Positions 1-64,000 of a DNA stretch of 64,000 bases are shown here, one piece after another. The DNA lies in assembly GCA_016194975.1 (NCBI GenBank), contig JACQAM010000007.1:255947-319946 (forward strand). The letters are read 5' to 3'. Origin of the DNA: Bacteroidota bacterium (GTDB taxonomy: Bacteria > Bacteroidota > Bacteroidia > Palsa-965). The notes beneath the pieces were generated by a model that was given only the letters and a program-made list of their open reading frames with translations, did no database searches and had not been told where the DNA came from. Made by a program: the position numbers and the translations under genes. Numbering within the stretch: position 1 is the first letter of the stretch; the number at the start of each line of letters is the position of its first letter.

Positions 1-742
1 ATTTTTTTCTTTTGTAGATCGCGCCCCCTCCTGCACGATCAGAGAAACCGCAACAGCGATAACGACCGACAACCTGAAAAATGTTTATCTCATCAATGGC
101 GAATCCATCCGGAAATTCGATTCGAGTTGCACGTTCCAGAAAGAATTTTCCAATAAAGATTTCGGCAACATCACTTCTGCCGATGCAACCAATCCGCTCC
201 GCATTGTTCTTTTCTACCGCGATTTCAACAGGGTTGTATTCTTAGACAACACCATGAGTCAGAACGGTGATGCAGTTCAGCTCGAATCGCTTGGATTTCC
301 TTTGGCTTCTCTCGCTGCATCATCGCACGACAATGGATTGTGGATCTACGACCAGGCGAATTTTGAATTGATCCGCTTCAACCGCAACATGCAGATTGAA
401 CAGCGCACCGGGAATCTTGCACAATTACTCGGCATCGATCTGCAACCCGATTTCATGATGGAAAAAGGAGATCGTCTTTACCTGAATAATCCTGCAACAG
501 GAATTATTGTCTTCGATGTATTCGGAACTTATTCCAAAACAATTCCGGTTAAAGGCCTCCGCACTTTTCAGGCAACAGAAAATACTTTGTTCTATATGAC
601 CGGCGGAAATCTTGTTGCAGAAAATATTCTCACCCTCGAAACGATCAGCTACGAAGAACCTACTGATGCAAATGCGATCGACATCCGCAAAGAATCGAAT
701 CGGTTTTATGTTCTCCTGAAAGACGCAACAGAAATTTACTGA
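1..742 (+). CDS. hypothetical protein, 5'-truncated by the window edge; the listed ORF 254..742 is only its C-terminal part
   Basis: Frame 2 has no stop codon between nt 2 and the ATG at 254. It translates continuously as ...NVYLINGESIRKFDSS... No domain recognised. Confidence 0.45.
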   Translation, partial: FFSFVDRAPSCTIRETATAITTDNLKNVYLINGESIRKFDSSCTFQKEFSNKDFGNITSADATNPLRIVLFYRDFNRVVFLDNTMSQNGDAVQLESLGFPLASLAASSHDNGLWIYDQANFELIRFNRNMQIEQRTGNLAQLLGIDLQPDFMMEKGDRLYLNNPATGIIVFDVFGTYSKTIPVKGLRTFQATENTLFYMTGGNLVAENILTLETISYEEPTDANAIDIRKESNRFYVLLKDATEIY

Positions 743-1741
743 TCACCTTCCCGCTTTCTCCACGAGATCGATCAGCCGGTTCGAATATCCCATTTCATTA
801 TCGTACCACCCGATCACTTTCACCATATTTCCCACAATGGAAGTGAACTCCGCATCAAACAAACAACTGTGCGGATTTCCTACGCAATCGATGGACACGA
901 TCGGATCTTCCGTGTACTCGAGAATATTTTTCAGCGTACCACCTGCGGCAATTTTAAATGCAGAATTTATTTCTTTCACACTCGCTGTTTTTTTCAGAAC
1001 GCAGGTAATGTCGGTGAGCGACCCATCGGGAACAGGAACGCGTATTCCACAGCCGCCGAGTTTTCCATCGAGATGCGGAAATATTTTTGTGATCGCTTTT
1101 GCTGCACCGGTTGAAGTGGGCACCATCGACACCGCTGCCGCGCGCGCACGCCGCAGGTCCTTGTGTGGCGCATCATGCAGGCGCTGATCGCCCGTGTAGG
1201 AGTGAACCGTAGTGATGTAACCGTCTTCAATTCCCCAATGATCGTCGAGCACTTTGATCATGGGCGCTGCGCAATTCGTAGTGCAGGATGCGTTGGAAAT
1301 GATACGGTCGTTTTTATCGAGGATAGAATCATTAACACCCATGACGATCGCTTTGATCTCGCTGTCATTCGCAGGCGCCGACAGAATTACTTTTTTCGCT
1401 CCTGCGTTTAGATGAAGTTCGGCACTTTTTCCATCCAGGAATTTTCCGGTCGATTCAATGACAATATCTGTTTCAAATTTTTGCCACTGTAATTTTGCAG
1501 GATCTTTTTCTGCGGTGACCTGGATTTTTTTTCCATTCACGATGATCGCATTTTCTTCTGCGGTAATTGTTCCCGGAAATTTTCTGTGAACAGAATCGTA
1601 TTTCAATAAATGGGCGAGTGTGCGGCTGTCGGTAAGATCATTGATCGCAACCACTTCGATGTCTTTTCTCTCCATGATCACACGCAGGCTTACGCGCCCG
1701 ATGCGGCCGAATCCGTTTATTGCAACGCGAATTGGTTTCAT
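743..1741 (-). CDS. gap: type I glyceraldehyde-3-phosphate dehydrogenase
   Basis: N-terminal NAD-binding motif INGFGRIGR and the catalytic-site signature ASCTTNCAAP. Length 332 aa. Confidence 0.95.
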   Translation of the reverse strand: MKPIRVAINGFGRIGRVSLRVIMERKDIEVVAINDLTDSRTLAHLLKYDSVHRKFPGTITAEENAIIVNGKKIQVTAEKDPAKLQWQKFETDIVIESTGKFLDGKSAELHLNAGAKKVILSAPANDSEIKAIVMGVNDSILDKNDRIISNASCTTNCAAPMIKVLDDHWGIEDGYITTVHSYTGDQRLHDAPHKDLRRARAAAVSMVPTSTGAAKAITKIFPHLDGKLGGCGIRVPVPDGSLTDITCVLKKTASVKEINSAFKIAAGGTLKNILEYTEDPIVSIDCVGNPHSCLFDAEFTSIVGNMVKVIGWYDNEMGYSNRLIDLVEKAGR

Positions 1742-1762
1742 TTTTTTTCTTTCAAAGTTATC

Positions 1763-1798
1763 TTTAAAAAAAAGAACCCGCTCCTTTCAGAACGGGTC
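1763..1798 (-). terminator. Rho-independent terminator downstream of the BNR-repeat gene, upstream of gap
   Basis: On the minus strand the hairpin GAACCCG..CGGGTCC is followed by T8. A TAACTTTG (-7-like) box lies between it and the gap start. Confidence 0.5.
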
Positions 1799-1820
1799 CG
1801 TTGAAAATTCTTTTTACCGA

Positions 1821-4800
1821 TCAATTCATTTTTATGAAACGTCCTGTACCTACACGACGGCTATTCTCGATGATCGTAACGAGATAAGTTCCTTTCGCCA
1901 TTTCACTGGTTTCAAAACGGATGTTGGTAATGCCGGCCATCATATCATCATGTTCTTCAGAAGAAATAAGATTTCCGTTGAGATCGTAAACCTGGAGGAT
2001 CACATTTCCATTCAAAGGAATATTCACATTCACGAAAGCTTCATCACCTACAGGATTCGGGAATACTTTCAGGTCTTTGTTATGAGAAGTGGAATTGTTA
2101 CCGGGGATCGGTTGAGGATCATTGATTCCATTCATTGGCCCCTGCCAGCTTGAATCGTCGCGCCATATTCCACGTCCATGTGTTCCAATATAAAAACATC
2201 CTGAATTAGGTACCAACCATGGATCCCAGCGTTGCTGGCGGATCATGAACACAGCAACATTATCGAGGCCGGTCATTGCAGTAGCCCACGTTGGCGATGC
2301 TGCTGTGATGTTGGTGGTTTCAAACATTCCATGTTCTGTTCCCGCAAGCACACGGTTCGCTGTGTATTTATCAAAACAAATTGTGTAAACAGGAGCGCCA
2401 CCAATGTTATCAAGGTTCGCTGTTTTGTCAACCCACCCCGCATTTGCAGTGGAGGTTGCAGTGTCAGCAGTAGTTGATAAATAAACATACTGTGTCATTC
2501 CGTAGTTACCGAGAGAAACGATAACGCGGCCAGGATTATTTGGATCCACATCAAGTCCGCAGATGTAACGTCCGGAAAAATTTCCGATGAGATGACATTT
2601 TACTTTGCATCCTGGATTTGCGGCGGAACCATTATCAACATATCCGGTTGCAGAATCCAACGCCTGGGAAACATTATCGAAACGGTAAAGTGTTCCGCTA
2701 CCGGTTGACGCAAACAAAGAATTTCCATCGACAGACCATGCTAATTTTTCACACTCCCCGGCATACGAATTCGGAGTAGAGTGTGTTCCGCCAATCTTAA
2801 GCCACTCCGGAGAAACAGAAAAATCTATTGGCCTGCGTGTGATCCATATTCCATGATCACTTGTAAATCCAACTGCGAAGCGCGACTGTATTACATCCTG
2901 AATTTTTACGGTGTCGCCGGGATTTACCTGCAAAGCGCTGAGATGACTGATGACTTTTCCCTGCACATTTGAATTCACAAAGAAGGTAGTTCCTGCTGTG
3001 AAAATTCCATCGTAATAAATTTTAATGACCTTATTTGCCGGAGGAACGGTGTTGAATGTTACAGAATAAGAACCATCACCATGAATAAATCCGGTAGCGG
3101 TTCCTGAGAGGACTCCATTGGTAGTGGTGGCCGAATCGAGGCCGGTGATCTTGACCATTGCTGTATTCGTATCAAGGACTCCGGCAGGAATAGCATTAAT
3201 TGGAATGCTTACTGTTCCTGTGTAAGTAGCTGCAACACCATCGGTGATTGTAGAACTGTTCAGATTTGTGCGGTTAATAACACGGATCGTATCTCCGCTC
3301 AACAGATCATTCGTGCTTTCCCACAAACGGATGGGAGTAATGAAACTTGCGAAGGACGCAGTTCCAAAACCAGACTGAGATGTGATCTTCGAAGAATAGA
3401 AACTTGCCGAACTCTGTCCGCGATTATTGGAACGCGCGAGTGAGCCATAATAAATGGTACTGAAACAAGCATAACCATTCAGGAATGAAGTTTCACACTC
3501 CGCTCCGTCACCACCATTTATAGATGAAGCCCACATTGGATCGGGATATCCTGATCCGTCAATGTAAGTCGTGCCGTTATCCTGATTGCCGGAGATCGCC
3601 ATCGTGCGCGTACCATCGAGCATATCAGGTGCTACGGAATAACATTGTGTAACATCATACCCTTTGTTCATTTGCGTATAGGTGGAACCATTATTTATGG
3701 TGCGGAAAATTCCACCATCTGTACCAATGAAAAATTCTCCTGCAGCGCTTGGATGGAAAACGATGGAATGTTTATCAGAATGAACATACCAGGGATTGAA
3801 AGGTGAATCAGGAAATTCAAGAGCGATCCTGCTCCATTGTCCGGCAATAGGACTTGTACTCGTCATATTCCATTCCCATAATTCAACTCCACCGAAGATT
3901 GCGCGCATTTTATTGTTGGGATCAACAGCAACTACATTATCATACTGTCCCTGCGACTGGTTGAACGGATCGAACTGTGCGTTTCCTGCACCTGTTACAA
4001 TTGTCCAATTCATACCTCCATTAATTGAAACAAGCATCCCGGCAAGTCCGCCGTTCGAAGAGCTTGCACAAAAAGCATAAACATAATTCGGATCAGAAGG
4101 AGCAACAGCGATCTCTGTTCTTACAAGAGAAGTAGTCAGCCATCCGAAAGCAGTTGTTCCGTGATTGGTAAATGTCAAACCATTATCAGTAGAAACATAG
4201 GGTTTCTTGTTGCAGGTAGCGATAACTGTTCCGGCTGCGCCAAGATCAACATCAGTGCAGGGAATATTTTGTGCTGTGCTTGCAGGTTGAGTAAACGTAA
4301 CTCCACCATCAATAGAATAACGGAATCCTTTATTCATTCCCACAAAAATGTGCAGAGCATCATTCGGATCAACAACAATTTTATCGACTGCTGCCCATGC
4401 TGAAGAAGAAGAATTAACCGGGGTAACATTAGTCGATGCAAGATGTGTCCAGGTCAATCCATCATCACTGGAAGAATAAATTCCACCGCCGAGTAATCCG
4501 CCGGAACCTGTTGCATAAGCACCGTAGAAATTATCTTCGCCGGTTCCAACATAAAGAATTCCTGTTGGGCCCTGAGCAATGGTGGTTATTGAAATAACAA
4601 CACCGGATAAATTGAAGAAAGGTGCACAACGGTGCCAGTTATTCGCTCCATCATTGGATTCAAAAAGTCCACCACCAACTCCACCTGCCCACATGTGCTG
4701 GTGAGTAGGATCAAGATTATCAAAAAGTATAGCACGTGTACGGCCACCGATATTATCGGGACCAAGTTCGGTCCATGAAGCTGTGGAAGCAGTTGCCTGT

Positions 4801-5111
4801 GGTCCACCGGTACGAGATGCAGTGATCGCCTGATTAGCGCGATCTGCCACATCAATCATTGCCTGGTAATCGAGCTGACCGGTTGCAGGATTTTTTTTGA
4901 TATCAAACATCCATTTTATCGCGCCATTCGCATCTTGAGCATCTCCATCCGAATTACCAACTTCGAATTCGTGAGAAGGGCGATAGAGCGAGCCATTATC
5001 TTTTCTGAAAGAGTAAGTGGTTAAAACAGCCAGTGCGGTTGCAGCAATACCGATCCCGGCCAGAACGAGTCTGTTTCGTTTCATTGGTGAAAGTTTTTTT
5101 GAATCCCTCAT
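1821..5111 (-). CDS. secreted BNR/Asp-box repeat protein (sortilin/xyloglucanase-like beta-propeller) with T9SS C-terminal sorting domain
   Basis: Signal peptide present. At least five S-x-D-x-G-x-T-W/F Asp-box motifs (SSDDGLTW, SIDGGVTF, STDNGLTF, SINGGMNW, TINNGSTY). The C-terminal ~80 aa fit the Por secretion tail pattern (FPNPVGDEAFVNV...VYDLNGN...GTYLVTI). Confidence 0.75.
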   Translation of the reverse strand: MRDSKKLSPMKRNRLVLAGIGIAATALAVLTTYSFRKDNGSLYRPSHEFEVGNSDGDAQDANGAIKWMFDIKKNPATGQLDYQAMIDVADRANQAITASRTGGPQATASTASWTELGPDNIGGRTRAILFDNLDPTHQHMWAGGVGGGLFESNDGANNWHRCAPFFNLSGVVISITTIAQGPTGILYVGTGEDNFYGAYATGSGGLLGGGIYSSSDDGLTWTHLASTNVTPVNSSSSAWAAVDKIVVDPNDALHIFVGMNKGFRYSIDGGVTFTQPASTAQNIPCTDVDLGAAGTVIATCNKKPYVSTDNGLTFTNHGTTAFGWLTTSLVRTEIAVAPSDPNYVYAFCASSSNGGLAGMLVSINGGMNWTIVTGAGNAQFDPFNQSQGQYDNVVAVDPNNKMRAIFGGVELWEWNMTSTSPIAGQWSRIALEFPDSPFNPWYVHSDKHSIVFHPSAAGEFFIGTDGGIFRTINNGSTYTQMNKGYDVTQCYSVAPDMLDGTRTMAISGNQDNGTTYIDGSGYPDPMWASSINGGDGAECETSFLNGYACFSTIYYGSLARSNNRGQSSASFYSSKITSQSGFGTASFASFITPIRLWESTNDLLSGDTIRVINRTNLNSSTITDGVAATYTGTVSIPINAIPAGVLDTNTAMVKITGLDSATTTNGVLSGTATGFIHGDGSYSVTFNTVPPANKVIKIYYDGIFTAGTTFFVNSNVQGKVISHLSALQVNPGDTVKIQDVIQSRFAVGFTSDHGIWITRRPIDFSVSPEWLKIGGTHSTPNSYAGECEKLAWSVDGNSLFASTGSGTLYRFDNVSQALDSATGYVDNGSAANPGCKVKCHLIGNFSGRYICGLDVDPNNPGRVIVSLGNYGMTQYVYLSTTADTATSTANAGWVDKTANLDNIGGAPVYTICFDKYTANRVLAGTEHGMFETTNITAASPTWATAMTGLDNVAVFMIRQQRWDPWLVPNSGCFYIGTHGRGIWRDDSSWQGPMNGINDPQPIPGNNSTSHNKDLKVFPNPVGDEAFVNVNIPLNGNVILQVYDLNGNLISSEEHDDMMAGITNIRFETSEMAKGTYLVTIIENSRRVGTGRFIKMN

Positions 5112-5310
5112 TAATATTTCTATTCTGAATTATTCAGAACAGGGTTTTAGTTAAGCATCCAAAACTAAGTCTTTTTGAATGAACAACAAAACCAAATTTT
5201 CAGCCGCAAACTCCTATTGCGATAAGGGGGGATGATTAAAATCGGGGATAATCAAAAGTAGTGAAATAATTCTGGAAATCAAATTGAAATTTAAACGAAG
5301 GGTTCGTTTT

Positions 5311-6186
5311 TCAGATGTGTTTTTCAGCGTGATACGAACTCCGCACGAGCGGGCCGCTTTCTACATAACGGAAACCTTTTTCCAGTGCAGTTTTTTTGCA
5401 GGCAGCGAAACTGTCGGGGTGAATAAATTCTTTTACCGGAAGATGTTTCCTGGTCGGTTGCAGATATTGTCCGAGTGTGAGAATAGAAACTCCGGCATTC
5501 AACAGATCATCCATTGCAGTTTCTACTTCTTCTTTTGTTTCTCCCAGGCCGAGCATCAATCCTGATTTTGTTTTGCATCCATTGTCGCTGAGAAATTTCA
5601 GCACATCGAGACTGCGTTCGTATTTCGCCTGTATGCGCACCTGGGGCGTGAGGCGATGAACTGTTTCCAGGTTGTGCGAAACAATTTCAGGCATCACATC
5701 AACAATGCGCTGAATATTTTTCTTTTCTCCTTTGAAATCCGGAATGAGCGTTTCAATAGTTGTACCCGGACTTATTCTGCGAACAGCTTTGATCGTTTCT
5801 GCCCAGATAATAGATCCGCCATCGGGGAGTTCATCTCTATCGACAGAAGTGATCACGCAATGTTTCACCTTCATCAGCCGCACTGATTCTGCAACATGCG
5901 CCGGTTCATCATAATCAACAGCAAGAGGACGGCCGGTTGCAACTGCGCAGAATCCGCACGAGCGTGTGCAGATATTTCCGAGGATCATGAACGTTGCTGT
6001 TCCTGCGCCCCAGCATTCGCCCATGTTCGGACAATTTCCGCTTTCGCAAATGGTATGAAGTTTATGCTCATCAACGAGCTTGCGTACATGAAGATAATTT
6101 TCTCCAACAGGAAGTTTCACCCGGAGCCAGTCCGGTTTTTTCACGCGGACAATTTCAGCCACATCACTCTTCTCTGAATTTTCCAT
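5311..6186 (-). CDS. lipA: lipoyl synthase
   Basis: Radical-SAM motif CTRSCGFC plus the auxiliary cluster motif CPNMGEC. Length 291 aa. Confidence 0.95.
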
Positions 6187-6192
6187 GAAAGA

Positions 6193-6966
6193 TCAGTACC
6201 ACTTGGCGCCGAAAGAGAAATTGATATAAAGCGAAAGAAGAAACTGGTGATTGTGATCATACGCCATAAGCGGGATCACTTTCGGATAAGCATCGAGAAT
6301 GACGCCGGTTTCAATGAAACGAACATCAGTATCCAACGTTCCGTGTTCGAAATTCAATCCGAATTTTCCATAAAGGCCCGGATAAATTTTTGTTTCACCC
6401 ACACCACGAAGGAAAGGCCCGCGTCCGTAAATATTATCCACGAAATGTTTCGTTGGATCGTAACGTTCCGTGACGATGATTCGTTGTCCGTTTGGTGCAG
6501 GATTATCTTTCAGAATATCGAGGTAAACCGGTTTGGCAAGTCCGAGTGAAATTCCGAGAAAAGCAACGTAACGTATTTCCACGCCGTTCTTTTCCGGTTT
6601 GGTGAAGATCACATTCTGGTAACCGAAACCGGAGCGGAGAATAAAAACCGAATTGAGTTTTCCGTAATAATAACCTTTCGGATTATCAACATAAGGATTC
6701 ACCACTTTTGTTTCTTTCGGGTGGCGATAATTCACCATCTCCACTTCCACCACACGTTTTTTCATTGCTGTAACATGCCATGCACGGCGATAATTCAATC
6801 CTAATCCATTCGTATGAACGAGGAAACCGAAAGTAGCCTCGTTGCGATAAAGAAGTTTCGTGTCGTCGTAAATATTCGCATTCACTTTCACCGTTTGCGT
6901 TTCCACCTGCGCGAACAGAATTCCTGTCAATAAAACTCCGGAAAAAGATAAAAGGAAACGACGCAT
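6193..6966 (-). CDS. hypothetical outer-membrane beta-barrel protein
   Basis: Signal peptide MRRFLLSFSGVLLTGILFAQ. Alternating amphipathic composition. C-terminal aromatic residues (…GAKWY). Confidence 0.5.
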   Translation of the reverse strand: MRRFLLSFSGVLLTGILFAQVETQTVKVNANIYDDTKLLYRNEATFGFLVHTNGLGLNYRRAWHVTAMKKRVVEVEMVNYRHPKETKVVNPYVDNPKGYYYGKLNSVFILRSGFGYQNVIFTKPEKNGVEIRYVAFLGISLGLAKPVYLDILKDNPAPNGQRIIVTERYDPTKHFVDNIYGRGPFLRGVGETKIYPGLYGKFGLNFEHGTLDTDVRFIETGVILDAYPKVIPLMAYDHNHQFLLSLYINFSFGAKWY

Positions 6967-7026
6967 TTAGAATTACATTTGAGAGTTCTTCAAATTTACA
7001 ACATTTCTACTGAAAAAACTTTTCGT

Positions 7027-7431
7027 ATGCACATTTCAGATATCGAATATTCCGGGGAATTACGCACAACAGCGGTTCATTTACGATCGGGAAAAGTCAT
7101 TATCACCGATGCCCCGCCCGACAATAACGGAAAAGGCGAAGCTTTTTCTCCAACTGATCTGATGTCAACTTCTCTCGGAAGCTGTATGCTTACTATCATG
7201 GGCATTATTGCCGCACGACACCAGATCGATCTTCGGGGAACAAAAGTTTCCATCAGTAAATTCATGGGAACAGATCCGCGGAGAGTGACGGGAATAAAAG
7301 TGGAAATGAAAATGCCGGCTCTGGAATTAAACAGCGAACAGAAACGATTACTGGAAAACGCAGCTCTCACCTGCCCTGTAGCAAAAAGCCTGCACCCTGA
7401 TATCAAACAGGACGTGACGTTTCAATGGTAA
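7027..7431 (+). CDS. OsmC/Ohr family peroxiredoxin-like protein
   Basis: About 134 aa with the OsmC-like pattern …GEAFSPTDLMSTSLGSCMLTIMG…LTCPV… The track ORF begins at a TTG at 6979. The ATG at 7027 (MHISDIEY…) gives the usual length. Confidence 0.75.
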   Translation: MHISDIEYSGELRTTAVHLRSGKVIITDAPPDNNGKGEAFSPTDLMSTSLGSCMLTIMGIIAARHQIDLRGTKVSISKFMGTDPRRVTGIKVEMKMPALELNSEQKRLLENAALTCPVAKSLHPDIKQDVTFQW

Positions 7432-7485
7432 AAAAAAACATCCCGCCATGAAAATGGCAGGATGAATCTATGATCTTGTTTCCGA

Positions 7486-7623
7486 TCAGTAATTTGCCTG
7501 GTTCAGTTTGTGATGCGCAGGAGTGCTGCTTTTGTATGCATCACAATTCTGTTTTGATTTGCACGAAGCAAAGAAAATACCTGAACAGGAAATAAGGGCT
7601 AATGCGATGATGATCTTTTTCAT
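7486..7623 (-). CDS. small 45-aa putative lipoprotein (not in the ORF track)
   Basis: ATG-initiated ORF MKKIIIALALISCSGIFFASCKSKQNCDAYKSSTPAHHKLNQANY with the lipobox L-I-S-C. The only support is the signal-peptide shape. Confidence 0.3.
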   Translation of the reverse strand: MKKIIIALALISCSGIFFASCKSKQNCDAYKSSTPAHHKLNQANY

Positions 7624-7818
7624 TGGTTTAGGTTAAATGTGATTGCCGAATGTTTTACAAATACTATGCAAAAGTATCTGAAGCAACCCCATCCTCCAAA
7701 GATTTGTTCATTTTTTTTATTAACAGAGTCAAAATACTACATTTGCTGCCCGGCTTTTTCGGGATTTACTTTTTCGGATACTCGTCCTTTTATACTGATA
7801 CAGAAACATCATTTGATC

Positions 7819-8505
7819 ATGAGTACAACTGCACAACCCACTATCCAGATCGAAGAAAGCTGGAAGCAAATTCTGAACGATGAATTTCAGAAGCCCTATT
7901 TTCAGACGCTGAGAAATTTTCTCACTGAGGAAAAACAACAATTCTCAGTGTATCCTCCAGGCCCGCTCATTTTTGCTGCGCTCAATAACACACCATTCGA
8001 GCAAGTGAAAGTGGTGATTCTCGGGCAGGATCCTTATCACGGACCGGGACAAGCGAACGGACTTTGTTTTTCTGTTTCTACAGGGATAAAACATCCGCCA
8101 TCACTGGTGAATATTTTCAAAGAGATGCAGAAAGATCTGAATGTTCCATATCCGCGTACCGGCGATCTTTCCGGTTGGGCGAAACAGGGAGTGCTGTTGC
8201 TGAACACAACTCTTACCGTGCGCGCACACACGCCCGCATCACACCAGGCACAGGGATGGGAAGATTTTACAGACAGCGTTATCCGCAATCTTTCCGAGAG
8301 AAGAAGCGGCATAGTTTTTATTCTATGGGGAAGACACGCGCAGAATAAAAAACCACTCATCGATACTACGAAACATCACATCCTGGAAGCAGCACATCCT
8401 TCTCCGTTTTCTGCGAATGGATTTTTCGGATGCCGCCATTTTTCCAAAACGAATTTTCTGCTGATGCAGGATAATAATCAGCCGGTGAACTGGATCGCTT
8501 TATAG
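7819..8505 (+). CDS. ung: uracil-DNA glycosylase (family 1)
   Basis: Catalytic water-activating motif GQDPYHGPGQA and the leucine-loop/HPSPLS region (HPSPFS). An internal ATG at 7819 gives 228 aa. The track ORF is 5'-extended from a GTG. Confidence 0.9.
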   Translation: MSTTAQPTIQIEESWKQILNDEFQKPYFQTLRNFLTEEKQQFSVYPPGPLIFAALNNTPFEQVKVVILGQDPYHGPGQANGLCFSVSTGIKHPPSLVNIFKEMQKDLNVPYPRTGDLSGWAKQGVLLLNTTLTVRAHTPASHQAQGWEDFTDSVIRNLSERRSGIVFILWGRHAQNKKPLIDTTKHHILEAAHPSPFSANGFFGCRHFSKTNFLLMQDNNQPVNWIAL

Positions 8506-8588
8506 AATTTGAAAATTTGAGATTTGAATATTGCTTCGTTTGCTGAATGAAAACCAAAATTCAAATCTCGAATTTCAAATCTTCGAAT

Positions 8589-9170
8589 TTATTCCTGCCC
8601 TCTTTCCATCCATTTTTTTTCTGAAACCGGTTTAGCTTCGAGGATTTTCTTCAGGAGAATTTCCGGTTCACCATCTTCGATCACCAGCGCCCGGTTTTTT
8701 TCGCTGAGAAATTTTTCTTTCACCATCACATCTAATTGAGCAATGAATGGATCGTAGAATCCATTCACATTTAAAATTCCAAGCGGTTTGTTATGCAATC
8801 CGAGTTGTGCCCAGGTGAGCATCTCGAAAAATTCATCCATCGTTCCGTAACCTCCCGGCAAGGCAATGAACGCGTCTGCTAATTTTTCCATGAGCGATTT
8901 TCTTTCATGCATGGAATTCACGACGTGCATTTGTGTAAGATTTTCATGCCGCACTTCTTTCACGTGCAGAAAATCCGGGATCACCCCGATTACTTCTCCC
9001 CCACGCTGCAGAACCGAATCAGCAACCACGCCCATCAACCCGATGCTTCCTCCTCCGTAAATAAGACGGATATTTTTTTCGACAAGAATTTTTCCGAGAT
9101 GGTGCGCCGCGCTTTTGTAAACAGGATTATTTCCCGTTGATGAACCACAATAAACCGCAACAGACTTCAC
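8589..9170 (-). CDS. LOG family protein (cytokinin riboside 5'-monophosphate phosphoribohydrolase-like, TIGR00730)
   Basis: Motifs AVYCGSS and PGGYGTMDE(F) are present. Length 193 aa. Apparent GTG start 3 nt after the stop of the upstream receptor gene. Confidence 0.85.
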   Translation of the reverse strand: MKSVAVYCGSSTGNNPVYKSAAHHLGKILVEKNIRLIYGGGSIGLMGVVADSVLQRGGEVIGVIPDFLHVKEVRHENLTQMHVVNSMHERKSLMEKLADAFIALPGGYGTMDEFFEMLTWAQLGLHNKPLGILNVNGFYDPFIAQLDVMVKEKFLSEKNRALVIEDGEPEILLKKILEAKPVSEKKWMERGQE

Positions 9171-9173
9171 CGG

Positions 9174-11561
9174 TCAGAAATCGATTTTATAATAGAACAA
9201 CGGAAGAAATCCCAATTGATATTGCACCACCGTAGGATCATTCGCCGGATGAAGCGGGTTGGGCGAATACGTGAGGCCGAGAGTATTTTTATTGTTCGTG
9301 ATGTTCACCAGGTCGAGCCCGATCTCATGCGTCATACTTTTGGTGTTGTATTTCCACACAACCCTTGCATCGAGACGGAAATAGCCGGAAGAAAATTGTT
9401 TTGTATTTGTCAGTTTCTCATCCAGCACCATATCATTCGCCAGGCGGGATGCAGCCGTATCCACCGGCGTGTAATATCTTTTTCCGGCCATCGTCAGTTT
9501 CAATCCCGTCTCCAGCGTTTGCTTATCATTCAGTTTGAATTCGCGCGCACCCAGAAGATTGACCGCGTAATGCGTATTGAAATCCGTATTGCGCAGAATG
9601 CCATCGCTTCCCCTGTACTTCGAATCAAAAACAGAAACAGTAGACATGAAAAAGAATTTCCTGCTGAAAAATTTCTCCACGGTCAATTCGCCTCCCATGT
9701 TGTAACCGGTTCCCGCATTCACCAGGTCGCCGGGAAAAAACCGGCTGAAACCGCTGCCCTGGTTCAACACAGAAAATGCAGAACTTGTTTTCTCCACCGG
9801 CACATCGTACAAATACTGGTAATACGTTTCCACTTTTATGCGCATGTTCTTCGCTATGGAAATATCGTAACCCAGTATCGCATGCGCACTGCGCATGAAG
9901 CCCACATTTTTATTATGAAGGTCGTACGGCTGCAGATTCGATTCCTGGTGCGTGTAATAAATATACGCCGGCAACATCTGGCTGTGCAATCCCGCACCCA
10001 CGTTGATGGATTGTTTTTCATTGATGCTCCAACGCATTCCTAATCGCGGCTCTACTGCGTAACTTCCATTGAGCGTAAAGTATTGTCCGTGTACTCCCGC
10101 ATTGAAAGTTACTTTATCATTCGGTTTGTATTTCCACTGAACGTAGGGCTGAATGAGAAACGCGCTTCCGGAATAATTCTGCCGGTTGTAAAAAATATTC
10201 GCCTGCTCATCGTGAATAGAATCCAGAAGATTATTGATGAACAGGTCGTTGAACATTCCCGCTTTGATCACATTCTTCACTCCTATTTTTTTCGTCACAT
10301 AAAAATTCAGTGAGAAACGATCTTCCGAATTCCGGTATCCCATTTTCGGCGTGATCGAATCGAGAGCGAAGGTGGTGTCTCTCCAAACGAGATTATGATG
10401 CGCTGCCGAATAACGCGTGCTTCCGGCAACCACCATTCTGAAATACGTATTCTCATTAATTGGTTTTGAATAAACAATTCCGGCCACTCCCATTCCTGTA
10501 TTGAAATACTGATCGCGGTTATCCACACCATACAATTCATCAGCAGGATTTTTATACTGGCTCACGATGATGCTGATCTTACTCGCGCCACCAATTCCGA
10601 ACATGGAAATATTTCCGCCCTTTTTCATTGGGAAATTTAATTTGAATGCGCCATCCTGATAATTCGGAACAGCTCCTGTCCCAATGGGAATATGCGCTGC
10701 TTCAAATAATTTCAACGTGGAATAACGGTACGTAACAAGAAAAGAAGAACCTTTTGTTTTATTGATCGGCCCTTCTCCCGCTAATTCCGTTCCGAGAAAT
10801 CCGAATTGTCCCGTCCATTCATATTTTTCATTGTTGCCGTTTCTCATTCGCAGATCGAAAGCCGCAGCAACAGAATTTCCATACTCCGCCGGAAATGCGC
10901 CGGTGAAAAAATCGGAATTGGCAAGCGTTTTATTATTTAAAATACTCACTGGACCTCCTGTTGTTCCTTCCACCGCAAAATGATTCGGGTTCGGAATATC
11001 CACTCCTTCCAGTCTCCACAAAACTCCCATTGGAGAATTTCCTCTCACCACAATGTCGTTTCGCGAATCATCTGCGCCCTGCACACCCGCGTAGTTGCTC
11101 GCCATGCGCGCAGGGTCGCCGCGACTGCCCGCGTAACGATTCGTTTCTTCCACCGAAAACATTCTTCCGCTTCCGGTACTCATATCATTCACCGTTCCTT
11201 CCCTGTTCGTTCCGGTAATCACTACTTCTTCTTTCGTCACTGCAGATTGTTCGAGTTCCACATCGATCACATTTTCTTTTCCCGAATTCACGATCACGTC
11301 GGGGATGGACGTCGGTTTGTATCCCGCATATTTGAAAACGAGTGTGTATCGTCCCACCTCTACATTATCTATCCGGTAATTTCCGTCGAAGTCAGACGCG
11401 CCTCCTTTTACCACGCTCGAATCTTTCATCAGCGTTACGATCACTCCCGGCAATGGCGACTTCGATTCGAGATCGACAATTTTTCCGCGCACTGTTTGTG
11501 TGTTCTGCGAAAAAAGAATTGCGGGGAGAAAAAGAATTGCGCACAGGAGAAAATTTTTCAT
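9174..11561 (-). CDS. TonB-dependent outer-membrane receptor with N-terminal carboxypeptidase-regulatory-like domain
   Basis: Signal peptide MKNFLLCAILFLPAILFSQ. CarbopepD_reg-like segment (GKIVDLESKSPLPGVIVTL). Plug and long beta-barrel. C-terminal aromatic ending (…YYKIDF). Start moved to the ATG at 11561. Confidence 0.85.
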   Translation of the reverse strand: MKNFLLCAILFLPAILFSQNTQTVRGKIVDLESKSPLPGVIVTLMKDSSVVKGGASDFDGNYRIDNVEVGRYTLVFKYAGYKPTSIPDVIVNSGKENVIDVELEQSAVTKEEVVITGTNREGTVNDMSTGSGRMFSVEETNRYAGSRGDPARMASNYAGVQGADDSRNDIVVRGNSPMGVLWRLEGVDIPNPNHFAVEGTTGGPVSILNNKTLANSDFFTGAFPAEYGNSVAAAFDLRMRNGNNEKYEWTGQFGFLGTELAGEGPINKTKGSSFLVTYRYSTLKLFEAAHIPIGTGAVPNYQDGAFKLNFPMKKGGNISMFGIGGASKISIIVSQYKNPADELYGVDNRDQYFNTGMGVAGIVYSKPINENTYFRMVVAGSTRYSAAHHNLVWRDTTFALDSITPKMGYRNSEDRFSLNFYVTKKIGVKNVIKAGMFNDLFINNLLDSIHDEQANIFYNRQNYSGSAFLIQPYVQWKYKPNDKVTFNAGVHGQYFTLNGSYAVEPRLGMRWSINEKQSINVGAGLHSQMLPAYIYYTHQESNLQPYDLHNKNVGFMRSAHAILGYDISIAKNMRIKVETYYQYLYDVPVEKTSSAFSVLNQGSGFSRFFPGDLVNAGTGYNMGGELTVEKFFSRKFFFMSTVSVFDSKYRGSDGILRNTDFNTHYAVNLLGAREFKLNDKQTLETGLKLTMAGKRYYTPVDTAASRLANDMVLDEKLTNTKQFSSGYFRLDARVVWKYNTKSMTHEIGLDLVNITNNKNTLGLTYSPNPLHPANDPTVVQYQLGFLPLFYYKIDF

Positions 11562-11699
11562 CGGGGATTTTTTTGTTTCCGTCAAAAATAACCAGAAGAA
11601 CATTCCGTGCAAGAGTCGTTGCAAAATGAGCATCACAAAGTTTTACAGAAGTATTAACTGCAAATTTCAATTACGGAGTCAATTGATTTTTGCAAATAA

Positions 11700-11845
11700 T
11701 AATCAGGAGCGCAACAGCAGTTCATCAAAGTTGCCCGCCCGCCCGAATGCGATTGCAATGGGGATCGGGCGTGCTCCTGTCCTGCTACCGCAATGTCGGA
11801 GCCAGTTGCGGTATCAGGGCTAGTGATGTTGGTCCGGTTCATTAA
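11700..11845 (-). ncRNA. candidate structured cis-regulatory RNA or small RNA upstream of the TonB-dependent receptor gene
   Basis: A GC-rich island in an AT-rich spacer has nested complementary arms: CAGGAGC/GCTCCTG enclosing GCCCGA/TCGGGC, plus ACCGCAA/TTGCGGT and GCAAC/GTTGC. No Rfam class could be assigned by eye. Confidence 0.25.
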
Positions 11846-11877
11846 ATTCACATCGTCCTGCTTTTTTTGAAAAAAAA

Positions 11878-12909
11878 TTACCATTTATAATTCTTCACCG
11901 TCTCCACGAACAACTTCACTTTTTCTTTTTCCATATCGGGATACAATCCGTGGCCGAGATTGGCAATATGTTTTTGCGGGCCAAACGCACGCAGCATTTT
12001 TTCTGTTTCAGCCACAATTGTTTTTTCATCGGCGTACAGCAAACACGGATCGGCATTCCCCTGCAAAGTTTTATTTTCTCCAATGATTTTTCTCGATTCC
12101 GCTGCTTCCATCGTCCAGTCGAGGCCGATCACATCACAATTTATTTTTCCGAGTTCTTCGCGGATGAAATGCGCATCTTTTGCAAAAACAGTTACAGGAG
12201 CAAGCGGACTGATCTCATCACAGATCTCAGAAATAAAACGCAAAGCAAATTCGCGATACATTTCCGGTGAAAGAATTCCCGCCCACGAATCGAAAAGCTG
12301 CACCATATCGGCGCCTGCTTTTATCTGCGCTTTTAAGTAATGAATAGTTGAAATGGAAATTTTTTCGAGCAACTCATGCGCAAGTAGCGGCTGCGTGTAA
12401 AGAAATTTTTTCGCTTTCGAAAAAGTTTTTGATCCGCTTCCTTCCACCATGTAAGCGAGAATCGTCCACGGTGCACCGGCAAATCCTATGAGCGGAGCTC
12501 TGCCGCCCAGCGCTTCTTTCGCAATTCTGATCGCATCGCACACGTACGAGAGATCATTTTCCCCATTGGCAATTTTCAGTTTGTCGATATCTTCTTTCGA
12601 AGAAATCGTTTTTTCAAACCACGGCCCGCGCGCTTCCACCATTTTGTAAGGAAGTCCCATCGCTTCGGGAATAACGAGTATATCAGAAAAAATAATTGCC
12701 GCATCTACTTTGAGAATGTCCACCGGCTGCACGGTAACTTCTGCAGCGAGTTCCGGATTTTTTACCAGTTCAATGAATCCTCCGATCTTTTTTCTCACCT
12801 CGCGATATTCGGGCAACACTCTTCCCGCCTGCCGCATCAGCCACACGGGAGTGCGTTCTGTTTTTTCGCCGCGAGCTGCTTTTAAAATAAGATCGTTTTG
12901 TAATAGCAT
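11878..12909 (-). CDS. hemE: uroporphyrinogen decarboxylase
   Basis: N-terminal signature [13 protein letters not shown]. Length 343 aa. Confidence 0.95.
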
Positions 12910-12918
12910 TTCCGGAGA

Positions 12919-13245
12919 TTATTTTATTTGATCAGCAATGAATTTCAATTCGGCGTCAGAAATTGTTGCCCGTTCCGATTTATCATAAATAGCAGCGAGG
13001 TAAACTGTGCGGGATACCACCCTGACCAATGTAATCACTCTTGCGCCGCCGCTTTTTCCTTTTCCTTTACTTGAAATTGCCATACGCACTTTATAGAAGC
13101 CATTTCCCAAAGGCGTACCCTGAACCGGATTTGTTTCAAGAGCAATAACAAGTTGCGAAAGATCCTTCCTTATGGAGCGATACTTTTTATAAAGTCGTTT
13201 GGCTTCTCTTTCAAATGAAGGAAGTACTTCAACCTTATAATTCAT
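12919..13245 (-). CDS. type II toxin-antitoxin system toxin, RelE/ParE superfamily
   Basis: 108 aa with …YKVRMAISSKGKGKSGGARVITL… typical of RelE/ParE-fold toxins. It overlaps the upstream small gene by 11 nt. Confidence 0.75.
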   Translation of the reverse strand: MNYKVEVLPSFEREAKRLYKKYRSIRKDLSQLVIALETNPVQGTPLGNGFYKVRMAISSKGKGKSGGARVITLVRVVSRTVYLAAIYDKSERATISDAELKFIADQIK

Positions 13246-13453
13246 TCAGGAATTTTTGTGCTGATCTTGATTTTAACTTTCCCTTCGCTGCCTGCTTCGC
13301 TTCCATCATTCCGGTCACTACATCCTGAACAAGTTTTTCTTTCTGTTTATTCACCGGTTTCTTTTCTGATACGTGAACAAAACCGAGACTCTTCATCAAT
13401 TCGAGGAAGAATTTATATTTTGAATCATCAATGGATACCGTGACCTGTTTCAT
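13235..13453 (-). CDS. putative antitoxin partner of the RelE/ParE toxin
   Basis: 72-aa basic ORF (MKQVTVSIDDSKYKFF…) immediately upstream of the toxin and overlapping it. Called by position and size only. Confidence 0.5.
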   Translation of the reverse strand: MKQVTVSIDDSKYKFFLELMKSLGFVHVSEKKPVNKQKEKLVQDVVTGMMEAKQAAKGKLKSRSAQKFLNEL

Positions 13454-13502
13454 GATGAACAAATTTACGAAAATGAATTCATACTGGCCGTGATTCATAT
13501 CT

Positions 13503-14750
13503 TTGCACAAATCATTTTTTGTGAGCGCAGAAAATCATTCGTTCGATGTGATCGTTGTAGGAGGAGGATGTGTCGGTTTAGCAGCGGCGTACAAGATCAA
13601 TCTTCGTCATCCTCATCTGAAAGTTGCGGTGCTTGAAAAAGAAGATCATCTTTCTCCGCACCAGACGGGACATAATTCCGGAGTGATACATTCAGGAATT
13701 TATTACAAGCCCGGTTCTTACAAAGCGAAAACCTGCGTTGACGGGAGAAGGGAGATCGTTGCGTTCGCCAAAGAACATAAAATCGCGATCGACATTTGCG
13801 GAAAATTAATTGTTGCCACGCACGAGAGCGAGCTCGCGCACATGAATAAAGTGTACAACAACGGCGTGGCGAATGGCGTGGAAGATCTCGAACTCATTGA
13901 CAAAAAAAGAATAAAAGAAATTGAACCGTTCGCCGAAGGTATCGCGGGCATACGCGTGGGCTGCACGGGCATCATTGATTTTCCGGCAGTAACGGTGAAA
14001 CTCGGTGAGCTGATCGAAAAACAATTTGAGGGAAGTAAAATTTTTCTTTCCACCGAAGCGAAAGATTTTGTGCACAAAGAAAATTCCACCGACATCATTA
14101 CGAACAAAGGAATTTTTAATGCAAAATATATTGTTACCTGCGGTGGATTGCAAAGCGATCGTCTCGCAAAAAAAGAAGGAGCAAAGTCAGACGCGGCGAT
14201 CGTGGGATTTCGCGGCGATTATTACGATCTCACGGAAAAAGGAATGAAAAAAGTGAATCATCTCATTTATCCTGTTCCGAATCCGAAGTATCCTTTTCTC
14301 GGTGTGCATTTCACGCGCATGGTTCATGGCGGGGTGGAATGCGGGCCGAACGCAGTTTTTGTTTTCAAGCGCGAAGGTTATGGAAAAACATCCTTCAGTT
14401 TCCGCGATACATTTTCCGCTTTCGGTTTCGGCGGCACCTGGAAATTCTTTGCGAAGAATATGAAATTCGGTTTCGATGAATACCGTGGTGCATTCTCAAA
14501 AAGATTTTTCCTGAAACGATTACGCACACTTATTCCTTCACTCGAAAAAGACGACATCGTTTCTTCGCGCAGTGGCGTACGCGCAATGGCGCTCTCACGC
14601 GAGGGAAACATGATCGATGATTTTAAAATTGAAACCAATAAAAATGCGATCCACGTTCTGAACGCTCCGTCTCCGGCTGCTACTGCATGTCTTGCAATAG
14701 GAAAAGCGATAGAAGAAATGGCAACGGAAAAATTTGCTCTGGCGAGATAA
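13503..14750 (+). CDS. lhgO: L-2-hydroxyglutarate oxidase/dehydrogenase (FAD-dependent)
   Basis: FAD fold VIVVGGGCVGLA. Strong resemblance along the whole length to E. coli LhgO/YgaF (HQTGHNSGVIHSGIYY, HLIYPVPNPKYPFLGVHFTR, NAPSPAATA). Confidence 0.8.
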   Translation: MHKSFFVSAENHSFDVIVVGGGCVGLAAAYKINLRHPHLKVAVLEKEDHLSPHQTGHNSGVIHSGIYYKPGSYKAKTCVDGRREIVAFAKEHKIAIDICGKLIVATHESELAHMNKVYNNGVANGVEDLELIDKKRIKEIEPFAEGIAGIRVGCTGIIDFPAVTVKLGELIEKQFEGSKIFLSTEAKDFVHKENSTDIITNKGIFNAKYIVTCGGLQSDRLAKKEGAKSDAAIVGFRGDYYDLTEKGMKKVNHLIYPVPNPKYPFLGVHFTRMVHGGVECGPNAVFVFKREGYGKTSFSFRDTFSAFGFGGTWKFFAKNMKFGFDEYRGAFSKRFFLKRLRTLIPSLEKDDIVSSRSGVRAMALSREGNMIDDFKIETNKNAIHVLNAPSPAATACLAIGKAIEEMATEKFALAR

Positions 14751-14760
14751 CTGTGAAGGG

Positions 14761-14804
14761 GGAGGATTACGGATTTTCTACGGAGAATACAGATTACAGA
14801 TTGA
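14761..14804. repeat. copy of the GGAGGATTACGGAT…ATACAGATTACAGATTGA short intergenic repeat
   Basis: Shares both motif halves with copies at 15470-15555, 16616-16706, 17067-17107 and inverted at 17157-17196. Confidence 0.55.
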
Positions 14805-14837
14805 TCTAATCTACGGATCTCACATTCCACATGATTT

Positions 14838-14965
14838 GGTAGTGGCTCAGTTTGCTCTTTTCCGATTCAACTTCGCGCCTTGGCGCCTTCGCGGTTCCTA
14901 AACCATTCTTTTATTAAACCGCAAAGACGCTAAGGCGCTAAGAATTTTCAAACTGACCCACTACC
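14838..14965. mobile_element. MITE copy A (about 128 bp) with 17-bp terminal inverted repeats, flanked by the 8-bp direct repeat CATGATTT
   Basis: Ends GGTAGTGGCTCAGTTTG … CAAACTGACCCACTACC. Flanks CATGATTT at 14830-14837 and again at 14966-14973. Near-identical inverted copy at 51873-52000. Confidence 0.7.
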
Positions 14966-15021
14966 CATGATTTTCGTTTTCGATAAGTAATCACTACATT
15001 TCTTATCGCAACATCCCTGAC

Positions 15022-15456
15022 ATGAAATATTTTCTGCTTTTCTCCACATTCTTCTTCCTCCCGATGTTTCGGGACTCCATTCTCAATGCGCAGACCGATT
15101 CCACTTTTGTTGGCAAATGGACGTGCACGGTGGTCGCAGACGAAAGCAGCAGAAGTTCATACCTGGATCTCAAGAGTGATAGTACGTTCGTATCCGGATC
15201 TGATTCCAGCTTTAAAGACCTCAGTAAACAAATGGCGACGGGAATGTGGAAAATTAATTCAAAGGGAGAAATCATTCTCATTCCGAAAGACACAACGCTG
15301 GAAACGCATTATTTCGAACATGTCGATCACTGGAAATTCCATTATTGCCTGAACGAAAGGCATGGACAGACTTATCCTGTCGCCGTTATGGAGATGCAGT
15401 TTGATATTTATCTTGAGAAAATAATTCCAAAAGCAAAAAGAAAACGAGGCAGATAA
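15022..15456 (+). CDS. hypothetical secreted protein (paralog 1 of a tandem pair)
   Basis: Signal peptide. Mature part begins QTDSTFVGKWT. About 40% identical to the next gene. Confidence 0.55.
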   Translation: MKYFLLFSTFFFLPMFRDSILNAQTDSTFVGKWTCTVVADESSRSSYLDLKSDSTFVSGSDSSFKDLSKQMATGMWKINSKGEIILIPKDTTLETHYFEHVDHWKFHYCLNERHGQTYPVAVMEMQFDIYLEKIIPKAKRKRGR

Positions 15457-15469
15457 AATAAGAATTCCG

Positions 15470-15555
15470 GGAGGGAGGATTACAGATTTCACGCCCGCCT
15501 GAATGACGAAGTCGGGCAGGATATACGGATTACAAATCAGAACTGATCTACAGAT
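15470..15555. repeat. copy of the GGAGGATTAC(A/G)GAT / ATACGGATTACA intergenic repeat, with an inserted GCCCG…CGGGC hairpin
   Basis: GGGAGGGAGGATTACAGATTT … ATACGGATTACAAATCAG … ATCTACAGAT. Confidence 0.45.
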
Positions 15556-15580
15556 AAGTTTACCGGCAAATACCTTATTC

Positions 15581-16003
15581 ATGAAAAAGTTTCTATTCTT
15601 ATTTCTCCTCCTTCCATTCTCCATTCTCCATTCTCAAACAGATTCTACTTATGTTGGCAAATGGAAATTCCTTGTGGATGCCGGTGAAAAAGGAACTTCT
15701 GTTTCTTTCTTGCTGCTTAAAGCCGACAGCACTTTCATTACCGGCGCCGATTCCACTTTCAGAAACTCAGCTAAAAAAACTGCAGATGGGAAATGGAAGA
15801 TTACTCCGGAAGGAGAAATAAAACTCGTTCCTTCCGATACATCACGCGAGGCGCATTACTACAAACACATGGACGGATGGAAATTCAAATATTCAAAAAC
15901 AGAAAAGAACGGAGTGGTTTCCCCTGTGCAGTTGATGGAGATGGATATTTACCTCGAGAAAATTATTTATGCAAAGAAAGAAAAAGAAAAGAAAAATAAA
16001 TGA
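15581..16003 (+). CDS. hypothetical secreted protein (paralog 2 of a tandem pair)
   Basis: Signal peptide MKKFLFLFLLLPFSILHSQ. Mature part begins TDSTYVGKWK. Lys-rich tail. Start moved to the ATG at 15581. Confidence 0.55.
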   Translation: MKKFLFLFLLLPFSILHSQTDSTYVGKWKFLVDAGEKGTSVSFLLLKADSTFITGADSTFRNSAKKTADGKWKITPEGEIKLVPSDTSREAHYYKHMDGWKFKYSKTEKNGVVSPVQLMEMDIYLEKIIYAKKEKEKKNK

Positions 16004-16035
16004 GTCGTTAATTTTCTTCTGCCGCTAACAACTGC

Positions 16036-16584
16036 CTACTGTTTACTGCCTTCTGTTTTTTCTCCTTCAAACTGATCTTCCTTATTCCTGAAAAGAACAT
16101 TGAACGTAGTAAGCGATCCATAAATTTTTGTGATGTATTGCTGCATATCCACTTTTTCTTCGTCAGAAAGTTTCGCGTGCGCGTTGATCTTCTGTTCGAG
16201 CACACGCAGGCGGTCGCGCAGCATGACGATCTTATGAAAAAAAGTTTCGATCGGAATTTCTTTCGGTTTGAGCGAAGTGTCGGCTGGCTGCATGAGGAGT
16301 GTTCCTCCTTCCCATTTTCCACCGAGCTCAATGTTCATTGAAATATCGCTGTAGTCTTCGAGTACTTTGCGTAATGTTCTTTCCAGTTCTTCCATGTCAA
16401 TTTGATTTTTATTTTTTTCTTCGCCGGGCAATGCAACGAGCGTAAGCAGATCAGCATTCCGTTTTACAATTTCTATAACACCTCGTTTACCGAAATCGAT
16501 CAGCCAGGAAAAATTTTTTTCTTCCATGACTTTCCCTTTGCCATAATGTTCGTGATCGATGATCGTGCCGGGAATGATCTCCAT
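16036..16584 (-). CDS. hypothetical protein
   Basis: 182 aa from the ATG at 16584 (MEIIPGTIIDHEHYGKGKV…). No recognised domain. The track ORF is 5'-extended. Confidence 0.45.
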   Translation of the reverse strand: MEIIPGTIIDHEHYGKGKVMEEKNFSWLIDFGKRGVIEIVKRNADLLTLVALPGEEKNKNQIDMEELERTLRKVLEDYSDISMNIELGGKWEGGTLLMQPADTSLKPKEIPIETFFHKIVMLRDRLRVLEQKINAHAKLSDEEKVDMQQYITKIYGSLTTFNVLFRNKEDQFEGEKTEGSKQ

Positions 16585-16615
16585 ATTTTTTATAGTGCCC
16601 CAATATACAAAGACT

Positions 16616-16706
16616 GAATTACAGATTACTCCATTACAAATTGAGCAACGACCGCTCCGGTTGAAAACAATTAATCTGTAATTTGTAATCAATATATCTG
16701 TAATCT
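16616..16706. repeat. inverted-repeat element built from ATTACAGATTAC / ATTACAAATT units
   Basis: Left AATTACAGATTACTCCATTACAAATTG; right reverse-complement GATTACAAATTACAGATTAATTG. It lies in the divergent promoter region. Confidence 0.45.
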
Positions 16707-17066
16707 ATGCGGTTAGACAAATGGCTTTGGTGTGTGCGCATTTTCAAAACGAGAACGCATGCATCGAACGCGTGCAAAGGAGGAAAAATAAAAATGAACG
16801 GTGAAGCGGCAAAAGCTTCAAAAGAAATAAAAGCCGGGGACGAAATAAATTTTAAATCGGGTGTGATTACAAAAACTATCCGTGTAAAAGATTTTCCGAA
16901 GAATCGCATCGCGGGAAAAGTTGCAAAAGATTTTTATGATGACCTCACTTCTCCGGAAGAATATGAGCGATTGAAAATGATGAAAGAAATGGGGCCTCCT
17001 GTTTTCTTCACCGGCAAAGGCCGCCCTACAAAAAAGGATCGCAGAAGATTAGATGGCCTGTTGTAG
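16707..17066 (+). CDS. RNA-binding S4 domain protein (Hsp15-like)
   Basis: N-terminal MRLDKWLWCVRIFKTR…, typical of S4-domain heat-shock protein 15-like proteins. Basic C-terminus. Confidence 0.7.
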   Translation: MRLDKWLWCVRIFKTRTHASNACKGGKIKMNGEAAKASKEIKAGDEINFKSGVITKTIRVKDFPKNRIAGKVAKDFYDDLTSPEEYERLKMMKEMGPPVFFTGKGRPTKKDRRRLDGLL

Positions 17067-17196
17067 GGAGAATTACGGATCTTGCGGGATACAGATTACA
17101 GATTGAAAAAAAATTTGAAACAAATACTTAATCAAAATCCAACGAACCACCCTTTCTGTAATCCGCATATTTGTATGATTCGTAATCCTCCCCCCT
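17067..17196. repeat. about 130-bp element with about 40-bp inverted ends of the GGAGGATTACG…GGATTACAG repeat family
   Basis: Left GGGAGAATTACGGATCTTGCGGGATACAGATTACAGATTG; right (reverse-complement) GGGGGGAGGATTACGAATCATACAAATATGCGGATTACAG. Confidence 0.5.
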
Positions 17197-17226
17197 GTTA
17201 GCTATCTTTGAACAACTAACCGGCGT

Positions 17227-17496
17227 ATGGCTGAATTTAACTTCGATGAGCTGAAAATGAAACTGGAAAAGAATTCCTGGCCCCAGGTTTACATGTTCAA
17301 ATTCATCATTCCATCCAACAACCAGAAAATAGCGATCGTGCAGGGTTTCTTCGAAGACGATGCAGAAATTTCGCTTCATCCTTCTTCCAATGGAAAATAC
17401 ACCAGCATCACATCGAAACAAGTCATGCTCTCGGCCGAATCGGTCATTGACATTTACAAAAAAGCATCTGCTATAGAAGGAATCATCTCGCTCTGA
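17227..17496 (+). CDS. DUF493/YbeD-like (UPF0250) family protein
   Basis: 89 aa. The segment PSSNGKYTSITS corresponds to PSSKGNYHSVSI in E. coli YbeD, with the same overall layout. Confidence 0.6.
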   Translation: MAEFNFDELKMKLEKNSWPQVYMFKFIIPSNNQKIAIVQGFFEDDAEISLHPSSNGKYTSITSKQVMLSAESVIDIYKKASAIEGIISL

Positions 17497-17529
17497 TCTT
17501 TAATTTCAAAATTTCAATTCACAATCACC

Positions 17530-19761
17530 ATGAAAAAATCAATTCTTCTCTCACTCACTTTCGTTTCCGTTTCACTCTTCGCACAGGATAAAATGTTAAC
17601 TGTGCGCGATGCAGTTTTCGGCTATTACACCGGGTTGTATCCTTCCAATCTCGAACAACTCAACTGGATCCCGGGAACGGATGATGAATATTATATTCTG
17701 AAAGAAAATAATTCGGAAACACTTGTTTCCATTCATGGAACGGGTTCTTCAAAAACAAATACCATTCTTTCGCTCGATGATCTCAATAATAAATTTGCTT
17801 TCTTCCGCGAAAATAAACTCGAATCTTTTCCTTCGATCACATGGACGTCCTCTTCCACTTTTACATTCGACGCCAAAAGTTCGCGTTATACCTATGATGT
17901 AAAAAAGAAATCACTCAGCGGAAAAATATTATCACTCGCGGGAGATAAAACTGTGGAGAACATGGACGAGTCGTCGAAGAGCGGGAACATCGCTTACACG
18001 ATCGCAAATAATCTTTATGTGAATAAATTAACTGGCAATAATATTTATCTGAAACTTCCCGTTACAAAAGATGACAACATTAATATTGTCAATGGAAAAT
18101 CCGTTCACCGCGAAGAATTCGGAATTACAAAAGGAACGTTCTGGTCGCCATCAGGGAATTTACTTGCATTTTACAGAATGGATCAGACCATGGTAACCGA
18201 TTACCCGATCTACGATCTTACCACGCAACCTGCAAGCATGAGCGTGATCAAGTACCCGATGGCGGGCGCAACTTCGCACCAGGTTACTGTTGGAATTTTC
18301 AATGTCAATACTTCGCAAACTGTTTTCCTGAAAACCGGTGAACCGAAAGATCAGTACCTCACAAATATTGCGTGGAGTCCCGACAACAAACATGTTTACA
18401 TTTCTGTTCTTAATCGCGATCAGAATCATTTGTGGTTGAATCGTTATAATGCAGAGACAGGTGAATTTGAAAAAACTTTATTCGAAGAAACCGATCCGAA
18501 ATATGTTCATCCCATGCATCCGCTCGTTTTTATTCCAGGGCATGACGATGAATTCATCTGGCAGAGGCAATTGTGTTCGGAAGAAAATCCGGAAGGGCTC
18601 GATCATCTATTACTCTGCACAACTGACGGAAAAATAATTTCCGATCTCACGAAGACCATTGAAGTTTCTGTTCTGAAACTGAGAATGGGAATGGAAGTGA
18701 CCGATGTTTATGGATTCGATGCAAAAGGGAAATGGATATTTTTCCAGGGCGCCCCGTTGAACACCTGCGATAAACAGATCTACGCAGCATCACTCGATCC
18801 TGCTGCGCCACAGGTTAAAAAACTTACCAATGATCCCGGAACACACAACGCAATTTTTTCTTCCGACAAAAAATATTTCATCGATTATTTTTCTTCCAGC
18901 ACGGTTCCCGGAATGCAATGGGTAGCCGATGCATCGAACGGAAAACAATTATTGACCTTATCACGTTCCGGAAACCCACTTGCATCCTATAAAAACTGCG
19001 CGGTGAAATTATTCACGATCACCGCAGCAGACGGACAGACTCCACTCTGGTGCAGGATGATCATGCCTGCGGATTTTGATTCCACTAAGCAATACCGTTC
19101 GCTCACTTATGTTTACAATGGGCCGAATGTTCAGCTCGTAACGAATTCTTATCTCGGGGGATCGGATCTTTTTCTTTATTACATGGCGCAACAGGGATTT
19201 GTAATTTTCACGGTCGATGGAAGAGGAAGTGGAAATCGCGGAATGAAATTCGAGCAGGCAACCTTCCGTCATCTCGGTACGCAGGAAATTTCCGATCAGC
19301 AGAAAGGAAATGATTTTCTGCATTCGCTGAAATACATTGACAAAAACCGGATGGCGGTTTACGGATGGAGTTACGGTGGATTCATGACCACCTCGCTTAT
19401 GACGCGCACACCCGATCTTTACAAATGCGGAGTTGCGGGTGGAGCAGTGATCGACTGGAGTTATTATGAAGTGATGTACACCGAACGCTATATGGATACG
19501 CCGCAAACCAATCCGGAAGGTTACAAAGAATCTGATCTGAAAAATTATGTGCAGAATTTAAAAGGAAAATTATTATTGATCCACGGCACGAGCGATAATG
19601 TGGTGGTGTGGCAACATACGCTGCTGTACACAAAAGCCTGCGTGGATAAAGGAGTGCAGACCGATTATTATGTTTACCCGGGACACGAACACAACGTGCG
19701 CGGGAAAGACCGGATTCATTTGCTGACGAAAGTGAGTGATTATATTATTGCGAATACCTGA
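17530..19761 (+). CDS. dipeptidyl-peptidase IV / S9 family serine peptidase
   Basis: Signal peptide. N-terminal beta-propeller region. Catalytic nucleophile GWSYGG. C-terminal Asp and His regions. Length 743 aa. Confidence 0.9.
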   Translation: MKKSILLSLTFVSVSLFAQDKMLTVRDAVFGYYTGLYPSNLEQLNWIPGTDDEYYILKENNSETLVSIHGTGSSKTNTILSLDDLNNKFAFFRENKLESFPSITWTSSSTFTFDAKSSRYTYDVKKKSLSGKILSLAGDKTVENMDESSKSGNIAYTIANNLYVNKLTGNNIYLKLPVTKDDNINIVNGKSVHREEFGITKGTFWSPSGNLLAFYRMDQTMVTDYPIYDLTTQPASMSVIKYPMAGATSHQVTVGIFNVNTSQTVFLKTGEPKDQYLTNIAWSPDNKHVYISVLNRDQNHLWLNRYNAETGEFEKTLFEETDPKYVHPMHPLVFIPGHDDEFIWQRQLCSEENPEGLDHLLLCTTDGKIISDLTKTIEVSVLKLRMGMEVTDVYGFDAKGKWIFFQGAPLNTCDKQIYAASLDPAAPQVKKLTNDPGTHNAIFSSDKKYFIDYFSSSTVPGMQWVADASNGKQLLTLSRSGNPLASYKNCAVKLFTITAADGQTPLWCRMIMPADFDSTKQYRSLTYVYNGPNVQLVTNSYLGGSDLFLYYMAQQGFVIFTVDGRGSGNRGMKFEQATFRHLGTQEISDQQKGNDFLHSLKYIDKNRMAVYGWSYGGFMTTSLMTRTPDLYKCGVAGGAVIDWSYYEVMYTERYMDTPQTNPEGYKESDLKNYVQNLKGKLLLIHGTSDNVVVWQHTLLYTKACVDKGVQTDYYVYPGHEHNVRGKDRIHLLTKVSDYIIANT

Positions 19762-19922
19762 GTACGAAAAACGAAAGTGCGGTGGTCATTACGATCCCGA
19801 TTTTAATCGGGAGAAGCAATCTTGCGCGAGGGTTTTCATAGCTATTTGTATTGCGTAACTTTTTCCCGAATTCATTCGGGATTTCGCATTACGTAGTTCG
19901 TGAGTTTCGTATTTCGTACTCC
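19760..19922. repeat. 163-bp nested imperfect palindrome with GAGTACGAAAWACGAAA ends, exactly filling the spacer between two convergent genes
   Basis: Left GAGTACGAAAAACGAAAGTG; right reverse-complement GGAGTACGAAATACGAAACTCACG. Inner inverted pairs CATTACGATCCCGA / TCGGGATTTCGCATTACG. Confidence 0.5.
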
Positions 19923-21041
19923 TCAAAACCATTGATAAATTTTATTCGCTTTGAGCCATTTCAACCAGCGGCGTTCGCGGAAATGGAAACGATAACCCAT
20001 ATTGAAATCAACAGAAAAATACCTGGGTTGGAATTTATAATTCGTGAACTGGTAACTGTTGTAATCGGCGGCGAAGGTCCACGCCATGAAAAAATATTTC
20101 AGGTTCAATCCGAGTGCAGCGCGAAAATCTCCCGCTCCCCCTGTTTTCCAATATGATTTTACACGCCCGTCCTGGAAAGCATCAAGATCGCGATGCTGCA
20201 CATCGATGCCGCCGGTGAGCGTGAGATTCAAAAATAAAGAATGAACTATCACAAGACTGTAGGTGTAACCCGGCCCGAAAGAAAATCCTGTTGCGTTGAA
20301 ACGGTTCACATAACCGTATTCACCATAGTATTGACGTGCAGCAAATGGAAGCAGGGAGGAATCGGCGCTGAAAAGATAATTGTAAATATTACTGATGAGT
20401 AAAAATGATCCGGCAGATTTCAATTGCCGCTCGGTATTGAAATACGCAGCGCCATAGGAAAATTTTCTCTTATTGCGGATCCAGATAATTTTTGCCTTGT
20501 AAGAACGTGCAAGCATATTCGGATTCTGCCAGTAAATTCCAGTCGTGTGAAAAGAAGTATCGTAGGTAGAAGTTTTATTATCGTAAAATCCTTCATACTT
20601 CCGGTAACTTGTTTCAAAACGGAAACGGTATTCTGAAAAACCGAATGAGAATGTACTGTATTTGGTCTCTCCTGTTTTTTTTAACTGATCGGCAGTCGAA
20701 GGAACGGTTCTCAATCCGAATGAAACAGAAATTTTATCGAGGTCGATGGAAGCGCCTGTCGATTTATTTGCGTTCGAGATCATTTCCGGTGCGCTCACTC
20801 CGAGTGAATCTTTCGTCATCGTTTGCGTTTGGAGAATATTGTAAGAGCGGTAGGAATTGGAAAGTGTAAGAATAAAACGATCGGGATAAAGATGAACGTA
20901 ATTCGTATCGATCGTCCTGCGATACTGAAGAATGGAATCACGTTTTTCCTTTCGCGCAGATTGTGAAAAAAGTGCAGGCGGAATAAGGAGCGAAAGAAAA
21001 ATAATATGAGAGAATTTTTTCAGCCGGGATTTTTTGCTCAT
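19923..21041 (-). CDS. hypothetical outer-membrane beta-barrel protein
   Basis: Signal peptide MSKKSRLKKFSHIIFLSLLIPPALFSQ. Rich in Tyr/aromatic residues. C-terminal …YQWF. Start moved to the ATG at 21041. Confidence 0.45.
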   Translation of the reverse strand: MSKKSRLKKFSHIIFLSLLIPPALFSQSARKEKRDSILQYRRTIDTNYVHLYPDRFILTLSNSYRSYNILQTQTMTKDSLGVSAPEMISNANKSTGASIDLDKISVSFGLRTVPSTADQLKKTGETKYSTFSFGFSEYRFRFETSYRKYEGFYDNKTSTYDTSFHTTGIYWQNPNMLARSYKAKIIWIRNKRKFSYGAAYFNTERQLKSAGSFLLISNIYNYLFSADSSLLPFAARQYYGEYGYVNRFNATGFSFGPGYTYSLVIVHSLFLNLTLTGGIDVQHRDLDAFQDGRVKSYWKTGGAGDFRAALGLNLKYFFMAWTFAADYNSYQFTNYKFQPRYFSVDFNMGYRFHFRERRWLKWLKANKIYQWF

Positions 21042-21060
21042 CGAAATTAAAAAAAGAAAA

Positions 21061-21267
21061 TCATTCCATCGCGTAAATTTCTTCGCCCACCTGCACACGA
21101 TCGCCCGCGCGAAGCTTCGCGCGCTTGCGGAGTTCCACTTCTCCATTCACTTTCACCAATCCTTCTTCCACCATGACTTTCGCTTGTCCGCCGGTATCAG
21201 CAAGGCCGATCACTTTCAGCAGTTGGATCAGCTCGATGTGATCGCCTTCGATCCTGAATTTTTCCAT
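21061..21267 (-). CDS. S4-like RNA-binding protein (YbcJ family)
   Basis: 68 aa. [59 protein letters not shown] matches the YbcJ/S4 pattern. Its ATG overlaps the acnA stop by one base (TGATG). Confidence 0.7.
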   Translation of the reverse strand: MEKFRIEGDHIELIQLLKVIGLADTGGQAKVMVEEGLVKVNGEVELRKRAKLRAGDRVQVGEEIYAME

Positions 21268-23534
21268 CAGATTTTTACCCCGGCCCTTATAATATTCAGC
21301 GCTCCTCCCGCTTTGAACCACTCGATCTGCTGCGCGTTGTACGTGTGATTCACGCTGATATCTTCTGAACTTCCATCATCATGATGGAGAACGAGCGCCA
21401 GTGATTTGTTCGGCGCAAACGTGGTGAGCCCGGTGATATCGATCGAATCATTTTCACGGATCTTATTGTAATCTTCTTTATTCGAAAATGTCAATGCGAG
21501 CATTCCCTGTTTTTTCAGATTCGTCTCGTGTATGCGCGCAAACGATTTCACGAGCACAGCACGCACACCCAGATGACGCGGCTCCATGGCTGCGTGCTCG
21601 CGCGATGATCCTTCCCCGTAATTTTCATCACCCACAACAATGGATCCCATCTTCTCTGCTTTGTAGGCACGCTGCACTTTCGGCACTTCATCATAATTTC
21701 CGGTCAGCTGATTCTTCACACTGTTTTGTTTTTCATTGAAGAAATTCGTAGCGCCGATGAGCATGTTGTTCGAAATATTATCGAGATGCCCGCGGAATTT
21801 CAGCCACGGTCCTGCCATGGAAATATGATCCGTTGTGCATTTTCCTTTTGCCTTGATGAGCAGTTTCAGATTATTCAGATCGGTTCCTTCCCACGCTGCG
21901 AACGGATCGAGTAACTGCAACCGTTTTGAATCGGGAGAAACTTTTACTTCCACATTACTTCCGTCAGTTGCCGGCGCCTGGTAACCTGCATCTTTTACAT
22001 CGAATCCTTTTTTCGGAAGTTCATCTCCGTTCGGTGCGTCGAGTTTTACTTTTTCTCCATTTTCATTGATGAGATAATCGGTCAGCGGATTAAAAGTAAG
22101 ATCTCCCGCAATAGCAAGCGCCGTAACGATCTCCGGCGATGCAACGAACGCATGCGTATTCGGATTTCCATCATTGCGCGCAGAAAAATTCCTGTTGAAC
22201 GAATGAACAATTGTATTTTTTTCTTTTTTGTCGGCTCCGGTTCTGCTCCACATTCCAATACACGGGCCACATGCATTTGCAAAAACGTGCGCGCCTATTT
22301 TGTTGAATGTGGCAATGAATCCATCGCGCTCTATCGTGTAACGCACCAACTCAGAACCCGGCGTGATCGTGAAAACCGATTTCGGTTTCAGATTTTTTGC
22401 AGCCGCCTGCTCAGCGAGAGAAGCCGCACGCGCAATATCTTCATAGGAAGAATTCGTGCACGAACCGATCAAACCTACTTCCACATTTTTCGGCCAGCCG
22501 TTTTTTTCTGCAGCCGCTTTCATTTGAGAAACAGGTGTTGCAAGATCCGGAGTGAACGGACCGTTGATGTGCGGCTCGAGTTCGGTAAGATTTATTTCAA
22601 TGACCTGATCAAAATATTTTTCCGGAGATACGTACACTTCTGCGTCGGCAGTAAGATGTTCTTTCACTTTGTTCGCGAGATCTGCAATTTCTGCGCGCGA
22701 GGTGGCACGCAGGTATCTTTCCATCGAATCGTCGTAAGCGAAAGTGGAAGTTGTTGCGCCTATCTCCGCTCCCATATTGCAGATCGTTCCTTTTCCGGTG
22801 CAGGACATTGCGGTCGCTCCTTCACCGAAATATTCCACGATCGCACCCGTTCCTCCTTTTACTGTGAGAATTCCTGCCACTTTAAGTATCACATCTTTCG
22901 GCGAGGTCCATCCGTTTAATTTTCCGTTGAGTTTTACACCAATGAGTTTCGGCCATTTCAATTCCCACGGAAGTCCGGCCATCACATCGCACGCATCTGC
23001 TCCACCAACACCGATCGCGATCATACCAAGTCCGCCGGCATTCACCGTGTGCGAATCTGTTCCAATCATCATTCCTCCGGGAAATGCATAATTTTCGAGC
23101 ATCACCTGGTGAATGATCCCGGCTCCCGGTTTCCAGAAACCAATTCCGTATTTGTTGGAAACGGAAGAAAGAAAATCGTACACTTCTTTATTTTCTTTAG
23201 TCGCAAAAGTGAGGTCTTCTCCTGCGCCGATCTTCGCAGTGATGAGGTGATCGCAATGAACGGTAGATGGCACCGCCACTTTTTTTCTTCCCGCCTGCAT
23301 AAATTGCAGCAACGCCATTTGCGCAGTTGCATCCTGCATGGTCACACGATCGGGATTGAAATCGACATAATCTTTTCCGCGCTCGTAAGCTTTCGACGGA
23401 GATGCATTTACAAGGTGCGCATAAAGAATTTTTTCAGTTAGAGAAAGCGGGCGTCCGGCAAGTTTGCGTGCAGCTTCAACTTTTGCAGGAAGAGCGGCGT
23501 AAACTTTTTTAATCATGTCGAGATCGAAAACCAT
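21267..23534 (-). CDS. acnA: aconitate hydratase
   Basis: 755 aa. Aconitase family domains with Fe-S cluster cysteines (…[10 protein letters not shown]…, …[10 protein letters not shown]…). Confidence 0.95.
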
Positions 23535-23854
23535 AGAGCAGAATTTTTTTGTGATTTATTTTTTTGAGGATTAGGAGAACAAATTTACAAATTCGTTTCG
23601 TGGGAATTGAGTAAATTTGAAATAGAAATTCGTTTCTGATTTTTTTTGGAGCGGAACAGCGTAGCCTTAAATTCTCTTTTGCTCCGGTCATCGCTATTAC
23701 TCCTCGCTATGTTTTTTTCCTGTGAACTTTCATCCGCTGCGGGGTAAAACGCTTCTGCCCGGGCTATGGACTCAAACCTTCATCACTTCTGATTCTCTTT
23801 TTTTTCGCCGGAACTGAAAACTGAAAACTTACAACAATTCCCTAATTTCACACC

Positions 23855-25093
23855 ATGAATTTTGCATTCCGTGAAAATCTAAGCAGCAGTTGGTCGTCCA
23901 TTCGCGGACAAGCGCTGCGCGCATTTCTCACGATGCTCATCATTGCACTCGGCATTACCGCGCTCGTGGGAATTCTCACGTCGATCGATGTGCTGAAAGG
24001 ATCACTCAACAGCAACTTCACGAGCATGGGCGCGCACACATTCACGATACGCAACAAGGAAACGCGCATACGCGTGGGCAGGAGAGGAAAACGCCCGAAG
24101 AAATTCCGTTCCATTACTTACAAAGAAGCGATGGATTTTTCGAAGCGTTTCGATTTTCCTGCTACTGTTTCTGTTTCCACGATGGCTTCGTTCAACGCAA
24201 CACTGAAATACAAATCGAAAAAAAGTAACCCGAATGTACAGGTCATCGGTTCGGATGAAAATTATCTTGCGTGTTCAGGATACGAACTGTCGGGCGGAAG
24301 AAATTTTACCGCGAATGAAATTCTCTCCGGCGATCATGTAGTGATCATTGGCCACGACATGGTGGTGAATCTTTTTAAAGGAGTGGATCCGATAGGAAAA
24401 GAATTGAGCGTGGGCGACGGAAAATACCGCGTGATAGGAACACTCGCATCAAAAGGAAATGCGATGGGATTCGGCGGCGATAAAATGGCGCTTTTACCAA
24501 TAGAAAATGTGCGGCAATATTTTTCGCGGCCCGATATGACCTTCACGGTAAATGTTCTCGCGCGCAATTCCGCTATCATGGATTACACGATCAGCGAAGC
24601 GACCGGTTTGTTCCGCATCATCCGCAAAGTAGATCCCGACGAAGACAATAATTTCGAGATCACGAAGAGCGATAACATTGCGACAACGTTGATTGATAAT
24701 CTGCGTTATGTAAGTATGGGGGCAACGATCGTGGCCATCATCACATTGCTTGGTGCTGCGATCGGTTTGATGAACATCATGCTCGTGTCGGTGACCGAGC
24801 GCACACGTGAAATAGGAATAAGAAAAGCGCTTGGTGCAACACGTTCTTCTATTCGCAATCAGTTTTTAACCGAAGCCATTCTCATCACACAGATCGGCGG
24901 ATTGTTCGGAATTATTCTTGCACTTTCTCTCGGAGGCATTCTTGCATTTTTCATGAAGTCGCATTTTGTTACGCCGTGGTTATGGATCGCGCTGGGACTG
25001 GCCATCTGTTTTCTCGTCGGGCTCATCTCCGGAATTTATCCTGCCATCAAAGCATCAAAGCTGGATCCGATAGAGGCGCTGCGGTACGAATAA
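23855..25093 (+). CDS. ABC transporter permease, FtsX/MacB-like
   Basis: N-terminal transmembrane helix, large periplasmic MacB_PCD-like domain and C-terminal FtsX four-helix region. No adjacent ATPase gene. Confidence 0.8.
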
Positions 25094-25313
25094 AAAATTC
25101 GAGGATTCAAAAATTATACTTCTTTAATCAGGAAACTAACATCTCAATTTTTCCAATAATTAGAGTTTATATCGATTAAGAGTTGTATAACAATGATTGC
25201 AAGCGCTCCATTATTAAAAACGGAGCATTTGCAAGGCATTCCCGATGCTCAGTCTGATTCATTTGAATGTCAAAAAGTTTCCTGTTTCGCATTTAGTATC
25301 TAATTCTTCCCGA

Positions 25314-25350
25314 ATAAAAAAAGGCCGCTCTTCCGAACAGCCTTCTTTTT
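25314..25350. terminator. bidirectional Rho-independent terminator between the ABC permease gene and the rplI operon
   Basis: A7-AAGGC-N14-GCCTT-CT5: a hairpin flanked by an A-run on one side and a T-run on the other. Confidence 0.6.
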
Positions 25351-25364
25351 AAAAGAGTTTTAAA

Positions 25365-25814
25365 TTATTCCGCTACCACTTCGAATTTGAATTGTGCAAC
25401 AACTTCTTTATGTAAACGGACTTTTGCGTTATACACACCGAGTGTTTTCACGGTATCAGCATTTTCAATAGTGATGTTTCGGCGATCGACATCAAATCCT
25501 TGTTGACGAAGGCCTTCATTGAGTTGCACCGCGGTAACTGATCCGAAAATTTTTCCGTTTTCACCTGCTTTGGTTGCAACCTTCACGGTCATTTCAGAAA
25601 GTTTTTTTGCATTCGCTTCGGCTTCGGCTTTCACCTTGGCTTCTTTGTGTGCGCGTTGTTTCACATTTTCTGAATGCACTTTTTTCGCTGATGCATCGGC
25701 AAGCAATGCAAGTCCGCGCGGGATCAGGTAATTTCTTCCGTAACCCGGTTTCACGTTCACAACGTCGTCTTTATAGCCGAGATTGCGGATATCCTGTTTG
25801 AGAATTACTTCCAT
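25365..25814 (-). CDS. rplI: 50S ribosomal protein L9
   Basis: MEVILKQDIRNLGYKDDVVNVKPGYGRNYLIPRG…. Confidence 0.95.
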   Translation of the reverse strand: MEVILKQDIRNLGYKDDVVNVKPGYGRNYLIPRGLALLADASAKKVHSENVKQRAHKEAKVKAEAEANAKKLSEMTVKVATKAGENGKIFGSVTAVQLNEGLRQQGFDVDRRNITIENADTVKTLGVYNAKVRLHKEVVAQFKFEVVAE

Positions 25815-25827
25815 GTTTCGTTCCTCC

Positions 25828-26097
25828 TTATTTAAGTTGATCAGCTACGTAAGGAAGCAAAGCAAGATGGCGTGCGCGTTTAACCGCGGTGCTCACTTTT
25901 CGCTGGAATTTTACGGATGTTCCGGTCAGTCGGCGGGGAAGTAATTTTCCCTGCTCGTTCACAAACTTCAGAAGGAAGTCGGCGTCTTTGTAATCGATGT
26001 ATTTGATGCCTGCTTTACGGAAGCGGCAATACTTTTTCTTTTTCACCTCAACAGATGGAGGATTGAGATAGCGGATCTCTGATGTATTTTCTGCCAT
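25828..26097 (-). CDS. rpsR: 30S ribosomal protein S18
   Basis: …[15 protein letters not shown]…[16 protein letters not shown]…AVKRAR…. Confidence 0.95.
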
Positions 26098-26114
26098 GAC
26101 TTTCTTTGTTGAGA

Positions 26115-26495
26115 TTAGTTAGCGGTTTCTTTTTTCTCCGCAGCTTTTGCGGCATCTTTTTTCGCTTTTGCTTTTGCGCGGCGTTTCTCGGCATAAGCAG
26201 TTCCGTTCTTGTCGAGTTTCACAGAAAGGAAACGAAGCACGCGCTCGTCGCGTTTGAAAGTTACTTCGAGTTCAGCAAGTGCATTGCCGTCTTTGGCAGT
26301 GTACTCAAACAAATGGTAATGGCCGGTGGACTTTTTCTGGATCTGGTAAGCCAGCTTTCTCAGGCCCCAGGATTCCTCATGAACGATAGTTGCGCTGAGG
26401 TCTTTTACAGACTTGCGGAACTTGCCCACCGCCTCCTTTGCCTGTTCTTCAGACAAAACGGGAGTTAAAATGAAGACGGTTTCGTAGTGATACAT
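26115..26495 (-). CDS. rpsF: 30S ribosomal protein S6
   Basis: [12 protein letters not shown]… with an acidic/basic C-terminal tail. First gene of the rpsF-rpsR-rplI operon. Confidence 0.95.
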
Positions 26496-26849
26496 GATTT
26501 GTTTTTGATTTTAATTTGATACCCCGACACCTTGTCCGGGCATTTTCCCTCTTTTACAAGGGACGGCAAAGGTACTATTTTCATGGAATCCGGCAATAAG
26601 GATGCTTTGAAATGCAATTAATAAGGAAAATAATATTGCACCGCCAGTCAAAAAATCCATCTGTTGAATCCGGATGAAAAGCATCAGTTTTATGTAAAAC
26701 CATAATCAGTTCGTAAGAGTTGAAAATGCCTACTTTCGCAGTCAAACCTTCGAACCCTATTGATCGTATATGTTGAGTAATTACAGCGTTATTTCATTCC
26801 CTCCTGAACGCGGTATTTTTCAATAATAACGATCTTAAAAATAATAATT

Positions 26850-29800
26850 ATGAAAAACCTTACTTCTTTCAGGGGAACTGCATTATTAATTGCTACAGCA
26901 ATAAGTTCCTTATTATTTTCCCAGTCTCCGAGTTATGTTTGGGCTAAAGGTGTTGGCGGAACCGGAGCAGACCAGGGAATGGTAAATAAAACAGACGGCG
27001 CAGGAAATGTGATCGTGGCCGGTACATTCAGCGGCACAGCAGATTTTGATCCCGGTGCCGGGACTGCCAATCTTATTTCTGCCGGCAGTACTGATATTTT
27101 CATTGCGAAATATAATTCCACTGGAGATTACACCTGGGCTTTTGGCCTCGGATCGACAAATAGTGATTCGCCCGGTGATTTTGCAATTGATGGTTCCAAC
27201 AATATTGTAGTTACCGGTGGATTCATTGGAACGGTAGATTTTGATCCGGGTGCAGGTGTAGCCAATCTTACTTCTGCAAGTGGAAGCACACCTGATATTT
27301 TTATTGCGAAATATGATGCTTCAGGAAATTATGTTTGGGCAGAAAGGATAGGAAGCAGTACCGGTGGTGACCAGGGAAAAGGAATTGCTTTTGATTCGGG
27401 TGGAAATATTATCATCTCCGGATATTTTTTCGGTACGGCGGATTTTGATCCTGGTGCAGGAACAGCAAACCTGGTTTCTTTCGGATCGTTTGATGCCTGC
27501 CTCGCCAAATATGATGCTTCCGGAAATTATATCTGGGCAAAAAAAATGGGAGGAGTGAGTTCGGATCAGGGCGGTCGTATCGCTATTGATGGCAGCGGCA
27601 ATATAGACTTCACGGGCACTTTCAATGGAACTGCAGATTTTGATCCTTCTGCCGGGGTTGCCAATCTTACTTCAGCCGGAGCTACCGATATTTTTCTTGG
27701 TCAATATAATTCTTCAGGAAGTTATTTGTGGGCCGACAGGATCGGTGGAACTCTTGCTGATCAGTCGAGCGGAATTGGTACTGATGGAAGTAATAATGTT
27801 TTGTTGAACGGATATTTTAACGGAACAGCCGATTTTGATCCGGGTGCCGGAACTGCGAATCTTGTTTCTGCAGGAGGAAGTGATATTTTTCTTGGGAAAT
27901 ATTCTTCGGCCGGAGCTTATGTATGGGCTGGTAAAATGGGTGGAACACTCACTGACCAGGGATCCGGATTGGTGGTTGACGGTAGTGGTAATTCATATAC
28001 AACAGGTTTGTATACCGGCGCTGCAGATTTCGATCCTTCTGCTGCGAATGCAAATCTTATTTCTGCCGGCTCAACCGATGCGTTCATGGCCATGTATAAT
28101 TCTTCCGGTGCTTATGTTTCAGCAAAATCAGTTGGAGGAACCGGTGGCGATGCCGGAAATAATATTACTCTGAATTCTTCCGGCGATCTTATTGTAGCAG
28201 GATATTTTTCCGGCACTGCAGATTTTGATCCTTCTGCTGCAACAGCAAATCTTGTTTCTGCAGGAAGCACAGATATTTTTTACGGAGATTACCTGATGTG
28301 CACTTTTGCTACCGCTTCACTTTCTTCACAAACTAATGTGAGTTGTAATGGCGGAAGTGATGGAAGTGCAACAATAACTGCTGGTGGTGGAAGTAGTTTC
28401 ACTTATTCATGGGCTCCATCCGGTGGTACTGCGGCAACAGCTTCCGGATTGACCGCCGCAACTTACACATGCACCGTCACAAATCAATGCGGAAATACTG
28501 CAACGCAAACAGTGATCATTACTCAACCTATTGCAATTACTTCATCCATTTCTTCTCAAACCAACGTAACATGCAATGGAGGAAATGATGGTTCTGCAAC
28601 AGTGAGCGCTTCCGGCGGTACCGGCGCATTCACTTACAGTTGGTCACCAAGTGGTGGATCTGCTGCAACAGGAACTTCTCTTTCCGCGGGTACCTATACC
28701 TGTACGATCACTGACGCGAACGGATGCACGCATACGCAAACTGCAACTATTACTCAGCCATCAGGAATTCTTTCATCAATCTCATCACAAACCGACAATA
28801 CTTGTTTCGGCGGATCATCCGGATCCGCTACAGTTTCTGCTTCCGGCGGAACCGGTGCATTAACTTATTCCTGGTCACCAAGCGGTGGAACTGCTTCAAC
28901 TGCCAGCGGCCTTGCTGCAGCGACATACACATGCACGATCACCGACGCGAGCGGATGCACGCACACGCAAACTGTTACCATTACTCAACCAACAATTATC
29001 ACAACATCTGTTTCTTCACAGTCAAATGTAAGTTGTAACGGGGCGAATGACGGATCAGCTACTATTGCTGCTTCAGGTGGAACACCGGGTTATACTTATT
29101 CATGGGCACCGAGTGGCGGATCGGCTGCTTCTGCATCCGGACTTTCTCCGGGAACATACACGGTGACAGTGACCGATGCCAATGGTTGTGTTGTAACACA
29201 AACCCTCACTATTACTGAACCAGCCGTTCTCGTCGCTTCAACCGGTGGCAACGCTACAATCTGCGCCGGATCTTCAACAACACTTACAGCAGGATCGTCA
29301 GGCGGAACAGCAGTGGTAACTTTCAACTGGATGCCCGGTTCTCTCAGCGGAAGTTCTGTTTCTGTAAGTCCGGCCGCTACTACTACTTACACTGTTACTG
29401 CTACCGATGCTCATGGTTGCACCAGTACAGCAACATCAACCGTAACTGTAAATCCTTTGCCAACTGTAACCGCTTCTGCAAGTCCGGCAAGCATGTGTTC
29501 AGGAAATTCTTCTACGCTTACTTCAACCGGTGCAACAACCTATTCCTGGAATCCCGGATCGATGAGCGGTGCAAGTGTTTCAGTTTCTCCAGTGGCAACA
29601 ACAACTTATACTGTAACAGGAACAGATGGAAACGGATGTGTGAACACAGCTACAGTTACCGTCACGATAAATAATTGTGCGGGATCTATGCTTACTCCAA
29701 CATGGTGCGGGGCAACACTCACTTCAATGACGCAGAATTTTTACTGGACCGCAACATCGGGCGCAACCAATTATCACATTCGTGTACAGAATGCTTCATT

Positions 29801-30560
29801 GGGATACAGCCAGGTCGTTACAAGAACAAATAATCTTACCTATACCAATCTTGGTGTTTTCACAGGAATATTATACAGCACTACTTACAATGTAGATATC
29901 TCTGCTTACGTAGGGGGAGTTTGGGGAGCTTATGGAAATGTATGCACACTCACTACACCACCAACACCAACTTCACAATTGACGGGCGCTTCCTGCGGAG
30001 CAACCGGTGTAACGAATGCTACTAATCTTTATTACTCTGCTGTTACCACTGCAACCAATTACAAGATCCGCATGTCGAATGCCGGCCTCGGTTACAGCCA
30101 GATTTTAACGAGAGGAAATAATTCAACCTACTACCGGATCAGTTCATTCACCGGGCTTCTCACGAACACCACTTACAACGTAGATATTTCTGCATACGTC
30201 GCTGGTGTGTGGGGCGCTTATGGAACTGTTTGTACGATCACCACAGCATCGGCGCTCAGATATGCTGCGCCCGATGATCCGAATGGAAATTCCGATGCAG
30301 CTTCTTTCAGTGTCTATCCGAATCCTTCGCCCAACGGATCATTCAACGTAAGTCTGAATTCATTCGGTAACGACCAGGGCAGTGCTCAGATAGAAATGTT
30401 CGACCTGCTCGGGAATCTCGTTTATGCGCAATCTTATGCATACAGTTACGGCGATATTATCACAGTGGAATCTCCTGCAGAATTAGTTACCGGAATTTAT
30501 GTGATGCGTATAACTGCAAATGGAATTTCAGTGAATGAAAAAGTTTCCATCGAACGATAA
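26850..30560 (+). CDS. giant secreted T9SS cargo protein: SBBP beta-propeller repeats, SprB repeats, Ig/FN3-like domains and Por C-terminal sorting domain
   Basis: Signal peptide. About 9 repeats of the (TADFDPGAGxANLxSAGxxDIFxAKY…) ~50-aa SBBP motif. At least 5 SprB-type ~85-aa repeats (SQTNVxCNGGxDGSATxxASGGTxxYTYSWxPSGG…TYTCTVTD). C-terminal type-A sorting tail. Confidence 0.8.
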   Translation: MKNLTSFRGTALLIATAISSLLFSQSPSYVWAKGVGGTGADQGMVNKTDGAGNVIVAGTFSGTADFDPGAGTANLISAGSTDIFIAKYNSTGDYTWAFGLGSTNSDSPGDFAIDGSNNIVVTGGFIGTVDFDPGAGVANLTSASGSTPDIFIAKYDASGNYVWAERIGSSTGGDQGKGIAFDSGGNIIISGYFFGTADFDPGAGTANLVSFGSFDACLAKYDASGNYIWAKKMGGVSSDQGGRIAIDGSGNIDFTGTFNGTADFDPSAGVANLTSAGATDIFLGQYNSSGSYLWADRIGGTLADQSSGIGTDGSNNVLLNGYFNGTADFDPGAGTANLVSAGGSDIFLGKYSSAGAYVWAGKMGGTLTDQGSGLVVDGSGNSYTTGLYTGAADFDPSAANANLISAGSTDAFMAMYNSSGAYVSAKSVGGTGGDAGNNITLNSSGDLIVAGYFSGTADFDPSAATANLVSAGSTDIFYGDYLMCTFATASLSSQTNVSCNGGSDGSATITAGGGSSFTYSWAPSGGTAATASGLTAATYTCTVTNQCGNTATQTVIITQPIAITSSISSQTNVTCNGGNDGSATVSASGGTGAFTYSWSPSGGSAATGTSLSAGTYTCTITDANGCTHTQTATITQPSGILSSISSQTDNTCFGGSSGSATVSASGGTGALTYSWSPSGGTASTASGLAAATYTCTITDASGCTHTQTVTITQPTIITTSVSSQSNVSCNGANDGSATIAASGGTPGYTYSWAPSGGSAASASGLSPGTYTVTVTDANGCVVTQTLTITEPAVLVASTGGNATICAGSSTTLTAGSSGGTAVVTFNWMPGSLSGSSVSVSPAATTTYTVTATDAHGCTSTATSTVTVNPLPTVTASASPASMCSGNSSTLTSTGATTYSWNPGSMSGASVSVSPVATTTYTVTGTDGNGCVNTATVTVTINNCAGSMLTPTWCGATLTSMTQNFYWTATSGATNYHIRVQNASLGYSQVVTRTNNLTYTNLGVFTGILYSTTYNVDISAYVGGVWGAYGNVCTLTTPPTPTSQLTGASCGATGVTNATNLYYSAVTTATNYKIRMSNAGLGYSQILTRGNNSTYYRISSFTGLLTNTTYNVDISAYVAGVWGAYGTVCTITTASALRYAAPDDPNGNSDAASFSVYPNPSPNGSFNVSLNSFGNDQGSAQIEMFDLLGNLVYAQSYAYSYGDIITVESPAELVTGIYVMRITANGISVNEKVSIER

Positions 30561-30583
30561 ATCATTGAAATTATTGCCAGGAA

Positions 30584-30610
30584 AACCTCCTTTCACCGGG
30601 AGGTTTTTTT
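30584..30610 (+). terminator. Rho-independent terminator
   Basis: AACCTCC-N8-GGAGGTT followed by T7. Confidence 0.6.
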
Positions 30611-30706
30611 ATGGAGATGTTTCAGCAGCATTTTTTTTCTCCTGCATTTATCCCTGCACGTATCTTTATTCCGATTTCAGCGTTATTCAATTATAACCAC
30701 AGATCC

Positions 30707-32173
30707 ATGCGGGGAAGCGGTATTATTTTTTTTCTGTCTTTCGTTTTCGTTCCGCTGACCGGAATTTCTGCGCCGGCATCGCAACAGGATTATAATCGTG
30801 CGCAATATTCTCTTTCCGTCAACCAGAAAAAAACAGAACGATTTTTTCCCGATACAATTTCAGGAACAGAATTTTTAAAACTGGAAACACCCTTCGCAAA
30901 AGCAGATTTCATTAATGAAAAAGAAATAACGAATCTGCGCGGACTTATCATCACCAAAGTTCAGCTCGTGTACACCACATTCGCCGTTTCTTCTTCGTTC
31001 AATCAGCAGCAACTGAATCTTCAGCGATTGAAAAATCTTTTCGCACTTGATCCCGGAATTTTTTCTTCTGCTCTTACCGAATGGCAACTCGTGGGACAAA
31101 CCGGCGCAACTTCACCTGAAACAGGAAGAACTTTTTTTCATGGGTTCGTCATCTATTATCGCCCGGCTTCTTCCGATGAAGAATTAAAAAACGAATTCAG
31201 TTATATCGAAAATATTTTCAGATCGGTTGATAAGAAAGGAAGTTCAGGAATTCATTCCGACAGCATTCGCACCGGCGATAAAATTCTCACACTTCCCGAT
31301 GGATCGAAGATCACGCTCGACCGGAATATCCCGGAAGACAGTTTGTGGAGATACCTCCGGCCTTCGTACAGGGGACTCAGCGTGATCGATGCGCGATATA
31401 ACAACAGGGAACATTCTTCCATTCGAGTAACTGAGCAGGCGCAAAACGGAAATAAACTCGTGCGCATCTGGAGCCTGGAAGATCATTATGCAAAACCGGA
31501 AGCAGAAAATGAATTCAAGCTGAATCCCAATGATCCCGATTCAGTTGTACTCTCCGCTTTTCACCGCAACAACTGGAAAAATACGATCATCGTTACCGAC
31601 GTCACATCGAGCATGTCGCCGTACACCGCTCAAACACTTTCCATCATTTCTTCATTGACATCGCAGAAAAAAATTGCGGCCTGTATTTTTTTCAACGACG
31701 GAGACGGAAAAAAAACAGAGAAAAAAAATATCGGAAGTACGGGAGGCATTTATATGTGTACTGCTGATTCTTTCGATACGATCCTCAACACCGCTCAACT
31801 TGCAATGAAAAACGGGAATGGCGGTGATATTCCGGAAAATGATCTTGAGGCAATAATTTACGGCGTGAATAAAATAAATTCGGTGAGCGACGTTGTGCTT
31901 ATCGCAGATAATTATTCTTCGCCGCGCGATCTCGAACTCGCCGATAAGATAGGCAGGCCGGTTCACATTATTCTCTGCGGTGCGCGCGTTGCAGTAAATC
32001 CTGATTATCTTTTTCTCGCGCGACAAACCGGCGGAAGCATTCACACACTGACGCAGGATATTTATGATCTCGATAAATTGAAAGACGGTGATGTGATCGT
32101 GATTGGCCGGCAACATTTTCTCCTGCACGGCGAACATTTTGTTTGCACCGATACATGGGATGATCCTAAGTAG
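30707..32173 (+). CDS. secreted von Willebrand factor type A (vWA) domain protein
   Basis: Signal peptide from the ATG at 30707 (MRGSGIIFFLSFVFVPLTG). MIDAS motif DVTSSMS (DxSxS) followed by a vWA-like alpha/beta segment. N-terminal half uncharacterised. Confidence 0.55.
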   Translation: MRGSGIIFFLSFVFVPLTGISAPASQQDYNRAQYSLSVNQKKTERFFPDTISGTEFLKLETPFAKADFINEKEITNLRGLIITKVQLVYTTFAVSSSFNQQQLNLQRLKNLFALDPGIFSSALTEWQLVGQTGATSPETGRTFFHGFVIYYRPASSDEELKNEFSYIENIFRSVDKKGSSGIHSDSIRTGDKILTLPDGSKITLDRNIPEDSLWRYLRPSYRGLSVIDARYNNREHSSIRVTEQAQNGNKLVRIWSLEDHYAKPEAENEFKLNPNDPDSVVLSAFHRNNWKNTIIVTDVTSSMSPYTAQTLSIISSLTSQKKIAACIFFNDGDGKKTEKKNIGSTGGIYMCTADSFDTILNTAQLAMKNGNGGDIPENDLEAIIYGVNKINSVSDVVLIADNYSSPRDLELADKIGRPVHIILCGARVAVNPDYLFLARQTGGSIHTLTQDIYDLDKLKDGDVIVIGRQHFLLHGEHFVCTDTWDDPK

Positions 32174-32301
32174 TACGAAATACGAAAATTCTACTAAAAG
32201 TTACTAAATACGAATTGATACGAAAAACGGAAACCTAGCCAAAATTCTGTTAGCGGAAAAGTTCATCTTCCATACAATAATTCCTTTCGTACTTTCGTAG
32301 G
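32171..32301. repeat. element bounded by inverted TACGAAA(T/G)ACGAAA repeats
   Basis: Left TAGTACGAAATACGAAAATT; right reverse-complement CCTACGAAAGTACGAAAGG. An internal TACGAATTGATACGAAAAACG lies between them. Confidence 0.45.
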
Positions 32302-32319
32302 TGTTTAGCATTTAGTAAC

Positions 32320-32751
32320 ATGAAAGAAAACGAACTCGCTGAAAAAGTTGTCTCAAAAATGTACGACAACGATTGGTTTTCCCAATGGCTCGGAATAGAA
32401 CGGTTGAAAGTGGAACCGGGAAGTTGCATTCTTAAAATGACGGTGAGAAAAGAAATGCTCAACGGATTTGCGATCGCGCACGGGGGCATCACCTACTCGC
32501 TCGCGGATAGCGCGCTCGCGTTCGCGTCGAACAGCCACGGAAAAAAAGCAGTGTCGGTGGAAACTTCCATTTCTCATCTCGAACAATTGCACGAAGGCGA
32601 CGTGATCACTGCCGTTGCAGAAGAAAAAAGCAGGTCGAATAAAATTGCCGTTTATCACATCACAGTAAAAAATCAGAAAGAAGAAATTGTTGCGCTGTTT
32701 AAAGGAACTGTTTACCGCATGAGCAAGGATTGGTTTCCTGCTGCGGAATAA
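32320..32751 (+). CDS. PaaI-family hotdog-fold thioesterase
   Basis: 143 aa. The pattern …NGFAIAHGGITYSLADSALAFASNS…GDVITAVAEE… is typical of PaaI/YigI thioesterases. Confidence 0.8.
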   Translation: MKENELAEKVVSKMYDNDWFSQWLGIERLKVEPGSCILKMTVRKEMLNGFAIAHGGITYSLADSALAFASNSHGKKAVSVETSISHLEQLHEGDVITAVAEEKSRSNKIAVYHITVKNQKEEIVALFKGTVYRMSKDWFPAAE

Positions 32752-32948
32752 TTTTTTTTTCTAACTGCCGCTGCTTCCTTTTGCCGCTACAATTGATACA
32801 CTCTCTTTTTTACAAAGGAGATTTCAGTAGAACAAAAAATAATATTGCCACAGATCTTCACTGATTATTTTCACACCTGCCCGCCTTCCATTTCTGTGTT
32901 TTTAGAGATGCCCTAATTATTATCCTGACTTCCGCTTCTGACTTCTGC

Positions 32949-33902
32949 TTACTTTTTCCTCTTCACTTTTCCATTGAGCGAATTGCGTTCCCAGAAAAAT
33001 CCATCATGATATCCCTGTATGGAATTATCTTTTTTGATCTTTAAAATTCTTTTTTCTCCCCAGCAGCAATACTCGGCGTTCATTTCGATGCCGCAATAAT
33101 GCCGGCCGAGTTTTTTTGCAACAACGGAAGTCGTTCCTGAACCAACGAACGGATCGAAAACAATTCCGTTTTCCGGGCAACTTGCGAGAATGAGTTTAGC
33201 AATGAGTTTTTCCGGTTTCTGCGTCGGATGATCGGTATTCTCCGGCATGGACCAGTACGGAACGGTGATATCGTCCCAGAAATTAGAAGGGAAAGTCATT
33301 CTGAAATTTCCGTGTTCGGTTTCTTCCCATCCTTTCGGTTGCCCATTCACTTTGTAAGGCGCAATGACTTTGCGTTTCAGTTTTACTGCATCGACATCGA
33401 AAAAATATTTTTTTTCATTCCTCACACCGAACCAGATATCTTCCATTCCGTTCTTCCAGTTCTTCGAAGCGCCGCGGCCTTTTTCACGCTGCCACGTAAT
33501 CCGATTAAGCACAAAAAGATTTTCCGACATCACCTGTTGCAACATCATCGTATTTTTCCAGTCACCGCAGAGATAAAGTGAGCCGTTTGGTTTCAAACAT
33601 TTCACAATGCGCGGGAACCAGGAGCGGAGATAACTGAGATAATTTTCGTCGGAAGAATTGCGGAAACGATAACCGTGAAAATCTTTATTGAGATTGTAAG
33701 GTGGATCAACGATAATAAGATCGGCAAAACGCTCAGGAAGATGATTGACCACGCTGAGCAAGTCGGCGCAAATAGTTTTATCGGAAATATTTTTTTTTGT
33801 GAGTATCGTTCCGTTATTGAAAAAAAGAATTCTCTTCCTGAGTTTTTTTTTCTCGGGAGGAAGCAAAGTGAGCGTACGGTTTCGCGGTGCTCTTTTTTTC
33901 AT
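32949..33902 (-). CDS. DNA methyltransferase (N6-adenine/N4-cytosine, beta-class; ParB-less orphan)
   Basis: Catalytic motif IV IIVDPPYNL and the C-terminal SAM-binding motif I FDPFVGSGTT (beta-class order). No adjacent restriction endonuclease recognisable. Start moved to the ATG at 33902. Confidence 0.85.
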   Translation of the reverse strand: MKKRAPRNRTLTLLPPEKKKLRKRILFFNNGTILTKKNISDKTICADLLSVVNHLPERFADLIIVDPPYNLNKDFHGYRFRNSSDENYLSYLRSWFPRIVKCLKPNGSLYLCGDWKNTMMLQQVMSENLFVLNRITWQREKGRGASKNWKNGMEDIWFGVRNEKKYFFDVDAVKLKRKVIAPYKVNGQPKGWEETEHGNFRMTFPSNFWDDITVPYWSMPENTDHPTQKPEKLIAKLILASCPENGIVFDPFVGSGTTSVVAKKLGRHYCGIEMNAEYCCWGEKRILKIKKDNSIQGYHDGFFWERNSLNGKVKRKK

Positions 33903-34005
33903 TGCGGAAGTTTTCGCCCCGCAAAAATAAGAGCATTGTGACAGGAATGACTTTTCTATTGAAGAATTATCGGAACTTATCTTGCAAATTGGCATTTCAC
34001 CACTA

Positions 34006-34106
34006 AAATCCCAAATGAAAAACCCCAAATTCCAAACAAGGAGTATTCTTCGTCGATTTTCGGAATGCTGGATTTCTCTATTTGGAATTTTTGATTTGGA
34101 ATTTTC
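34006..34106. repeat. CCAAATTCCAAA / TTTGGAATTTTTGATTTGG intergenic element
   Basis: The 12-mer CCAAATTCCAAA and a GATTTGG-type tail are shared with 54528-54612. Similar GATTTG units lie at 8506-8588. Confidence 0.4.
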
Positions 34107-34109
34107 AGG

Positions 34110-35666
34110 TTACCTGTTTTCTTCCCGGTTCCCGTTATTTTTCTTCATCACCTCTGCAAATCGTTCCCCTGTAATGCGGCTCTGCATCCATACAGTAAAA
34201 TCAAAATAATCAAGGATGCGTTTTTCCGCAGGCGATTCCGCAAGTTTCAGCATTTCGTCGCGCAAAGGAATAAGGGCGTTCTTCAATTCATTTTCGGTGT
34301 GGATACCCGGAAGATCTTTCCGCAGAAAACGAAGAAGAAGCATCTCGATCCCGGAAATATTTTTCTTTTTTACAAGATACCGGTAAGCCGACCTCACAAA
34401 ATATTCCATGGACGATTCCGTTCCGAGTTCAAAATGAAGAATGAGATTCAGCAAATGCGAAATGCCGGTGATGTCCTGCCGTGCTTCCGATCTTTCATTC
34501 AGAATACGATTAATCCATTGCAAGGATCTCCGGAATTCCCCGGCGCCGAAATAAGTGTAGGCAAAACTGTAGCGATAACTTGCCTGTGTGCTCGCCGGAA
34601 TTTCTTCACCCATCGATTCGAATGGTTGCGTGATCTGCTCCACTAATTTTTTTCCTTCTGCGAATTCTCCGGAGTGAATGTAATAATGCAACATGGAACT
34701 GCATGCACCGAGCAATCTCACCTGCACCGTATGATTTGATTTCCATCGTTCATCTTCCAGCATGATGAGAACTTTTGAAAAAGTAGAATGCAGGTCGCGG
34801 AAATGTTGTGTGTATTCGCAAGTGACAATGAAGTTGGCCAGCGCTGAAGCATACAATTGCGGTGCGAGTGCGATCTGTACAGGATTTTTTTCGATGTGAA
34901 GGATCAGTGCTCTTCGCTCGGAGAAGGTGGAATTCCAATCGCTCTTCATCATGTGATACATTCCCATCAGGTTGTGATAAAAATAATATTCCTGGTAAGC
35001 ATCCGGTTTCGCGATCTCACCTTTGCGCAATGGTTCTATTATTTTTTCCAGCGAACGAATGTCTTCTTCCTTCGACAACATTCCTTTCGACACGAACAAA
35101 CGATGAATGCGGTGAAGTAAAGTCCGATAACGATTAATGGTACGTACCGTTTTCAAAACGCGTTCACCTTCTTCGAGCAATTCTTCCACTTCATTTTCTT
35201 CTCTCGGAATATTCAGCGTTTCATTCAGCACACGTTCTTCCCAGGAGATCAATTCATACAGCAACACATGCCGCTGAAGTTCTTTCGCTTTTCTTTTTGT
35301 TTTGCGGATGAGTTTGAGGCATTGCTTCATCAAACGTTTTTCATACAGCACTTCGATCTCGCTGAGAATATTCCGCATGCGCATCTCTTCGCCCGAGTAG
35401 GCGTGCGCAACGCGCAGGGATTCGATCACCAGGTCGTGAAGATATTTTTTCAGATTTGCGAAACGTGCGGAAGTGAGTTGTGGAAATTTTTTACGAATCT
35501 TTTTTTCGTCATAAATTTTCTGCGAAAGCAAAGCGTTGAAAAGCTGCACATAAATTTTTCCACCCGCACGCTCATGCCCTGACACGAATGCGTGAAATTT
35601 TTTGCGTTCAGAGACATTCAGCGAACGCACCAATTCATGAAGATCGGAGGTAGGAATACGGGACAT
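34110..35666 (-). CDS. hypothetical 518-aa all-alpha (TPR-like) protein
   Basis: No signal peptide, no Walker motifs and no nuclease motif recognised. Composition suggests repeated helical hairpins. Sits immediately upstream of the DNA methyltransferase on the same strand. Confidence 0.45.
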   Translation of the reverse strand: MSRIPTSDLHELVRSLNVSERKKFHAFVSGHERAGGKIYVQLFNALLSQKIYDEKKIRKKFPQLTSARFANLKKYLHDLVIESLRVAHAYSGEEMRMRNILSEIEVLYEKRLMKQCLKLIRKTKRKAKELQRHVLLYELISWEERVLNETLNIPREENEVEELLEEGERVLKTVRTINRYRTLLHRIHRLFVSKGMLSKEEDIRSLEKIIEPLRKGEIAKPDAYQEYYFYHNLMGMYHMMKSDWNSTFSERRALILHIEKNPVQIALAPQLYASALANFIVTCEYTQHFRDLHSTFSKVLIMLEDERWKSNHTVQVRLLGACSSMLHYYIHSGEFAEGKKLVEQITQPFESMGEEIPASTQASYRYSFAYTYFGAGEFRRSLQWINRILNERSEARQDITGISHLLNLILHFELGTESSMEYFVRSAYRYLVKKKNISGIEMLLLRFLRKDLPGIHTENELKNALIPLRDEMLKLAESPAEKRILDYFDFTVWMQSRITGERFAEVMKKNNGNREENR

Positions 35667-35872
35667 TTTTCGGAATATTTCAGTTCAGAATGATCGATTT
35701 GTTTTATTATAAATAATTAGTTTTAGTCATTTATTTTCAATGCTTTATATAATTATTATTTCATTTGAATTCAAATATAAAAGAAATTATGAATTGGACG
35801 CACATATAGGTCGTTCTACATTTGATTCATCAACCCGTTTATTTTTTTTCCTAAGAACCAAAACCGAAACTC

Positions 35873-36721
35873 ATGAAAAAAATCTACTCACTCACTTCGA
35901 TCGGGATGCTGCTTTTCTGCGCAAATATTTCTGCGCAATGGTGCACACCGACAACTGCGATCCCTTATGATGCGAATATGCCGGGTGTAACGCATTACAT
36001 CTGCAACACGATCAACCGCACTTCTGCTGCCTGCGAAAATTATCCGAACAATAACTATGTTCTCGCAACAAACACTACGACGCTTACACGCGGCTCAGCA
36101 TACAACGTGTCGATCACTTTCACGATTGACGCAAGTATTTGTCCCGATATGAATCTTCGTGTGTGGATCGATTACAACCAGGACGGACAATTGGATGATC
36201 CGGGCGAAACGGTGGTCACCGCGAATAATCAGTTGCCGGGAACTTACAGTGCATCTATCACTATTCCTGCAACAGCAACACTCGGAAGTACGCGTATGCG
36301 CGTGACTGCAAAAATGACTTCGAATGGCGGGCACACACTTCCAACTCCGTGCGACAACCCTGCAGATCCGCTGGGCTATCACGGAGAATTTGAAGATTAC
36401 AATGTGACGATCAGCGCACCAACGGGAATCGATCAGGTTAATGATCTTATCTCTTCGCTGAATGCTGTTCCGAATCCGGGAACGATAGACAACACTGTGA
36501 TCCATTATTCGCTTGCGAATGCATCACCGGTGAATATTACGATGACCAACATTGCCGGGCAAACAATAACCCTCGCTGCCAGTGAAAATCCGCAGGTAGC
36601 CGGCGATCACTACATCTCCCTAACGGATGTGGGCACAACGATCCCTTCAGGAATATATCTCGTGTCCCTGAACGCCGGAAACCAAAGGCAGACTATGCGG
36701 ATTGTTATTCTCAACGAATAA
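35873..36721 (+). CDS. secreted GEVED-domain protein with T9SS C-terminal sorting domain
   Basis: Signal peptide. Motif GEFEDYNVTI (GEVED-type) at the end of the N-terminal domain. C-terminal Por tail (…VPNPGT…GIYLVSLNAGNQRQTMRIVILNE). Confidence 0.7.
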   Translation: MKKIYSLTSIGMLLFCANISAQWCTPTTAIPYDANMPGVTHYICNTINRTSAACENYPNNNYVLATNTTTLTRGSAYNVSITFTIDASICPDMNLRVWIDYNQDGQLDDPGETVVTANNQLPGTYSASITIPATATLGSTRMRVTAKMTSNGGHTLPTPCDNPADPLGYHGEFEDYNVTISAPTGIDQVNDLISSLNAVPNPGTIDNTVIHYSLANASPVNITMTNIAGQTITLAASENPQVAGDHYISLTDVGTTIPSGIYLVSLNAGNQRQTMRIVILNE

Positions 36722-36738
36722 TAACTGTCAATGAACGA

Positions 36739-36785
36739 AGCGTCCCGTCCCACGGCAAACAGGGATCGGGGCGCTTTTTATTTTT
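36739..36785 (+). terminator. Rho-independent terminator
   Basis: AGCGTCCCG-N19-CGGGGCGCT (one G·U pair) followed by TTTTTATTTTT. Confidence 0.6.
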
Positions 36786-36797
36786 ACATTTATTCAA

Positions 36798-37148
36798 ATG
36801 AAATACGCGCTGCTGCTTACTCCTTTTTTATTTTTCATTTGCATTGATTCCTGTAAATACGACAAAGCGAATCCCATTCCCGGATGTACTGCAGCGAATT
36901 CATCCTGGTCGCATTCGGTGAATTCGATCGTACAATCGAAATGCGCAGTGAGCGGATGTCATGTGAACGGTGCGTACACGGGCGACTTCACCACGTGGGG
37001 CGGAGTTAAAATGCGGGTTGATGACGGAACTTTCAAATCGCGCGTATTCGATCTTCACGTAATGCCGCCCGCAGCTTCCCCGCAATTGACGAGTGAAGAA
37101 TATCAGTCATTGAAGTGCTGGTATGATGCAGGGGCTCCTAACAACTAG
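36798..37148 (+). CDS. small lipoprotein with a C-x4-CH motif
   Basis: Lipobox …FICIDSC. Motif CAVSGCH. Called by position and the Cys pattern only. Confidence 0.45.
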   Translation: MKYALLLTPFLFFICIDSCKYDKANPIPGCTAANSSWSHSVNSIVQSKCAVSGCHVNGAYTGDFTTWGGVKMRVDDGTFKSRVFDLHVMPPAASPQLTSEEYQSLKCWYDAGAPNN

Positions 37149-37207
37149 TCATTGGTAATTGTGTTTCGCTAATTGAATTCTCCGAATGACTATTGACCAA
37201 TGGCCAA

Positions 37208-38170
37208 TCACTTTTTCTTTTTCCCTTCCGAAATCATCATCTGCGGATCTTTCTTTTTCGAAAAAATATTTCTGAACGGGTAGATCATCTGTCCCATGAA
37301 ATTCTGCGGAACCTCTTTATCGGGAACTCCGAGTTGCGGTTGAATTTTAGGGTCGCCGGGCAAATAAAAAGTCCGGAAGAGAAGATCCCAGAAAACAAGA
37401 ACAGATGCGTAGTTCACTCCAAATTTTCGCGGAATATTTTTTGCATGATGCCAGTAATGCGTGTTCGGTGTGATGATGATCTTATTCAGTATCCCGAAAT
37501 TTACTTTCACATTGCAATGAGAAAAGAAAACGAGAAAATAGGCGATCCACATATAAAGCGCAGTGCAGACAATATATTTTTCGTCGGAATAGCCGAGCAA
37601 TCCCATCGGTATCCATCCGAACGGGCGCAGCACAAGATATTCCATGAAATGAAAATGCCGCGTTGATGCAAAGCCAAGCGTTTCCTGCGCGTGATGAATT
37701 TTGTGAAAACGCCAGAAGAAATTGATGCGGTGCAGAAGATAATGCGCAATGAATTGCGAAAAATCCATCACAATGAAAAATACCAGGAATTGAAGAATGA
37801 ACGGAAGTTTACCCAGGTTCGCCAATGGAAAACTAACGCCGATATTTTTCATGCCATTCGTGAAAACAAATTCGATCGTGTACGTGAGCGCGATAAAACC
37901 GATGATGCCGAAAAGAAAATCGATGAAGAATAAATAAAACAGGTCGAGAAAAAAACCCTTTCGCCCGAGCACCGAATAATTTTTATTCCTCGGAAGTATT
38001 TGCTCGAAAATAAAAGTCGTGATCCACACTACAATGAGCGCCCAGAACGGATTTTCCCAGAATTTATAATTCTGTCCCGACGGATGCCGGATCATGGTGA
38101 TCACCGCATCCGGAACCTTGCTGAATAAACTGGAAAAATATCCGCTGATAGTATCGGTGGAAAGCTGCAT
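37208..38170 (-). CDS. sterol desaturase / fatty-acid hydroxylase superfamily membrane protein
   Basis: Histidine boxes HRINFFWRFHKIHH and HYWHH. Multiple transmembrane helices. Confidence 0.8.
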   Translation of the reverse strand: MQLSTDTISGYFSSLFSKVPDAVITMIRHPSGQNYKFWENPFWALIVVWITTFIFEQILPRNKNYSVLGRKGFFLDLFYLFFIDFLFGIIGFIALTYTIEFVFTNGMKNIGVSFPLANLGKLPFILQFLVFFIVMDFSQFIAHYLLHRINFFWRFHKIHHAQETLGFASTRHFHFMEYLVLRPFGWIPMGLLGYSDEKYIVCTALYMWIAYFLVFFSHCNVKVNFGILNKIIITPNTHYWHHAKNIPRKFGVNYASVLVFWDLLFRTFYLPGDPKIQPQLGVPDKEVPQNFMGQMIYPFRNIFSKKKDPQMMISEGKKKK

Positions 38171-38245
38171 AGTACGAATTACTGTTGTACGAATTACGAA
38201 TTTCTCGAAGTACGAAATACGAATAAGCGAATTTACGAAATGGGA
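38171..38245. repeat. direct repeats of GTACGAAT/TACGAAA units in the upstream region of the desaturase gene
   Basis: AGTACGAATTAC…GTACGAATTACGAATTT…GTACGAAATACGAATAAGCGAATTTACGAAATG. Confidence 0.45.
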
Positions 38246-38296
38246 AAGTGAAATGGTAAATCAATTCCACAGTACACCGCTTTTTATCCTATCCTG

Positions 38297-39013
38297 TCAG
38301 AATTTTCCACCTAAGCTGCGGCGGCGACGGCGGCGATGATGAAATATTTTTTTACCCGGCAATGGCGCAAGCATTTCTTTCCCACTAAGAGAAATTCCAT
38401 TCAGATGCCGATCCATAATGATCAGCATAAATCCGGTCTTGTAATCCAATGAGCCGGTATAACGATATTCATAACTCATACCGGCAGAAAATTTCATGTG
38501 AAAGATCTCGGTAGAATCATGGCCGGAAACCACAAGACTGAATTCTCCTCTTTCATCGGTGATGGTTTCTCCCAATTCATTTCCATTATTATCATAGAGA
38601 AAAACAGCAGCGCCGGGTATCGGTTTGTAATGATGTTCCTTCTCCACAATGCCACTGATGGTAAAAACTTTTTTATTTTCTTCTCCGGGAATTGAATTCA
38701 CACGAATGTTAGCATTGATCTTATTCGTGAGTGTGAACATTCCAACGAACATCGCAGCCGCATAACCGATCGCATTTTTCCAGTTCTGCCAATAGGAAGG
38801 TTCCCGCATCTGTTCCGGGCGAAACATTCCGCACATTTCTTCCTTCCCTTTTTTCTGAATGAATTTTATCAGTTCTTCATCGCTCATCTTCGTAAAATCG
38901 CGCACCACTTTCACACACACGTTACAAAAACGACCGCCATCCACTTCGGGCATCTGCTCAAAGTTCATGGGACAGGAAAATTTCAGGTCGACTGTAGGGT
39001 TAGCAGACTTCAT
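38297..39013 (-). CDS. hypothetical membrane protein with N-terminal Cys-rich (zinc-ribbon-like) motif and carboxypeptidase-regulatory-like beta-sandwich
   Basis: CP…x13…FCNVC near the N-terminus, one transmembrane helix, then VFTISGIVEKEHHYKPIPGAAVFLYDNNGNELGETITDERGEFSL. Start moved to the ATG at 39013. Confidence 0.45.
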   Translation of the reverse strand: MKSANPTVDLKFSCPMNFEQMPEVDGGRFCNVCVKVVRDFTKMSDEELIKFIQKKGKEEMCGMFRPEQMREPSYWQNWKNAIGYAAAMFVGMFTLTNKINANIRVNSIPGEENKKVFTISGIVEKEHHYKPIPGAAVFLYDNNGNELGETITDERGEFSLVVSGHDSTEIFHMKFSAGMSYEYRYTGSLDYKTGFMLIIMDRHLNGISLSGKEMLAPLPGKKIFHHRRRRRRSLGGKF

Positions 39014-39054
39014 TATGAAAATGAAAGTTAGGGAAATTTTACGCGGAAAAAAAA

Positions 39055-39951
39055 TTACGTCGAAGGCACTCCAGCACAAATGGAAACTTTTTTCCACAAC
39101 ACATATTGTTTTCCATTCCAGCGGTAAAAAGTATACACACAACCTGAATTCTGAAAACGCAGGTCATTCATTCCTTTTGTTTTATGTTCGAGCACATCGG
39201 GATAAAAGTCCGCTTCAAAATCGCCCACCAATTGATAATGGCGCGAGTTGATCTCTTTCAATAAATATTTTTTGTCGAGCATATCTTCTGCAAGAATGTA
39301 AGTGAAAAGTGTATCGCCGAAATTCACATATTGAAAATTAATATGATCATACGGCAGTAAACTCGCTGTATCAGATTTCGTAATCACTTTGCGGATCTCC
39401 TCTTCCGGATCGGCCGGAGATGGATTTGAATATTCCACAAATTCTTTTCCATTGTAACGGAAATAATGCGGAACATCGGAATACCACGCGGAATACCAGA
39501 CCATGAAATCACGAATTCCATTATGAGAAATGTTCAGCACCGAATCTATTGCGCCGCAATCCTCATACAATTGCTGCACGTTTCCATCTTCATTCGCGCG
39601 CACAGCCACGAGCGTGTATCCGCAACTTCCGCCCGCGTAGCCCGCCTCCGTCTGCACGAGATAAGTTTCATTCGTATCGTCGCTAATGTCCCAGATCTTT
39701 GTATTTCCACTATCGGGTTCATAATAAGTTTCACCCACAAGATCGGAATCGCGAGGAAGAATTTTGTGTAGCAGATCCATCATATCGCCGGAAAATTTTC
39801 CGGGTTTCTTATGACAAAAGTCCGTTGAGATTGTTCCGGTAACTATCGGCGAAATTCCCGGCATGCGGTATTTTTCGCGGGAACAACAAGCGCAGAAAAA
39901 AATTGCCTTGAATAAAAACAAAATAAAAAAATAATTTCCGTTCCGTTTCAC
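39055..39951 (-). CDS. hypothetical lipoprotein
   Basis: Apparent GTG start. Signal peptide with Cys (…FFCACCS). No recognised domain. Confidence 0.45.
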   Translation of the reverse strand: MKRNGNYFFILFLFKAIFFCACCSREKYRMPGISPIVTGTISTDFCHKKPGKFSGDMMDLLHKILPRDSDLVGETYYEPDSGNTKIWDISDDTNETYLVQTEAGYAGGSCGYTLVAVRANEDGNVQQLYEDCGAIDSVLNISHNGIRDFMVWYSAWYSDVPHYFRYNGKEFVEYSNPSPADPEEEIRKVITKSDTASLLPYDHINFQYVNFGDTLFTYILAEDMLDKKYLLKEINSRHYQLVGDFEADFYPDVLEHKTKGMNDLRFQNSGCVYTFYRWNGKQYVLWKKVSICAGVPST

Positions 39952-40041
39952 GAATGAAATGTAGAATAGAAAAAAATTAAATTGAATACATTCAGGATAA
40001 GTGCGGAAATTTCAGAACAAGTGTCTGCTTTTACTTAAAGA

Positions 40042-40440
40042 TCATTCTCCCGTAGAGCGCTCCAGCGTACAATAAGATCCAAGTACATTGGTCTTGTCGT
40101 AAAAATAACTGAACGTGATAAAATTCTCATCGATCTTCGTGAGTACCACTCTTCCCTTATCCACGCAACTGTCGAGATTTTCTGTGATTTTTTCTTTGAA
40201 TTCCGCAACATGTTCATCACTCTTCACAAGCGACCAGTGCCCTTTGCACGGAACAGAAGGATAGTCAATATCGTAAGTTCCCGTTCTCGGATCGGCAGTG
40301 AATTTCATGGTCCACGTAGTTGTTGGATTCCTGATCTGGTAACCGATACCGGTCCACGTACCGGCAAACCAACTCGTGCTGTCGCCCTGCACGAAGGAGA
40401 AAAAAATAAAAAGCACTGGAAAAAGGAGAATACGTTTCAC
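40042..40440 (-). CDS. hypothetical small secreted protein
   Basis: Probable GTG start giving (M)KRILLFPVLFIFFSFVQG. The mature part GDSTSWFAGTWT resembles the start of the 15022/15581 paralogs. Confidence 0.4.
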   Translation of the reverse strand: MKRILLFPVLFIFFSFVQGDSTSWFAGTWTGIGYQIRNPTTTWTMKFTADPRTGTYDIDYPSVPCKGHWSLVKSDEHVAEFKEKITENLDSCVDKGRVVLTKIDENFITFSYFYDKTNVLGSYCTLERSTGE

Positions 40441-40694
40441 CGGGATTATTTTTTGGTTGTGGAAAGTTACTGTTCTTTTCCGGCGAAACAAAAAATTGCT
40501 CAATGCTGCACAATGAATTTGCCGGCAGTTCTTCTTTCCTTAACAAAATTTTCAAACGAATAAAAATAAATTCCATTGCTGAATAAAGAAAAATGAAGAT
40601 GATAATTTTTCGCACGAATAAAGATACTCCTGCTCCCTGCGAATTCACGAACAGGAAAGTCCCATTCTTCAATCTGTCAAGAGCAACTTCTTCC

Positions 40695-40724
40695 AAAAAA
40701 AAACCGGAACATTTCGCCCCGGTT
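40695..40724 (-). terminator. Rho-independent terminator of icd
   Basis: On the minus strand AACCGG-N11-CCGGTT is followed by T9. Confidence 0.55.
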
Positions 40725-40796
40725 TCGTTTATTAGCACATTCGCACTTCGCATATTCGCACGTCACGCTCAGCGTGGCGAATTCGCAATTCGTTCC

Positions 40797-42026
40797 CTAC
40801 GATAACTTCTTTTTAAGATTAGTATCCAACGCGGATAGAAAATCTTCTGTGTTCAGATAATGTTCGCCGAGTTTCACATTATTTCCGTGCGCGCATATCG
40901 CGAGATCTTTTGTCATCTTTCCGCTCTCAATTGTTTCCACGCAAACTTCTTCCAATGCTTTTGCAAAACGAATGAGTTCCGCATTGTTGTCAATTTTCCC
41001 TCTGAATTCCAGTCCGCGTGTCCATGCAAAAATACTTGCAACGGGGTTTGTCGAAGTTGGTTTTCCCTGCTGGTGCTCGCGGAAATGACGCGTCACTGTT
41101 CCGTGCGCCGCTTCTGCTTCCATTATTTTCCCGTCGGGTGTTACGAGAACGGAGGTCATTAATCCGAGAGAGCCGAATCCCTGCGCAATAGAATCGCTCT
41201 GCACATCTCCATCATAATTTTTGCAGGCCCACACAAATTCTCCGTGCCATTTCAAGGCAGAAGCAACCATGTCGTCGATCAAACGATGCTCGTAAACTAT
41301 TTTCGCTTCTTTGAATTTTGTTTCAAACTCATTTTTATAAATTTCTTCGAAAATATCTTTGAAGCGCCCGTCGTATTTTTTCAGGATCGTATTTTTTGTA
41401 GAGAGATAAAGCGGCCATTTTTTATTCAGCGCCACATTCATGCACGCATGCGCGAATCCTTTTATCGATTCATCCGAATTGTACATCGCCATCGCCACAC
41501 CGTCGCTTTTGAAATTATATACTTCCCAATTCTGCGCCTCTCCTCCGCCATCAGGAACGAACGTCATCGTCAACTTTCCTTTCCCTTTTATCACCACATC
41601 TGTCGCGCGGTATTGATCACCAAATGCGTGACGTCCTACAATAATTGGTTTCGTCCAGTTCGGCACAAGGCGCGGAACATTTTTACAAACGATCGGCTCG
41701 CGGAAAACAGTTCCGTCCAGGATATTCCGGATCGTTCCATTCGGAGATTTCCACATCTGTTTCAGCGAAAATTCTTTCACGCGCGCTTCATCGGGAGTGA
41801 TCGTCGCACATTTTATTCCCACCTGGTATTTTTTTATTGCTTCCGCAGAATCAATCGTGACTTGATCATTTGTTTCGTCACGATGTTCAATTCCGAGATC
41901 ATAATATTTTATGTCAATGTCGAGATACGGAAGGATTAGTTTTTCCTTTATGAATTTCCATATCACGCGTGTCATTTCATCTCCGTCGAGTTCCACAACA
42001 GGATTCGCAACTTTTATTTTTGTCAT
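40797..42026 (-). CDS. icd: NADP-dependent isocitrate dehydrogenase (IDH1-type)
   Basis: 409 aa. [23 protein letters not shown]… and the isocitrate/isopropylmalate dehydrogenase fold throughout. Confidence 0.95.
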
Positions 42027-42438
42027 AATGTGTTTGGTGTTTTTCCAAAGGACTCCTTCGGAGAGGTCAGAAATTTTTGAGAAGCCCGAAATTACGAATA
42101 GACGTGAGATGTGAGACCCTCCTTCGTAAAAAACTTCGGCGGGCAGGCTTGAGACTTGAGATTTTTTTATTGGGCGTGCCCCATGAAGCGTCGCAAAGCG
42201 TCTGCTTCATGGGTCGGGCTGCTCCGGGCTCCACTTCGTTGCGGTGCGCTGCACCAGGCCCTGCACATCCCTCACGCAAAGAAAGTTATTCGGTAAATAT
42301 AAAAATCCTCGTTTCATTTCACCTGTGCATTACGGGTCAAACCTGATAATCCTTATGCAACACGGAAAATCGCGGGGATCAATGAACTTTAAAAGAGTAA
42401 AACTCTTTAGCGGGAATTTTGGATCTTGAATTTTTGAA

Positions 42439-43128
42439 TTACTTCGCCGCATTCGCAGCCGCGACAGTAATATCCAGCGCTTGTATCGCAAACTCCGGCG
42501 TGTACATTTTCTGAATTCCAATTGTACTCGGCGCGGAATTATTATCCAGCGCAAGCCAAACTGTATTCCCGTAAATTTTTATTTCAGTGTATCTCCAGTT
42601 GCGCAGAAGTTGTGCGAGTTCTTGTGACGAAGCAACTTTCCCTCCGGCAGTAGGATCATTGGTATAAATATCAATTCCTGTTTTCAATTGCGATCCGGGA
42701 ATATTCTGCTTCGGCATATCAGGGCCGCTTCCGGTTACAAAATCCTGTATGCGCTGGCTCGTATGCGAAAGCAATCCCGGTGTTTCATAAAGTGTAACAG
42801 GAGAAAAATTTGCACTCGCATTCAACGTCACATGAAGTCGCGGATACATTGCGTTCTTTCCGTAAGCATTTGAATTTCCCGAAGAAATTAAATTGATCGC
42901 AGACATTACATTTCCGCTCATGGAATATTGCAGATGCACAGTGTAACCTTTATAATTTCCCCGAAGGCCATCGTTGGTTACCTGCAATCCTGTTCGCCGT
43001 GCGAGATCGGGAAAAAAATTATTCGCTCCCGCGCGTGCTTTACGAGTGGAACGAAGGACAAGGGGAACAACAATGAGGGCGAGTAAAACAAAAACGCCGA
43101 TGCCGATATACATTCCGTATTGCGACAT
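42439..43128 (-). CDS. hypothetical membrane-anchored protein
   Basis: Single N-terminal transmembrane helix (MSQYGMYIGIGVFVLLALIVVPLVL). Track ORF starts at a TTG. The ATG at 43128 is preferred. Confidence 0.45.
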   Translation of the reverse strand: MSQYGMYIGIGVFVLLALIVVPLVLRSTRKARAGANNFFPDLARRTGLQVTNDGLRGNYKGYTVHLQYSMSGNVMSAINLISSGNSNAYGKNAMYPRLHVTLNASANFSPVTLYETPGLLSHTSQRIQDFVTGSGPDMPKQNIPGSQLKTGIDIYTNDPTAGGKVASSQELAQLLRNWRYTEIKIYGNTVWLALDNNSAPSTIGIQKMYTPEFAIQALDITVAAANAAK

Positions 43129-43281
43129 ATCAATTCCGTCTGGCATGAGTGTGTGGGTTTGGTGTAATTCAAATTTAGAATAAAAATCCAAAAAACAAAG
43201 AACTTAGAAATTAGAACGGTATTTCAACTGCCCCTGCCAACTGACAACTTTCCCTATCTTTGGTTTCCTAAAAATTCACCT

Positions 43282-44262
43282 ATGAGAACCATCGCATTTC
43301 GTGAAGCATTACGTGAAGCATTGAATGAAGAAATGCGGCGCGATGAAAAAGTTTTTCTCATTGGTGAAGAAGTTGCCGAATACAACGGCGCTTACAAAGT
43401 TTCGCAGGGAATGCTCGCGGAGTTCGGAGCGAAAAGAGTCATTGATACTCCGATCGCCGAACTTGGTTTCGCAGGAATTGCTGTTGGAGCAGCGATGAAT
43501 GGATTGCGTCCTGTTGTGGAATTCATGACTTTTAATTTTTCGCTCGTAGCAATAGACCAGGTCATCAATGCTGCTTCTAAAATGCTGGAGATGTCGGGCG
43601 GGCAATTCAATATTCCAATGGTGTTCCGCGGACCGACCGGAAATGCAGGTCAACTCGGTGCGCAGCATTCGCAGGCATTTGAAAACTGGTATGCGAACTG
43701 CCCGGGATTGAAAGTTGTGGTTCCGTCAAATCCTGCAGATGCGAAAGGACTTTTGAAAACTGCGATCCGCGATAATGATCCTGTCATTTTTATGGAATCG
43801 GAATTAATGTATGGCGATAAAGGAGAAGTTCCCGAGAGTGAATATTTAATTCCCATCGGTGTCGCCGATGTAAAACGCGAAGGCCATGATGTGACGATCG
43901 TTTCATTCGGAAAAATTATCAAACATGCTTACAACGCTGCTGATGAATTAGCGAAAGAAGGAATTTCTGCAGAGATCATTGATCTGCGTTCGGTGCGTCC
44001 CATCGATTATGCTGCAATCATCCGCTCCGTAAAAAAAACAAATCGTTTGGTCATTCTCGAAGAGGCATGGCCGCTCGCAAATATTTCTACCGACATTACT
44101 TTTCATGTTCAGAAAAATGCGTTTGATTATCTCGACGCGCCCATACAGCGCGTGGTGAATGCAGATGTGCCGCTCGCATACGCGCCTACGCTCATTGAAG
44201 CCGCATTGCCTAATCCCGCAAAAGTGATTGATGCCGTGAAGCAGGTGATGTATGTGGCGTAA
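43282..44262 (+). CDS. pdhB: pyruvate/2-oxoacid dehydrogenase E1 component beta subunit
   Basis: 326 aa with the transketolase-like pyrimidine-binding and C-terminal domains (…GEEVAEYNGAYKVSQG…, …IPMVFRGPTGNAG…). Confidence 0.9.
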   Translation: MRTIAFREALREALNEEMRRDEKVFLIGEEVAEYNGAYKVSQGMLAEFGAKRVIDTPIAELGFAGIAVGAAMNGLRPVVEFMTFNFSLVAIDQVINAASKMLEMSGGQFNIPMVFRGPTGNAGQLGAQHSQAFENWYANCPGLKVVVPSNPADAKGLLKTAIRDNDPVIFMESELMYGDKGEVPESEYLIPIGVADVKREGHDVTIVSFGKIIKHAYNAADELAKEGISAEIIDLRSVRPIDYAAIIRSVKKTNRLVILEEAWPLANISTDITFHVQKNAFDYLDAPIQRVVNADVPLAYAPTLIEAALPNPAKVIDAVKQVMYVA

Positions 44263-44370
44263 AACAATTTTTTTATTTTTTGATTTTTCATTTTTGATTT
44301 GCATTCGATAGGCCTTCAACTGAAAAATTATTTTTAACTTGGACATTCCTTTCAATCCACTACCCTATAC

Positions 44371-46968
44371 ATGAAAAAATTTTTACTCGTTGCAGCACTT
44401 CTTTCCGTAAGTAGTCTCGCGAAATCGCAGGCGCTTGCTGCTTCCTCTTCTCAAACCGATGTCACCTGCTTCGGCGCGTGTAACGGATCTGCAACTGTCA
44501 TTGCATCCGGAGGAACTTCTCCATACTCTTACAACTGGTCGCCGAGCGGCGGTACCGCGGCAACTGCGAGTGCGCTCTGCGCCGGAAATTATACTTGCAC
44601 AGTTACTGATGCCGTTTTCGCTTCGGTGAATGTTACGGTCAACATCACACAACCCACTCCAATTACTATCAGTCCTTCGCAGCAGAATGTTTCATGCAAT
44701 GGAGGAAACGATGGCCATGCACTCGCAACGGTAAGCGGCGGCGCGGGATTTTTCACTTACTCATGGTCGCCCGTCGGTGGAAATGCACCGATTGCTAATT
44801 CCCTGACTGCGGGAATTTATACCGTCACTGTCACGGATGCAAATTCATGTACAGCTTCCCAAACATTTCAGATCACAGAACCTCCCGCACTGAGCGCAAC
44901 AAATGCTATTGTAAATGTAAGTTGCTTTGGCGGGTCAGACGGAAGTGCCGTGGTAACTGTCAATGGCGGAACTCCCGGTTATATGTATTCCTGGGCGCCG
45001 GGCGGATACACCACTGATTTTGCAAACGGGCTCAGCGAAAATCTTTATCTCGTTTCCATCACGGATCTCAATGGTTGTTTTCTCCGTGACACGGTCAACA
45101 TAAGCGCTCCTTCGCAATTAACGAGTTCAATTACAGGAACAGATGTTACCTGTTTCAATTCCAATGACGGAACAGCAATGATCACAGTCAATGGCGGCAC
45201 CGGGCCTTTCAATTATTCCTGGGCGCCGAATGGTGGATCCGGGAATACACAAACGGGGCTTTCAGCAGCCACCTATACGTGTAATGTTACAGATGCGCAT
45301 GGTTGTACTACAACACAAACCATCGATATCACGGAACCGGCGCCGCTTTCTTCGATTGATTCGCAAACCGACGTAAGTTGTTTCGGTGGCAGCAACGGAT
45401 CTGCATCAGTGAGTGTAAGCGGCGGCAATGGATCCTATTCTTACAACTGGTCGCCCTCAGGAGGAAATTCTTCTATGGCGGGCGCACTCATGGCCGGAAG
45501 TTATTCCTGTACCATCACCGATATCAATGGATGCATGCTTACCGAAACTTTCAGTTTAACAGAACCATCGCTTATCACTGTTGTAGGTTCGCAGTTCGAT
45601 GCGTCATGCAGTGGCGGCAATAACGGCAGTGCGACTGTAAATGCAAGTGGAGGAACGGGGCCGCTTACTTATTCCTGGACAAGCGGCGGAACGGCCGCAA
45701 CAGAAACTTCGCTGTCGGCAGGATCTTACACCTGCACAGTTACAGATATGAATGGTTGTGTTGCAACACAAACCTTCGTTATCACGGAACCAGCTGCGAT
45801 GACTTCGAACGCGATGATCACCGGTGTCACCTGTTATAATTTCAACAACGGAAGCATCACGCTCAATATGAATGGCGGAGCGGCTCCTTATAATTATTAC
45901 TGGTCCGATTTTTCCAATAATGCTTATGATTCGATGCTCGTTGCCGGAGTTTACACACTCACCGTGCAGGATGCAAACAGTTGCGTTTTCAATGATACAT
46001 TCACTGTTTCTCAACCTGCACCGCTTTCATTTGTGGTAACGCAAACTGACATTTCTTGTCACGGTAATAACGATGGAACTGCTTCCGTAACTCCATCCGG
46101 TGGAACCGGCCCCTATACTTATTTGTGGAATACCGGGAATACTTCTTCATCACTCACCGATCTTTCACAGGGAATTTACACTTGTGTTGTTACCGATTCG
46201 AACGGATGCGTTGATTCAGCACAGGCATCTATTTATGATCCGGGACAATTGGTAGCATTTGTACAGGCGGTGTTGAATCCAACAACATGTGGCGCTTCTG
46301 ATGGCGGAATTAATATTGCAATGACCGGTGGAACACAACCTTTCATTTACCAATGGAGTAACGGCGATACGATCGAAGATCTTTACAATATTGCTGCCGG
46401 TGTTTATTCACTCACTGTAACTGATGCGCATGGTTGCGTTGGAACTGCACTTGCAACACTCAGCGATCCGAATGCTCCTGTTGTTGCAATGACGCTGCCG
46501 GAAACTTTCATTTGCATTGACGATGATACACTCCTGATTTCCGGTATTCCTGCAGGAGGAACTTTCACCGGCAATGGAATGAATGGAAGTGTTTTCGATC
46601 CATCTCTCGCCGGGTTGGGTCAAAGTGTGATAGCGTATGCGTACACGGATACGAACGGATGTTTGGGCGCGACCACTGACACGATCACTGTGGATCCGTG
46701 TACAGGAATACAGGTGAATGCCGATTATTCTCAATGGAATATTTTCCCGAATCCTACGACCGGTGATGTTTTTATTACTGCTTACGTGCCAACAGAAGAA
46801 CCTGTGCATGTTCAGCTTTTTTCTTCAGAAGGAAAATTGATCCGCGATGTGGAATGGAATACAAAAGATGAAATGCATTTCGGAATACAGGACGAGGCAA
46901 GCGGCATTTATCTTGTGAGAATTATTTCTGCAGATTCTGAAAAATCATTCCGCATCATCAGGCAATAA
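44371..46968 (+). CDS. secreted T9SS cargo protein with about 8 SprB repeats and Por C-terminal sorting domain
   Basis: Signal peptide. Repeats (SQTDVTCFGxxNGSATVxASGGTxPYSYNWSPSGGTAAT…TYTCTVTD…). C-terminal module shared with the 47130 gene. Por tail. Confidence 0.8.
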   Translation: MKKFLLVAALLSVSSLAKSQALAASSSQTDVTCFGACNGSATVIASGGTSPYSYNWSPSGGTAATASALCAGNYTCTVTDAVFASVNVTVNITQPTPITISPSQQNVSCNGGNDGHALATVSGGAGFFTYSWSPVGGNAPIANSLTAGIYTVTVTDANSCTASQTFQITEPPALSATNAIVNVSCFGGSDGSAVVTVNGGTPGYMYSWAPGGYTTDFANGLSENLYLVSITDLNGCFLRDTVNISAPSQLTSSITGTDVTCFNSNDGTAMITVNGGTGPFNYSWAPNGGSGNTQTGLSAATYTCNVTDAHGCTTTQTIDITEPAPLSSIDSQTDVSCFGGSNGSASVSVSGGNGSYSYNWSPSGGNSSMAGALMAGSYSCTITDINGCMLTETFSLTEPSLITVVGSQFDASCSGGNNGSATVNASGGTGPLTYSWTSGGTAATETSLSAGSYTCTVTDMNGCVATQTFVITEPAAMTSNAMITGVTCYNFNNGSITLNMNGGAAPYNYYWSDFSNNAYDSMLVAGVYTLTVQDANSCVFNDTFTVSQPAPLSFVVTQTDISCHGNNDGTASVTPSGGTGPYTYLWNTGNTSSSLTDLSQGIYTCVVTDSNGCVDSAQASIYDPGQLVAFVQAVLNPTTCGASDGGINIAMTGGTQPFIYQWSNGDTIEDLYNIAAGVYSLTVTDAHGCVGTALATLSDPNAPVVAMTLPETFICIDDDTLLISGIPAGGTFTGNGMNGSVFDPSLAGLGQSVIAYAYTDTNGCLGATTDTITVDPCTGIQVNADYSQWNIFPNPTTGDVFITAYVPTEEPVHVQLFSSEGKLIRDVEWNTKDEMHFGIQDEASGIYLVRIISADSEKSFRIIRQ

Positions 46969-46986
46969 TGAACCGCGCCATTTTTG

Positions 46987-47022
46987 AAAGCGATACGCGA
47001 AAAAGCATATCGCTTTTTTTTA
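46987..47022 (+). terminator. Rho-independent terminator
   Basis: 9-bp stem AAAGCGATA/TATCGCTTT followed by T9. Confidence 0.65.
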
Positions 47023-47129
47023 TGTTGAGAAGTCGCGGAAAAAAATTCGTTCAATTTTTATACATTTGTCGCTGTGAAATGTGGTAGCTGAAGTCAGTTG
47101 CTTTTCGTTTAACCCTAACTCAACTAATT

Positions 47130-50003
47130 ATGAAATCAAAATTCTACATGAAATGGAATGCATTGCATGCACGTGTTGCGGCAATGAGTTTTGCGATCCT
47201 GCTGTTGTTCAATCTTCATTCAGATGCGCAAACTGTTTACACATTTACCAGCGCGGCTGCCACTGGCGTTAATGGCCCTACGCAGGCGCAGGTGAACACA
47301 GCTTATACTTCAACAACACTTGCCGGAGCTGTTACTGTTGTAAGTAATGGAATTCAGCAATGGACAGTACCTGCAACAGGAAATTATACCATTGAAGGAT
47401 ACGGAGCGCAGGGAGGAAACGGAACCGGATTTAGCCTGATCGGTGGAAGAGGCGCTTACATCAAAGGAACATTTAATCTCACTGCTGGAACTGTTCTCAA
47501 TATTGTTGTAGGACAGATCGGCGCTGATGCAAGTTCAGGAAGTTCTGGTGGCGGCGGAACTTTTATTTACACAGGTGCAATTGGCGGCGCAGGATTAATG
47601 ATCGCTGCCGGTGGTGGTGGCGGAACAGGACACAACGTTGCGAATGGTGGAAACGGAAGTGCAACGAGTACTCCCGTTAGCAGCGGAACAGGAAGAGGAG
47701 ACGGCGGATACCAGGGATTAGGAATGGGTGGAAATGGTGGATCAGGTGTTGGAGGATATTCTGCAACGTGGAATAATGCTGCAGCTGGTGGTACAGGTTG
47801 GGGAAGTAGTGGACTCGCAGGATTTTTCCAGGGCGATGTTACTTATCAGAGTAATCCGGGAACAAGATTCACCGGAGGATATCATGGAACTGTGAATACA
47901 GATTTTCCCGGCGGATTTGGTGGAGGTGGTGGTTGCGGTGGTTGGGGATATTCTGGTGGTGGTGGCGGTGGATACACTGGTGGCGGTGGTGGAGATGACT
48001 GGGACGGAAATTCCGGGCCGTGCTCTTGCGGCCATGGCGGTGGACAAGGTGGTGGAAGTTTCAATTCAGGAACAAGTCAAACCAATACTGCCGGTGTAAG
48101 AAGCGGGGACGGAACTCTGATCATCACTAACATTTATTCAGCTACAACTGCAGTTTCATCACCAATCACTTGCAATGGCGCATCGAATGGTTCTCTTACT
48201 GTAACGGTGACCGGCGGAACGAGTCCTTATACTTATTCATGGGCGCCAACAGGAGGAACTGCTGCAACGGCTAGTGGATTATCTGCGGGAACTTATACCG
48301 TAACCGTAACTGATGCTACTTCCGCAGTTACTACAAGTACATTCAATCTTACACAACCGTCAGTAATCTCTACTTCTGTTTCTTCGCAAACGAACGTTTC
48401 CTGCAATGGCGGATCGAACGGAGTGATCAACGTTTTTGTTACCGGTGGAACACCCGGCTACGCTTACTCGTGGGCGCCATTGGGGGGAAGTATGGCAACG
48501 GCATCCGGCCTTCCTGCAGGAACCTATACCTGCACGGTCACCGATGCGAATGGTTGTACTGCAACACAACCTGCCGTCATAACACAACCAACGGCAATTA
48601 CAACTTCTGTTTCGGCTCAAATGAACATTACCTGCAACGGAGGCAACAACGGATCTGCAACCGTCACTCCTTCCGGAGGAACTCCGGCCTATTCTTTTTC
48701 CTGGTCACCATCGGGAGGAACCTCTGCATCGGCTTCCAGCCTGCCGGTAGGGTCATATACCTGCACGGTCAGCGATGCCAATGGTTGTACTGTAACACAA
48801 ACCGTGATGATCACAGAACCTACGGCTATCGTTACTTCGGTTTCTTCACAGACGAATGCAACCTGCAATGGAAACATGGACGGATCTGCAACAGTTGCTG
48901 CTTCGGGCGGAACCGGCGCTTATACTTACATGTGGAGTCCGACCGGTGGTTCTACGGCTATGGCAACGGGACTTGGTGCCGGAAGTTATTCCTGCACGAT
49001 CACGGATGCCAATGGTTGTACTGCAACACAAACACTCAGCATCACAGCACCGATGACGGTCACGTCTTCCGTTTCCAGCCAGATGGATGCTACATGCAAC
49101 GGAGGAAGCGACGGATCAGCTACGGTAATGGCTTCCGGAGGAACCGGGCCTTACACTTACGCGTGGAGTCCAATGGGAGGAAATGCTGCAATGGCAGCAG
49201 GACTTTCAGCCGGAACTTATTCCTGCTTGGTCACGGATATGAATGGTTGTACTACAACACAAACCGTTATGATCGCTGAACCTTCGCCGATCATTGTAAC
49301 AACAATGGGAACTGATCCTACCGGATGCGGCGCAAATGACGGGTCTATAACCATGTCTGTGAACGGCGGAACACCCGGATATACTTTCATGTGGAGCAAC
49401 AGTGCGACGACACAGAATATTTCCGGACTCACCGCAGGAACCTACACCTGCATCATTACCGACATGAACGGATGCAGCGCGAATGGAAGTGCAACACTGG
49501 TGGATCCGAATCCTCCAACGGTGACTTTGAATATTCCGACTTCGACTATTTGCTTCGATGATGCCACACTCGCATTGACCGGTGAATCTCCTTCGGGCGG
49601 AACATTCAGCGGAAGTGGTGTAACCGGAAATTCATTCGATCCTTCGGTTGCGGGAAACGGAACACAAGTGATCACTTATATGTTCACTGCCACCAATGGA
49701 TGCTCCGGTACAGCAATGGATTCTATAGTTGTTGATCCTTGTACAGGAATCCGGAATGCAAATTCCAATTCAACATGGAATCTTTATCCGAACCCTACGA
49801 CGGGCGAAATTTTCATCACAGGTTCATTGCACCAGGAAGTCCGTGTACAGTGTTTCACCTCTGATGGAAGAATGATCCGTGATTTCATGATGATCCCGAA
49901 TGATAATTCGAAATTCAGTTTGAGCAATGAAGCGAGCGGGCTTTACCTCGTGCGCATCATCTCTTCTGAAAAAACAGAATCGTTCAGGATCACCAAACAA
50001 TAA
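47130..50003 (+). CDS. secreted T9SS cargo protein: N-terminal glycine-rich domain, about 8 SprB repeats, Por C-terminal sorting domain
   Basis: Signal peptide. About 250-aa Gly-rich region (…GAQGGNGTGFSLIGGRGAYIKGTF…GGGGGYTGGGGGDDWDGNSGPCSCGHGGGQGGG…), then SprB repeats and a tail paralogous to the 44371 gene. Confidence 0.8.
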   Translation: MKSKFYMKWNALHARVAAMSFAILLLFNLHSDAQTVYTFTSAAATGVNGPTQAQVNTAYTSTTLAGAVTVVSNGIQQWTVPATGNYTIEGYGAQGGNGTGFSLIGGRGAYIKGTFNLTAGTVLNIVVGQIGADASSGSSGGGGTFIYTGAIGGAGLMIAAGGGGGTGHNVANGGNGSATSTPVSSGTGRGDGGYQGLGMGGNGGSGVGGYSATWNNAAAGGTGWGSSGLAGFFQGDVTYQSNPGTRFTGGYHGTVNTDFPGGFGGGGGCGGWGYSGGGGGGYTGGGGGDDWDGNSGPCSCGHGGGQGGGSFNSGTSQTNTAGVRSGDGTLIITNIYSATTAVSSPITCNGASNGSLTVTVTGGTSPYTYSWAPTGGTAATASGLSAGTYTVTVTDATSAVTTSTFNLTQPSVISTSVSSQTNVSCNGGSNGVINVFVTGGTPGYAYSWAPLGGSMATASGLPAGTYTCTVTDANGCTATQPAVITQPTAITTSVSAQMNITCNGGNNGSATVTPSGGTPAYSFSWSPSGGTSASASSLPVGSYTCTVSDANGCTVTQTVMITEPTAIVTSVSSQTNATCNGNMDGSATVAASGGTGAYTYMWSPTGGSTAMATGLGAGSYSCTITDANGCTATQTLSITAPMTVTSSVSSQMDATCNGGSDGSATVMASGGTGPYTYAWSPMGGNAAMAAGLSAGTYSCLVTDMNGCTTTQTVMIAEPSPIIVTTMGTDPTGCGANDGSITMSVNGGTPGYTFMWSNSATTQNISGLTAGTYTCIITDMNGCSANGSATLVDPNPPTVTLNIPTSTICFDDATLALTGESPSGGTFSGSGVTGNSFDPSVAGNGTQVITYMFTATNGCSGTAMDSIVVDPCTGIRNANSNSTWNLYPNPTTGEIFITGSLHQEVRVQCFTSDGRMIRDFMMIPNDNSKFSLSNEASGLYLVRIISSEKTESFRITKQ

Positions 50004-50023
50004 TTTTTTTATCACAAAGTGAA

Positions 50024-50056
50024 AAAGGCGATTCCCGCGGGCGTCGCCTTTTTTTT
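50024..50056 (+). terminator. Rho-independent terminator
   Basis: AGGCGA-TT-CCCGCGGG-CG-TCGCCT followed by T8. Confidence 0.65.
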
Positions 50057-50063
50057 ATGATAT

Positions 50064-51521
50064 TTGATCATGCGGAAAATATTCCTCCCACTTTTTCTTT
50101 TTTTCTTTTTCCACAAGATCTCCGCCCAGAGTTTTCTCGGTTACGAACACAGCAATTATGCAGGAATAGTCGGCGCTTCGTACAATCCTGCTTCGCTCGC
50201 CGATAATAATTACAGTCTCGATATCCTGGTCGGCGGTTTAGATGTGGAAGGAGCGAATAATTATGTGGGCGTAAAAAGAAAAGACTTCGGAATTCCCGAT
50301 TGGGGAACGCAGAATCTTTATTTGCGCGATGGAAGAAATACGAAGAAAGCTGCATTCGCACGAGCGGAGATTCTTTTGCCCGCGGTGATGTTCTCCAATG
50401 ATAAATTCGGATGGGGCGTAGATATGAAGATACGCACGTATGCAAATATTGACGGAGTGGAACCTGAGCTCGCGCACCTGCTCGCACGCGGATTGAAAGA
50501 TCCTGCCGACTATCAGGAATTTCATAATAAGCACGTGGGTGCGAATGCGTGTTCGTGGTTCGAGATCGGCGGCACTTATTCGAAAACTATATGGACCGGC
50601 GCTGAACATTTTGTGAGTGTAGGTGTGCGCCCTAAATTTTTACTCGGTCTCGGCGCCGCTTATGCTTTTGTAAATGATCTCGAGTACCAGGCGTATAGCG
50701 ACACTACTGTCGGAATTTTCCGTTCCGATCTGAAATTCGGCCACTCGGATAATTTCGCATTCGGCGCAAATTTTTCATGGCAGGGGTATCACATCGGGTT
50801 CAATCCGGGAATAGGATTGGATGCAGGAATCATTTATGAATTTCGCCCGGACGCAATGCAGAAAGACAAAAAAGATAAACCGAAAGAATGGCCCGGATTC
50901 CGTGAGCGTCCGATTTACAAATACCGGATTGGTGCATCACTGACCGATCTCGGCATCATTCATTTCCGTTCCGGTATTTTTACCGATCATTATTCTGCAA
51001 ATTCAGAGGACTGGAATTTCAATAACAAAGATTTAAACTATACAGAGCCCGGCCCGATCTACAATAATTTTTCATTGGGGAATGCAGGAAAAGGAAGCGG
51101 AAAAGGATTGTGGATGCGCACACCGCTGGCCCTCGATCTTTTTTACGATTATCATTACCGCGATAATATTTATTTAAGCGGGCAATCTTTCAATGCACTT
51201 TATTTCCGCGGAACTGATTTTAAAAAAGTTCACGAGCTCACGCGCATAAGCGTGACCGCGCGCTACGAAACGCGCTGGTACGGTGCGTGGGTGCCCGTAT
51301 CATTCACGCGCATGGGCACAGTGAGCATGGGCGCGGGATTCCGTCTGGGTCCGTTCATTTTCGGAACGACAGATCTTTTAAATCTCATTCTGAAAAGCAA
51401 AAAAGTTTACAATGCGGATTTTTACTTCGCGCTGAAAGTTCCGCTCTTCCCGACCGGAAAACTGAAAACGAAAAAAGGAAAAGCAAAGACGGGAGGAAAT
51501 CCGGTTGATTGTCCGAAGTAG
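50064..51521 (+). CDS. outer-membrane protein, possibly FadL/OmpP1/PorV-like beta-barrel
   Basis: Signal peptide. The N-terminus …NYAGIVGASYNPASLAD… resembles the conserved FadL-family N-terminal segment (…AGxxxAxxNPAxL…). Unusually, the C-terminus is Lys-rich and not aromatic. Confidence 0.4.
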   Translation: MIMRKIFLPLFLFFFFHKISAQSFLGYEHSNYAGIVGASYNPASLADNNYSLDILVGGLDVEGANNYVGVKRKDFGIPDWGTQNLYLRDGRNTKKAAFARAEILLPAVMFSNDKFGWGVDMKIRTYANIDGVEPELAHLLARGLKDPADYQEFHNKHVGANACSWFEIGGTYSKTIWTGAEHFVSVGVRPKFLLGLGAAYAFVNDLEYQAYSDTTVGIFRSDLKFGHSDNFAFGANFSWQGYHIGFNPGIGLDAGIIYEFRPDAMQKDKKDKPKEWPGFRERPIYKYRIGASLTDLGIIHFRSGIFTDHYSANSEDWNFNNKDLNYTEPGPIYNNFSLGNAGKGSGKGLWMRTPLALDLFYDYHYRDNIYLSGQSFNALYFRGTDFKKVHELTRISVTARYETRWYGAWVPVSFTRMGTVSMGAGFRLGPFIFGTTDLLNLILKSKKVYNADFYFALKVPLFPTGKLKTKKGKAKTGGNPVDCPK

Positions 51522-51872
51522 TTTCGGGTTATTACGAATCCTGATAATTTTAAGTGGTGAGTGACGATGAATTGTTTTCGGTTTACTGTTTCCGGTTTTT
51601 TTAAAGCAATAATGTTTGCATTTTTTTTTGCAAACAAGTTCACAGGAAGACACAGGAGAGAATAATTTGTGATGAAGTTTTTTCGCATAGCCCCGATGGT
51701 GCGCCTTTACCGAACGCGTTCGGGATTGCGCACCAGCGGGAAGACAGGAAATAAGAAGTGATACAGGTGCGCTTCAAAATAAAAAAATGAGAAGCTGCCG
51801 TATTCAAGTTCACTTTCTCACCAATATTTTTTCCGACTGCCGTTGCCGCTTGCTCCTTTGGAGCTGATTTCT

Positions 51873-52000
51873 GGTAGTGGGTCAGTTTGAAAATTCTTAG
51901 CGCCTTAGCGTCTTTGCGGTTTAATAAAAGAATGGTTTAGGAACCGCGAAGGCGCCAAGGCGCGAAGTTGAATCGGAAAAGAGCAAACTGAGCCTCTACC
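51873..52000. mobile_element. MITE copy B (inverted relative to copy A), flanked by the 8-bp direct repeat TGATTTCT
   Basis: GGTAGTGGGTCAGTTTG … CAAACTGAGCCTCTACC. The interior is essentially identical to the reverse complement of 14855-14948. TGATTTCT sits at 51865-51872 and 52001-52008. Confidence 0.7.
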
Positions 52001-52100
52001 TGATTTCTGCTTAATTCCCCAATACAACTTTTCTTGCTAAATTTGCGCCCTTTAACACCAATGGGTAGTTTCAAAACACCCTGATCAATCAATAACAACT

Positions 52101-54497
52101 ATGAACGAACAACTTATTTATCTGGTTCCCGCATTGGGAATTCTCGGACTCATTTTCATGATCCTCAAATCGGCGTGGGTGAGTAAACAGGATGCGGGAA
52201 ACGATCGCATGAAAGAAATTGCAGGATATGTTTCAGAAGGAGCGATGGCATTCCTGAAAGCTGAATATCGCATTCTCGCAATTTATGTCGTACTCGCCGG
52301 CAGCGCACTCGGTTGGTTGAGCCAAGAGGTAACTACTTCTCACATTCTTATCGTCGCTGCATTTGTTTGCGGATGTATTTTTTCTGCACTCGCCGGATTT
52401 TTCGGAATGCGAATCGCTACAAAAGCAAACGTTCGCACAACGCAGGCGGCGAGAACTTCTCTTGCAAAAGCACTGAGAGTTTCTTTCACCGGCGGAACAG
52501 TGATGGGACTCGGTGTTGCCGGACTCGCAGTTCTCGGACTAAGTATGCTCTTCATTATTTTTTTCCAGTTTTTCATGCAGAGTTCACTTGCGAATGGCGG
52601 ATATGAAAAAATGACGCAGGTACTTGAAGTGCTCGCAGGATTTTCTGTGGGTGCAGAATCGATCGCGCTTTTCGCTCGTGTGGGCGGTGGAATTTATACC
52701 AAAGCCGCAGATGTTGGAGCCGATCTCGTTGGAAAAGTAGAGGCAGGAATTCCGGAAGATGATCCGCGTAATCCCGCAACCATTGCAGATAACGTTGGTG
52801 ATAATGTGGGTGACGTTGCAGGAATGGGCGCCGATCTTTTCGGATCGTACGTCGCAACAGTTCTCGCGTCGATGGTGCTGGGCAATTATGTGATTCGCGA
52901 TATGGTTGCAGCGAATGGAAATTATGATGTGATCCCGTTCAAAGGACTCGGCCCCATTTTTCTTCCACTCATGATCTCTGCTGCAGGATTATTCGCTTCC
53001 ATCATCTCCAGTTATTTTGTGAAGGTTGCCGACAATGCAAAAACAGATACACGTACCGTACAACGGGCACTCAATATCGGAAACTGGTCTTCGATTCTTC
53101 TCTCGCTCGTAGCCGCTTATTTTCTCATTCAGCAATGTTTGCCTGCAACAATGAACATCAGTGTTTTCAACGCGGGTGAATTCGGAAAAGCAACTACAAC
53201 AAGTATGCATATTTTCTATGCGGTGATGATCGGAATGTTTGTAGGTGGTGCAATTTCATTTATCACCGAATATTTTACCGGCCTCGGCGGGCGTCCTGTA
53301 AGAGGCATCGTCGAAAAATCTGCGACAGGTGCAGCAACAAATATTATCGCCGGGCTCGGAACAGGAATGTTATCTACTGCACTTCCTGTAATTCTTTTCG
53401 CAGGTGCGATCTGGGGCGCGTATTCACTCGCAGGATTTTACGGAGTAGGAATTGCAGCGTGCGCGATGATGGCGAACACCGCAATGCAATTGGCGATCGA
53501 TGCATTCGGTCCCATTGCAGACAACGCCGGCGGAATTGCAGAGATGAGTGAACTTCCTGCAGAGGTTCGAGAGAAAACAGACGTACTCGATTCAGTTGGA
53601 AATACAACTGCTGCTATCGGGAAAGGATTTGCAATTGCATCCGCAGCGCTTACTGCACTCGCACTTTTCGCTGCTTACGTAACATTCACCGGCATCAACG
53701 GAATAAATATTTTCGATGCAAAAGTTCTCGCTGCGTTATTTCTCGGCGGAATGATCCCGGTTGTTTTCTCCGCGCTCGCTATGAATTCGGTTGGTAAAGC
53801 AGCAATGGATATGGTGAATGAAGTACGCCGGCAGTTCCGCGAAATACCCGGCATCATGGAAGGAAAAGGAAAACCTGAATATGCAAAGTGTGTTGCTATT
53901 TCCACGAAAGCTGCATTGCGCCAGATGTTATTGCCGGGCGTGATCACGATCGTAACTCCAATCATTGTTGGATTGGTGATGGGCGCAGAAGCGCTCGGTT
54001 CTTATATGGCAGGCGTAACCGTGAGCGGTGTACTCTGGGCAATTTTCCAGAACAATGCCGGTGGTGCGTGGGACAATGCAAAAAAATCTTTTGAAAAAGG
54101 TGCGGAGATAGAAGTGAACGGCAAGAAAGAAATTTTTTATAAAAAATCTGATCCGCATAAAGCGGCTGTCGTTGGTGATACGGTTGGTGATCCTTTCAAA
54201 GATACTTCCGGCCCGTCGATGAATATTCTCATCAAGCTTTCCTGTCTCGTTGGACTCATGCTTGCACCACTTCTCGCCGGACACAATGCTACCGCAATGA
54301 ACAACATGTGCAAAGGAAATTCCTGCTGCACCCAGATGATGAATATGAAATGCGATCTGAATAAATGCATGCACATGACGCAGCAACAATGCGCGCAGTA
54401 TTGCGACTCGATGAAATGTACGCCCGAAGAAAAAGAAATGTGTTTGAAACATGCAATGGGTGGAAGCTGCTACGATTCGACAAAGTGCAATAAGTAA
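52101..54497 (+). CDS. hppA: membrane-bound (K+-stimulated) H+/Na+-translocating pyrophosphatase with an unusual Cys/Met-rich C-terminal extension
   Basis: Multi-transmembrane protein with the M-PPase conserved segments (…DNVGDNVGD…, …GDTVGDPFKDTSGPSMNILIKL…). Length 798 aa. Confidence 0.9.
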   Translation: MNEQLIYLVPALGILGLIFMILKSAWVSKQDAGNDRMKEIAGYVSEGAMAFLKAEYRILAIYVVLAGSALGWLSQEVTTSHILIVAAFVCGCIFSALAGFFGMRIATKANVRTTQAARTSLAKALRVSFTGGTVMGLGVAGLAVLGLSMLFIIFFQFFMQSSLANGGYEKMTQVLEVLAGFSVGAESIALFARVGGGIYTKAADVGADLVGKVEAGIPEDDPRNPATIADNVGDNVGDVAGMGADLFGSYVATVLASMVLGNYVIRDMVAANGNYDVIPFKGLGPIFLPLMISAAGLFASIISSYFVKVADNAKTDTRTVQRALNIGNWSSILLSLVAAYFLIQQCLPATMNISVFNAGEFGKATTTSMHIFYAVMIGMFVGGAISFITEYFTGLGGRPVRGIVEKSATGAATNIIAGLGTGMLSTALPVILFAGAIWGAYSLAGFYGVGIAACAMMANTAMQLAIDAFGPIADNAGGIAEMSELPAEVREKTDVLDSVGNTTAAIGKGFAIASAALTALALFAAYVTFTGINGINIFDAKVLAALFLGGMIPVVFSALAMNSVGKAAMDMVNEVRRQFREIPGIMEGKGKPEYAKCVAISTKAALRQMLLPGVITIVTPIIVGLVMGAEALGSYMAGVTVSGVLWAIFQNNAGGAWDNAKKSFEKGAEIEVNGKKEIFYKKSDPHKAAVVGDTVGDPFKDTSGPSMNILIKLSCLVGLMLAPLLAGHNATAMNNMCKGNSCCTQMMNMKCDLNKCMHMTQQQCAQYCDSMKCTPEEKEMCLKHAMGGSCYDSTKCNK

Positions 54498-54527
54498 ATA
54501 GTTATCTCAAAATTGAGATTCAATCAT

Positions 54528-54612
54528 GAAATTCCAAAAAAAGTAAAGCTCCAAATTCCAAAAGACGGCACAGTTAACCAATGAACTTTGGGATTTTCGA
54601 TTTGTGATTTTC
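54528..54612. repeat. CCAAATTCCAAA / TTTGGGATTTTCGATTTG intergenic element (second copy)
   Basis: Shares CCAAATTCCAAA and a GATTTG tail with 34006-34106. Confidence 0.4.
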
Positions 54613-54669
54613 CGGAAATGACTGTTTAATTTCGAGGTGAGTTCTACTGAGAAAATATTTTTTGAAGAA

Positions 54670-54697
54670 AGCCATTCCGTGAGGAGTGGCTTTTTTT
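54670..54697 (+). terminator. possible Rho-independent terminator about 175 nt downstream of hppA
   Basis: GCCATTCC-GTGA-GGAGTGGC (one mismatch) followed by T7. Confidence 0.4.
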
Positions 54698-54891
54698 ATT
54701 GAGGATACTAATTGCGAATTACCCGAATATCCGGATCAGGATTTGTGAAATGTGCAATTTACGCGGCTGCACGCGCTTTACATTTAAAATCTGCAAATTA
54801 TTCTTCCCGCGTTATCCGGAATTCAATTTTCTTTTATGGTTGGACTCCTCTACGTTTGTCAGGTAACGAAATTGAAATAAAAAACAGAGCC

Positions 54892-55608
54892 ATGAAAAAG
54901 AAACTGACTATTCTATGCCTGCTCACTTCTCTTTTCGCTTTCGCGCAGAAGGACAGCACCATTCTGCTTAAAAAGAATTCACTCAACTTCCAGGCAGGTG
55001 GAATTTCTTTTTTCCCACAAGTAAATTACGAACGGATTTTTTACCAGAAGAAAAAACTCAAACTTAATGCTTCCATCGGAATAGATCCTGTCGATATGTT
55101 TTTTGCCGCGGTTTTCAATGGCCCGAAATTCATTGGCACAGTCGAATCAGACGCCATGCTCGGAAGAAAAAATAATTTCCTGGAAATGGGAATTGGAAAT
55201 CTTTTGGAATATAAATCTTCAGGCGAATATCCCCGCAGGAAAACAGAATCCTATTTGCTTTACGGGCCAGGCGATCCTGATGGTTTTCAATATGGCGTCA
55301 AGGACGTAAAAACAGTGAATTATTATCAAGCAAAATTCAATATGAGGATCGGATACCGGTATCAGAATGTAAATAAGAAATTTTACTTCCGCATCGCATG
55401 GATACCAACCGTGATTTTGAAACTGGGTTATAAAATGGAACCTTACGATCAATTAATAAGATTACGCGGCAGTATATGGGGTGACTCTTATTACAACGAC
55501 TACAGACCGATCCCGTCGGAATATCATCCATCTGGTCACGGTGTCGAATCCATTGCAGAGATCTATACACTCAATGGAGCATTTACAATTGGATATCTGT
55601 TCAGGTAA
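54892..55608 (+). CDS. hypothetical outer-membrane protein
   Basis: Signal peptide MKKKLTILCLLTSLFAFAQ from the ATG at 54892. Composition like an amphipathic beta-strand protein. Confidence 0.45.
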   Translation: MKKKLTILCLLTSLFAFAQKDSTILLKKNSLNFQAGGISFFPQVNYERIFYQKKKLKLNASIGIDPVDMFFAAVFNGPKFIGTVESDAMLGRKNNFLEMGIGNLLEYKSSGEYPRRKTESYLLYGPGDPDGFQYGVKDVKTVNYYQAKFNMRIGYRYQNVNKKFYFRIAWIPTVILKLGYKMEPYDQLIRLRGSIWGDSYYNDYRPIPSEYHPSGHGVESIAEIYTLNGAFTIGYLFR

Positions 55609-55699
55609 AAGAATGCAGAAGTGCAGTTTCGTTTAAAAATCAATACATCATTAAAATAAAAATTTTGCGCTAAATACTAATCACGCAACAATCACTACC

Positions 55700-56707
55700 A
55701 TGCGTTTCAATATTTGCAATACAAAAATGAAGTCCACATGCAATTCGATTTCGGAAAATGAATCAACTGGTTTACGTTTGTCATGTCAATCAATCAACTG
55801 CATGATAAAACCTTTACACACCGTTTGCACAAGAAAAATTATTTCTTTTCTACTTGTAGCATTTTTATTTTTCTCTGACTCCTGCCACAATTTCGCGGAG
55901 ATTGACAAAATGAATTACAGAAAAGATCGTGCGAGCCGTCACATTCCAAAGGAAAATACTATTCCTTTCTTCAATTTGACTCTGAATAATTTTTCAAAAG
56001 ATTCCATTATTCCAAGATCAAATGATACCGTAGGAATATTTTCAGCGGTCAAATCCTTACATGAAAATATTATTGACAAGCATCCTTCTCTTTTATCCGA
56101 TACAAACCGTTCGAAAAAAGGAAAAGCAAAGTGGCATCCTGCTTCAAAAAAGAATGATGAACCTTTAACGCCACAGGAAGAGGTGAACGAAGATTTCAGA
56201 AAAGGAAAATTATATCTTGCCTTGGGGATTCTTTTTCCACTCCTTCTGTTTCCGATGTCGATCTTCTTTCTATTCGAGGCAAGAAACAAAATGAAAGAAT
56301 ACGGCATCGTGGATGAGCAATTGAAACAAAAAATAAATTTCTGCATTTTTTTAACGATCGTCTTCGCCATTGGCTTCGGTGCCTTTTACATTTATCTTAT
56401 GATCATGCTGGTACAGGGATTCCTTTTTCTAATGGGTGTGATGAGTGAGGTTTGTTACATTGCAACGATGGTTTATGGTGATTATGATGCGCCCGAAGTT
56501 CTTGTGCTGAGAAAATTCCGTGATGAAAAACTGAAACCACATTTCGCCGGCAGGATTTTCATTGCCGTTTACTATGCTTTGTCGCCCTACTTCGTGAAAT
56601 TTTTCCGGAACAATAAAAGCGTGAACAGATCCTGCAAATACCTTCTTGACAAATTTGTTGCGCGGCTGAGAAGGGAATTTGCGGAAGAACAGATTATTCT
56701 GAATTGA
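55700..56707 (+). CDS. hypothetical integral membrane protein with a conserved-looking C-terminal soluble domain
   Basis: Three or four transmembrane helices in the centre. C-terminal …YGDYDAPEVLVLRKFRDEKL…GRIFIAVYYALSPYFVKFF…KYLLDKFV… Start uncertain (ATG at 55700 or 55727). Confidence 0.4.
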   Translation: MRFNICNTKMKSTCNSISENESTGLRLSCQSINCMIKPLHTVCTRKIISFLLVAFLFFSDSCHNFAEIDKMNYRKDRASRHIPKENTIPFFNLTLNNFSKDSIIPRSNDTVGIFSAVKSLHENIIDKHPSLLSDTNRSKKGKAKWHPASKKNDEPLTPQEEVNEDFRKGKLYLALGILFPLLLFPMSIFFLFEARNKMKEYGIVDEQLKQKINFCIFLTIVFAIGFGAFYIYLMIMLVQGFLFLMGVMSEVCYIATMVYGDYDAPEVLVLRKFRDEKLKPHFAGRIFIAVYYALSPYFVKFFRNNKSVNRSCKYLLDKFVARLRREFAEEQIILN

Positions 56708-56785
56708 TAATAAAAGATAATGAAATGCAACTTCTTCGATTCGAAAAAAATAACCCTTGAATAACAAAACTTAAAAACTAAAACC

Positions 56786-58990
56786 ATGTACAATAATCAG
56801 CCTGAAAAATTTACTGCGACTGCCTTCAATTTCTGCCATCGCACTGCTATCGGCCAGGGCGCGTCAACTTATTTGCCATTGGCCGGTGGCACGCAACAGC
56901 CTTCCTCAACCGGTGAAACAAGTATTTTAATTTCTCGAAGCGGAACGTTGAAAAATCTTTTCTGGGATTGCAAATCAAATTCACTGACCGGATCGGGAAA
57001 TATATTTACTGTTCAATTTGCTTTAGAACATGTTTCACCTGCTAATGCGCTTGCCCTTGGAAATAATATTTCAGTTTCACTCGATGGCAAAATAACAAAT
57101 GGAACCGGCGTGCTTAGCTTAAATGTCAGTGCAGGACAGCGCATTGCTATATTGGTACAAACAGCCTCTGGCGGACCGTCTACAAATATTGTAAATCTCA
57201 GAGTCTCCTTTGAACTCGAATCAGATTTACCGCAACCTAATCCATGGAATTTATCCGGAACAAATCTTTCTTACACCGGAGGTAATGTTGGAATTAATAG
57301 TATTAACCCTTCGGAGAAATTGGACGTGAGCGGTTCAGTAAAAATTGTGGATGGAACGCAAGGAGCAGGAAAAGTTTTTACATCAGATAACAATGGTAAG
57401 GGAAGCTGGGTAACACCAAATAATTTGCCGAATGGAACGAATGGGCAAACGCTTAGGCATGATGGAACAAATTGGAAAGCAGATTCCAATTTATTTAATG
57501 ATGGAACCAGGGTTGGAATCGGAACACTGACGCCGCAATATTATTTCGAAGTCCATCATCCGGATAGCACATCTACTATTGCGGTTACAACAAGCCAGAG
57601 TAATGGATACGCTCAGTTTATTATGACTAATCCTGATTCTATTTGGGCAATGGGTTTCGTTGACGGTGGTCTGAGTGACTGGCGACTTGCAAATTATTCT
57701 ACGGGTGTCCGCGTTTTAACAGCAACAACAACGGGAAGGTTGGGTATTGGAGTACAAATCCCAAGAGCTAAACTTGACGTTGATGGTGATATTAATATTT
57801 CAGGAGGCAGCACAATTAAAATTGATTGCGAAGATATTTTAGTGGTTAAACAAAACAACACTTTCATCGGTCTGCAAGCTGGCTACAATAACGGGCATCA
57901 TTTATCTAATTCAGGATTTGGTGACAGAGCATTAGCAGACAACATGGGAGATGAAAACAGCGCTTTTGGTTGTTCGCCATTGCAGTTTAATAAAACCGGC
58001 ATTCAGAATTGTGCGTTTGGCAACTCTACACTTTTGCAGAATACAGATGGTTCAGGCAATACAGCGATGGGTTATCAATCCGGGATGAAAAATGCTTCCG
58101 GTAACAATAATACTTACATCGGAATTAATTCCAGAACAACAGGAAATTATGATAACTCAACAGCCATCGGTGCAAATTCAATTGTTGAACAAAGTAACAG
58201 TTTAGTGCTTGGTGATTTAAATGTAAATGTTGGAATAGGAATTACAAAACCACAAGACAAACTTCATGTAGAAGGAAGTATAAATATTGGAACTTCTTGT
58301 GCTTATAAAATTGATGGAAGCAGGGTATTAGTCAAAAGTGGGCAAAATTTATTGCTTGGTGATGCAAATACGAATGTTGGAATCGGATCAACTGATCCAC
58401 GAGAGAAAATCACACTTGGATCTGATTCTAATATTGCAATTGAAATGTCGCCTCCATCAACTTCAATTATCACCGGCCATCACGCAATTGGTTACTTAAC
58501 AGAGGGAGACGTTTACTATTTCAGGGTAGCAGCTTCCGACGGAACAGGATGGACGAGAGCTTCTGATCCCGTGTCATTTATTGTCGATGTTTACAAAACT
58601 ATTCGCATTGGTTGGAACGCGATTCCGGGAGCAATGAACTATAGATTGTTTAAATCCTCTTCTCCTTCAGGCCCCTATAGTTTTGTTGATGTGCCGTCGG
58701 GTTCAGGGCCATCCGCAGGTTATGAATTTATGAACGAGGCGCAATTCACGATCACATCATTTCCTCCTCCGGAAGAAAACACTGCGTATGTCAATAAATT
58801 ATCTGCTTCCGGCAATAGTTGGTTGATGGGGGGAAATCTTGGTATCGGAACATCTGCTCCGACGAGTCAATTGCAGGTCGTTGGTTTGCCGGTGTATACA
58901 AATAATCTTGCAGCGCGAAATGCAGGTTTATCGCAAGGAGCTTTCTACAGAACCGGCGGTGATCCGGATTTGGTTTGCGTGGTGCATTAA
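56786..58990 (+). CDS. phage tail-fibre-like / fibre-repeat protein without a signal peptide
   Basis: Repeated …GNVGINSINPSEKLDVSGSVKI…, …TRVGIGTLTP…, …GRLGIGVQIP…, …VNVGIGITKPQDKLHVEGSINIG…, …GNLGIGTSAPTSQLQVVG… motifs. NSxAxG-type head repeats. One FN3-like domain. Confidence 0.5.
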   Translation: MYNNQPEKFTATAFNFCHRTAIGQGASTYLPLAGGTQQPSSTGETSILISRSGTLKNLFWDCKSNSLTGSGNIFTVQFALEHVSPANALALGNNISVSLDGKITNGTGVLSLNVSAGQRIAILVQTASGGPSTNIVNLRVSFELESDLPQPNPWNLSGTNLSYTGGNVGINSINPSEKLDVSGSVKIVDGTQGAGKVFTSDNNGKGSWVTPNNLPNGTNGQTLRHDGTNWKADSNLFNDGTRVGIGTLTPQYYFEVHHPDSTSTIAVTTSQSNGYAQFIMTNPDSIWAMGFVDGGLSDWRLANYSTGVRVLTATTTGRLGIGVQIPRAKLDVDGDINISGGSTIKIDCEDILVVKQNNTFIGLQAGYNNGHHLSNSGFGDRALADNMGDENSAFGCSPLQFNKTGIQNCAFGNSTLLQNTDGSGNTAMGYQSGMKNASGNNNTYIGINSRTTGNYDNSTAIGANSIVEQSNSLVLGDLNVNVGIGITKPQDKLHVEGSINIGTSCAYKIDGSRVLVKSGQNLLLGDANTNVGIGSTDPREKITLGSDSNIAIEMSPPSTSIITGHHAIGYLTEGDVYYFRVAASDGTGWTRASDPVSFIVDVYKTIRIGWNAIPGAMNYRLFKSSSPSGPYSFVDVPSGSGPSAGYEFMNEAQFTITSFPPPEENTAYVNKLSASGNSWLMGGNLGIGTSAPTSQLQVVGLPVYTNNLAARNAGLSQGAFYRTGGDPDLVCVVH

Positions 58991-59149
58991 TCTGCCATCA
59001 CAACTTAAAAGATTATGAAAGCAAAATCCACACGGCAAAATCTTTGGATAAAAAATCAATATTGAAAATAATTTCGCCTGAAAAAAATATTTTACTCTTC
59101 GTGTCTCTTTTATTTCGATTATAGTTTTCAGGCAACCACTCTCCCCTCT

Positions 59150-60007
59150 TCAAAACTGAAAATAAAATCCAACGTGTAAACCAAAAGTCTTCAGGTGAAA
59201 TTTCTGCTCGATTGCAACCGGTTTTCCATTGGTGAGAAAATTTGATTCCGTCGCACCTTCATCCATGTTATAAATCGAATATTTTTTTACAGGATTACTC
59301 AGGCCGTGTGTCCAGTGCGATCCGAAAGCAAAAACAAAATGTTTTCCGAGTTCAATCCTGTTTTCCATCCCGGCATATAAGGTGAACAAAGTAGAATTCA
59401 TTTCATTCCTGGTGACTGCATCCCCGAGCGTAACGAAGATCTCCGTCGAATCAGAATATTTGTAATAGTAATCTTCAAAATCAGTTTCTGTCCTGAATTG
59501 CAATTCTCCTCCAACTATGAAAGTGAAAGAATAAATATCATACTTCACGATCCGGAAATTCACCAGCATTGGAACTACTGCGTAATTTGATCCGTAAGTC
59601 CGCGAATCAAACAAACATTTATTGGTTCCCGGATGAAGACGCAGATAACTGCTGTCGATCTGGCTGATGGGAACAAGCGCATTGCCGGACTGGTAAACCA
59701 TGATCGCCTTCTCGCTCTCAATTCTGCCAGCGATACGCGCGAAAAAAATTCCTGATGTGAAAAATATTTTTGGCTTCCATTCATACCCCGCAACCAACCC
59801 GATCGATAACGTCTCGACGATTCCACCTAATCCAAGTCCGCCTTCAAGAATATCGGGCCTCCTGTAAACCTGGCTGTTCTCCGGTTTGAAATTTGTCCAT
59901 TCCAATGAGGGTTGCACACCGATCATGAAACGATGTGCGATCGAATCCTGCGAATGAGCAAAAAAAGTTGCTGTAGAAAAAAGCGAACTGAGAATTATTT
60001 TTTTCAC
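59150..60007 (-). CDS. hypothetical outer-membrane beta-barrel protein
   Basis: Signal peptide MKKIILSSLFSTATFFAHSQ. C-terminal …VGFYFQF (terminal Phe). Confidence 0.5.
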   Translation of the reverse strand: MKKIILSSLFSTATFFAHSQDSIAHRFMIGVQPSLEWTNFKPENSQVYRRPDILEGGLGLGGIVETLSIGLVAGYEWKPKIFFTSGIFFARIAGRIESEKAIMVYQSGNALVPISQIDSSYLRLHPGTNKCLFDSRTYGSNYAVVPMLVNFRIVKYDIYSFTFIVGGELQFRTETDFEDYYYKYSDSTEIFVTLGDAVTRNEMNSTLFTLYAGMENRIELGKHFVFAFGSHWTHGLSNPVKKYSIYNMDEGATESNFLTNGKPVAIEQKFHLKTFGLHVGFYFQF

Positions 60008-60261
60008 CTGAAGAATAGTGATGCAATTTAGGAATTTGGATAGTCTGTTAGTTTGAATTTGAATAAGATTTTTCCCTCAAAAACTTTGTGCTCTGGTGTC
60101 CTCGTGGCCTATTGAAACTTCGTGAATACAAAATCATTTTCTCTTGAGAAATACTTGTGAGGCCACAAAGACTCAAAGAAGTATCAAAAAAATCTCAACC
60201 TGCTCCTCTACCGGAATATAAAATTCTGTCGTTGCTCATGGTTATTTCGTAAATTAGATAA

Positions 60262-61920
60262 ATGAAAAACCTCTTTACCCTATTCTTCCTTTTAATTTCT
60301 TCTGCAATTTTTTCTCAAACTCCCGGCTGGAACTGGTCGCGTGTTGCCGGAGGAGAGAGTTACGATCTCGGAAGTTGTATTGCCACTGATAATTCGAACA
60401 ACGTGATCACGTGCGGATATTTTTACGGCGACACGGTTTTTTTCGGCACACATACTTTGCTTAACAAAGGCCTCAACGATTTTTACATTGTGAAATATGA
60501 TGCAAATGGAAATGTGGCCTGGGCAACGAGTGAAGGTGGTGCTGGTGATGATTATGCAATTGCGCTCGCGCCTGATGCTTCCGGAAATATTTATGTCACC
60601 GGTTATTTCACCGGCGATTCGCTCATCATCGGTAACGACACCTTGTTGAATGCATCGGCCGGCTACGGAGATATTTTTGTGGCGAAATATAATTCGAATG
60701 GAATTCCCCAATGGGCAAAACGTTTCGGCGCGGGCGACTGGGATATTGCGCAAGCGGTAGCGGTTGAACCTTCTACAGGAAATTTTTATGTGGCCGGATG
60801 TTATTACAACAGCACGATCACTATCGGAACAAATACATTCACCAACAACGGACTTTACGATGTACTGCTGATAAAATTCGATCCTTCCGGAAATGTGAAG
60901 TGGGCAAAACATTCCGGCGGCTCGCTCAATGATATGGGCAATGCAGTGGCGACAGATAACTTCGGAAATATTTATATCTCCGGTGGATTTGCAAGTGATT
61001 CGCTCACGTTCGGCACAACTACTTTGCATAATGCAGGCCCGGGTTATCCCGATATTTTTGTTGCGAAATATGATTCGGCAGGAAATTTCCGCTGGACAAA
61101 ACGCGCTGGCGATTCGCTGAACGATCATTCTGTTTGTGTGGCCACTGATAATTCCGGGAATTGTTTTGTAGGCGGGCATTATCACAGCGCCTCATTTCAA
61201 TTTGCAAGTACTACGATCACGAACAATGGAATGGGCGATGTGTATTTGTTGAAATATGATTCTGCAGGAAATGAATTGTGGGGAAGAGGCCAGGGCGGAG
61301 CGATGCATGATTTCGGTTATGCAGTGGCGGTAGATGCGGTGGGAAATTCCTACATGAGCGGAATGTTCAACAGTTCGTCAATGACAATTGGCACAACAAC
61401 GCTAACAAATTCTTCCATGAGCAGCCAGGATATGTTTTTATACAAATACGATCCTTCCGGAAATCCGTTGTGGGCGATTAGTGCAGGAGGAATGACGGAC
61501 GATGAAATGAATTCCATTGCCATCGGATCTTCCGGCGCAATATACGCGACCGGCGACTGGAGAAGCCCGATGATAAATTTTGGCCCCGATAATTATTTCA
61601 ATGAAGATTCCACGATCGGTTATGCCGATATTTTCATTGGGAAATTAGATGTGATGACGGGAATGAGTACTATGAGTGAAACAAAAAATATTTTTCTGTA
61701 TCCCAATCCTTCGAATGGAATTTTCACCATCCGGAATAATTTTTCCGAAACTTTTGAACTGCAAATTTTCAATTCACTCGGACAGGAAATTCTTCGCAAA
61801 GAAAATCTGAATGAAAATAATTTTGAAATTGATCTGGGCAGTGAAGCCAATGGAATTTATTTCATGAAGGTAATGAGCGATGAAAATATTTATTCGGAAA
61901 AAATAATCATTGAGAAATAA
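60262..61920 (+). CDS. secreted SBBP beta-propeller-repeat protein with Por C-terminal sorting domain
   Basis: Signal peptide. About 9 repeats of (…GDIFVAKYNSNGxxxWAKRFGG…). Tail TKNIFLYPNPSNGIFTIRNNFSETFELQIFNSLGQEIL…IIIEK. Confidence 0.8.
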   Translation: MKNLFTLFFLLISSAIFSQTPGWNWSRVAGGESYDLGSCIATDNSNNVITCGYFYGDTVFFGTHTLLNKGLNDFYIVKYDANGNVAWATSEGGAGDDYAIALAPDASGNIYVTGYFTGDSLIIGNDTLLNASAGYGDIFVAKYNSNGIPQWAKRFGAGDWDIAQAVAVEPSTGNFYVAGCYYNSTITIGTNTFTNNGLYDVLLIKFDPSGNVKWAKHSGGSLNDMGNAVATDNFGNIYISGGFASDSLTFGTTTLHNAGPGYPDIFVAKYDSAGNFRWTKRAGDSLNDHSVCVATDNSGNCFVGGHYHSASFQFASTTITNNGMGDVYLLKYDSAGNELWGRGQGGAMHDFGYAVAVDAVGNSYMSGMFNSSSMTIGTTTLTNSSMSSQDMFLYKYDPSGNPLWAISAGGMTDDEMNSIAIGSSGAIYATGDWRSPMINFGPDNYFNEDSTIGYADIFIGKLDVMTGMSTMSETKNIFLYPNPSNGIFTIRNNFSETFELQIFNSLGQEILRKENLNENNFEIDLGSEANGIYFMKVMSDENIYSEKIIIEK

Positions 61921-61927
61921 TTTTTTC

Positions 61928-63313
61928 ATGAAAACGAAATTCATTTTAGTTTTTGCAATCATTATCTTAGGTCTGCCATTTTATTTTTCTGCCCAGACTT
62001 TTAGCGGTGGTTACCAGCATTCACTCGCAATCTGTAGTGATCATACCGTAAAAGCGTGGGGAAATAATAGTTCGGGTGAGTTGGGAATTGGCAATACAAC
62101 TGATAGTTATTTTCCTGTTACGGTTAATTCTCTCACCGGGATCATTGCTGTTTCTGGCGGCGGCGGTTTTTCGATCGCGTTGAAAAATAACGGAACACTT
62201 TGGGCATGGGGTGATAATTCTACAGGCGAACTCGGAAATGGAAATAATGCAAGCAGCAATATTCCCGTGCAGGTTACGAACTGGACCACAGGTTATGTTT
62301 CGGTTGATGCAGGTTTCGACCATTTACTTGCAATAAAACCTGACGGAACCGTCTGGTCTTGGGGAACGAATACTTACGGGCAACTCGGAATCGGAAATTT
62401 CTCCAATAGCAATGTTCCTGTTCATGTTTTAGGTTTGACAGGAATTATCGCTGTGTCGGCAGGAAATGGAAATTCTCTCGCGTTGAAAAATGACGGAACC
62501 GTGTGGGCATGGGGACTGAATCATTCGGGCCAACTCGGCATCGGTGATACCGCGAACAGAAATCTTCCTGTGCAAATAAATATTACAAACATTATTTCTA
62601 TTTCTGCTGGTTATGCTCATTCGCTCTTTCTCAGGAATGACAGTACAGTTTGGGGCAGTGGTTGGAATGTTTATGGACAGCTCGGAACCGGAAATAATAT
62701 CAGCAGTAATACTCCAGTGCAATCAACGGGTCTTTCTGGAATAATTTCCATTACTGCAGGATGCGGACATTCGAATGCCTTGAAAAGCGATGGAACAATT
62801 TGGGCGTGGGGAGAAAATATGTCCGGTGAACTCGGTGACGGGAATGGTGAATTTGCAAGCAACGTTCCGGTCGCGGTTGCATTTCTCAACGGAGTTTCTA
62901 CAATAGGAATTGGCGGCAGGCAATCTTTTGCTCTGAAAAACGATGGAACATTCTGGACGTGGGGACAAAATAATTATGGACAACTCGGAAATGGAAATAC
63001 AAATGACAGCCCTGTTCCTGTGGAGTTGAATGGATTTTGCCAGGTTGCGGCTTCAGTAAATGAAATTGAAGAAACAAAAAATATTTTTCTGTTTCCCAAT
63101 CCTTCTTCCGGAATTTTCACAATCAGAAATAATTTTTCAGGAAATTATCAAATAGAAATTTTCAATTCACTCGGACAGGAAATTTTGCATAATGAAAACC
63201 TGAATGAAAATAATTTTGAAATTGATCTGGGCAGTGAAGCCAATGGAATTTATTTCGTGAAGGTAACGAGCGATGAAAAAATTTATTCACAGAAAATAAT
63301 TATTGAGAAATAA
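61928..63313 (+). CDS. secreted RCC1-repeat beta-propeller protein with Por C-terminal sorting domain
   Basis: Signal peptide MKTKFILVFAIIILG. Seven repeats of (…WxWGxNxxGQLGxGNxxxxxxPVxV…). Tail almost identical to that of the preceding gene. Confidence 0.8.
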   Translation: MKTKFILVFAIIILGLPFYFSAQTFSGGYQHSLAICSDHTVKAWGNNSSGELGIGNTTDSYFPVTVNSLTGIIAVSGGGGFSIALKNNGTLWAWGDNSTGELGNGNNASSNIPVQVTNWTTGYVSVDAGFDHLLAIKPDGTVWSWGTNTYGQLGIGNFSNSNVPVHVLGLTGIIAVSAGNGNSLALKNDGTVWAWGLNHSGQLGIGDTANRNLPVQINITNIISISAGYAHSLFLRNDSTVWGSGWNVYGQLGTGNNISSNTPVQSTGLSGIISITAGCGHSNALKSDGTIWAWGENMSGELGDGNGEFASNVPVAVAFLNGVSTIGIGGRQSFALKNDGTFWTWGQNNYGQLGNGNTNDSPVPVELNGFCQVAASVNEIEETKNIFLFPNPSSGIFTIRNNFSGNYQIEIFNSLGQEILHNENLNENNFEIDLGSEANGIYFVKVTSDEKIYSQKIIIEK

Positions 63314-63320
63314 TTTTTTC

Positions 63321-64000
63321 ATGAAATCAAAATTCATTTTAGTTTTTTTATTTTTTATTCTATCGGCAAATATTTTCGCGCAGGGAAACTGGTTGTGGGC
63401 GAAGAGTGCGACAGGCGCGAGTCCCGATGAAGGTTTTGCCGTTTGTACTGATACGGCAGGAAATGTTTTTGTTACAGGAGAGTTTCAAAGCCCCATCCTC
63501 ACTTTTGGATCTGTCAATCTTGTGAACACCGGTGCGTGGGATATTTTCATTGCTAAATATGATCCGAACGGAAACGTTCTTTGGGCAAAAAGAGCGGGTG
63601 GCGGAAGTGGTGATGAGGCATTTTCAATTTGCGCTGATCAAAATGGAAATATTTTTATCACGGGAACCTATTCCAGCTCTTCTATTACTTTCGGAAGCAC
63701 GACAATTACGAACGCCGGCGGCTATGATATATTCATTGCCAAGTATGATGCGAATGGAAATGCACTTTGGGCGAAAAGCGAAGGAGGAACAGGCACTGAT
63801 GTTGGTTATGGCGTAAGTGCAGACGCAACCGGAAATGTTTATTTAACCGGATATTTTTTCAGTCCGACGATGACCATCGGCACAACTCTCCTTACCAATG
63901 CAGGCAGCAGCGATATTTTTATTGCCAAATACGATCCGAACGGAAATGCGCTGTGGGCGAAAAGTTGCGGATCAACAGGAGGTGATGAAGGTGTCTCCGT
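63321..64000 (+). CDS. secreted SBBP beta-propeller-repeat protein, 3'-truncated by the window edge
   Basis: Starts MKSKFILVFLFFILSANIFAQ at the same IIIEK*-TTTTTTC-ATG junction. Repeats …GAWDIFIAKYDPNGNVLWAKRAGG… Open to the end of the window. Confidence 0.7.
   Translation, partial: MKSKFILVFLFFILSANIFAQGNWLWAKSATGASPDEGFAVCTDTAGNVFVTGEFQSPILTFGSVNLVNTGAWDIFIAKYDPNGNVLWAKRAGGGSGDEAFSICADQNGNIFITGTYSSSSITFGSTTITNAGGYDIFIAKYDANGNALWAKSEGGTGTDVGYGVSADATGNVYLTGYFFSPTMTIGTTLLTNAGSSDIFIAKYDPNGNALWAKSCGSTGGDEGVS

Follow-up and report, generated by a model that had tools for sequence, protein, structure and literature searches.

The window, i.e., the whole 64-kb stretch of Bacteroidota DNA analysed here, contains two copies of a 128-bp element, both of them intergenic. 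Copy A follows a gene with a DAO domain and precedes two paralogous small-protein genes, while copy B adjoins a gene for a DUF5723 outer-membrane protein and is followed by an H+-pyrophosphatase gene. The features are as follows:

End at 14750: DAO-domain gene (Pfam PF01266), upstream of copy A
14830-14837, no strand: left target-site duplication of copy A, CATGATTT (direct reading)
14838-14965, plus strand: copy A of the element, a probable MITE, 128 bp, without an ORF of its own (direct reading; inverted pair with copy B)
14838-14855, plus strand: left terminal inverted repeat of copy A, GGTAGTGGCTCAGTTTGC (compared with the consensus from 238 family ends)
14871-14896, plus strand: hairpin arm 1, three tandem 8-nt units, CTTCGCGC CTTGGCGC CTTCGCGG, then TT
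14917-14942, plus strand: hairpin arm 2, AA and then CCGCAAAG ACGCTAAG GCGCTAAG, complementary to arm 1 with 4 mismatches
14948-14965, minus strand: right terminal inverted repeat of copy A, whose minus-strand reading, GGTAGTGGGTCAGTTTGA, is the 18-bp family consensus
14966-14973, no strand: right target-site duplication of copy A, CATGATTT (direct reading)
Starts at 15022 and 15503: two paralogous small-protein genes with hydrophobic N-terminal leaders, after copy A
Adjoining copy B: DUF5723 outer-membrane protein gene, its protein 100% identical to that of NCBI locus tag HY064_05910
51865-51872, no strand: left target-site duplication of copy B, TGATTTCT (direct reading)
51873-52000, minus strand: copy B of the element, 128 bp, in the orientation opposite to copy A (direct reading and alignment)
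51873-51889, plus strand: terminal repeat of copy B, GGTAGTGGGTCAGTTTG, the counterpart of the right end of copy A
51984-52000, minus strand: terminal repeat of copy B, minus-strand reading GGTAGAGGCTCAGTTTG, with A at position 6
52001-52008, no strand: right target-site duplication of copy B, TGATTTCT (direct reading)
Start at 52101: H+-pyrophosphatase gene (PF03030), downstream of copy B

A sequence-only reading of this DNA had described the 128-bp element and its inverted second copy, each flanked by an 8-bp duplication, and direct reading bore out both the coordinates and the duplications (CATGATTT around copy A and TGATTTCT around copy B). It had also placed copy B 100 nt upstream of the pyrophosphatase gene, which is correct, and copy A between lhgO and a secreted paralog pair. 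The latter position is likewise right; of the identities given to these genes, what could be verified is the DAO domain of the first and the hydrophobic N-terminal leaders of the other two.

Structure and copies of the element

In a repeat search of the window, copies A and B came out as inverted repeats of 128 nt with 99% complementarity. Pairwise alignment with the flanks included gave an identity of 127/128, which falls to background precisely at both termini, and the sole difference lies in the left terminal repeat, where position 6 is T in copy A and A in copy B. The earlier description of near-identical interiors with a single substitution in one terminal repeat was therefore accurate. 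T occupies position 6 in 92% of the ends of the wider family described below and A in only 1 of 238, and the A of copy B may weaken that end. The inverted pair of copy A had been called perfect, but its 17-bp ends (left, GGTAGTGGCTCAGTTTG, 14838-14854; right, CAAACTGACCCACTACC, 14949-14965) are complementary at 16 of 17 positions, since the right end, when reverse-complemented, reads GGTAGTGGGTCAGTTTG and differs from the left at position 9 (C versus G). The ends of copy B are complementary at 15 of 17. It is the left repeat of copy A that departs from the family consensus, with C at positions 9 and 18 where the consensus has G and A, respectively.

In neither copy does the 8-bp duplication continue to a ninth base, and the chance of two independent perfect 8-mer duplications is about (1/65536)^2. 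Across the window, the terminal 17-mer gave four matches at 0-1 mismatch and one unrelated match at 3 mismatches; chance alone would give 0.11 matches when up to 3 mismatches are allowed. Since homology between the copies stops at their termini and the duplications differ between them, these results agree with the earlier argument for transposition rather than segmental duplication. The element itself holds spurious ORFs only, which enter from the flanks. TGATTT is common to both target sites and was considered as a target motif; it was rejected since two sites are too few and the duplications of the family as a whole are only weakly biased (C/G followed by A at positions 1-2 and a low share of A at positions 7-8).

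This particular subfamily is known from two copies, both of them in the window. A subterminal 24-mer of the element was absent from the JGI metagenomes and IMG/VR, a 29-mer from its right end had no match in IMG/VR, and a Logan contig (L262) that reaches 2.1 kb past the window start held no third copy. The same genes are present in Logan contigs from runs SRR12113409 and SRR12113410, which end ~30 nt into copy B whichever side they come from, the expected behaviour of a k = 31 assembly graph that meets a repeat. In the nearest relative available (L261; 77% amino-acid identity in a neighbouring gene), no element was present in the syntenic 9.4 kb. This relative shows no clean empty site, because an extra gene, a rearrangement and spacer divergence block alignment across the target; the empty sites, as we reconstructed them, read ...CACATTCCACATGATTTTCGTTTTCG... 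and ...GGAGCTGATTTCTGCTTAATTCC...

Small elements and transposases with the same ends

We searched one genome per GTDB species with a two-end pattern (GGTAGNGGNTCAG, 87-117 nt, CTGANCCNCTACC; 22 specified bases), for which our own arithmetic gives about 2 matches expected by chance. The pattern matched at least 120 MITE-sized elements of 113-143 bp. Hosts among the matches listed belong to Acidobacteriota, Nitrospirota, Verrucomicrobiota, Planctomycetota, Chloroflexota, Abditibacteriota, Omnitrophota, Bacteroidota, and Proteobacteria, and a single Nitrospirota MAG carried at least 13 copies. Perfect 8-bp duplications flanked 60 of the 127 small elements for which both flanks were available, and another 35 of these had imperfect ones, with one mismatch (26 elements) or two (9 elements). 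Since other elements with the same ends also carry 8-bp duplications, the suspicion that the flanking 8-mers in the window might be coincidental can be set aside.

Alignment of the 238 ends showed GGTAGTG in 92-100%, with the reservation that positions 1-13 are partly set by the search pattern. Positions 14-18, which were free in the pattern, read T, T, T, G/C, and A in 94, 94, 86, 71, and 67% of the ends, respectively, and from position 19 onward composition is at background. Considering where conservation stops, the functional end appears to be ~18 bp long, GGTAGTGGGTCAGTTTGA. When copy A was compared by BLAST with all collected elements, only its last 19-26 nt matched, and interiors were unrelated between lineages. 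Judged from this comparison, the hairpin interior is apparently a lineage-specific passenger sequence, unnecessary for recognising the family. Extra single ends in two loci (L019 and L120) were considered as full-length IS elements and rejected as orphan ends beside ordinary genes. Searches of literature text with the end sequence matched only unrelated primers and sequences and found no paper giving these ends, and nothing was found in the literature for ISMhu11.

In IMG/VR, the 17-nt end alone was present at no fewer than 120 viral-contig loci. Inverted end pairs in this collection delimit elements between 153 bp and 4.8 kb in length; perfect 8-bp duplications are present at many of them, and the longer elements encode an HTH+DDE protein of 270-300 aa. 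The transposase gene was found in 35 of the 120 IMG/VR loci listed, in some of them only as fragments, and in none of the 120 GTDB MITE loci listed. In full-length copies, its 3' end is typically ~20-80 bp from the terminal repeat. Among the loci listed, every transposase beside these ends belongs to one clade, and the same ends with 8-bp duplications were seen on transposase-encoding loci that include L131, L141, L156, L175, L265, and L266. The ends thus bound both small elements with duplications and elements that encode a transposase, and the reading of the window element as a MITE is upheld.

Profile searches linked these transposases to IS1. The NCBIfam model transpos_IS1 (NF033558) was the best model for five of five transposases (E = 1e-18 to 6e-14), at scores of 52-68 bits that are all under its cut-off of 100. 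Pfam DDE_Tnp_IS1 (PF03400) matched the transposase of locus L131 above its cut-off of 24.1 (38.8 bits, E = 1.4e-9); three others scored 20-23 bits, below that cut-off, and a C-terminally aberrant copy (L137) gave no hit. The HTH of InsA from E. coli IS1A is matched by the N-terminus (E = 1.6e-6), and in the four intact copies the C-terminus aligns with the ER(H/Q)N region of InsB (BLASTP E = 2e-4 to 6e-4). From these alignments, the protein would be a fusion of the InsA HTH with InsB in one ORF, without the InsA zinc finger. Indeed, a single uninterrupted ORF encodes the transposase, and inspection of the N-termini revealed no CxxC pairs; given also that InsA is matched in its HTH alone, a single-ORF branch is indicated, not classical IS1. 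Database relatives at E <= 1e-10 number at least 8,000, many of them 67-77% identical to the query, and among the relatives listed many JGI/NCBI records are named "IS1 family transposase".

Two plasmid elements illustrate the autonomous form. On plasmid p_1 of Mesorhizobium loti 582 (CP050295.1, 470343-473712), a 3,370-bp element annotated with an IS1 family transposase has perfect GGTAGTGGGTCAGTTTGA ends and the duplication CGCTGGTG, and a 2,634-bp variant on a plasmid of Acidiphilium multivorum has the duplication AAGCCGAG. The M. loti element resembles the window element in its 18-bp ends, which are those of the right end of copy A, and in its 8-bp duplication. Unlike the window element, it is an autonomous transposon of an alphaproteobacterial host and carries, in addition to the transposase gene, genes for an HTH protein, a hypothetical protein, and a small protein annotated as "histone H1".

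The sequence-only reading had suggested hAT, IS256, or IS4/IS5 as parents. Ends, duplications, and transposase models point instead to IS1, since GGnnnTG ends together with 8-bp duplications fit that family. The window element has GGTAGTG, against GGTAATG and GGTGATG at the two ends of E. coli IS1A; target duplications in IS1 range from 8 to 9 bp (ISfinder table). The likeness extends to the IS1 of E. coli and to the single-ORF, IS1-like ISMae3 of Microcystis, which share GGnnnTG ends with the present element, and includes the 8-bp duplications and a linked transposase with distant matches to IS1 DDE models and alignments to the InsA HTH and the InsB C-terminus. In contrast to classical IS1, one ORF encodes the linked transposase without an InsA/InsB frameshift, zinc-finger cysteines are not visible at its N-terminus, and beyond GGTnnTG the ends share only ~8 of 17 bases with IS1. 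Also unlike IS1, many full-length members of the clade are 2-5 kb long and carry passenger genes, while the window element encodes nothing.

GGnnnTG ends are a hallmark common to the IS1 and IS6 families, and IS6/IS26 elements make 8-bp duplications as well (PMC6807381). A MITE moved by another DDE family with such ends, i.e., IS6/IS26 or IS1595, must hence be weighed, and both families gave weak secondary model matches to the transposases (IS6 model NF033587, E = 4e-6 to 8e-5; IS1595 model, E = 3.6e-6 to 2e-3). However, the IS6 scores of 22-27 bits (cut-off 125) were always below those of IS1, as were the 18-27 bits of IS1595, against 52-68 bits for the IS1 model in all five cases. Pfam also picks DDE_Tnp_IS1, the public annotation is IS1 family, and a single transposase clade stands beside the ends. 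We consider an IS6 or IS1595 parent very unlikely. The parent family thus appears to be IS1 in a single-ORF form, an assignment that draws on distant profile matches and public annotation. The window itself has no cognate transposase, as had been noted before: tblastn with five cognate transposases found no homologue there, the best match having E = 0.014 over 51 residues.

The hairpin interior and the neighbouring genes

The 128-bp element was computed to fold into a single long hairpin, both as DNA (-29.9 kcal/mol, z = -6.9) and as RNA (z = -9 for one strand and -9.9 for the other), in agreement with the earlier note of a self-complementary, GC-rich interior whose RNA fold, if transcribed, deserved prediction. 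Folding energy of the RNA differs by strand (-65.7 against -54.7 kcal/mol), with three mismatches forming G-U pairs on one strand. This asymmetry was considered as a sign of a role as RNA and dismissed as insignificant, since transitions always yield such a G-U pattern and the probability that all three fall on one strand is ~0.25.

A hairpin of this stability (z = -7 to -10), present in two intergenic copies near gene starts and with GTAG at positions 2-5 that resembles the head of REP sequences, could be taken for something other than mobile DNA, namely a REP/BIME-like palindrome served by a RAYT-type enzyme or a duplicated structured RNA or regulatory hairpin gene. The element shares with REP/BIME and ERIC-type units a similar size (ERIC is about 127 bp), a strong imperfect palindrome, and a location between genes. 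In contrast to those units, which lack a regular target-site duplication and a DDE-transposase partner, it has both. REPs make no target-site duplications, whereas both copies have exact 8-bp ones and most family members have 8-bp ones, some with mismatches, and the enzyme found with the ends is a DDE transposase rather than one of the Y1 type. A structured RNA would be expected to show the opposite of what was found, namely conservation that is confined to the ~18-bp ends and does not extend to the interior. An Rfam search of the window gave no match at gathering thresholds, and at relaxed thresholds only generic hairpin (miRNA precursor) models appeared, with 19-23 bits against gathering scores of 60-160. 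The possibility, raised in the sequence-only reading, that the unit is part of a longer conserved gene or RNA found no support either, as it is not within a longer gene and matches no Rfam family. A non-mobile origin is, in our estimation, extremely improbable.

A further reading, compatible with a MITE, is that the hairpin has acquired a role for the host as a transcriptional barrier, an attenuator, or an mRNA-stability element. The locations would suit such a role: copy A begins 88 nt after a stop codon and ends 57 nt ahead of a start codon, and copy B was inserted directly after a small hairpin, GCTCCTTTGGAGC, with its end 38 nt upstream of a box, TAAATTTG (52038-52045), that lies within the sole block conserved with relative L261. 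The Bacteroidota -7 consensus is TAnnTTTG, which this box fits. In Microcystis, intergenic IS1-like insertions lower the expression of adjoining genes (PMC11448079). On the other hand, the two copies are oppositely oriented relative to local transcription, only two copies are known, and a scan for terminators called none for the element, although its sigma-70 promoter and terminator models are ill-suited to Bacteroidota. Since the element is probably very young, there would also have been little time for selection to act on such a role. We regard an added host role as unlikely, and the element as a MITE in the first place.

Written as a module, the hairpin consists of inverted arms, three units of CTTNGCGN plus GGTT on one side and AACC plus three units of NCGCNAAG on the other. 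Within the window, this octamer-arm pattern is confined to the two copies of the element. Outside it, an exact 22-mer of the arms, GCGCCTTGGCGCCTTCGCGGTT, was found in 18 JGI metagenome contigs, in which 22-28 nt are exactly identical to the arms and no IS1-type ends are present. In GC-rich contigs of this set, the octamer arms form the inverted ends of other repeats of ~160-190 bp, and in an AT-rich contig of 288 kb they recur about every 1 kb and also flank a GxxExxY gene (TIGR04256, E = 4e-42) on both sides. Analogous octamer arms built from other units occur in further IS1-type MITEs, for example at loci L012, L052, L007, L088, and L081. This recurrence may reflect capture of a host repeat, convergence, or a functional module. 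Conceivably the element is a chimera in which IS1-type ends serve as the vehicle for an independently recurring hairpin module, a possibility that we consider quite unlikely.

Origin and significance of the element

Taken together, the element is very probably a MITE, a deletion or chimeric derivative that has kept only the ~18-bp ends of a single-ORF clade of the IS1 family. In the mechanism that we envisage, a cognate IS1-like transposase would act in trans, given that the window contains none; its source would be another part of the genome, or else a phage or plasmid entering the cell. The enzyme would bind both ends, GGTAGTGG(G/C)TCAGTTTG(A/C), and insert the element at a site cleaved with an 8-bp stagger, the repair of which would leave the 8-bp duplications. 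Copies A and B would represent two separate insertions into intergenic DNA, both presumably recent since the copies differ at only 1 of 128 bases. Mobilisation in trans, recency, and IS1-type chemistry are what we infer from the structure and from the established behaviour of DDE transposons.

In several respects, the element conforms to known MITEs of prokaryotes, such as MITEAba12 and Correia/NEMIS of bacteria and SM3A and SMN1 of archaea. Like these, it is short and free of ORFs, is bounded by terminal inverted repeats and a duplication of fixed length, folds as a hairpin, lies between genes, and would depend on a transposase acting in trans. It differs from them in its IS1-type ends, which are nearly the same in many phyla, whereas each lineage has interiors of its own.

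For this genome, the analysis explains two near-identical 128-bp repeats, at which short-read assembly also breaks, and marks apparently recent insertions near the starts of a small-protein gene pair and of the H+-pyrophosphatase gene. The understanding of transposition itself is unchanged, and the element is ordinary mobile DNA; beyond routine annotation, only the wide spread of the family and its octamer-arm module stand out. If the module were functional, as a protein-binding array or as an RNA or DNA structure under selection, MITEs would spread it across phyla. To the initial recognition of a MITE can now be added a placement, based on sequence comparison, in what appears to be a single-ORF clade of the IS1 family with nearly invariant 18-bp ends across phyla. 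This clade takes the form of MITEs and of transposons 2-5 kb long whose cargo includes restriction-modification-like, toxin-antitoxin-like, and methyltransferase genes. The GGTAGTGGGTCAGTTTGA end and its IS1-like single-ORF transposase occur, little changed, in many phyla and often on contigs classed as viral, and by virtue of this wide spread the end offers a cheap annotation marker for mobile DNA in metagenome-assembled genomes.

Sequence context of the two copies in the window

The spacer adjoining MITE copy A on its left carries the short repeats tacggat and acagattac, has a 30-nt inverted partner that is 80% complementary (repeat I8), and lies near a 30-nt palindrome (repeat I22). The Logan contig L002 ends at ~14789, 49 nt short of copy A, which may point to a further repeat or a variant at this place.

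Repeat-bearing intervals on the copy A side
14745-14837, spacer adjoining copy A
16617-16683, repeat-bearing interval
17178-17207, inverted partner of the spacer (I8)

The insertion of copy B is immediately preceded by a small hairpin, GCTCCTTTGGAGC (51852-51864), whose T-rich tail is the 8-bp target-site duplication of this copy, TGATTTCT. A Bacteroidota -7-like box, TAAATTTG, is found 38 nt downstream of copy B (52038-52045), and the sole block conserved with the relative L261 includes the box.

Among the other genes of the window, a small two-gene pair (12919-13510, minus strand) is flanked by the uroporphyrinogen decarboxylase gene and the DAO-domain gene. The Logan annotation gives one of its products a match to PF06296 RelE, suggesting a toxin-antitoxin module. 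In several very large secreted-protein genes the coding sequence is tandemly repeated, in units of 231 nt and ~195 nt, and these genes account for most of the direct-repeat families of the window; the repeats are of SprB and SBBP type, and Por_Secre_tail is present.

Large repeat-bearing secreted-protein genes
26961-29335
44442-46436
47130-50003
60400-64000

Octamer arms within and beyond the MITE

The interior of both copies is built from inverted arms, each consisting of three tandem 8-nt units, and an analogous layout with different octamer units was seen in other IS1-type MITEs. The exact 22-mer of the arm was found again in 18 metagenome contigs, unaccompanied by the IS1-type ends; there it either terminates other small repeats or is dispersed in intergenic positions, some of the dispersed sequences flanking a GxxExxY gene.

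Arm sequences in the window and in other loci
14871-14896 and 14917-14942, arms of copy A
51896-51921 and 51942-51967, arms of copy B
L243, 5200-12300
L255, 1393-1556
L256, 1440-1590 and 2640-2790
L260, 699-880

Genes carried by IS1-like elements

A small ORF of ~70-100 aa, marked by the motif NPAAVALGRKGGLKGGKARAAKL...ARW, was found repeatedly in IS1-like elements. In most of those listed it lies immediately interior to one terminal repeat and reads inward, unlike in L200 and L192, where it is internal; elements that lack a transposase also carry it next to a terminal repeat. Searches of its product against Pfam and NCBIfam profiles gave no matches, and its sole match was to the N-terminus of phrog_2384, a family of unknown function. 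On the M. loti strain 582 plasmid p_1, the ORF is annotated as "histone H1."

Small ORF with the NPAAVALGRKGGLKGGKARAAKL...ARW motif
L175, 968-1243
L157, 2597-2893
L240, 4552-4824
L138, 4068-4598
L137, 3651-3893 (minus)
L200, 1874-2119
L192, 8080-8373 (minus)
L265, 1075-1284

Full-length IS1-like elements, many of which are hosted by viral-classed contigs, bear passenger genes of kinds typical of defence or addiction systems, among them genes for two methyltransferases, one MADS-like and accompanied by a specificity subunit, the other CcrM-like, and for HTH proteins resembling HigA/spr1629. In the Acidiphilium multivorum plasmid (L266), a RES toxin/Xre antitoxin pair occupies 3883-4721, just beyond the right end of the element.

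Full-length elements with passengers
L156, 1262-6058
L157, 2533-5183
L200, 639-4892
L192, 5511-10179
L266, 1267-3900

MITE amplification in a Nitrospirota genome

In the groundwater Nitrospirota MAG JACQCE01, a MITE of this family, 138-140 bp long, is present at no fewer than 13 loci (L014, L028, L029, L031, L033, L035, L042, L046, L049, L060, L066, L068, and L082), and most of these copies have their own 8-bp duplication. The MITE has thus been strongly amplified within this single genome.

Follow-up and report, generated by a model that had tools for sequence, protein, structure and literature searches.

Probably unrelated neighbours: a solitary DNA methyltransferase gene and a putative RusR-like regulator gene linked to a divergent type IX secretion cargo gene in a Bacteroidota genome

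The locus was analysed within a window of 64 kb (64,000 nucleotides of contig JACQAM010000007.1 of a Bacteroidota bacterium). A solitary gene for a beta-class amino-methyltransferase of 317 amino acids, probably N6-adenine-specific as judged by matches to PF01555 and PADLOC and by its motif order, occupies positions 32949..33902 of the minus strand. On the same strand, behind a spacer at 33903-34109 that proved to be 207 nt long and not the 208 nt first given, lies a gene (34110..35666) encoding a cytoplasmic all-alpha protein of 518 amino acids, a distant member of the BT2802/RusR family and a putative one-component regulator. An AT-rich (25% G+C) divergent intergenic region of 206 nt (35667..35872) separates the latter from a plus-strand gene (35873..36721) for a secreted protein of 282 amino acids with a GEVED domain (PF20009) and a type IX secretion C-terminal sorting domain (PF18962). 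Genes in the neighbourhood include those for aconitase, isocitrate dehydrogenase, DPP-IV and MacB-type proteins. The accessory flavour attributed to the locus in the original prediction was not borne out, as there was no G+C anomaly (42.5% in the methyltransferase gene, 44% in the window) and a scan of neighbouring genes turned up neither an integrase nor a transposase. The two repeat elements thought to flank it (32171-32301 and 34006-34106) are unrelated to each other and bracket no island, the former being a member of a dispersed GTACGAAATACGAAA family found also at 19.8 kb and 38.2 kb.

The 518-amino-acid protein had been described as uncharacterised and helical, and this description stands: the open reading frame is real, the predicted structure is entirely helical (pLDDT 93), and searches of Pfam, PADLOC (0 families at E <= 0.01) and PDB sequences gave no match. 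The predicted fold consists of a small N-terminal helical domain followed by a TPR-like superhelix, and no signal peptide was identified in the sequence. Residues 6-507 align to positions 4-502 of the 502 positions of model NF058569 (BT_2802_fam) with an E value of 1.2e-45; the score of 156.4 bits is far under the curated cut-off of 550, placing the protein outside strict membership of the family. There is no Pfam model for the BT2802/RusR family or for the clade of the 518-amino-acid protein, for which a clade profile matched 12,277 cluster representatives. In Bacteroides, RusR (BT2802) is the candidate activator of ribose utilisation, with genetic evidence that concerns BT2802 itself only (bioRxiv 10.1101/574913, PMC8121099); induction of the rus locus depends on it genetically, its deletion giving only ~10% activation (bioRxiv 10.1101/574913), and with ribose the fitness of BT2802 mutants is -4.3 (PMC8121099).

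The protein from the window shares with RusR the full-length alignment to NF058569, a size of ~510 amino acids, the all-alpha structure and a position beside genes for surface or exported proteins. It differs from RusR in its score (156 versus 550 bits) and in its surroundings, since ribokinase, SusC/SusD and permease genes were absent from the window genes scanned (17.5 to 47 kb) and it sits beside a divergent cargo gene of the type IX secretion system (T9SS) in place of a polysaccharide utilisation locus. Ribose-utilisation genes were likewise absent from the top 25 neighbour families listed for the loci of its relatives. The predicted TPR fold resembles that of the receptors Rap, PlcR and NprR (RRNPP) and of MalT domain III, with LGN and Pins scoring as high or higher. 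The protein has no sequence similarity to RRNPP receptors or to the MalT sensor domain; in further contrast to RRNPP, its N-terminal domain is not an XRE-type HTH, its host is a diderm member of the Bacteroidota and no cognate peptide gene was identified. A Foldseek search with the N-terminal domain gave nothing significant, and we therefore do not claim an HTH as proven.

The conserved partner of the 518-amino-acid protein's gene is a divergent T9SS cargo gene, here the gene at 35873-36721. Its product matched PF20009 (GEVED) with an E value of 2.2e-20 and the sorting domain PF18962 with an E value of 9e-6 (26.3 bits, slightly below the 27-bit cut-off). The closest homologue of the 518-amino-acid protein (43% identity) is also encoded opposite a divergent GEVED gene, which is 56% identical to that in the window. 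Across the loci of relatives, a divergent upstream gene was present at a distance of 94-413 nt in 38 of ~61, and a Por_Secre_tail match was found in 26/37 of these divergent neighbours and CHU_C in 4/37. When scored with a sorting-domain profile built for this analysis, the domain was present in 26 of 35 divergent neighbours and in 20 of the 279 remaining genes of these loci (odds ratio 37, p 3e-18). One metagenome-assembled genome (MAG), scanned with a nine-sequence alignment, contained 13 paralogues of the protein, all 13 with a divergent neighbour and 11 of the 12 assessable with the sorting domain in it; as these 13 loci derive from a single MAG, the synteny counts lack full independence. 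The sorting domain was somewhat enriched in downstream neighbours of the relatives as well (11/54), so that part of the cargo signal may reflect clustering in cargo-rich regions.

Matches to the Bacteroidetes-type -7 promoter box are located on both sides of the divergent intergenic region, at 35772-35779 (minus strand) toward the gene of the 518-amino-acid protein and at 35817-35824 (plus strand) toward the GEVED gene. A perfect 14-bp palindrome, ATTTGAATTCAAAT (35763-35776), overlaps the box on the regulator side; it constitutes weak evidence and may be due to chance, as 298 of 5000 shuffled sequences (6%) contained one. Analysis of k-mer enrichment over 38 divergent intergenic regions returned AT-rich words only and no common motif that could represent a shared operator.

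By analogy with RusR, the 518-amino-acid protein is most likely a one-component signal-sensing transcription factor, presumably binding DNA, and its target is most likely the cargo gene at 35873-36721. It would sense a signal and control the divergent gene through the intergenic region of 206 nt that the two have in common. Extending this to the clade as a whole, its members may be RusR-like one-component regulators each dedicated to one divergent T9SS cargo gene, that is, regulator-cargo cassettes, a generalisation that we put forward tentatively and give somewhat less than an even chance. A reading in which the protein is a cytoplasmic TPR scaffold or chaperone acting post-translationally on type IX cargo or on the secretion machinery, rather than a transcription factor, appears unlikely: RusR, the sole studied member, is needed for transcript induction, and the divergent layout over an AT-rich intergenic region of 100-330 nt is what a regulator and its target typically show. 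In addition, type IX cargo folds in the periplasm, whereas the 518-amino-acid protein lacks a signal peptide, and the cargo proteins at these loci are structurally unrelated (FG-GAP, SprB, BNR, peptidase M1, GEVED), a diversity that gene-specific regulators fit better than a common chaperone.

On the other side of the 518-amino-acid protein's gene, the spacer leading to the methyltransferase gene had been reported to carry a repeat. The repeat is real as the 10-mer AAATTCCAAA, which is present three times in the spacer: on the minus strand there is a direct pair with a distance of 14 nt, and the third copy is inverted. The full 12-mer CCAAATTCCAAA is found in the spacer only once, at 34025-34036, and has its second copy at 54551-54562. 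With further copies at 54529 and 54553, AAATTCCAAA is present five times in the window against 1.19 expected, a number reached by 1 of 100 shuffles. The AAATTCCAAA and TTTGGAATTT units form an imperfect long inverted repeat at 34013..34104 on the minus strand, recognised from inverted repeats I1 and I17 and from folding, which starts a few bases past the stop codon of the upstream gene and is predicted to fold as an RNA hairpin of -31.6 kcal/mol (z -2.46; 4 of 200 shuffles equalled it). The spacer had no credible match in Rfam. A candidate Bacteroidetes-type -7 promoter box, TATTTTTG, identified by consensus match to the TAnnTTTG pattern only, is located at 33922..33929 (minus strand), with 20 nt separating it from the methyltransferase ATG. 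At 54.5 kb, the other AAATTCCAAA locus aligns with the spacer over only ~55% and folds no better than shuffled sequences, making the label of a family for the two loci a weak one. The spacer motif was absent from all 78 regions upstream of methyltransferase homologues, which rules it out as a cassette element moving with the methyltransferase; it is real, yet local to this genome.

The spacer also bears on whether the RusR-like protein might, in this lineage, control the methyltransferase besides or instead of the cargo gene, either by transcriptional read-through or by binding to AAATTCCAAA, so that methylation would depend on its signal. The three motif copies and their excess in the window, the common strand of the two genes and the failure to find a canonical intrinsic terminator between them would be compatible with such a link, which we nevertheless regard as improbable. 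The motif is missing from the divergent intergenic region of the 518-amino-acid protein's own gene, recurs at 54.5 kb 3' of an unrelated gene in a manner more like a dispersed 3'-end element, and is not conserved upstream of the methyltransferase homologues. Nor was the adjacency of the two genes seen in any other genome. None of the 71 loci of relatives of the 518-amino-acid protein, covered to about +-6-8 kb, contained a related methyltransferase or nuclease, and none of the 80 loci of methyltransferase relatives, covered to +-4 kb, contained a homologue of the 518-amino-acid protein.

The methyltransferase is encoded within an open reading frame of 359 codons (32949-34028, minus strand), in which the ATG at 33902 gives the 317-amino-acid product; this start is backed by homologues whose alignments begin at residue 1-2 of the protein. 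The protein scored above the gathering threshold against PF01555 N6_N4_Mtase (154.6 bits, cut-off 26.7, E 5.1e-45) and matched the PADLOC family MTase_II PDLC03371 (E 1.6e-67). Its DPPY motif (residues 66-69) precedes the FDPFVGSGTT stretch (residues 249-258); with motif IV thus N-terminal to the AdoMet-binding motif I (FxGxG), it has the circularly permuted order of the beta class, and the class assignment made originally from these two motifs agrees with both this order and the PF01555 match. Because of the DPPY motif, the target base is probably N6-adenine. The best relatives in PDB are M.BceJIV (8urk, E 3.6e-39), an orphan regulator from Burkholderia cenocepacia (GTWWAC), and MboIIA. The PF01555 fold, DPPY before FxGxG and a similar size are shared with the beta-class N6-adenine methyltransferases of Type II restriction-modification systems and with their solitary derivatives, among them M.BceJIV and YhdJ. 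The protein is under the equivalog cut-offs of both YhdJ and CcrM: identity with YhdJ/PRK11524 was rejected at 154.8 bits against a cut-off of 292 (NF008572), and identity with CcrM at 114.7 bits against 830 (NF050803), the relatives being spread across phyla. Searches of PDB, NCBIfam, Pfam and plasmids with the methyltransferase and with the nuclease of its relatives found no named enzyme close enough to supply a recognition sequence.

That the methyltransferase is an orphan without a nuclease partner was upheld within the 64-kb window, where tblastn with the PDLC03461-type nucleases encoded beside the closest relatives of the methyltransferase returned nothing above noise (best E 0.5) and no nuclease remnant was detected downstream of the gene or elsewhere. 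On the 3' side of the gene, a non-coding stretch of 197 nt leads to a PaaI thioesterase gene in convergent orientation. A complete Type II restriction-modification system was rejected, as no nuclease gene adjoins the methyltransferase gene, unlike in its nearest relatives, which are held in classic methyltransferase-nuclease operons. In relatives at 73% and 70% identity, a protein of 384-386 amino acids starts 4-6 nt downstream and matches the PADLOC family REase_II PDLC03461 (E 1e-145 and 1e-139). Among 80 metagenomic relatives, a PDLC03461-type nuclease was present in 18, immediately downstream in all of them, was reduced to an 86-amino-acid remnant in one, and was missing in 32 with at least 1300 nt of downstream sequence, such that 32 of 50 classifiable loci were solitary. 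The methyltransferase of Prevotella sp. oral taxon 299, which is 67% identical to the window copy and unannotated, is likewise solitary. In a neighbour-joining tree the window copy is the sister of a nuclease-paired one, and paired and solitary states are interspersed. With its nearest relatives paired and the two forms interspersed on the tree, the window methyltransferase is most likely the solitary survivor of a restriction-modification lineage that lost its nuclease. The alternative that it remains half of an active restriction-modification system, with the nuclease gene outside the window, draws on the pairing of its closest relative and on the fact that the window represents 64 kb out of a 405-kb contig; we consider it very improbable, since the nuclease is directly downstream in 18/18 paired relatives, where this genome has non-coding DNA and the thioesterase gene, and since solitary copies are common in the clade. 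With no cognate nuclease gene in the window, the solitary enzyme would modify a short target motif genome-wide without restriction.

The original prediction had proposed a two-gene defence or regulatory module. A dedicated defence or epigenetic module with the helical protein as sensor or specificity subunit, suggested by two adjacent genes on one strand 207 nt apart and by a repeat scaffold in principle capable of partner binding, has scarcely any likelihood given the lack of co-occurrence in either direction, the lack of a PADLOC match for the helical protein, the pairing of the methyltransferase clade with a Type II nuclease instead, the hairpin and separate -7 box match between the genes, and the conserved partner of the 518-amino-acid protein on the opposite side. 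As findings that would speak against it, the prediction had named a housekeeping homologue of the helical protein and a conserved CcrM-like core methyltransferase; these were half borne out, in that the helical protein does have a clear named family, BT2802/RusR, which is regulatory and not housekeeping, while the methyltransferase does not qualify as a core gene of the CcrM type.

We consider it probable that the locus comprises two unrelated transcription units that are adjacent and co-oriented by chance, one a solitary methyltransferase and the other a RusR-like regulator of the divergent cargo gene. The hairpin just past the stop codon of the upstream gene and the -7 box match 20 nt before the methyltransferase ATG are evidence for separate units, and the methyltransferase would be transcribed from its own promoter within the spacer.

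The flagged locus is accordingly no new defence or epigenetic module and represents a common outcome of restriction-modification decay next to an unrelated gene. That two genes are adjacent and co-oriented says little by itself about whether they form a module, and the partner that proved informative was the gene on the opposite flank of the helical protein's gene, beyond the region originally delimited. What emerges is a modest new lead, namely a very large uncharacterised RusR-related family that is strongly and specifically linked to divergent T9SS cargo genes, and which could be followed in cultivable Bacteroidota. According to a limited literature search, the regulation of individual T9SS cargo genes has been little described. 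If the cassette reading is true, these genes would add to the control of type IX secretion substrates a cargo-specific layer not described before, with at least 13 cassettes in the genome in which most were seen, and would resemble the pairing of hybrid two-component systems or ECF sigma factors with the polysaccharide utilisation loci of Bacteroides.

The window is part of a metagenome-assembled 'Bacteroidetes bacterium', in which the 518-amino-acid protein encoded at 34110-35666 (-) has the NCBI locus tag HY064_05850, on a 405-kb contig. The adjoining DNA methyltransferase lies in an open reading frame at 32949-34028 (-). A start at the ATG at 33902, giving a polypeptide of 317 amino acids, is supported because homologues of 313–350 amino acids align from residue 1–2; the spacer between the two genes (33903-34109) is 207 nt long. 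The methyltransferase matched PF01555 (N6_N4_Mtase) in Pfam (E 5e-45) and Type II methyltransferase models of PADLOC (up to 1.6e-67), and its DPPY motif (residues 66–69) precedes FDPFVGSGTT (249–258), the beta-class permutation. In these families, DPPY favours N6-adenine over N4-cytosine. Assignments as CcrM (114.7 versus 830 bits) and as YhdJ (154.8 versus 292 bits) were rejected. The best solved relative was M.BceJIV (8urk), an orphan GTWWAC enzyme (E 3.6e-39), followed by MboIIA, CcrM and RsrI. More than 8000 homologues were identified, the best of which (66–73% identity) were scattered among Bacteroidia, Treponemataceae, Ignavibacteriae and Proteobacteria, a sporadic distribution of the kind shown by restriction-modification genes and not by a lineage core gene.

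In two relatives of the methyltransferase (73% and 70% identity), a gene starting 4–6 nt downstream encodes a protein of 384–386 amino acids; these two proteins are 62% identical to each other and match the PADLOC Type II restriction endonuclease model REase_II PDLC03461 (E 1e-145 and 1e-139). In Bacteroides sp. 214, a third relative stands alone. Of the 80 nearest metagenomic methyltransferase loci, 18 had the nuclease downstream and 32 lacked it although 1300 nt or more of sequence followed, the remaining 30 being too short to classify. At one locus (L079), a 71%-identical methyltransferase is followed only by an 86-amino-acid nuclease fragment of 39.5% identity (5004-5171), which appears to be a restriction gene caught decaying. 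A neighbour-joining tree placed the window methyltransferase as sister to a nuclease-paired copy (L006), with paired and solitary states interspersed, implying that the nuclease was lost repeatedly or that the methyltransferase was transferred by itself. Searching the window by tblastn with the nucleases of the relatives returned only noise (best E 0.5), and where the nuclease would be expected there are 197 non-coding nt and then a gene for a PaaI-type thioesterase in convergent orientation; as far as the window extends, the methyltransferase is accordingly an orphan. Descent from a restriction-modification lineage in which the nuclease was lost is the most economical history. A tandem 13-nt direct repeat (CTGACTTCCGCTT / CTGACTTCTGCTT, 32925-32950) abuts the methyltransferase stop codon, where relatives carry the nuclease gene.

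The original prediction had joined the methyltransferase and the helical 518-amino-acid protein in a possible two-gene defence or regulatory module. An exact-sequence look-up found no methyltransferase neighbour at four homologues of the helical protein, and a genome scan added 66 further loci; with the methyltransferase and the nuclease as tblastn queries, none of the 71 loci gave a match at E <= 1e-3. Homologues of the helical protein were likewise present in none of the 80 methyltransferase loci. With the pair recovered at 0 of 71 and 0 of 80 loci across genomes, the module reading is wrong, the observation itself being largely right.

No sequence match to the 518-amino-acid protein was obtained in Pfam, PADLOC or the PDB. 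It was matched end to end (model positions 4–502 of 502, E 1.2e-45) by NCBIfam NF058569, 'BT2802 family ribose utilization protein', with a score of 156 bits that is well under the 550-bit cut-off. BT2802 is RusR, whose gene lies upstream of the locus for ribose utilisation in Bacteroides thetaiotaomicron. Its deletion abolished growth on ribose and left locus induction at only about 10%; the authors regarded it as a candidate regulator, since it has predicted DNA-binding motifs but is not homologous to any known regulator of a polysaccharide utilisation locus (10.1101/574913). A transposon fitness of -4.3 on ribose agrees with the deletion phenotype (PMC8121099), and a later regulon study takes RusR to regulate the locus (PMC12596196). 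A word-indexed search returned only 59 homologues of the 518-amino-acid protein, the best 43% identical. A profile built from 56 of these and run against 1.84 billion cluster representatives gave 12,277 matches at E <= 0.001 and 6,936 at E <= 1e-30, and the family is thus very large, without a Pfam model. The AlphaFold2 model was confident and all-helical (pLDDT 93, pTM 0.87). Foldseek with the N-terminal domain gave no significant match, so that its assignment to DNA binding is only suggestive. Neither a signal peptide nor a transmembrane segment was found.

The conserved neighbour of the helical gene lies on the side away from the methyltransferase: a divergent upstream gene, at a gap of 94–413 nt, was present in 38 of about 61 distinct loci. 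Among 37 such neighbours, including that in the window, 26 carried Por_Secre_tail and 4 CHU_C, both type IX secretion sorting domains, while their N-terminal parts were mutually unrelated (FG-GAP, SprB, BNR, peptidase M1, GEVED and others); sorting domains occurred in 11 + 3 of 54 downstream neighbours. A purpose-built sorting-domain profile reproduced these counts, matching 26 of 35 divergent neighbours versus 20 of 279 other genes of at least 200 amino acids in the same loci (odds ratio 37, Fisher p 3e-18). The metagenome-assembled genome nzgw129 (JAHEYN01) contains at least 13 RusR-like paralogues (L011, L013, L014, L017, L020, L021, L022, L023, L026, L065, L066, L075 and L076); all 13 found have a large divergent gene 113–329 nt upstream, with a terminal type IX sorting domain in 11 of the 12 assessable. 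In the window partner (35873-36721, +), GEVED (E 2e-20) and Por_Secre_tail (E 9e-6) domains were recognised, and the closest homologue of the 518-amino-acid protein (43% identity) retains a GEVED neighbour 56% identical to this partner. For this clade, ribokinase and SusC/SusD genes were found neither among the top 25 neighbour families listed for related loci nor among the window genes scanned (17.5–47 kb). At two loci, a 34-amino-acid open reading frame was called between the RusR-like gene and a giant divergent neighbour (L002 5064-5168; L003 4979-5083), noteworthy because the receptor fold resembles peptide-sensing Rap/NprR/PlcR-type proteins.

Distant RusR-like subfamilies in Crocinitomicaceae and Flavobacteriales (L031, L036, L037, L039, L040, L069, L071, L074; and L051, L055, L057, L058, L062, L064) have different conserved contexts without a divergent cargo gene, which may reflect vertically inherited gene order and not a functional link. 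In one subfamily, a co-oriented gene of ~325 amino acids lies upstream and a convergent gene of ~369 downstream; in the other, a convergent 345-amino-acid gene lies downstream. The downstream neighbours taken together frequently include DHBP_synthase with GTP_cyclohydro2 (7 members) and AIRS (6 members), which probably correspond to these convergent genes.

The spacer contains three copies of AAATTCCAAA, with two more at 54.5 kb (5 in the window versus 1.19 expected; reached in 1 of 100 shuffles). The spacer copies make up a long, imperfect hairpin (34013-34104; -31.6 kcal/mol, z -2.46) whose start lies a few bases 3' of the 518-amino-acid gene's stop codon. The second element (54520-54612), two AAATTCCAAA units and then TTTGGGATTTT-type complements, directly follows the stop of a 798-amino-acid gene (52101-54497) in the same orientation to its upstream gene; only about 55% of it is alignable to the spacer element and it folds no better than shuffles. 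The motif was not found upstream of 78 methyltransferase homologues, and the spacer is not a known RNA. The Bacteroidetes-type -7 box has the consensus TAnnTTTG. By pattern matching only, it occurs 20 nt before the methyltransferase ATG and, correctly oriented, upstream of the 518-amino-acid and GEVED genes, in keeping with a promoter of its own for each of the three genes. At 35763-35776, overlapping the regulator-side match, is a perfect palindrome of 14 bp; 6% of shuffles hold such a palindrome, and no motif was common to the divergent intergenic regions across loci.

The accessory character first ascribed to the locus, with its flanking repeats, was not upheld. The element at 32171-32301 is unrelated to that of the spacer and is part of a dispersed family whose GTACGAAATACGAAA clusters are also present at 19.8 kb and 38.2 kb (12 matches with up to 3 mismatches versus 2.9 expected, a count reached in 0 of 100 shuffles). 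These clusters, at 19762-19919, 32173-32232 (with inverted units near 32290-32319) and 38187-38247, occupy at least three intergenic regions, mostly just 3' of stop codons, and an inverted pair of copies surrounds a convergent intergenic region at 19.8 kb; they look like a family of intergenic repeats dispersed in this genome. The neighbourhood consists of housekeeping and type IX secretion cargo genes, with unremarkable G+C content. Type-A sorting domains end seven of about 47 window genes by the purpose-built profile, Pfam scans of three agreeing (1821-5111(-), 26850-30560(+), 35873-36721(+), 44371-46968(+), 47130-50003(+), 60262-61920(+) and 61928-63313(+)), and secretion cargo genes are unusually numerous in the genome. 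Several of the seven contain SprB repeats. A 520-amino-acid protein with an N-terminal hydrophobic stretch (30611-32173(+)) had no family match in Pfam, NCBIfam or PADLOC and only faint von Willebrand factor A hints (E 0.03–0.08).

The locus is thus a solitary methyltransferase of a restriction-modification lineage adjoining an unrelated RusR-like putative regulator that is paired with a secreted-protein gene. A limited literature search on such pairing returned nothing relevant, the GEVED-domain literature found being unrelated to regulation. A solitary methyltransferase of restriction-modification descent is an ordinary finding; the pairing of RusR-like regulators with secreted-protein genes is a modest and apparently undescribed pattern.

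Follow-up and report, generated by a model that had tools for sequence, protein, structure and literature searches.

Bacteroidota genomes hold thousands of proteins annotated as 'tail fiber domain-containing', for which we found no experimental study in the literature searched; papers on the Bacteroidota tail-fibre-domain proteins, on the GNVGIGT motif or on CFI-box-CTERM were likewise not found there. Members of this superfamily (PF13884 Peptidase_S74 with or without PF26696, about 1,000-1,300 aa) are encoded on the chromosome, carry a GIGT motif and YadA-head-like repeats, and mostly have a Sec signal peptide together with an S74 domain and/or a T9SS tail. Among C1q/TNF-headed fibres, BclA of the Bacillus exosporium nap, C1q, the collagen-like fibres of giant viruses and long tail fibres of phages with a distal jelly roll, such as 7-7-1 gp015, bear a C-terminal, distal head (PMC12796354). 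YadA-family adhesins have a head with 14-residue N-S-x-A-x-G repeats, a signal peptide and a C-terminal YadA_anchor barrel, and phage tailspikes of the K1F endosialidase or Peptidase_S74 type are modular, trimeric, beta-structured rods. The fibres of eCIS (Afp13/Pvc13, eBAP1-5 classes) combine a conserved N-terminal domain with C-terminal modules that are swapped horizontally, including Collar, S74 and C1q; they adjoin baseplate genes (Afp11/12 or Tail_P2_I) in ~90% of loci, and their anchors are ~50-aa helical bundles (eBAP1/2) or ~200-aa 'shoulder' domains (eBAP3-5) (PMC12923769).

The gene described here lies in a window of 64,000 nucleotides, which is the whole stretch of DNA that was analyzed, and is recorded at NCBI as encoding a "hypothetical protein" of a Bacteroidota MAG (MBI3510183.1, on a 405-kb contig; locus tags HY064_*); in Logan it is recorded only on a 5.5-kb contig. 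Its product is a long modular fibre protein whose parts are common to phage tail fibres and bacterial adhesins. The fibre has the GIGT motif, the YadA-head-like repeats and the chromosomal location of the Bacteroidota tail-fibre-domain proteins, but its C1q-like head and FN3-related module are almost absent among them. Unlike BclA, C1q and related fibres, it carries the head at its N-terminus, and its stalk is made of a beta-roll and joint modules rather than collagen. Its degenerate repeats resemble those in YadA, but neither a YadA_anchor barrel nor a signal peptide was found by Pfam and hydropathy, and the beta-roll scores on Pfam YadA_head below threshold (E 0.036; 14.9 bits, cut-off 25). 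Like the K1F/S74 tailspikes, the fibre would be a modular rod of beta structure built from three chains; it has neither S74 nor phage context, and a 34-aa tail forms its end. In having an N-terminal domain that is conserved and C-terminal modules that are exchangeable, it follows the logic of eCIS fibres, whose eBAP1-5 anchors differ in their described folds from the predicted jelly roll of the head.

We give about even weight to the explanation that this protein is a stand-alone, chromosomal, most likely homotrimeric adhesion/recognition fibre of the Bacteroidota 'tail-fibre-domain' superfamily. The fibre is a modest puzzle and not a new kind of system.

Architecture of the fibre protein

The ORF (56786..58990, + strand) starts with ATG and encodes 734 aa, in agreement with the coordinates and length given in an earlier reading made without database searches (hereafter the sequence-only reading). 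In-frame stops upstream rule out a 5' extension. The sequence-only reading was correct about the fibre-type modules, the isolation of the gene and the lack of export signals; it overstated the viral link and overlooked both the N-terminal C1q/TNF-like head and the conserved C-terminal tail. The modules are listed in Table 1. A full-length AF2 model was poor (pLDDT 57), with the FN3-related module and the tail structurally undefined in it.

Table 1 Positions of the fibre modules and of the two genes upstream.
Feature	Coordinates	Strand	Remarks
Signal-peptide protein, possible outer-membrane barrel	54892..55608	+	no family match
Multi-pass membrane protein with CFI-box-CTERM domain	55700..56707	+	NCBIfam NF041770, E 1e-21
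C1q/TNF/BclA-type jelly-roll domain (head), aa 1-148	56786..57229	+	subfamily-defining
Neck and three 'GIGT' joint modules, aa 150-351, separated by small beta units	57233..57838	+	motifs at aa 168, 243, 319
YadA-head-like beta-roll, aa 352-478	57839..58219	+	~8 degenerate 14-16-aa repeats, N-[ST]-x-[FIM]-G
Two further GIGT joint modules, aa 479-548	58220..58429	+	motifs at aa 482, 531
FN3-related module, aa 549-682	58430..58831	+	profile match to FN3-like structure
Sixth GIGT motif, aa 683-700	58832..58885	+	motif at aa 685
34-aa C-terminal tail, aa 701-734, and stop codon	58886..58990	+	LPVY-NN-AA--GL--G-FYRTGGDPD-VCVVH

The head has the predicted ten-strand jelly-roll fold of the C1q/TNF type; the fold is predicted with confidence, and its strand 1 is formed by residues 7-17. 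No Pfam, NCBIfam or PHROG model matched it (Pfam C1q, TNF and BclA_C included), and a comparison with PDB sequences gave nothing significant, the best E value of 0.019 being a chance match. The head belongs to the C1q/TNF superfamily at the level of fold only and is a previously undescribed head of this type. It is rare, counting 69 clusters, and sits N-terminally. Beyond the protein homologues, one further locus was found in GTDB representative genomes and one on a short contig in JGI metagenomes; the 46-sequence alignment was too diverse for pattern scanning. No head was detected by tblastn in 50,697 phage genomes (INPHARED, E ≤ 1), or in 2.9 M IMG/VR contigs by three pattern scans with different subgroups.

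All solved structures of the C1q-like fold are trimers, and by analogy the fibre is probably a trimer. This is indirectly supported by a relative, P0122, in which the same head is fused to collagen G-x-y repeats, and by relatives that end in the S74 trimer chaperone or in Collar.

The repeated motif noticed in the sequence-only reading, written here as G-x-[VL]-G-I-G…P…KL.V, is present in six copies, while 20,000 shuffles of the protein gave a mean of 0.0032 and a maximum of 1. These copies, together with head-type repeats and whole-protein similarity, place the fibre in the Bacteroidota tail-fibre-domain superfamily. Over aa 150-351, a region matched by 97 of the 120 best homologues, AF2 confidence was only moderate (pLDDT 40-75); a second central region is shared with 92 of these 120. 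AF2 was confident in the beta-roll (pLDDT 85-92), where it placed periodic, regular short strands. The head-type repeats reported earlier as NSxAxG occur in this strict form only once (aa 457), and it is in the degenerate form listed in Table 1 that they run along the beta-roll.

For the FN3-like domain proposed by the sequence-only reading, a profile of aa ~552-679 matched the 'Fn3-like protein' 3mpc among PDB sequences (E 3.5e-6, 53 residues), as well as titin FN3 domains at their F-strand signature. The assignment is tentative, given the lack of a Pfam fn3 match on the protein and the order of its parts, an F/G-strand signature 'YYFRVAASDGTGW' standing ahead of an A-B-C-type 'IRIGWNAIPGAMNYRLF', which looks permuted or non-canonical. 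AF2 confidence was low over this module (pLDDT 33-41). The module recurs in 11 other head-bearing proteins, ten from protein searches and the upstream paralogue at locus L004, and among the 120 general hits it was found only in P0002; it is a signature of the head subfamily.

The 34-aa tail is common to P0001 and P0118 (70-72% identity). A profile search with it retrieved 36 sequences, every one of 32-72 aa. The tail is also found by itself as a small protein (~60-70 aa) whose gene lies in structural modules of podophages. Examples are the proteins at L015, where the gene (10001-10204) adjoins that for head-closure Hc3, at L017/L018, and gp23 of EBPR podovirus 1. In the gp23-type proteins the C-terminal half is the tail motif (…YA[ND]NAAA..GGL.VG..YRTGGD…), whereas the N-terminal half is their own, of W..[WF]F type. 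These small podophage proteins have no PHROG family, and no solved structure among PDB sequences matched the tail. Two readings of the tail were rejected. The segment 'AFYRTGGDPDLVCVV' resembles the T4 fibritin hairpin 'AYVRKDGEWVLL', but the hhalign probability was 0.1% and no PDB match was obtained, so that the likeness to a foldon is an analogy only; a CaaX-type reading of the terminal 'CVVH' fails on comparison with relatives, which carry M or A where the C stands, or else one more residue behind the H.

Export signals

Within the first ~35 aa the maximum 10-residue hydropathy is 0.64, and no TM-like window exists anywhere in the protein. As the sequence-only reading had stated, there is no signal peptide: the residues where one might lie form strand 1 of the head. 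More than 20 homologues share this signal-less start, and because of this conservation and of the folded strand we regard the start as genuine. The absence of a T9SS tail also stood, since no T9SS sorting domain (Por_Secre_tail, CHU_C) was matched by Pfam at E ≤ 0.1, in a scan where the T9SS tails of neighbouring genes scored 1e-8 to 1e-15, and the fibre's own C-terminal tail has only 34 aa. The two marks of T9SS cargo, a Sec signal peptide and a C-terminal sorting domain, are therefore both missing. The S74 chaperone, suggested beforehand as worth looking for, was found neither by Pfam (E ≤ 0.1) nor with an HMM trained on the S74 portions of nine relatives (E ≤ 100).

Homologues and subfamily

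We retrieved 1,278 homologues at E ≤ 1e-3, mostly chromosomal Bacteroidota proteins on contigs up to Mb size; the best had an E value of 1e-89, and identities were 30-48% over shared modules. Those with names are called 'tail fiber domain-containing protein' and, in some cases, 'trimeric autotransporter adhesin'. A signal-peptide-like N-terminus was present in 102 of the 118 best hits scored, which, with the mostly chromosomal location, indicates bacterial envelope proteins and not virion parts.

Similarity to phages is confined to parts of the protein. PHROG 'virion structural', 'tail fiber' and 'tail spike' families match fibre modules with E values of 1e-13 to 1e-6: phrog_28668 and phrog_9942 ('tail fiber protein') cover aa 165-210, and virion structural and tail spike families span aa 262-478. 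By tblastn, 9 of 50,697 phage records matched, over aa 303-483 only and with 31-43% identity, so the term 'phage-tail-fibre-like' used in the sequence-only reading is too strong; essentially the beta-roll is the one part common to deposited phages. The similarity over most of the protein that would mark a phage tail fibre was thus not seen in these searches.

Within the superfamily, the C1q-headed proteins form a subfamily in which most members (more than 20) have no signal peptide. About ten relatives (P0138, P0139, P0142-P0144, P0148-P0150, P0156 and P0187) have one right before strand 1, and two of these Sec-signal relatives also carry a T9SS tail, P0148 scoring on Por_Secre_tail and P0150 having, by inspection, a very similar tail at its end. 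The C-terminal modules are swapped among members, which may end in Collar, S74, RCC1 or the 34-aa tail; P0128, P0130, P0144, P0146 and P0148 end in S74 or in the characteristic S74 C-terminal sequence. The start, the head motifs and the FN3-related module are kept among proteins whose identity is no more than 33-51%, a sign of selection.

Genomic context

The sequence-only reading had noted that no capsid, sheath, tube or baseplate genes are nearby. This was confirmed with Pfam for the 27 larger window ORFs, a set without the smaller and several of the mid-sized ones; the scanned ORFs are housekeeping genes and many T9SS cargo proteins. We then compared ten subfamily loci and found no phage, eCIS or integrase gene within ~8-10 kb of any of them, hence no place in a phage or prophage structural module and no baseplate gene alongside (0/10 loci). 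When the ORFs lying up to 8 kb from the ten loci were compared all against all by BLASTP, the only links were MurJ (at a pair of related loci), paralogues of the fibre and SBBP cargo proteins; no neighbour is conserved across the loci. Tandem fibre paralogues occur at L004 and a second S74 fibre at L008. The isolation of the fibre gene is a conserved trait of the subfamily.

These results bear on the possibility that the gene is a decaying, functionless relic of a lost prophage or CIS. Its isolated location would fit, as would its partial similarity to phage structural families and its GC3 of 0.321, the lowest of 28 window genes tallied. Against this, the ORF is intact and without frameshift, low GC3 values are also found in other surface-repeat genes of the window, the orphan state recurs in unrelated genomic contexts, and selection is indicated for the start, head motifs and FN3-related module. 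We consider a relic extremely improbable. Among the three readings offered before (surface fibre, particle remnant, adhesin), the remnant is the least likely because both the ORF and the subfamily are intact and conserved.

The multi-pass character claimed for the product of the gene immediately upstream was upheld (3-4 TM-like segments). The outer-membrane label given to the 54892 product and to that of 59150-60007 is plausible only; both have signal peptides and aromatic-rich C-terminal strands, and neither has a family match. The two upstream genes and the fibre gene are on the same strand, with gaps of 91 and 78 bp, and no terminator-like site was found between them. The lone Bacteroidota-type -7 motif (TAnnTTTG; TACGTTTG) in the three upstream regions is at 54851, 41 bp before the 54892 ORF, with none before 55700 or 56786, and is a single 8-mer consensus match. 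The 54892 gene may thus be the first of a three-gene transcription unit.

Such an arrangement, together with the membrane topology of the middle gene's product, would suit a surface fibre exported by its barrel-like and CFI-box neighbours as a dedicated route. However, neither neighbour is found next to any of the nine other subfamily loci, neither matches a known secretion component, and the promoter evidence amounts to that one consensus match. The CFI-box protein has no counterpart at L001, and the genes upstream of the fibre at other loci do not resemble its gene. We find this dedicated route very unlikely.

Possible role of the fibre

If the fibre is the stand-alone adhesion/recognition protein that we favour, the C1q-like head would bring three chains into register, perhaps assisted by the 34-aa tail. 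The rod would project the head, which would be the ligand-binding end, a task that falls to the heads of C1q and BclA and to the distal jelly roll in long tail fibres of phages, with a polarity reversed relative to all of these by the N-terminal position of the head. The fibre would serve adhesion or recognition outside the cell, and the signal-less form would imply a Sec-independent route or release by lysis. The relatives that have a Sec signal, of which two add a T9SS tail, show that the head architecture works outside the cell. Since the fibre has no known export signal and no conserved linked transporter, its own extracellular placement rests on analogy with these relatives.

The lack of an export signal and of a linked transporter weighs against this stand-alone reading, as do two further observations. 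A conserved N-terminus with a variable C-terminus is the pattern of particle-attached fibres, in which it is the anchor that is conserved, while the head that binds lies at the other end (PMC12923769), and the homology of the tail to podophage structural-module proteins links at least one module to virions. In the main rival reading, the fibre belongs to a particle of phage origin whose genes lie elsewhere in the genome, such as a prophage, tailocin, eCIS or GTA-like element; it would assemble in the cytoplasm and leave the cell by lysis. Attachment would be through the conserved N-terminal domain or the C-terminal tail, and the other end would bind the target. The more than 20 members without a signal peptide are like all virion fibres in this respect, and the conserved N-terminal domain with exchanged Collar, S74, RCC1 or tail mirrors the anchor-plus-receptor-binding logic of eCIS and phages (PMC12923769). 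The tandem paralogues and the second S74 fibre at L004 and L008 resemble alternative tail fibres, and the PHROG matches and the kinship of the tail with a small protein beside a podophage head-closure/tail-hub gene also point to a particle. Nevertheless, none of the ten loci has a phage, eCIS or integrase gene within ~8-10 kb, whereas eCIS fibres are ~90% baseplate-adjacent (PMC12923769), and the head is absent from INPHARED and IMG/VR. Moreover, in solved fibres the C1q/TNF jelly roll is the distal end and not a baseplate anchor, and a place in virions is excluded for those relatives that combine a Sec signal with a T9SS tail. On balance, a particle fibre is somewhat doubtful.

The signal-less, always-orphan C1q-headed fibres of Bacteroidota and related phyla might also represent a distinct class, one of extracellular appendages that are assembled in the cytoplasm; we think this unlikely. 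Such fibres could be exported by an unrecognised Sec-independent route, or a host fibre could dock through its podophage-type tail or its conserved head onto a particle whose genes lie elsewhere. This would be similar to GTAs, whose head spikes and tail fibres have their genes away from the main cluster. If this distinct-class reading were true, it would be a new way to arm or decorate particles or cells.

The locus defines a small, clean subfamily by its new C1q/TNF-type head, its FN3-related module and its freely swapped C-terminal modules, and the head domain merits a family model (DUF level). Signal-less forms, should they reach the cell exterior, would point to an export route or a particle association as yet undescribed in the phylum. 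The presence of Sec/T9SS-exported and signal-less forms within one domain family illustrates how phage-type fibre modules move between virions and bacterial surfaces, and through its C-terminal tail a bacterial fibre is connected with a family of small podophage proteins that lacks annotation.

Domain organization of the fibre protein

The fibre gene has in-frame stops just 5' of its ATG, so the start cannot be moved upstream. An identical NCBI entry, MBI3510183.1 ("hypothetical protein HY064_05930"), lies on a 405-kb contig of a Bacteroidota MAG. The sequence-only reading, whose coordinates and length were recovered in our ORF listing, had described a repeated GIGT motif; we found six copies of [VL]-G-I-[GN]…P…[LIF].[VLF] (at residues 168, 243, 319, 482, 531, and 685), against a chance mean of 0.0032 in 20,000 shuffles. 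The strict NSxAxG head-type repeat also proposed fits only once, but a degenerate repeat of 14-16 residues, N-[ST]-x-[FIM]-G in type, recurs about eight times over residues 352-478; AF2 models this stretch confidently (pLDDT 85-92) even though the Pfam YadA_head match is sub-threshold. The supposed FN3-like domain is a module of ~125 residues shared with 11 other head-domain proteins. Among solved structures its profile matches "Fn3-like protein" 3mpc (E 3.5e-6), along with titin FN3 F-strand signatures, but with the F/G signature ahead of the A-B-C part it departs from a canonical FN3; AF2 models it with low confidence. Pfam, hydropathy, and S74-HMM scans detected no Sec signal, TM segment, T9SS tail, or S74 domain, in agreement with the earlier claim that signal peptide and T9SS tail are absent.

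Third-position GC of the gene is the lowest (0.321) among 28 window genes tallied, with housekeeping genes at ~0.43-0.53. Low values (0.33-0.36) also occur in other surface-repeat genes, so this is no clear sign of recent transfer.

A rare N-terminal head

By segment-wise BLAST, residues 1-150 are common to only 3 of the 120 best matches, all beginning at residue 1. A profile run exhaustively against 1.84 billion representatives retrieved 69 head proteins (32 at E<=1e-10). In about 25 of these the head begins at residue 1, opening with the conserved M-x-x-G-Q-P-E-K-Y-I-A-x-V-F-x-F-G; about ten others have a typical signal peptide ahead of the same first strand, and distant relatives carry the head C-terminally. 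The head has no model in Pfam, NCBIfam, or PHROG; it is absent from INPHARED and was not found in IMG/VR within the sensitivity of pattern scans. AF2 with a 46-sequence alignment gave an all-beta sandwich (pLDDT 86.8, pTM 0.82) whose BFVD matches are C1q/collagen-type fibre heads of giant viruses and phages; an independent full-length model returned the same families. The predicted fold therefore matches that of distal, trimeric binding heads, but the head here sits at the N-terminus.

Behind the head, the C-terminal modules are exchanged: Collar domains (P0153, P0008, and endings of the type …NETRPVNMSVVWIMRIK), S74 (P0128, P0130, P0144, P0146, P0148), an RCC1 propeller, collagen repeats, or the query-type tail. 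P0148 also has a Por_Secre_tail, to which the end of P0150 is, by inspection, very similar. In P0124 (602 aa) the head runs straight into the RCC1 beta-propeller, in P0122 (236 aa) into collagen G-x-y repeats, so it behaves like a portable N-terminal unit. Fusion to collagen and an S74 chaperone, as in these relatives, would both imply trimers. Two tandem paralogues at one Bacteroidota MAG locus (L004) each have the FN3-related module and end in a Collar-type C-terminus; the listed upstream ORF begins inside the head, possibly because of an alternative start codon or loss of its 5' end.

Relationship to phage proteins

Homologues of the fibre protein at E<=1e-3 number 1,278 among candidates scored, the named ones called "tail fiber domain-containing protein". 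Members of this superfamily typically have 1,000-1,300 residues with PF13884 (S74) and/or PF26696, and the contigs that encode them reach several Mb. Since 102 of the 118 best matches scored have a signal-peptide-like N-terminus (crude hydropathy test), the superfamily consists mainly of bacterial envelope proteins rather than virion proteins. The label "phage-tail-fibre-like" therefore holds only in part: PHROG matches exist but are partial, and among 50,697 deposited phage genomes nine records match, confined to residues 303-483 (31-43% identity).

Genomic context

Gene content marks the window as ordinary chromosome: genes for GAPDH, aconitase, isocitrate dehydrogenase, HemE, lipoyl synthase, and a membrane pyrophosphatase occur together with many T9SS cargo proteins bearing SprB repeats. 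Pfam found no phage, sheath, tube, or baseplate families among 27 window ORFs scanned, in line with the sequence-only reading. The multi-pass membrane protein flanking the gene upstream was borne out (3-4 TM-like segments, plus a CFI-box-CTERM domain); the two flanking "outer-membrane proteins" do have signal peptides, but neither matches a Pfam or NCBIfam family. Among three upstream regions examined, TAnnTTTG (Bacteroidota -7 type) occurs only at 54851-54858, 41 bp before the 54892 ORF and not before 55700 or 56786, which hints that 54892-58990 may form one transcription unit. The fibre gene could conceivably share a local export operon with the two genes upstream of it, but those genes are not conserved beside relatives.

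We compared ten loci (the window, L001-L004, L007-L009, L011, and L013). Neighbours include RecA, LpxC/LpxD, GroEL, DegP, FtsH, EF-P, MurJ, and ribosomal protein genes; no phage gene or integrase was found within about 8-10 kb at any of the ten, which upholds the claimed isolation. A second fibre paralogue is present at two loci. No neighbour within 8 kb is common to more than two (all-against-all), so orphan status is a property of the subfamily. With intact and conserved ORFs, the reading as a dead relic is improbable.

The C-terminal tail and the nature of the fibre

The last 34 residues form a conserved unit (LPVY-NN-AA--GL--G-FYRTGGDPD-VCVVH) shared with P0001 and the signal-peptide-bearing P0118. 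Its profile retrieved 36 sequences, every one of 32-72 aa, a mix of truncated fibre ends and true small proteins. Two of the latter are encoded in podophage structural modules, one (L015) with a P22-type coat protein, a beta-helix tailspike, and, directly upstream of the small gene, head-closure Hc3, the other with SU10-type adaptor, endolysin, and integrase (L017/L018); EBPR podovirus 1 provides a third case. These proteins (~60-70 aa) join a W..[WF]F-type N-terminal half to the fibre's terminal motif (…YA[ND]NAAA..GGL.VG..YRTGGD…), and no PHROG family covers them. The L015 gene overlaps the 3' end of the Hc3 (gp10-like) gene by 4 nt. The tail has no match among PDB sequences, and no relation to the T4 foldon was detectable.

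This podophage link, the conserved absence of a signal peptide, and, as in eCIS fibres (PMC12923769), a conserved-N/variable-C layout would suit a fibre serving a particle encoded elsewhere. We consider this main alternative rather unlikely, given phage-like context at 0 of 10 loci, the lack of the head in viral collections, and the Sec and T9SS signals of relatives. We favour, at roughly even confidence, a stand-alone, probably homotrimeric, putative adhesion/recognition fibre of a rare N-terminal C1q/TNF-headed subfamily within the Bacteroidota tail-fibre-domain superfamily; the structural side of this reading is much firmer than the functional side. The modules and general class are already familiar; the sources searched contain no description of the N-terminal head family, reversed polarity, FN3-related module, or signal-less orphan state.

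Other genes in the window

The membrane pyrophosphatase has a Cys/Met-rich C-terminal extension of ~70 aa (…NNMCKGNSCCTQMMNMKCDLNKCMHMTQQQCAQYCDSMKCTPEEKEMCLKHAMGGSCYDSTKCNK) that looks like a putative metal-binding tail, unusual for this family. Two adjacent T9SS cargo proteins have different passengers (SBBP beta-propeller and RCC1 repeats) and nearly identical sorting domains (~80 aa), suggesting that the sorting tail was recently duplicated or gene-converted; a third ORF, related to these, begins at 63303. In the last of three large SprB-repeat proteins the N-terminal region is Gly-rich, and a DUF5723 protein follows directly. A DNA methylase and an adjoining 518-aa ORF with no Pfam match may be a putative restriction-modification pair.

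Coordinates of the genes discussed
Feature	Position	Strand	Remarks
Fibre ORF	56786..58990	+	ATG start, 734 aa
Tandem C1q-headed paralogues	L004:8267-9958; L004:10001-11677		Bacteroidota MAG
Tail-like podophage small proteins	L015:10001-10204; L017:10001-10186; L005:3905-4096		L005: EBPR podovirus 1 gp23
Membrane pyrophosphatase	52101-54497	+	NCBI "sodium-translocating pyrophosphatase", 798 aa
Adjacent T9SS cargo genes	60262-61920; 61910-63313	+	11-nt overlap
Large SprB-repeat T9SS proteins	26850-30560; 44371-46968; 47130-50003	+	
DUF5723 protein	50064-51521	+	
N6/N4 DNA methylase; 518-aa ORF	32949-34028; 34110-35666	-	adjoining, same strand

Follow-up and report, generated by a model that had tools for sequence, protein, structure and literature searches.

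A tandem array of T9SS type A cargo genes with SBBP and RCC1 propellers, probably shaped by one recombination event at domain boundaries

At the end of the window (i.e., the whole stretch of DNA analysed here, 64 kb of a MAG from an uncultured member of the Bacteroidota) lies a tandem array of three co-directional genes for beta-propeller proteins. The initial annotation had placed SBBP, RCC1 and again SBBP propellers at positions 60262, 61928 and 63321, and both the open reading frames on the + strand and the Pfam matches bear this out. The genes and their putative signal peptides are as follows:

60262..61920, + strand: gene 1, a 552-aa T9SS type A cargo protein with an SBBP beta-propeller and an 80-aa C-terminal sorting domain (ORF, Pfam, TIGR04183)
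61928..63313, + strand: gene 2, a 461-aa T9SS type A cargo protein with a seven-blade RCC1 propeller and an 80-aa C-terminal sorting domain (ORF, Pfam, TIGR04183)
63321..64000, + strand: gene 3, partial, 226 aa visible, an SBBP propeller that continues past the window end (translation, Pfam)
Start of gene 1, + strand: putative signal peptide MKNLFTLFFLLISSAIFS then Q (by inspection)
Start of gene 2, + strand: putative signal peptide MKTKFILVFAIIILGLPFYFSA then Q (by inspection)
Start of gene 3, + strand: putative signal peptide MKSKFILVFLFFILSANIFA then Q (by inspection)

In the NCBI annotation, which is independent of ours, the products of genes 1 and 2 directly follow one another on a 405-kb contig of the MAG: gene 1 is an exact match to MBI3510185.1, and gene 2 is MBI3510186.1 (100% match to P0121). 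SBBP (PF06739, cut-off 20.5 bits) is matched by gene 1 with 39.4 bits and by gene 3 with 45.7 bits, and these matches are accompanied by a repeat periodicity of ~190 nt (repeat families D3 and D10). Gene 2 scores 250 bits against RCC1 (PF00415) in seven stretches and 307 bits against WD40_RLD (PF25390, cut-off 150). We recognize type A cargo by a match to TIGR04183 or PF18962 that exceeds the curated cut-off and sits at the very end of the protein, and both complete genes carry such a match to Por_Secre_tail (PF18962; 57.1 bits in gene 1 and 57.5 bits in gene 2, cut-off 27) as well as to the NCBIfam type A model TIGR04183 (52.4 and 57.6 bits, cut-off 23), the latter spanning residues 479-551 of 552 and 388-460 of 461, respectively, while the type B model CHU_C stays below its cut-off (18 vs 27 bits).

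Read by eye, the N-termini of all three proteins start with M-K, followed by the basic K (genes 2 and 3) or the polar N (gene 1), and continue with 13-18 hydrophobic residues, S or A, and then Q; a glutamine after the cleavage site is the signal-peptide pattern of Bacteroidota. As gene 1 begins with MKNLFTLFF... and is without the shared start, the array starts at this gene. Querying the protein collection with the N-terminus of gene 3 gave no match above 59% identity, gene 3 itself being absent from it, which hints that gene 3 may be a pseudogene. Judging from their families, the products would pass through Sec by means of the N-terminal signal peptide, and the C-terminal domain of ~80 residues would then be recognized by the T9SS for crossing of the outer membrane. 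None of the T9SS core components (SprA/Sov, PorV, PorU, GldKLMN) was found among the scanned ORFs, a subset of those in the 64-kb window, and a T9SS is likely to be present in the genome, given that the window holds a further four genes for type A cargo and given the naming of such proteins by NCBI.

The tails, the junctions and the starts of the following genes form one repeated module:

61678..61965, + strand: module copy 1, 288 nt, made up of the gene 1 tail (61678-61917), TAA (61918-61920), the spacer TTTTTTC (61921-61927) and the first ~12 codons of gene 2 (61928-61965) (repeat family D8, identity profile, difference map)
63071..63358, + strand: module copy 2, 288 nt, made up of the gene 2 tail (63071-63310), TAA (63311-63313), the spacer TTTTTTC (63314-63320) and the first ~12 codons of gene 3 (63321-63358) (repeat, identity profile, difference map)
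61807..61863 and 63200..63256, + strand: 57-nt block identical in both copies, the longest such run (difference map)

The tail sequences quoted in the initial annotation, together with the junction IIIEK-TAA-TTTTTTC-ATG-K-T/S-KFILVF, match the DNA exactly, and the nucleotide alignment of the junctions that it proposed yields this single repeat, whose copies differ at 36 of 288 positions (88% identity). Identity in 30-nt bins is 73-100% within the module and 10-43% just outside both edges, so that the edges are sharp; one coincides with the beginning of the sorting domain, and the other lies inside the signal peptide of the next gene. Both end patterns of the module occur in the window at the two junctions alone, with 0 occurrences expected by chance. 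The 57-nt block encodes LNENNFEIDLGSEANGIYF and extends as far as GIYF, a conserved stretch in the sorting domain, and an identical run of this length has a probability of 0.008 if the differences were randomly scattered.

Neither junction has a terminator-like site in a promoter and terminator scan, and with spacers of 7 nt the array genes are probably co-transcribed. In the same scan, sigma-70-type promoter matches were not commoner than in shuffled sequences. A Bacteroidota-type TAnnTTTG motif, TAATTTTG at 61818 within the 57-nt block, is present in each copy, 110 nt ahead of the following ATG, and it stems from the codons for N-N-F-E. RNA folding of the junctions revealed no conserved structure (z-scores of +0.42 and -1.31, with two folds that differ).

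The module is also low in GC (28.8% in copy 1 and 25.7% in copy 2; ~45% in the bodies and 40-43% in the other tails), with an estimated GC3 deficit of 1.3-2 SD below the expectation from the codon usage of the window. A foreign origin of the module is not supported, as its closest tail relatives are equally AT-rich and the low GC thus seems to be a trait of the tail clade.

The tails and the bodies differ strongly in divergence. Between the tails of genes 1 and 2 (n = 2, the gene 3 tail lying beyond position 64000) identity is 82.5% at the amino acid and 89% at the nucleotide level, a strong likeness for which the earlier wording “near-identical” was generous given 88% nucleotide identity over the whole module. 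Their identity to three other T9SS tails of the window (out of four other type A tails, three entered the comparison) is 27-31% in amino acids and ~60% in nucleotides, i.e., the linked tails are much closer to each other than to unlinked ones, and an SBBP protein with a nearby NCBI accession has a tail that is 41-44% identical to theirs. Synonymous divergence between the two tails is dS 0.33, with dN 0.09 (dN/dS about 0.28), whereas the SBBP bodies of genes 1 and 3 are saturated (dS ~2.5) at 48% protein identity. Third codon positions are accordingly 82.5% identical in the tails and 44% identical in the SBBP bodies, and the bodies of genes 1 and 2 have no detectable homology (E = 0.61). These contrasts support a common ancestor of the tail-spacer-start module that is much younger than that of the bodies it joins.

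A profile of the tails searched against 1.84 billion representatives, together with a tail tree, places the gene 2 tail among those of SBBP and LVIVD proteins, discordant with its own body. Its nearest tails are those of gene 1 (82%) and then of the SBBP or LVIVD proteins P0241 (70%), P0242 (65%) and P0244 (55%), while the 12 RCC1 homologs that bear a CTD, whose bodies are 38-54% identical to the gene 2 body, have tails that are all at most 38.5% identical to it. Three propeller folds (SBBP, RCC1 and LVIVD) bear this tail clade, and seven of its eight carriers are SBBP proteins (RCC1, 0). We also considered whether the clade is clearly native to SBBP bodies and rejected this, since tail identity is not tracked by body identity among SBBP proteins; for the same reason, a transfer of SBBP-type ends onto an RCC1 gene is suggestive at most as the direction of the event. 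Just upstream of the shared part the linkers are typical of their own families (“GFCQVAAS...” in gene 2, cf. “GLCQV...” in RCC1 homologs; “GKLDVMTGM...” in gene 1, cf. “AKL..TTGM/I” in SBBP homologs), which points to breakpoints at the domain boundaries.

The array probably goes back to a tandem array of SBBP genes coding for T9SS type A cargo, into which one recombination event at domain boundaries inserted an RCC1 body. The tandem SBBP paralogs would naturally have had a common tail, spacer and signal-peptide start, and recombination would then have brought in the RCC1 propeller body, flanked on either side by a copy of the tail-spacer-start module, with one breakpoint ~12 codons after the beginning of the signal peptide and the other at residue 1 of the sorting domain; equivalently, SBBP-type ends would have replaced the RCC1 gene's own ends. 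Later, the module copies would have drifted to 88% identity, with the tail under purifying selection (dN/dS about 0.28). What marks gene conversion or transfer, i.e., sharply higher identity of the tract, lower synonymous divergence and a discordant phylogeny, is seen here, and recombination at domain boundaries, be it a domain swap or a gene conversion of the ends, is the best reading of these sequences. Both the contrast in age and the discordance of tail and body thus uphold the recombination at conserved ends that had been proposed from the sequence, but not its being recent: with 12% nucleotide divergence and a dS of 0.33, the event would be old enough for substantial drift. A single historical swap in an ordinary tandem paralog array accounts for everything seen, with the 57-nt block standing outside this single-event model, as it could be a second, later conversion tract or reflect constraint at the nucleotide level.

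An active exchange of cassettes, in which the 288-nt modules act as recombination handles for the repeated exchange, loss or duplication of propeller bodies in an ongoing diversification of the surface, seems unlikely to us. The direct repeats flanking the RCC1 body do contain the 57-nt identical run, which is long enough for homologous recombination, as the minimal homology for RecA is roughly 25-30 bp or more; moreover, this block exceeds the length expected by chance, as is compatible with repeated conversion, and the tail clade sits on three propeller folds. However, the dS of 0.33 between the copies speaks against frequent homogenization, the scanned ORFs adjoining the array are without a recombinase match, shufflon-type inverted repeats are lacking, the nearest relatives of the tails occur as singletons elsewhere, and no strain variants came from the genome and metagenome collections. 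The suggestion that the array is a means of diversifying surface proteins therefore finds no support. An invertible promoter or shufflon was likewise discarded, the inverted pairs being AT-rich alone, 72-93% complementary and in no case flanking a promoter region. A related idea, that the module is a portable “exit-entry” cassette (a sorting domain, possibly a promoter of the TAnnTTTG type, an AT-rich translation-initiation region and the n-region of a signal peptide) serving as a homology handle for the insertion, deletion or exchange of bodies and thereby for cassette-style variation of the cell surface, we hold to be quite unlikely.

That an assembler joined non-adjacent genes through common tail sequence is very improbable, even though the source is a MAG, a 57-nt identical run could mislead small-k assemblies, and the short-k Logan assembly of a sample with the organism gives contigs of only ~5 kb. 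The 36 differences lie on both sides of the identical block and so make each junction individually distinct, the contig is 405 kb long, 57 nt is below the largest k-mers in usual use, and an independent metagenome has the same architecture for SBBP genes (see below). Selection alone, i.e., a T9SS that demands an exact sorting signal without any transfer between genes, would fit the purifying selection on the tails and the end of the conserved block at a GIYF stretch that is common to most of the compared type A tails. It is nevertheless extremely improbable, as the three other type A tails of the window that were compared are only 27-31% identical, the third codon positions contrast between tails and SBBP bodies, and the non-coding spacer and the first codons of the next gene are conserved as well; selection at the protein level would not keep one gene's tail conserved together with another gene's start as one contiguous block. 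Insertion of an RCC1 body by recombination into a tandem SBBP array remains our preferred reading.

The searches for relatives of the locus found no close one in the genome or metagenome collections. Exact 32/33-mers of the tail were absent from species-representative genomes and JGI metagenomes, degenerate tail searches of genome and metagenome collections recovered relatives at 28-41% only, and a tail-only search of a word index gave no candidates. Elsewhere, the nearest genes with this type of tail stand alone instead of forming arrays. A locus in a Sphingobacteriaceae MAG was tried as a comparable array and rejected, its upstream neighbours being unrelated and without sorting tails. A closer parallel is a contig from an unrelated metagenome (JGI Ga0377202_0000222, hereafter L008) with co-directional SBBP plus Por_Secre_tail genes, spacers of 25-26 nt, tails of 79-89% nucleotide identity and near-identical spacers and signal-peptide starts. 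As all bodies of L008 are SBBP, whole-gene duplication suffices there, whereas the present array holds a non-homologous RCC1 body between common junctions.

Among known systems, the KLIKK proteases of Tannerella forsythia (PMC4404884) are alike in having unrelated bodies set between an entry and an exit module that are conserved, although their bodies are proteases rather than SBBP and RCC1 propellers, their shared region includes a longer C-terminal extension, and they end in the motif KLIKK where the array tails end in KIIIEK. According to PMC9890683, each KLIKK gene is preceded by a potempin inhibitor gene; the array genes, in contrast, abut with a 7-nt spacer. The protease domain, C-terminal KLIKK motif and upstream potempin gene that define membership are not what the array genes have, and the likeness is one of analogy, with no sequence relationship. 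RgpA, Kgp and HagA of Porphyromonas gingivalis are also T9SS cargo with a conserved ~80-aa CTD and recombined internal modules, and homologous recombination and gene conversion have been invoked for their domain rearrangements (PMC5266723). There, population data document adhesin modules shuffled between unlinked loci and strains, whereas here the CTD and junction are shared in tandem, as seen in one genome. At the level of the single protein, genes 1 and 2 are generic T9SS type A cargo (TIGR04183 / PF18962; PMC10202324), with a putative Sec signal peptide and a C-terminal Ig-like sorting domain, the sole addition being the duplicated tail-junction module.

We thus regard the array as genuine, though a rather ordinary instance of T9SS cargo evolving by modules, with precedents in the KLIKK proteases, the gingipains and HagA, and L008. 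If it turned out to be long and variable between strains, it would bear on recombination-based variation of the Bacteroidota cell surface; otherwise, it would have little wider consequence. Its value lies in being a clean, datable example of how the repertoire of T9SS cargo grows, with an unrelated propeller body set between export and sorting modules. The portability of the type A CTD has been shown experimentally by CTD-fusion work, and the array supports the view, also suggested for the KLIKK proteases, that this domain is a portable module reused by evolution.

Three consecutive forward-strand ORFs separated by 7-nt gaps form the array of T9SS cargo genes at the end of the window:

60262-61920 (+), gene 1, 552 aa, with SBBP repeats and Por_Secre_tail (Pfam)
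61928-63313 (+), gene 2, 461 aa from the ATG, with seven RCC1 repeats and Por_Secre_tail (Pfam)
63321 to the window end at 64000 (+), gene 3, 226 aa visible, with SBBP repeats (Pfam)

As the upstream gene (59150-60007) lies on the opposite strand, the array starts at gene 1. TIGR04183 (NCBIfam, cut-off 23 bits) scores 52 bits in gene 1 and 58 bits in gene 2, i.e., both carry type A sorting domains, and the type B model stayed below threshold (Pfam/NCBIfam scan). The two genes exactly match consecutive NCBI proteins of a 405-kb contig (MBI3510185.1 and MBI3510186.1). Gene 3 is absent from the protein collection holding them (best match 59% identical), suggesting an annotated pseudogene or a gene otherwise disrupted past the window end. 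Just upstream of the array, a 734-aa Gly/Asn/Ser-rich ORF (56786-58990, +) ending in ...GDPDLVCVVH is without match in Pfam or NCBIfam.

The peptide and junction strings quoted in the initial annotation match the sequence, and they belong to a 288-nt direct repeat (61678-61965 and 63071-63358) whose copies differ at 36 positions (88% identity). This module begins exactly at the first residue common to both sorting domains (ETKNIFL...) and comprises 80 tail codons, TAA, the spacer TTTTTTC and ca. 12 codons of the next gene (MK[T/S]KFILVF); beyond its edges identity falls to 10-43% per 30-nt bin. Its end patterns occur only at these two sites in the window, where none are expected by chance. Gene 1 (MKNLFTLFF...) does not have the shared start, so the conserved unit is the junction and not both ends of each gene. 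A 57-nt block identical in both copies (61807-61863 and 63200-63256) is longer than expected from a random scatter of the 36 differences (P = 0.008), and may be a later conversion tract or reflect combined protein and nucleotide constraint. Within it, exactly 110 nt upstream of each next ATG, TAATTTTG (61818 and 63211, +) fits the Bacteroidota -7 promoter consensus, TAnnTTTG; this promoter-like string, produced by codons N-N-F-E, may be incidental. The module is AT-rich (26-29% GC, against ca. 45% in the flanking bodies and 40-43% in four other T9SS tails of the window), with a GC3 of 26-31% versus an expected ca. 37-38%, and its closest tail relatives, on contigs of ca. 40% GC, are AT-rich to much the same degree.

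The linked tails of genes 1 and 2 share 82.5% protein and 89% DNA identity, against 27-31% and ca. 60% with the type A tails of three SprB-repeat proteins in the window (ends at 30557, 46965 and 50000). This goes against the refuting outcome named in the initial annotation, linked tails no closer to each other than to unlinked T9SS tails. With the tail of the SBBP protein MBI3511646.1, probably from the same assembly judging by its nearby accession, they share 41-44% protein identity. The tails agree at 82.5% of third codon positions, the aligned bodies of genes 1 and 3 at 44%, and Nei-Gojobori estimates are dS 0.33 and dN 0.09 for the tails and a saturated dS of ca. 2.5 for these SBBP bodies (48% protein identity). 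Similarity between the bodies of genes 1 and 2 was not detectable (best E = 0.61).

When 1.84 billion representative proteins were searched exhaustively with a profile of the two tails, 186 matches fell below 1e-10, with other SBBP proteins ranking after a small top group that was set apart:

P0241, SBBP body, tail 70% identical to gene 2, C-terminal end KIYSEKIIIEK
P0242, LVIVD propeller body, tail 65% identical to gene 2
P0244, SBBP body, tail 55% identical to gene 2, N-terminus MKSKFI...

Conversely, 12 CTD-bearing RCC1 homologs are 38-54% identical to gene 2 in their bodies and only 19-38.5% in their tails, and a neighbour-joining tree of 37 tails pairs the gene 2 tail with that of gene 1 within the SBBP/LVIVD clade. 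Directly upstream of the shared part, gene 2 reads "GFCQVAAS..." (RCC1 homologs "GLCQV...") and gene 1 "GKLDVMTGM..." (SBBP homologs "AKL..TTGM/I"), and these family-typical residues put the breakpoint where body and CTD meet. These sequence comparisons are most simply read as recombination having joined an RCC1 body to SBBP-type tail-junction modules, an event that we infer from the contrast in age between tails and bodies and from their discordant histories. That SBBP proteins carry the tail clade suggests that the RCC1 gene took SBBP-type ends; this direction is not proven, as among SBBP proteins the more similar tails do not go with the more similar bodies. A further database protein from the tail search, P0243 (1686 aa), has ca. 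8 tandem internal CTD-like units (…YGPNPTSDIVNVVLF…ADGIYSLNF…), several nearly identical, the sorting-domain fold apparently serving as an internal repeat.

A comparable array on an unrelated metagenome contig, L008, holds SBBP + CTD genes in one direction with tails 79-89% DNA-identical, 25-26-nt spacers, and spacers and signal-peptide starts almost alike between members. Ordinary tandem duplication thus yields homogeneous tail-spacer-start junctions in genes of this type, and the non-homologous body in the middle position is the window's addition. The second L008 gene is in two pieces, an N-terminal fragment (9362-9856) and a C-terminal one (10001-11023) whose first residues are an internal VLWAKSAGG repeat; a frameshift or recombination has probably turned this array member into a pseudogene.

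Recombination between body and tail, as the initial annotation had proposed, is thus supported by the discordance, but ongoing cassette exchange is improbable: the divergence of the tails (dS 0.33) argues against it, recombinase matches were absent in the scanned flanking ORFs, shufflon-type inverted repeats were not found, and the nearest carriers of the tail clade (P0241, P0242 and P0244) are single genes. P0241 and P0244 each lie between yceD and pdxA (with rpmF next to P0241), a conserved single-gene locus (L010, L011, L012 and the P0244 contig) distinct from that of the array, and P0242 is at another locus. Selection alone as the source of the tail likeness is very improbable, as it explains neither the conserved synonymous sites and spacer nor the differing tails elsewhere in the window. 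An assembly chimera is unlikely, because differences between the module copies lie on either side of the shared 57-nt block and because of the contig's length (405 kb).

Other T9SS cargo bring the window total to six complete genes plus the partial gene 3:

1821-5111 (-), 1096 aa, glycosylhydrolase-like region (below the F510_1955 cut-off) and type A sorting tail
26850-30560 (+), large SprB-repeat protein, also with SBBP-like 195-nt repeats and an Ig_7 domain
44371-46968 (+), large SprB-repeat protein
47130-50003 (+), large SprB-repeat protein

The three SprB-repeat proteins have 231-nt internal tandem repeats and sorting tails of type A rather than type B; the last two genes are adjacent (tails 50% identical) and followed by a DUF5723 gene (50064-51521). 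An H+-translocating pyrophosphatase (52101-54497, +, 798 aa), identical to a protein on a Logan contig from SRR12113409, has an unusual Cys/Met-rich C-terminal extension of ca. 70 residues (...NNMCKGNSCCTQMMNMKCDLNKCMHMTQQQCAQYCDSMKCTPEEKEMCLKHAMGGSCYDSTKCNK) that looks like a metal-binding tail.

The 7-nt spacers, with no terminator-like sites found at the two junctions, suggest that genes 1-3 could share one transcript; junction RNA structure was rejected as an explanation. T9SS cargo, as outlined in PMC10202324 and PMC12618676, are exported through Sec by a signal peptide. PorU, to which PorV carries them, removes the CTD by cleavage and either releases or anchors the protein. All three propellers would take this route.

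The closest precedent is the KLIKK proteases of Tannerella forsythia, clustered genes that share an almost identical CTD although their bodies are unrelated, and whose authors propose that pre-existing genes were fused to SP/NTE/CTE sequences (PMC4404884); the array, however, lacks the defining KLIKK features, and the likeness is an analogy only. Recombination among T9SS cargo domains is also known from the gingipain/HagA rearrangements of P. gingivalis (PMC5266723). Our full-text literature search found no paper combining T9SS, SBBP and "C-terminal domain". Another database pair, of an RCC1 and an SBBP protein, has in common a tail of a different subtype (56% identity), which hints that tail subtypes may more generally follow lineage, not cargo.
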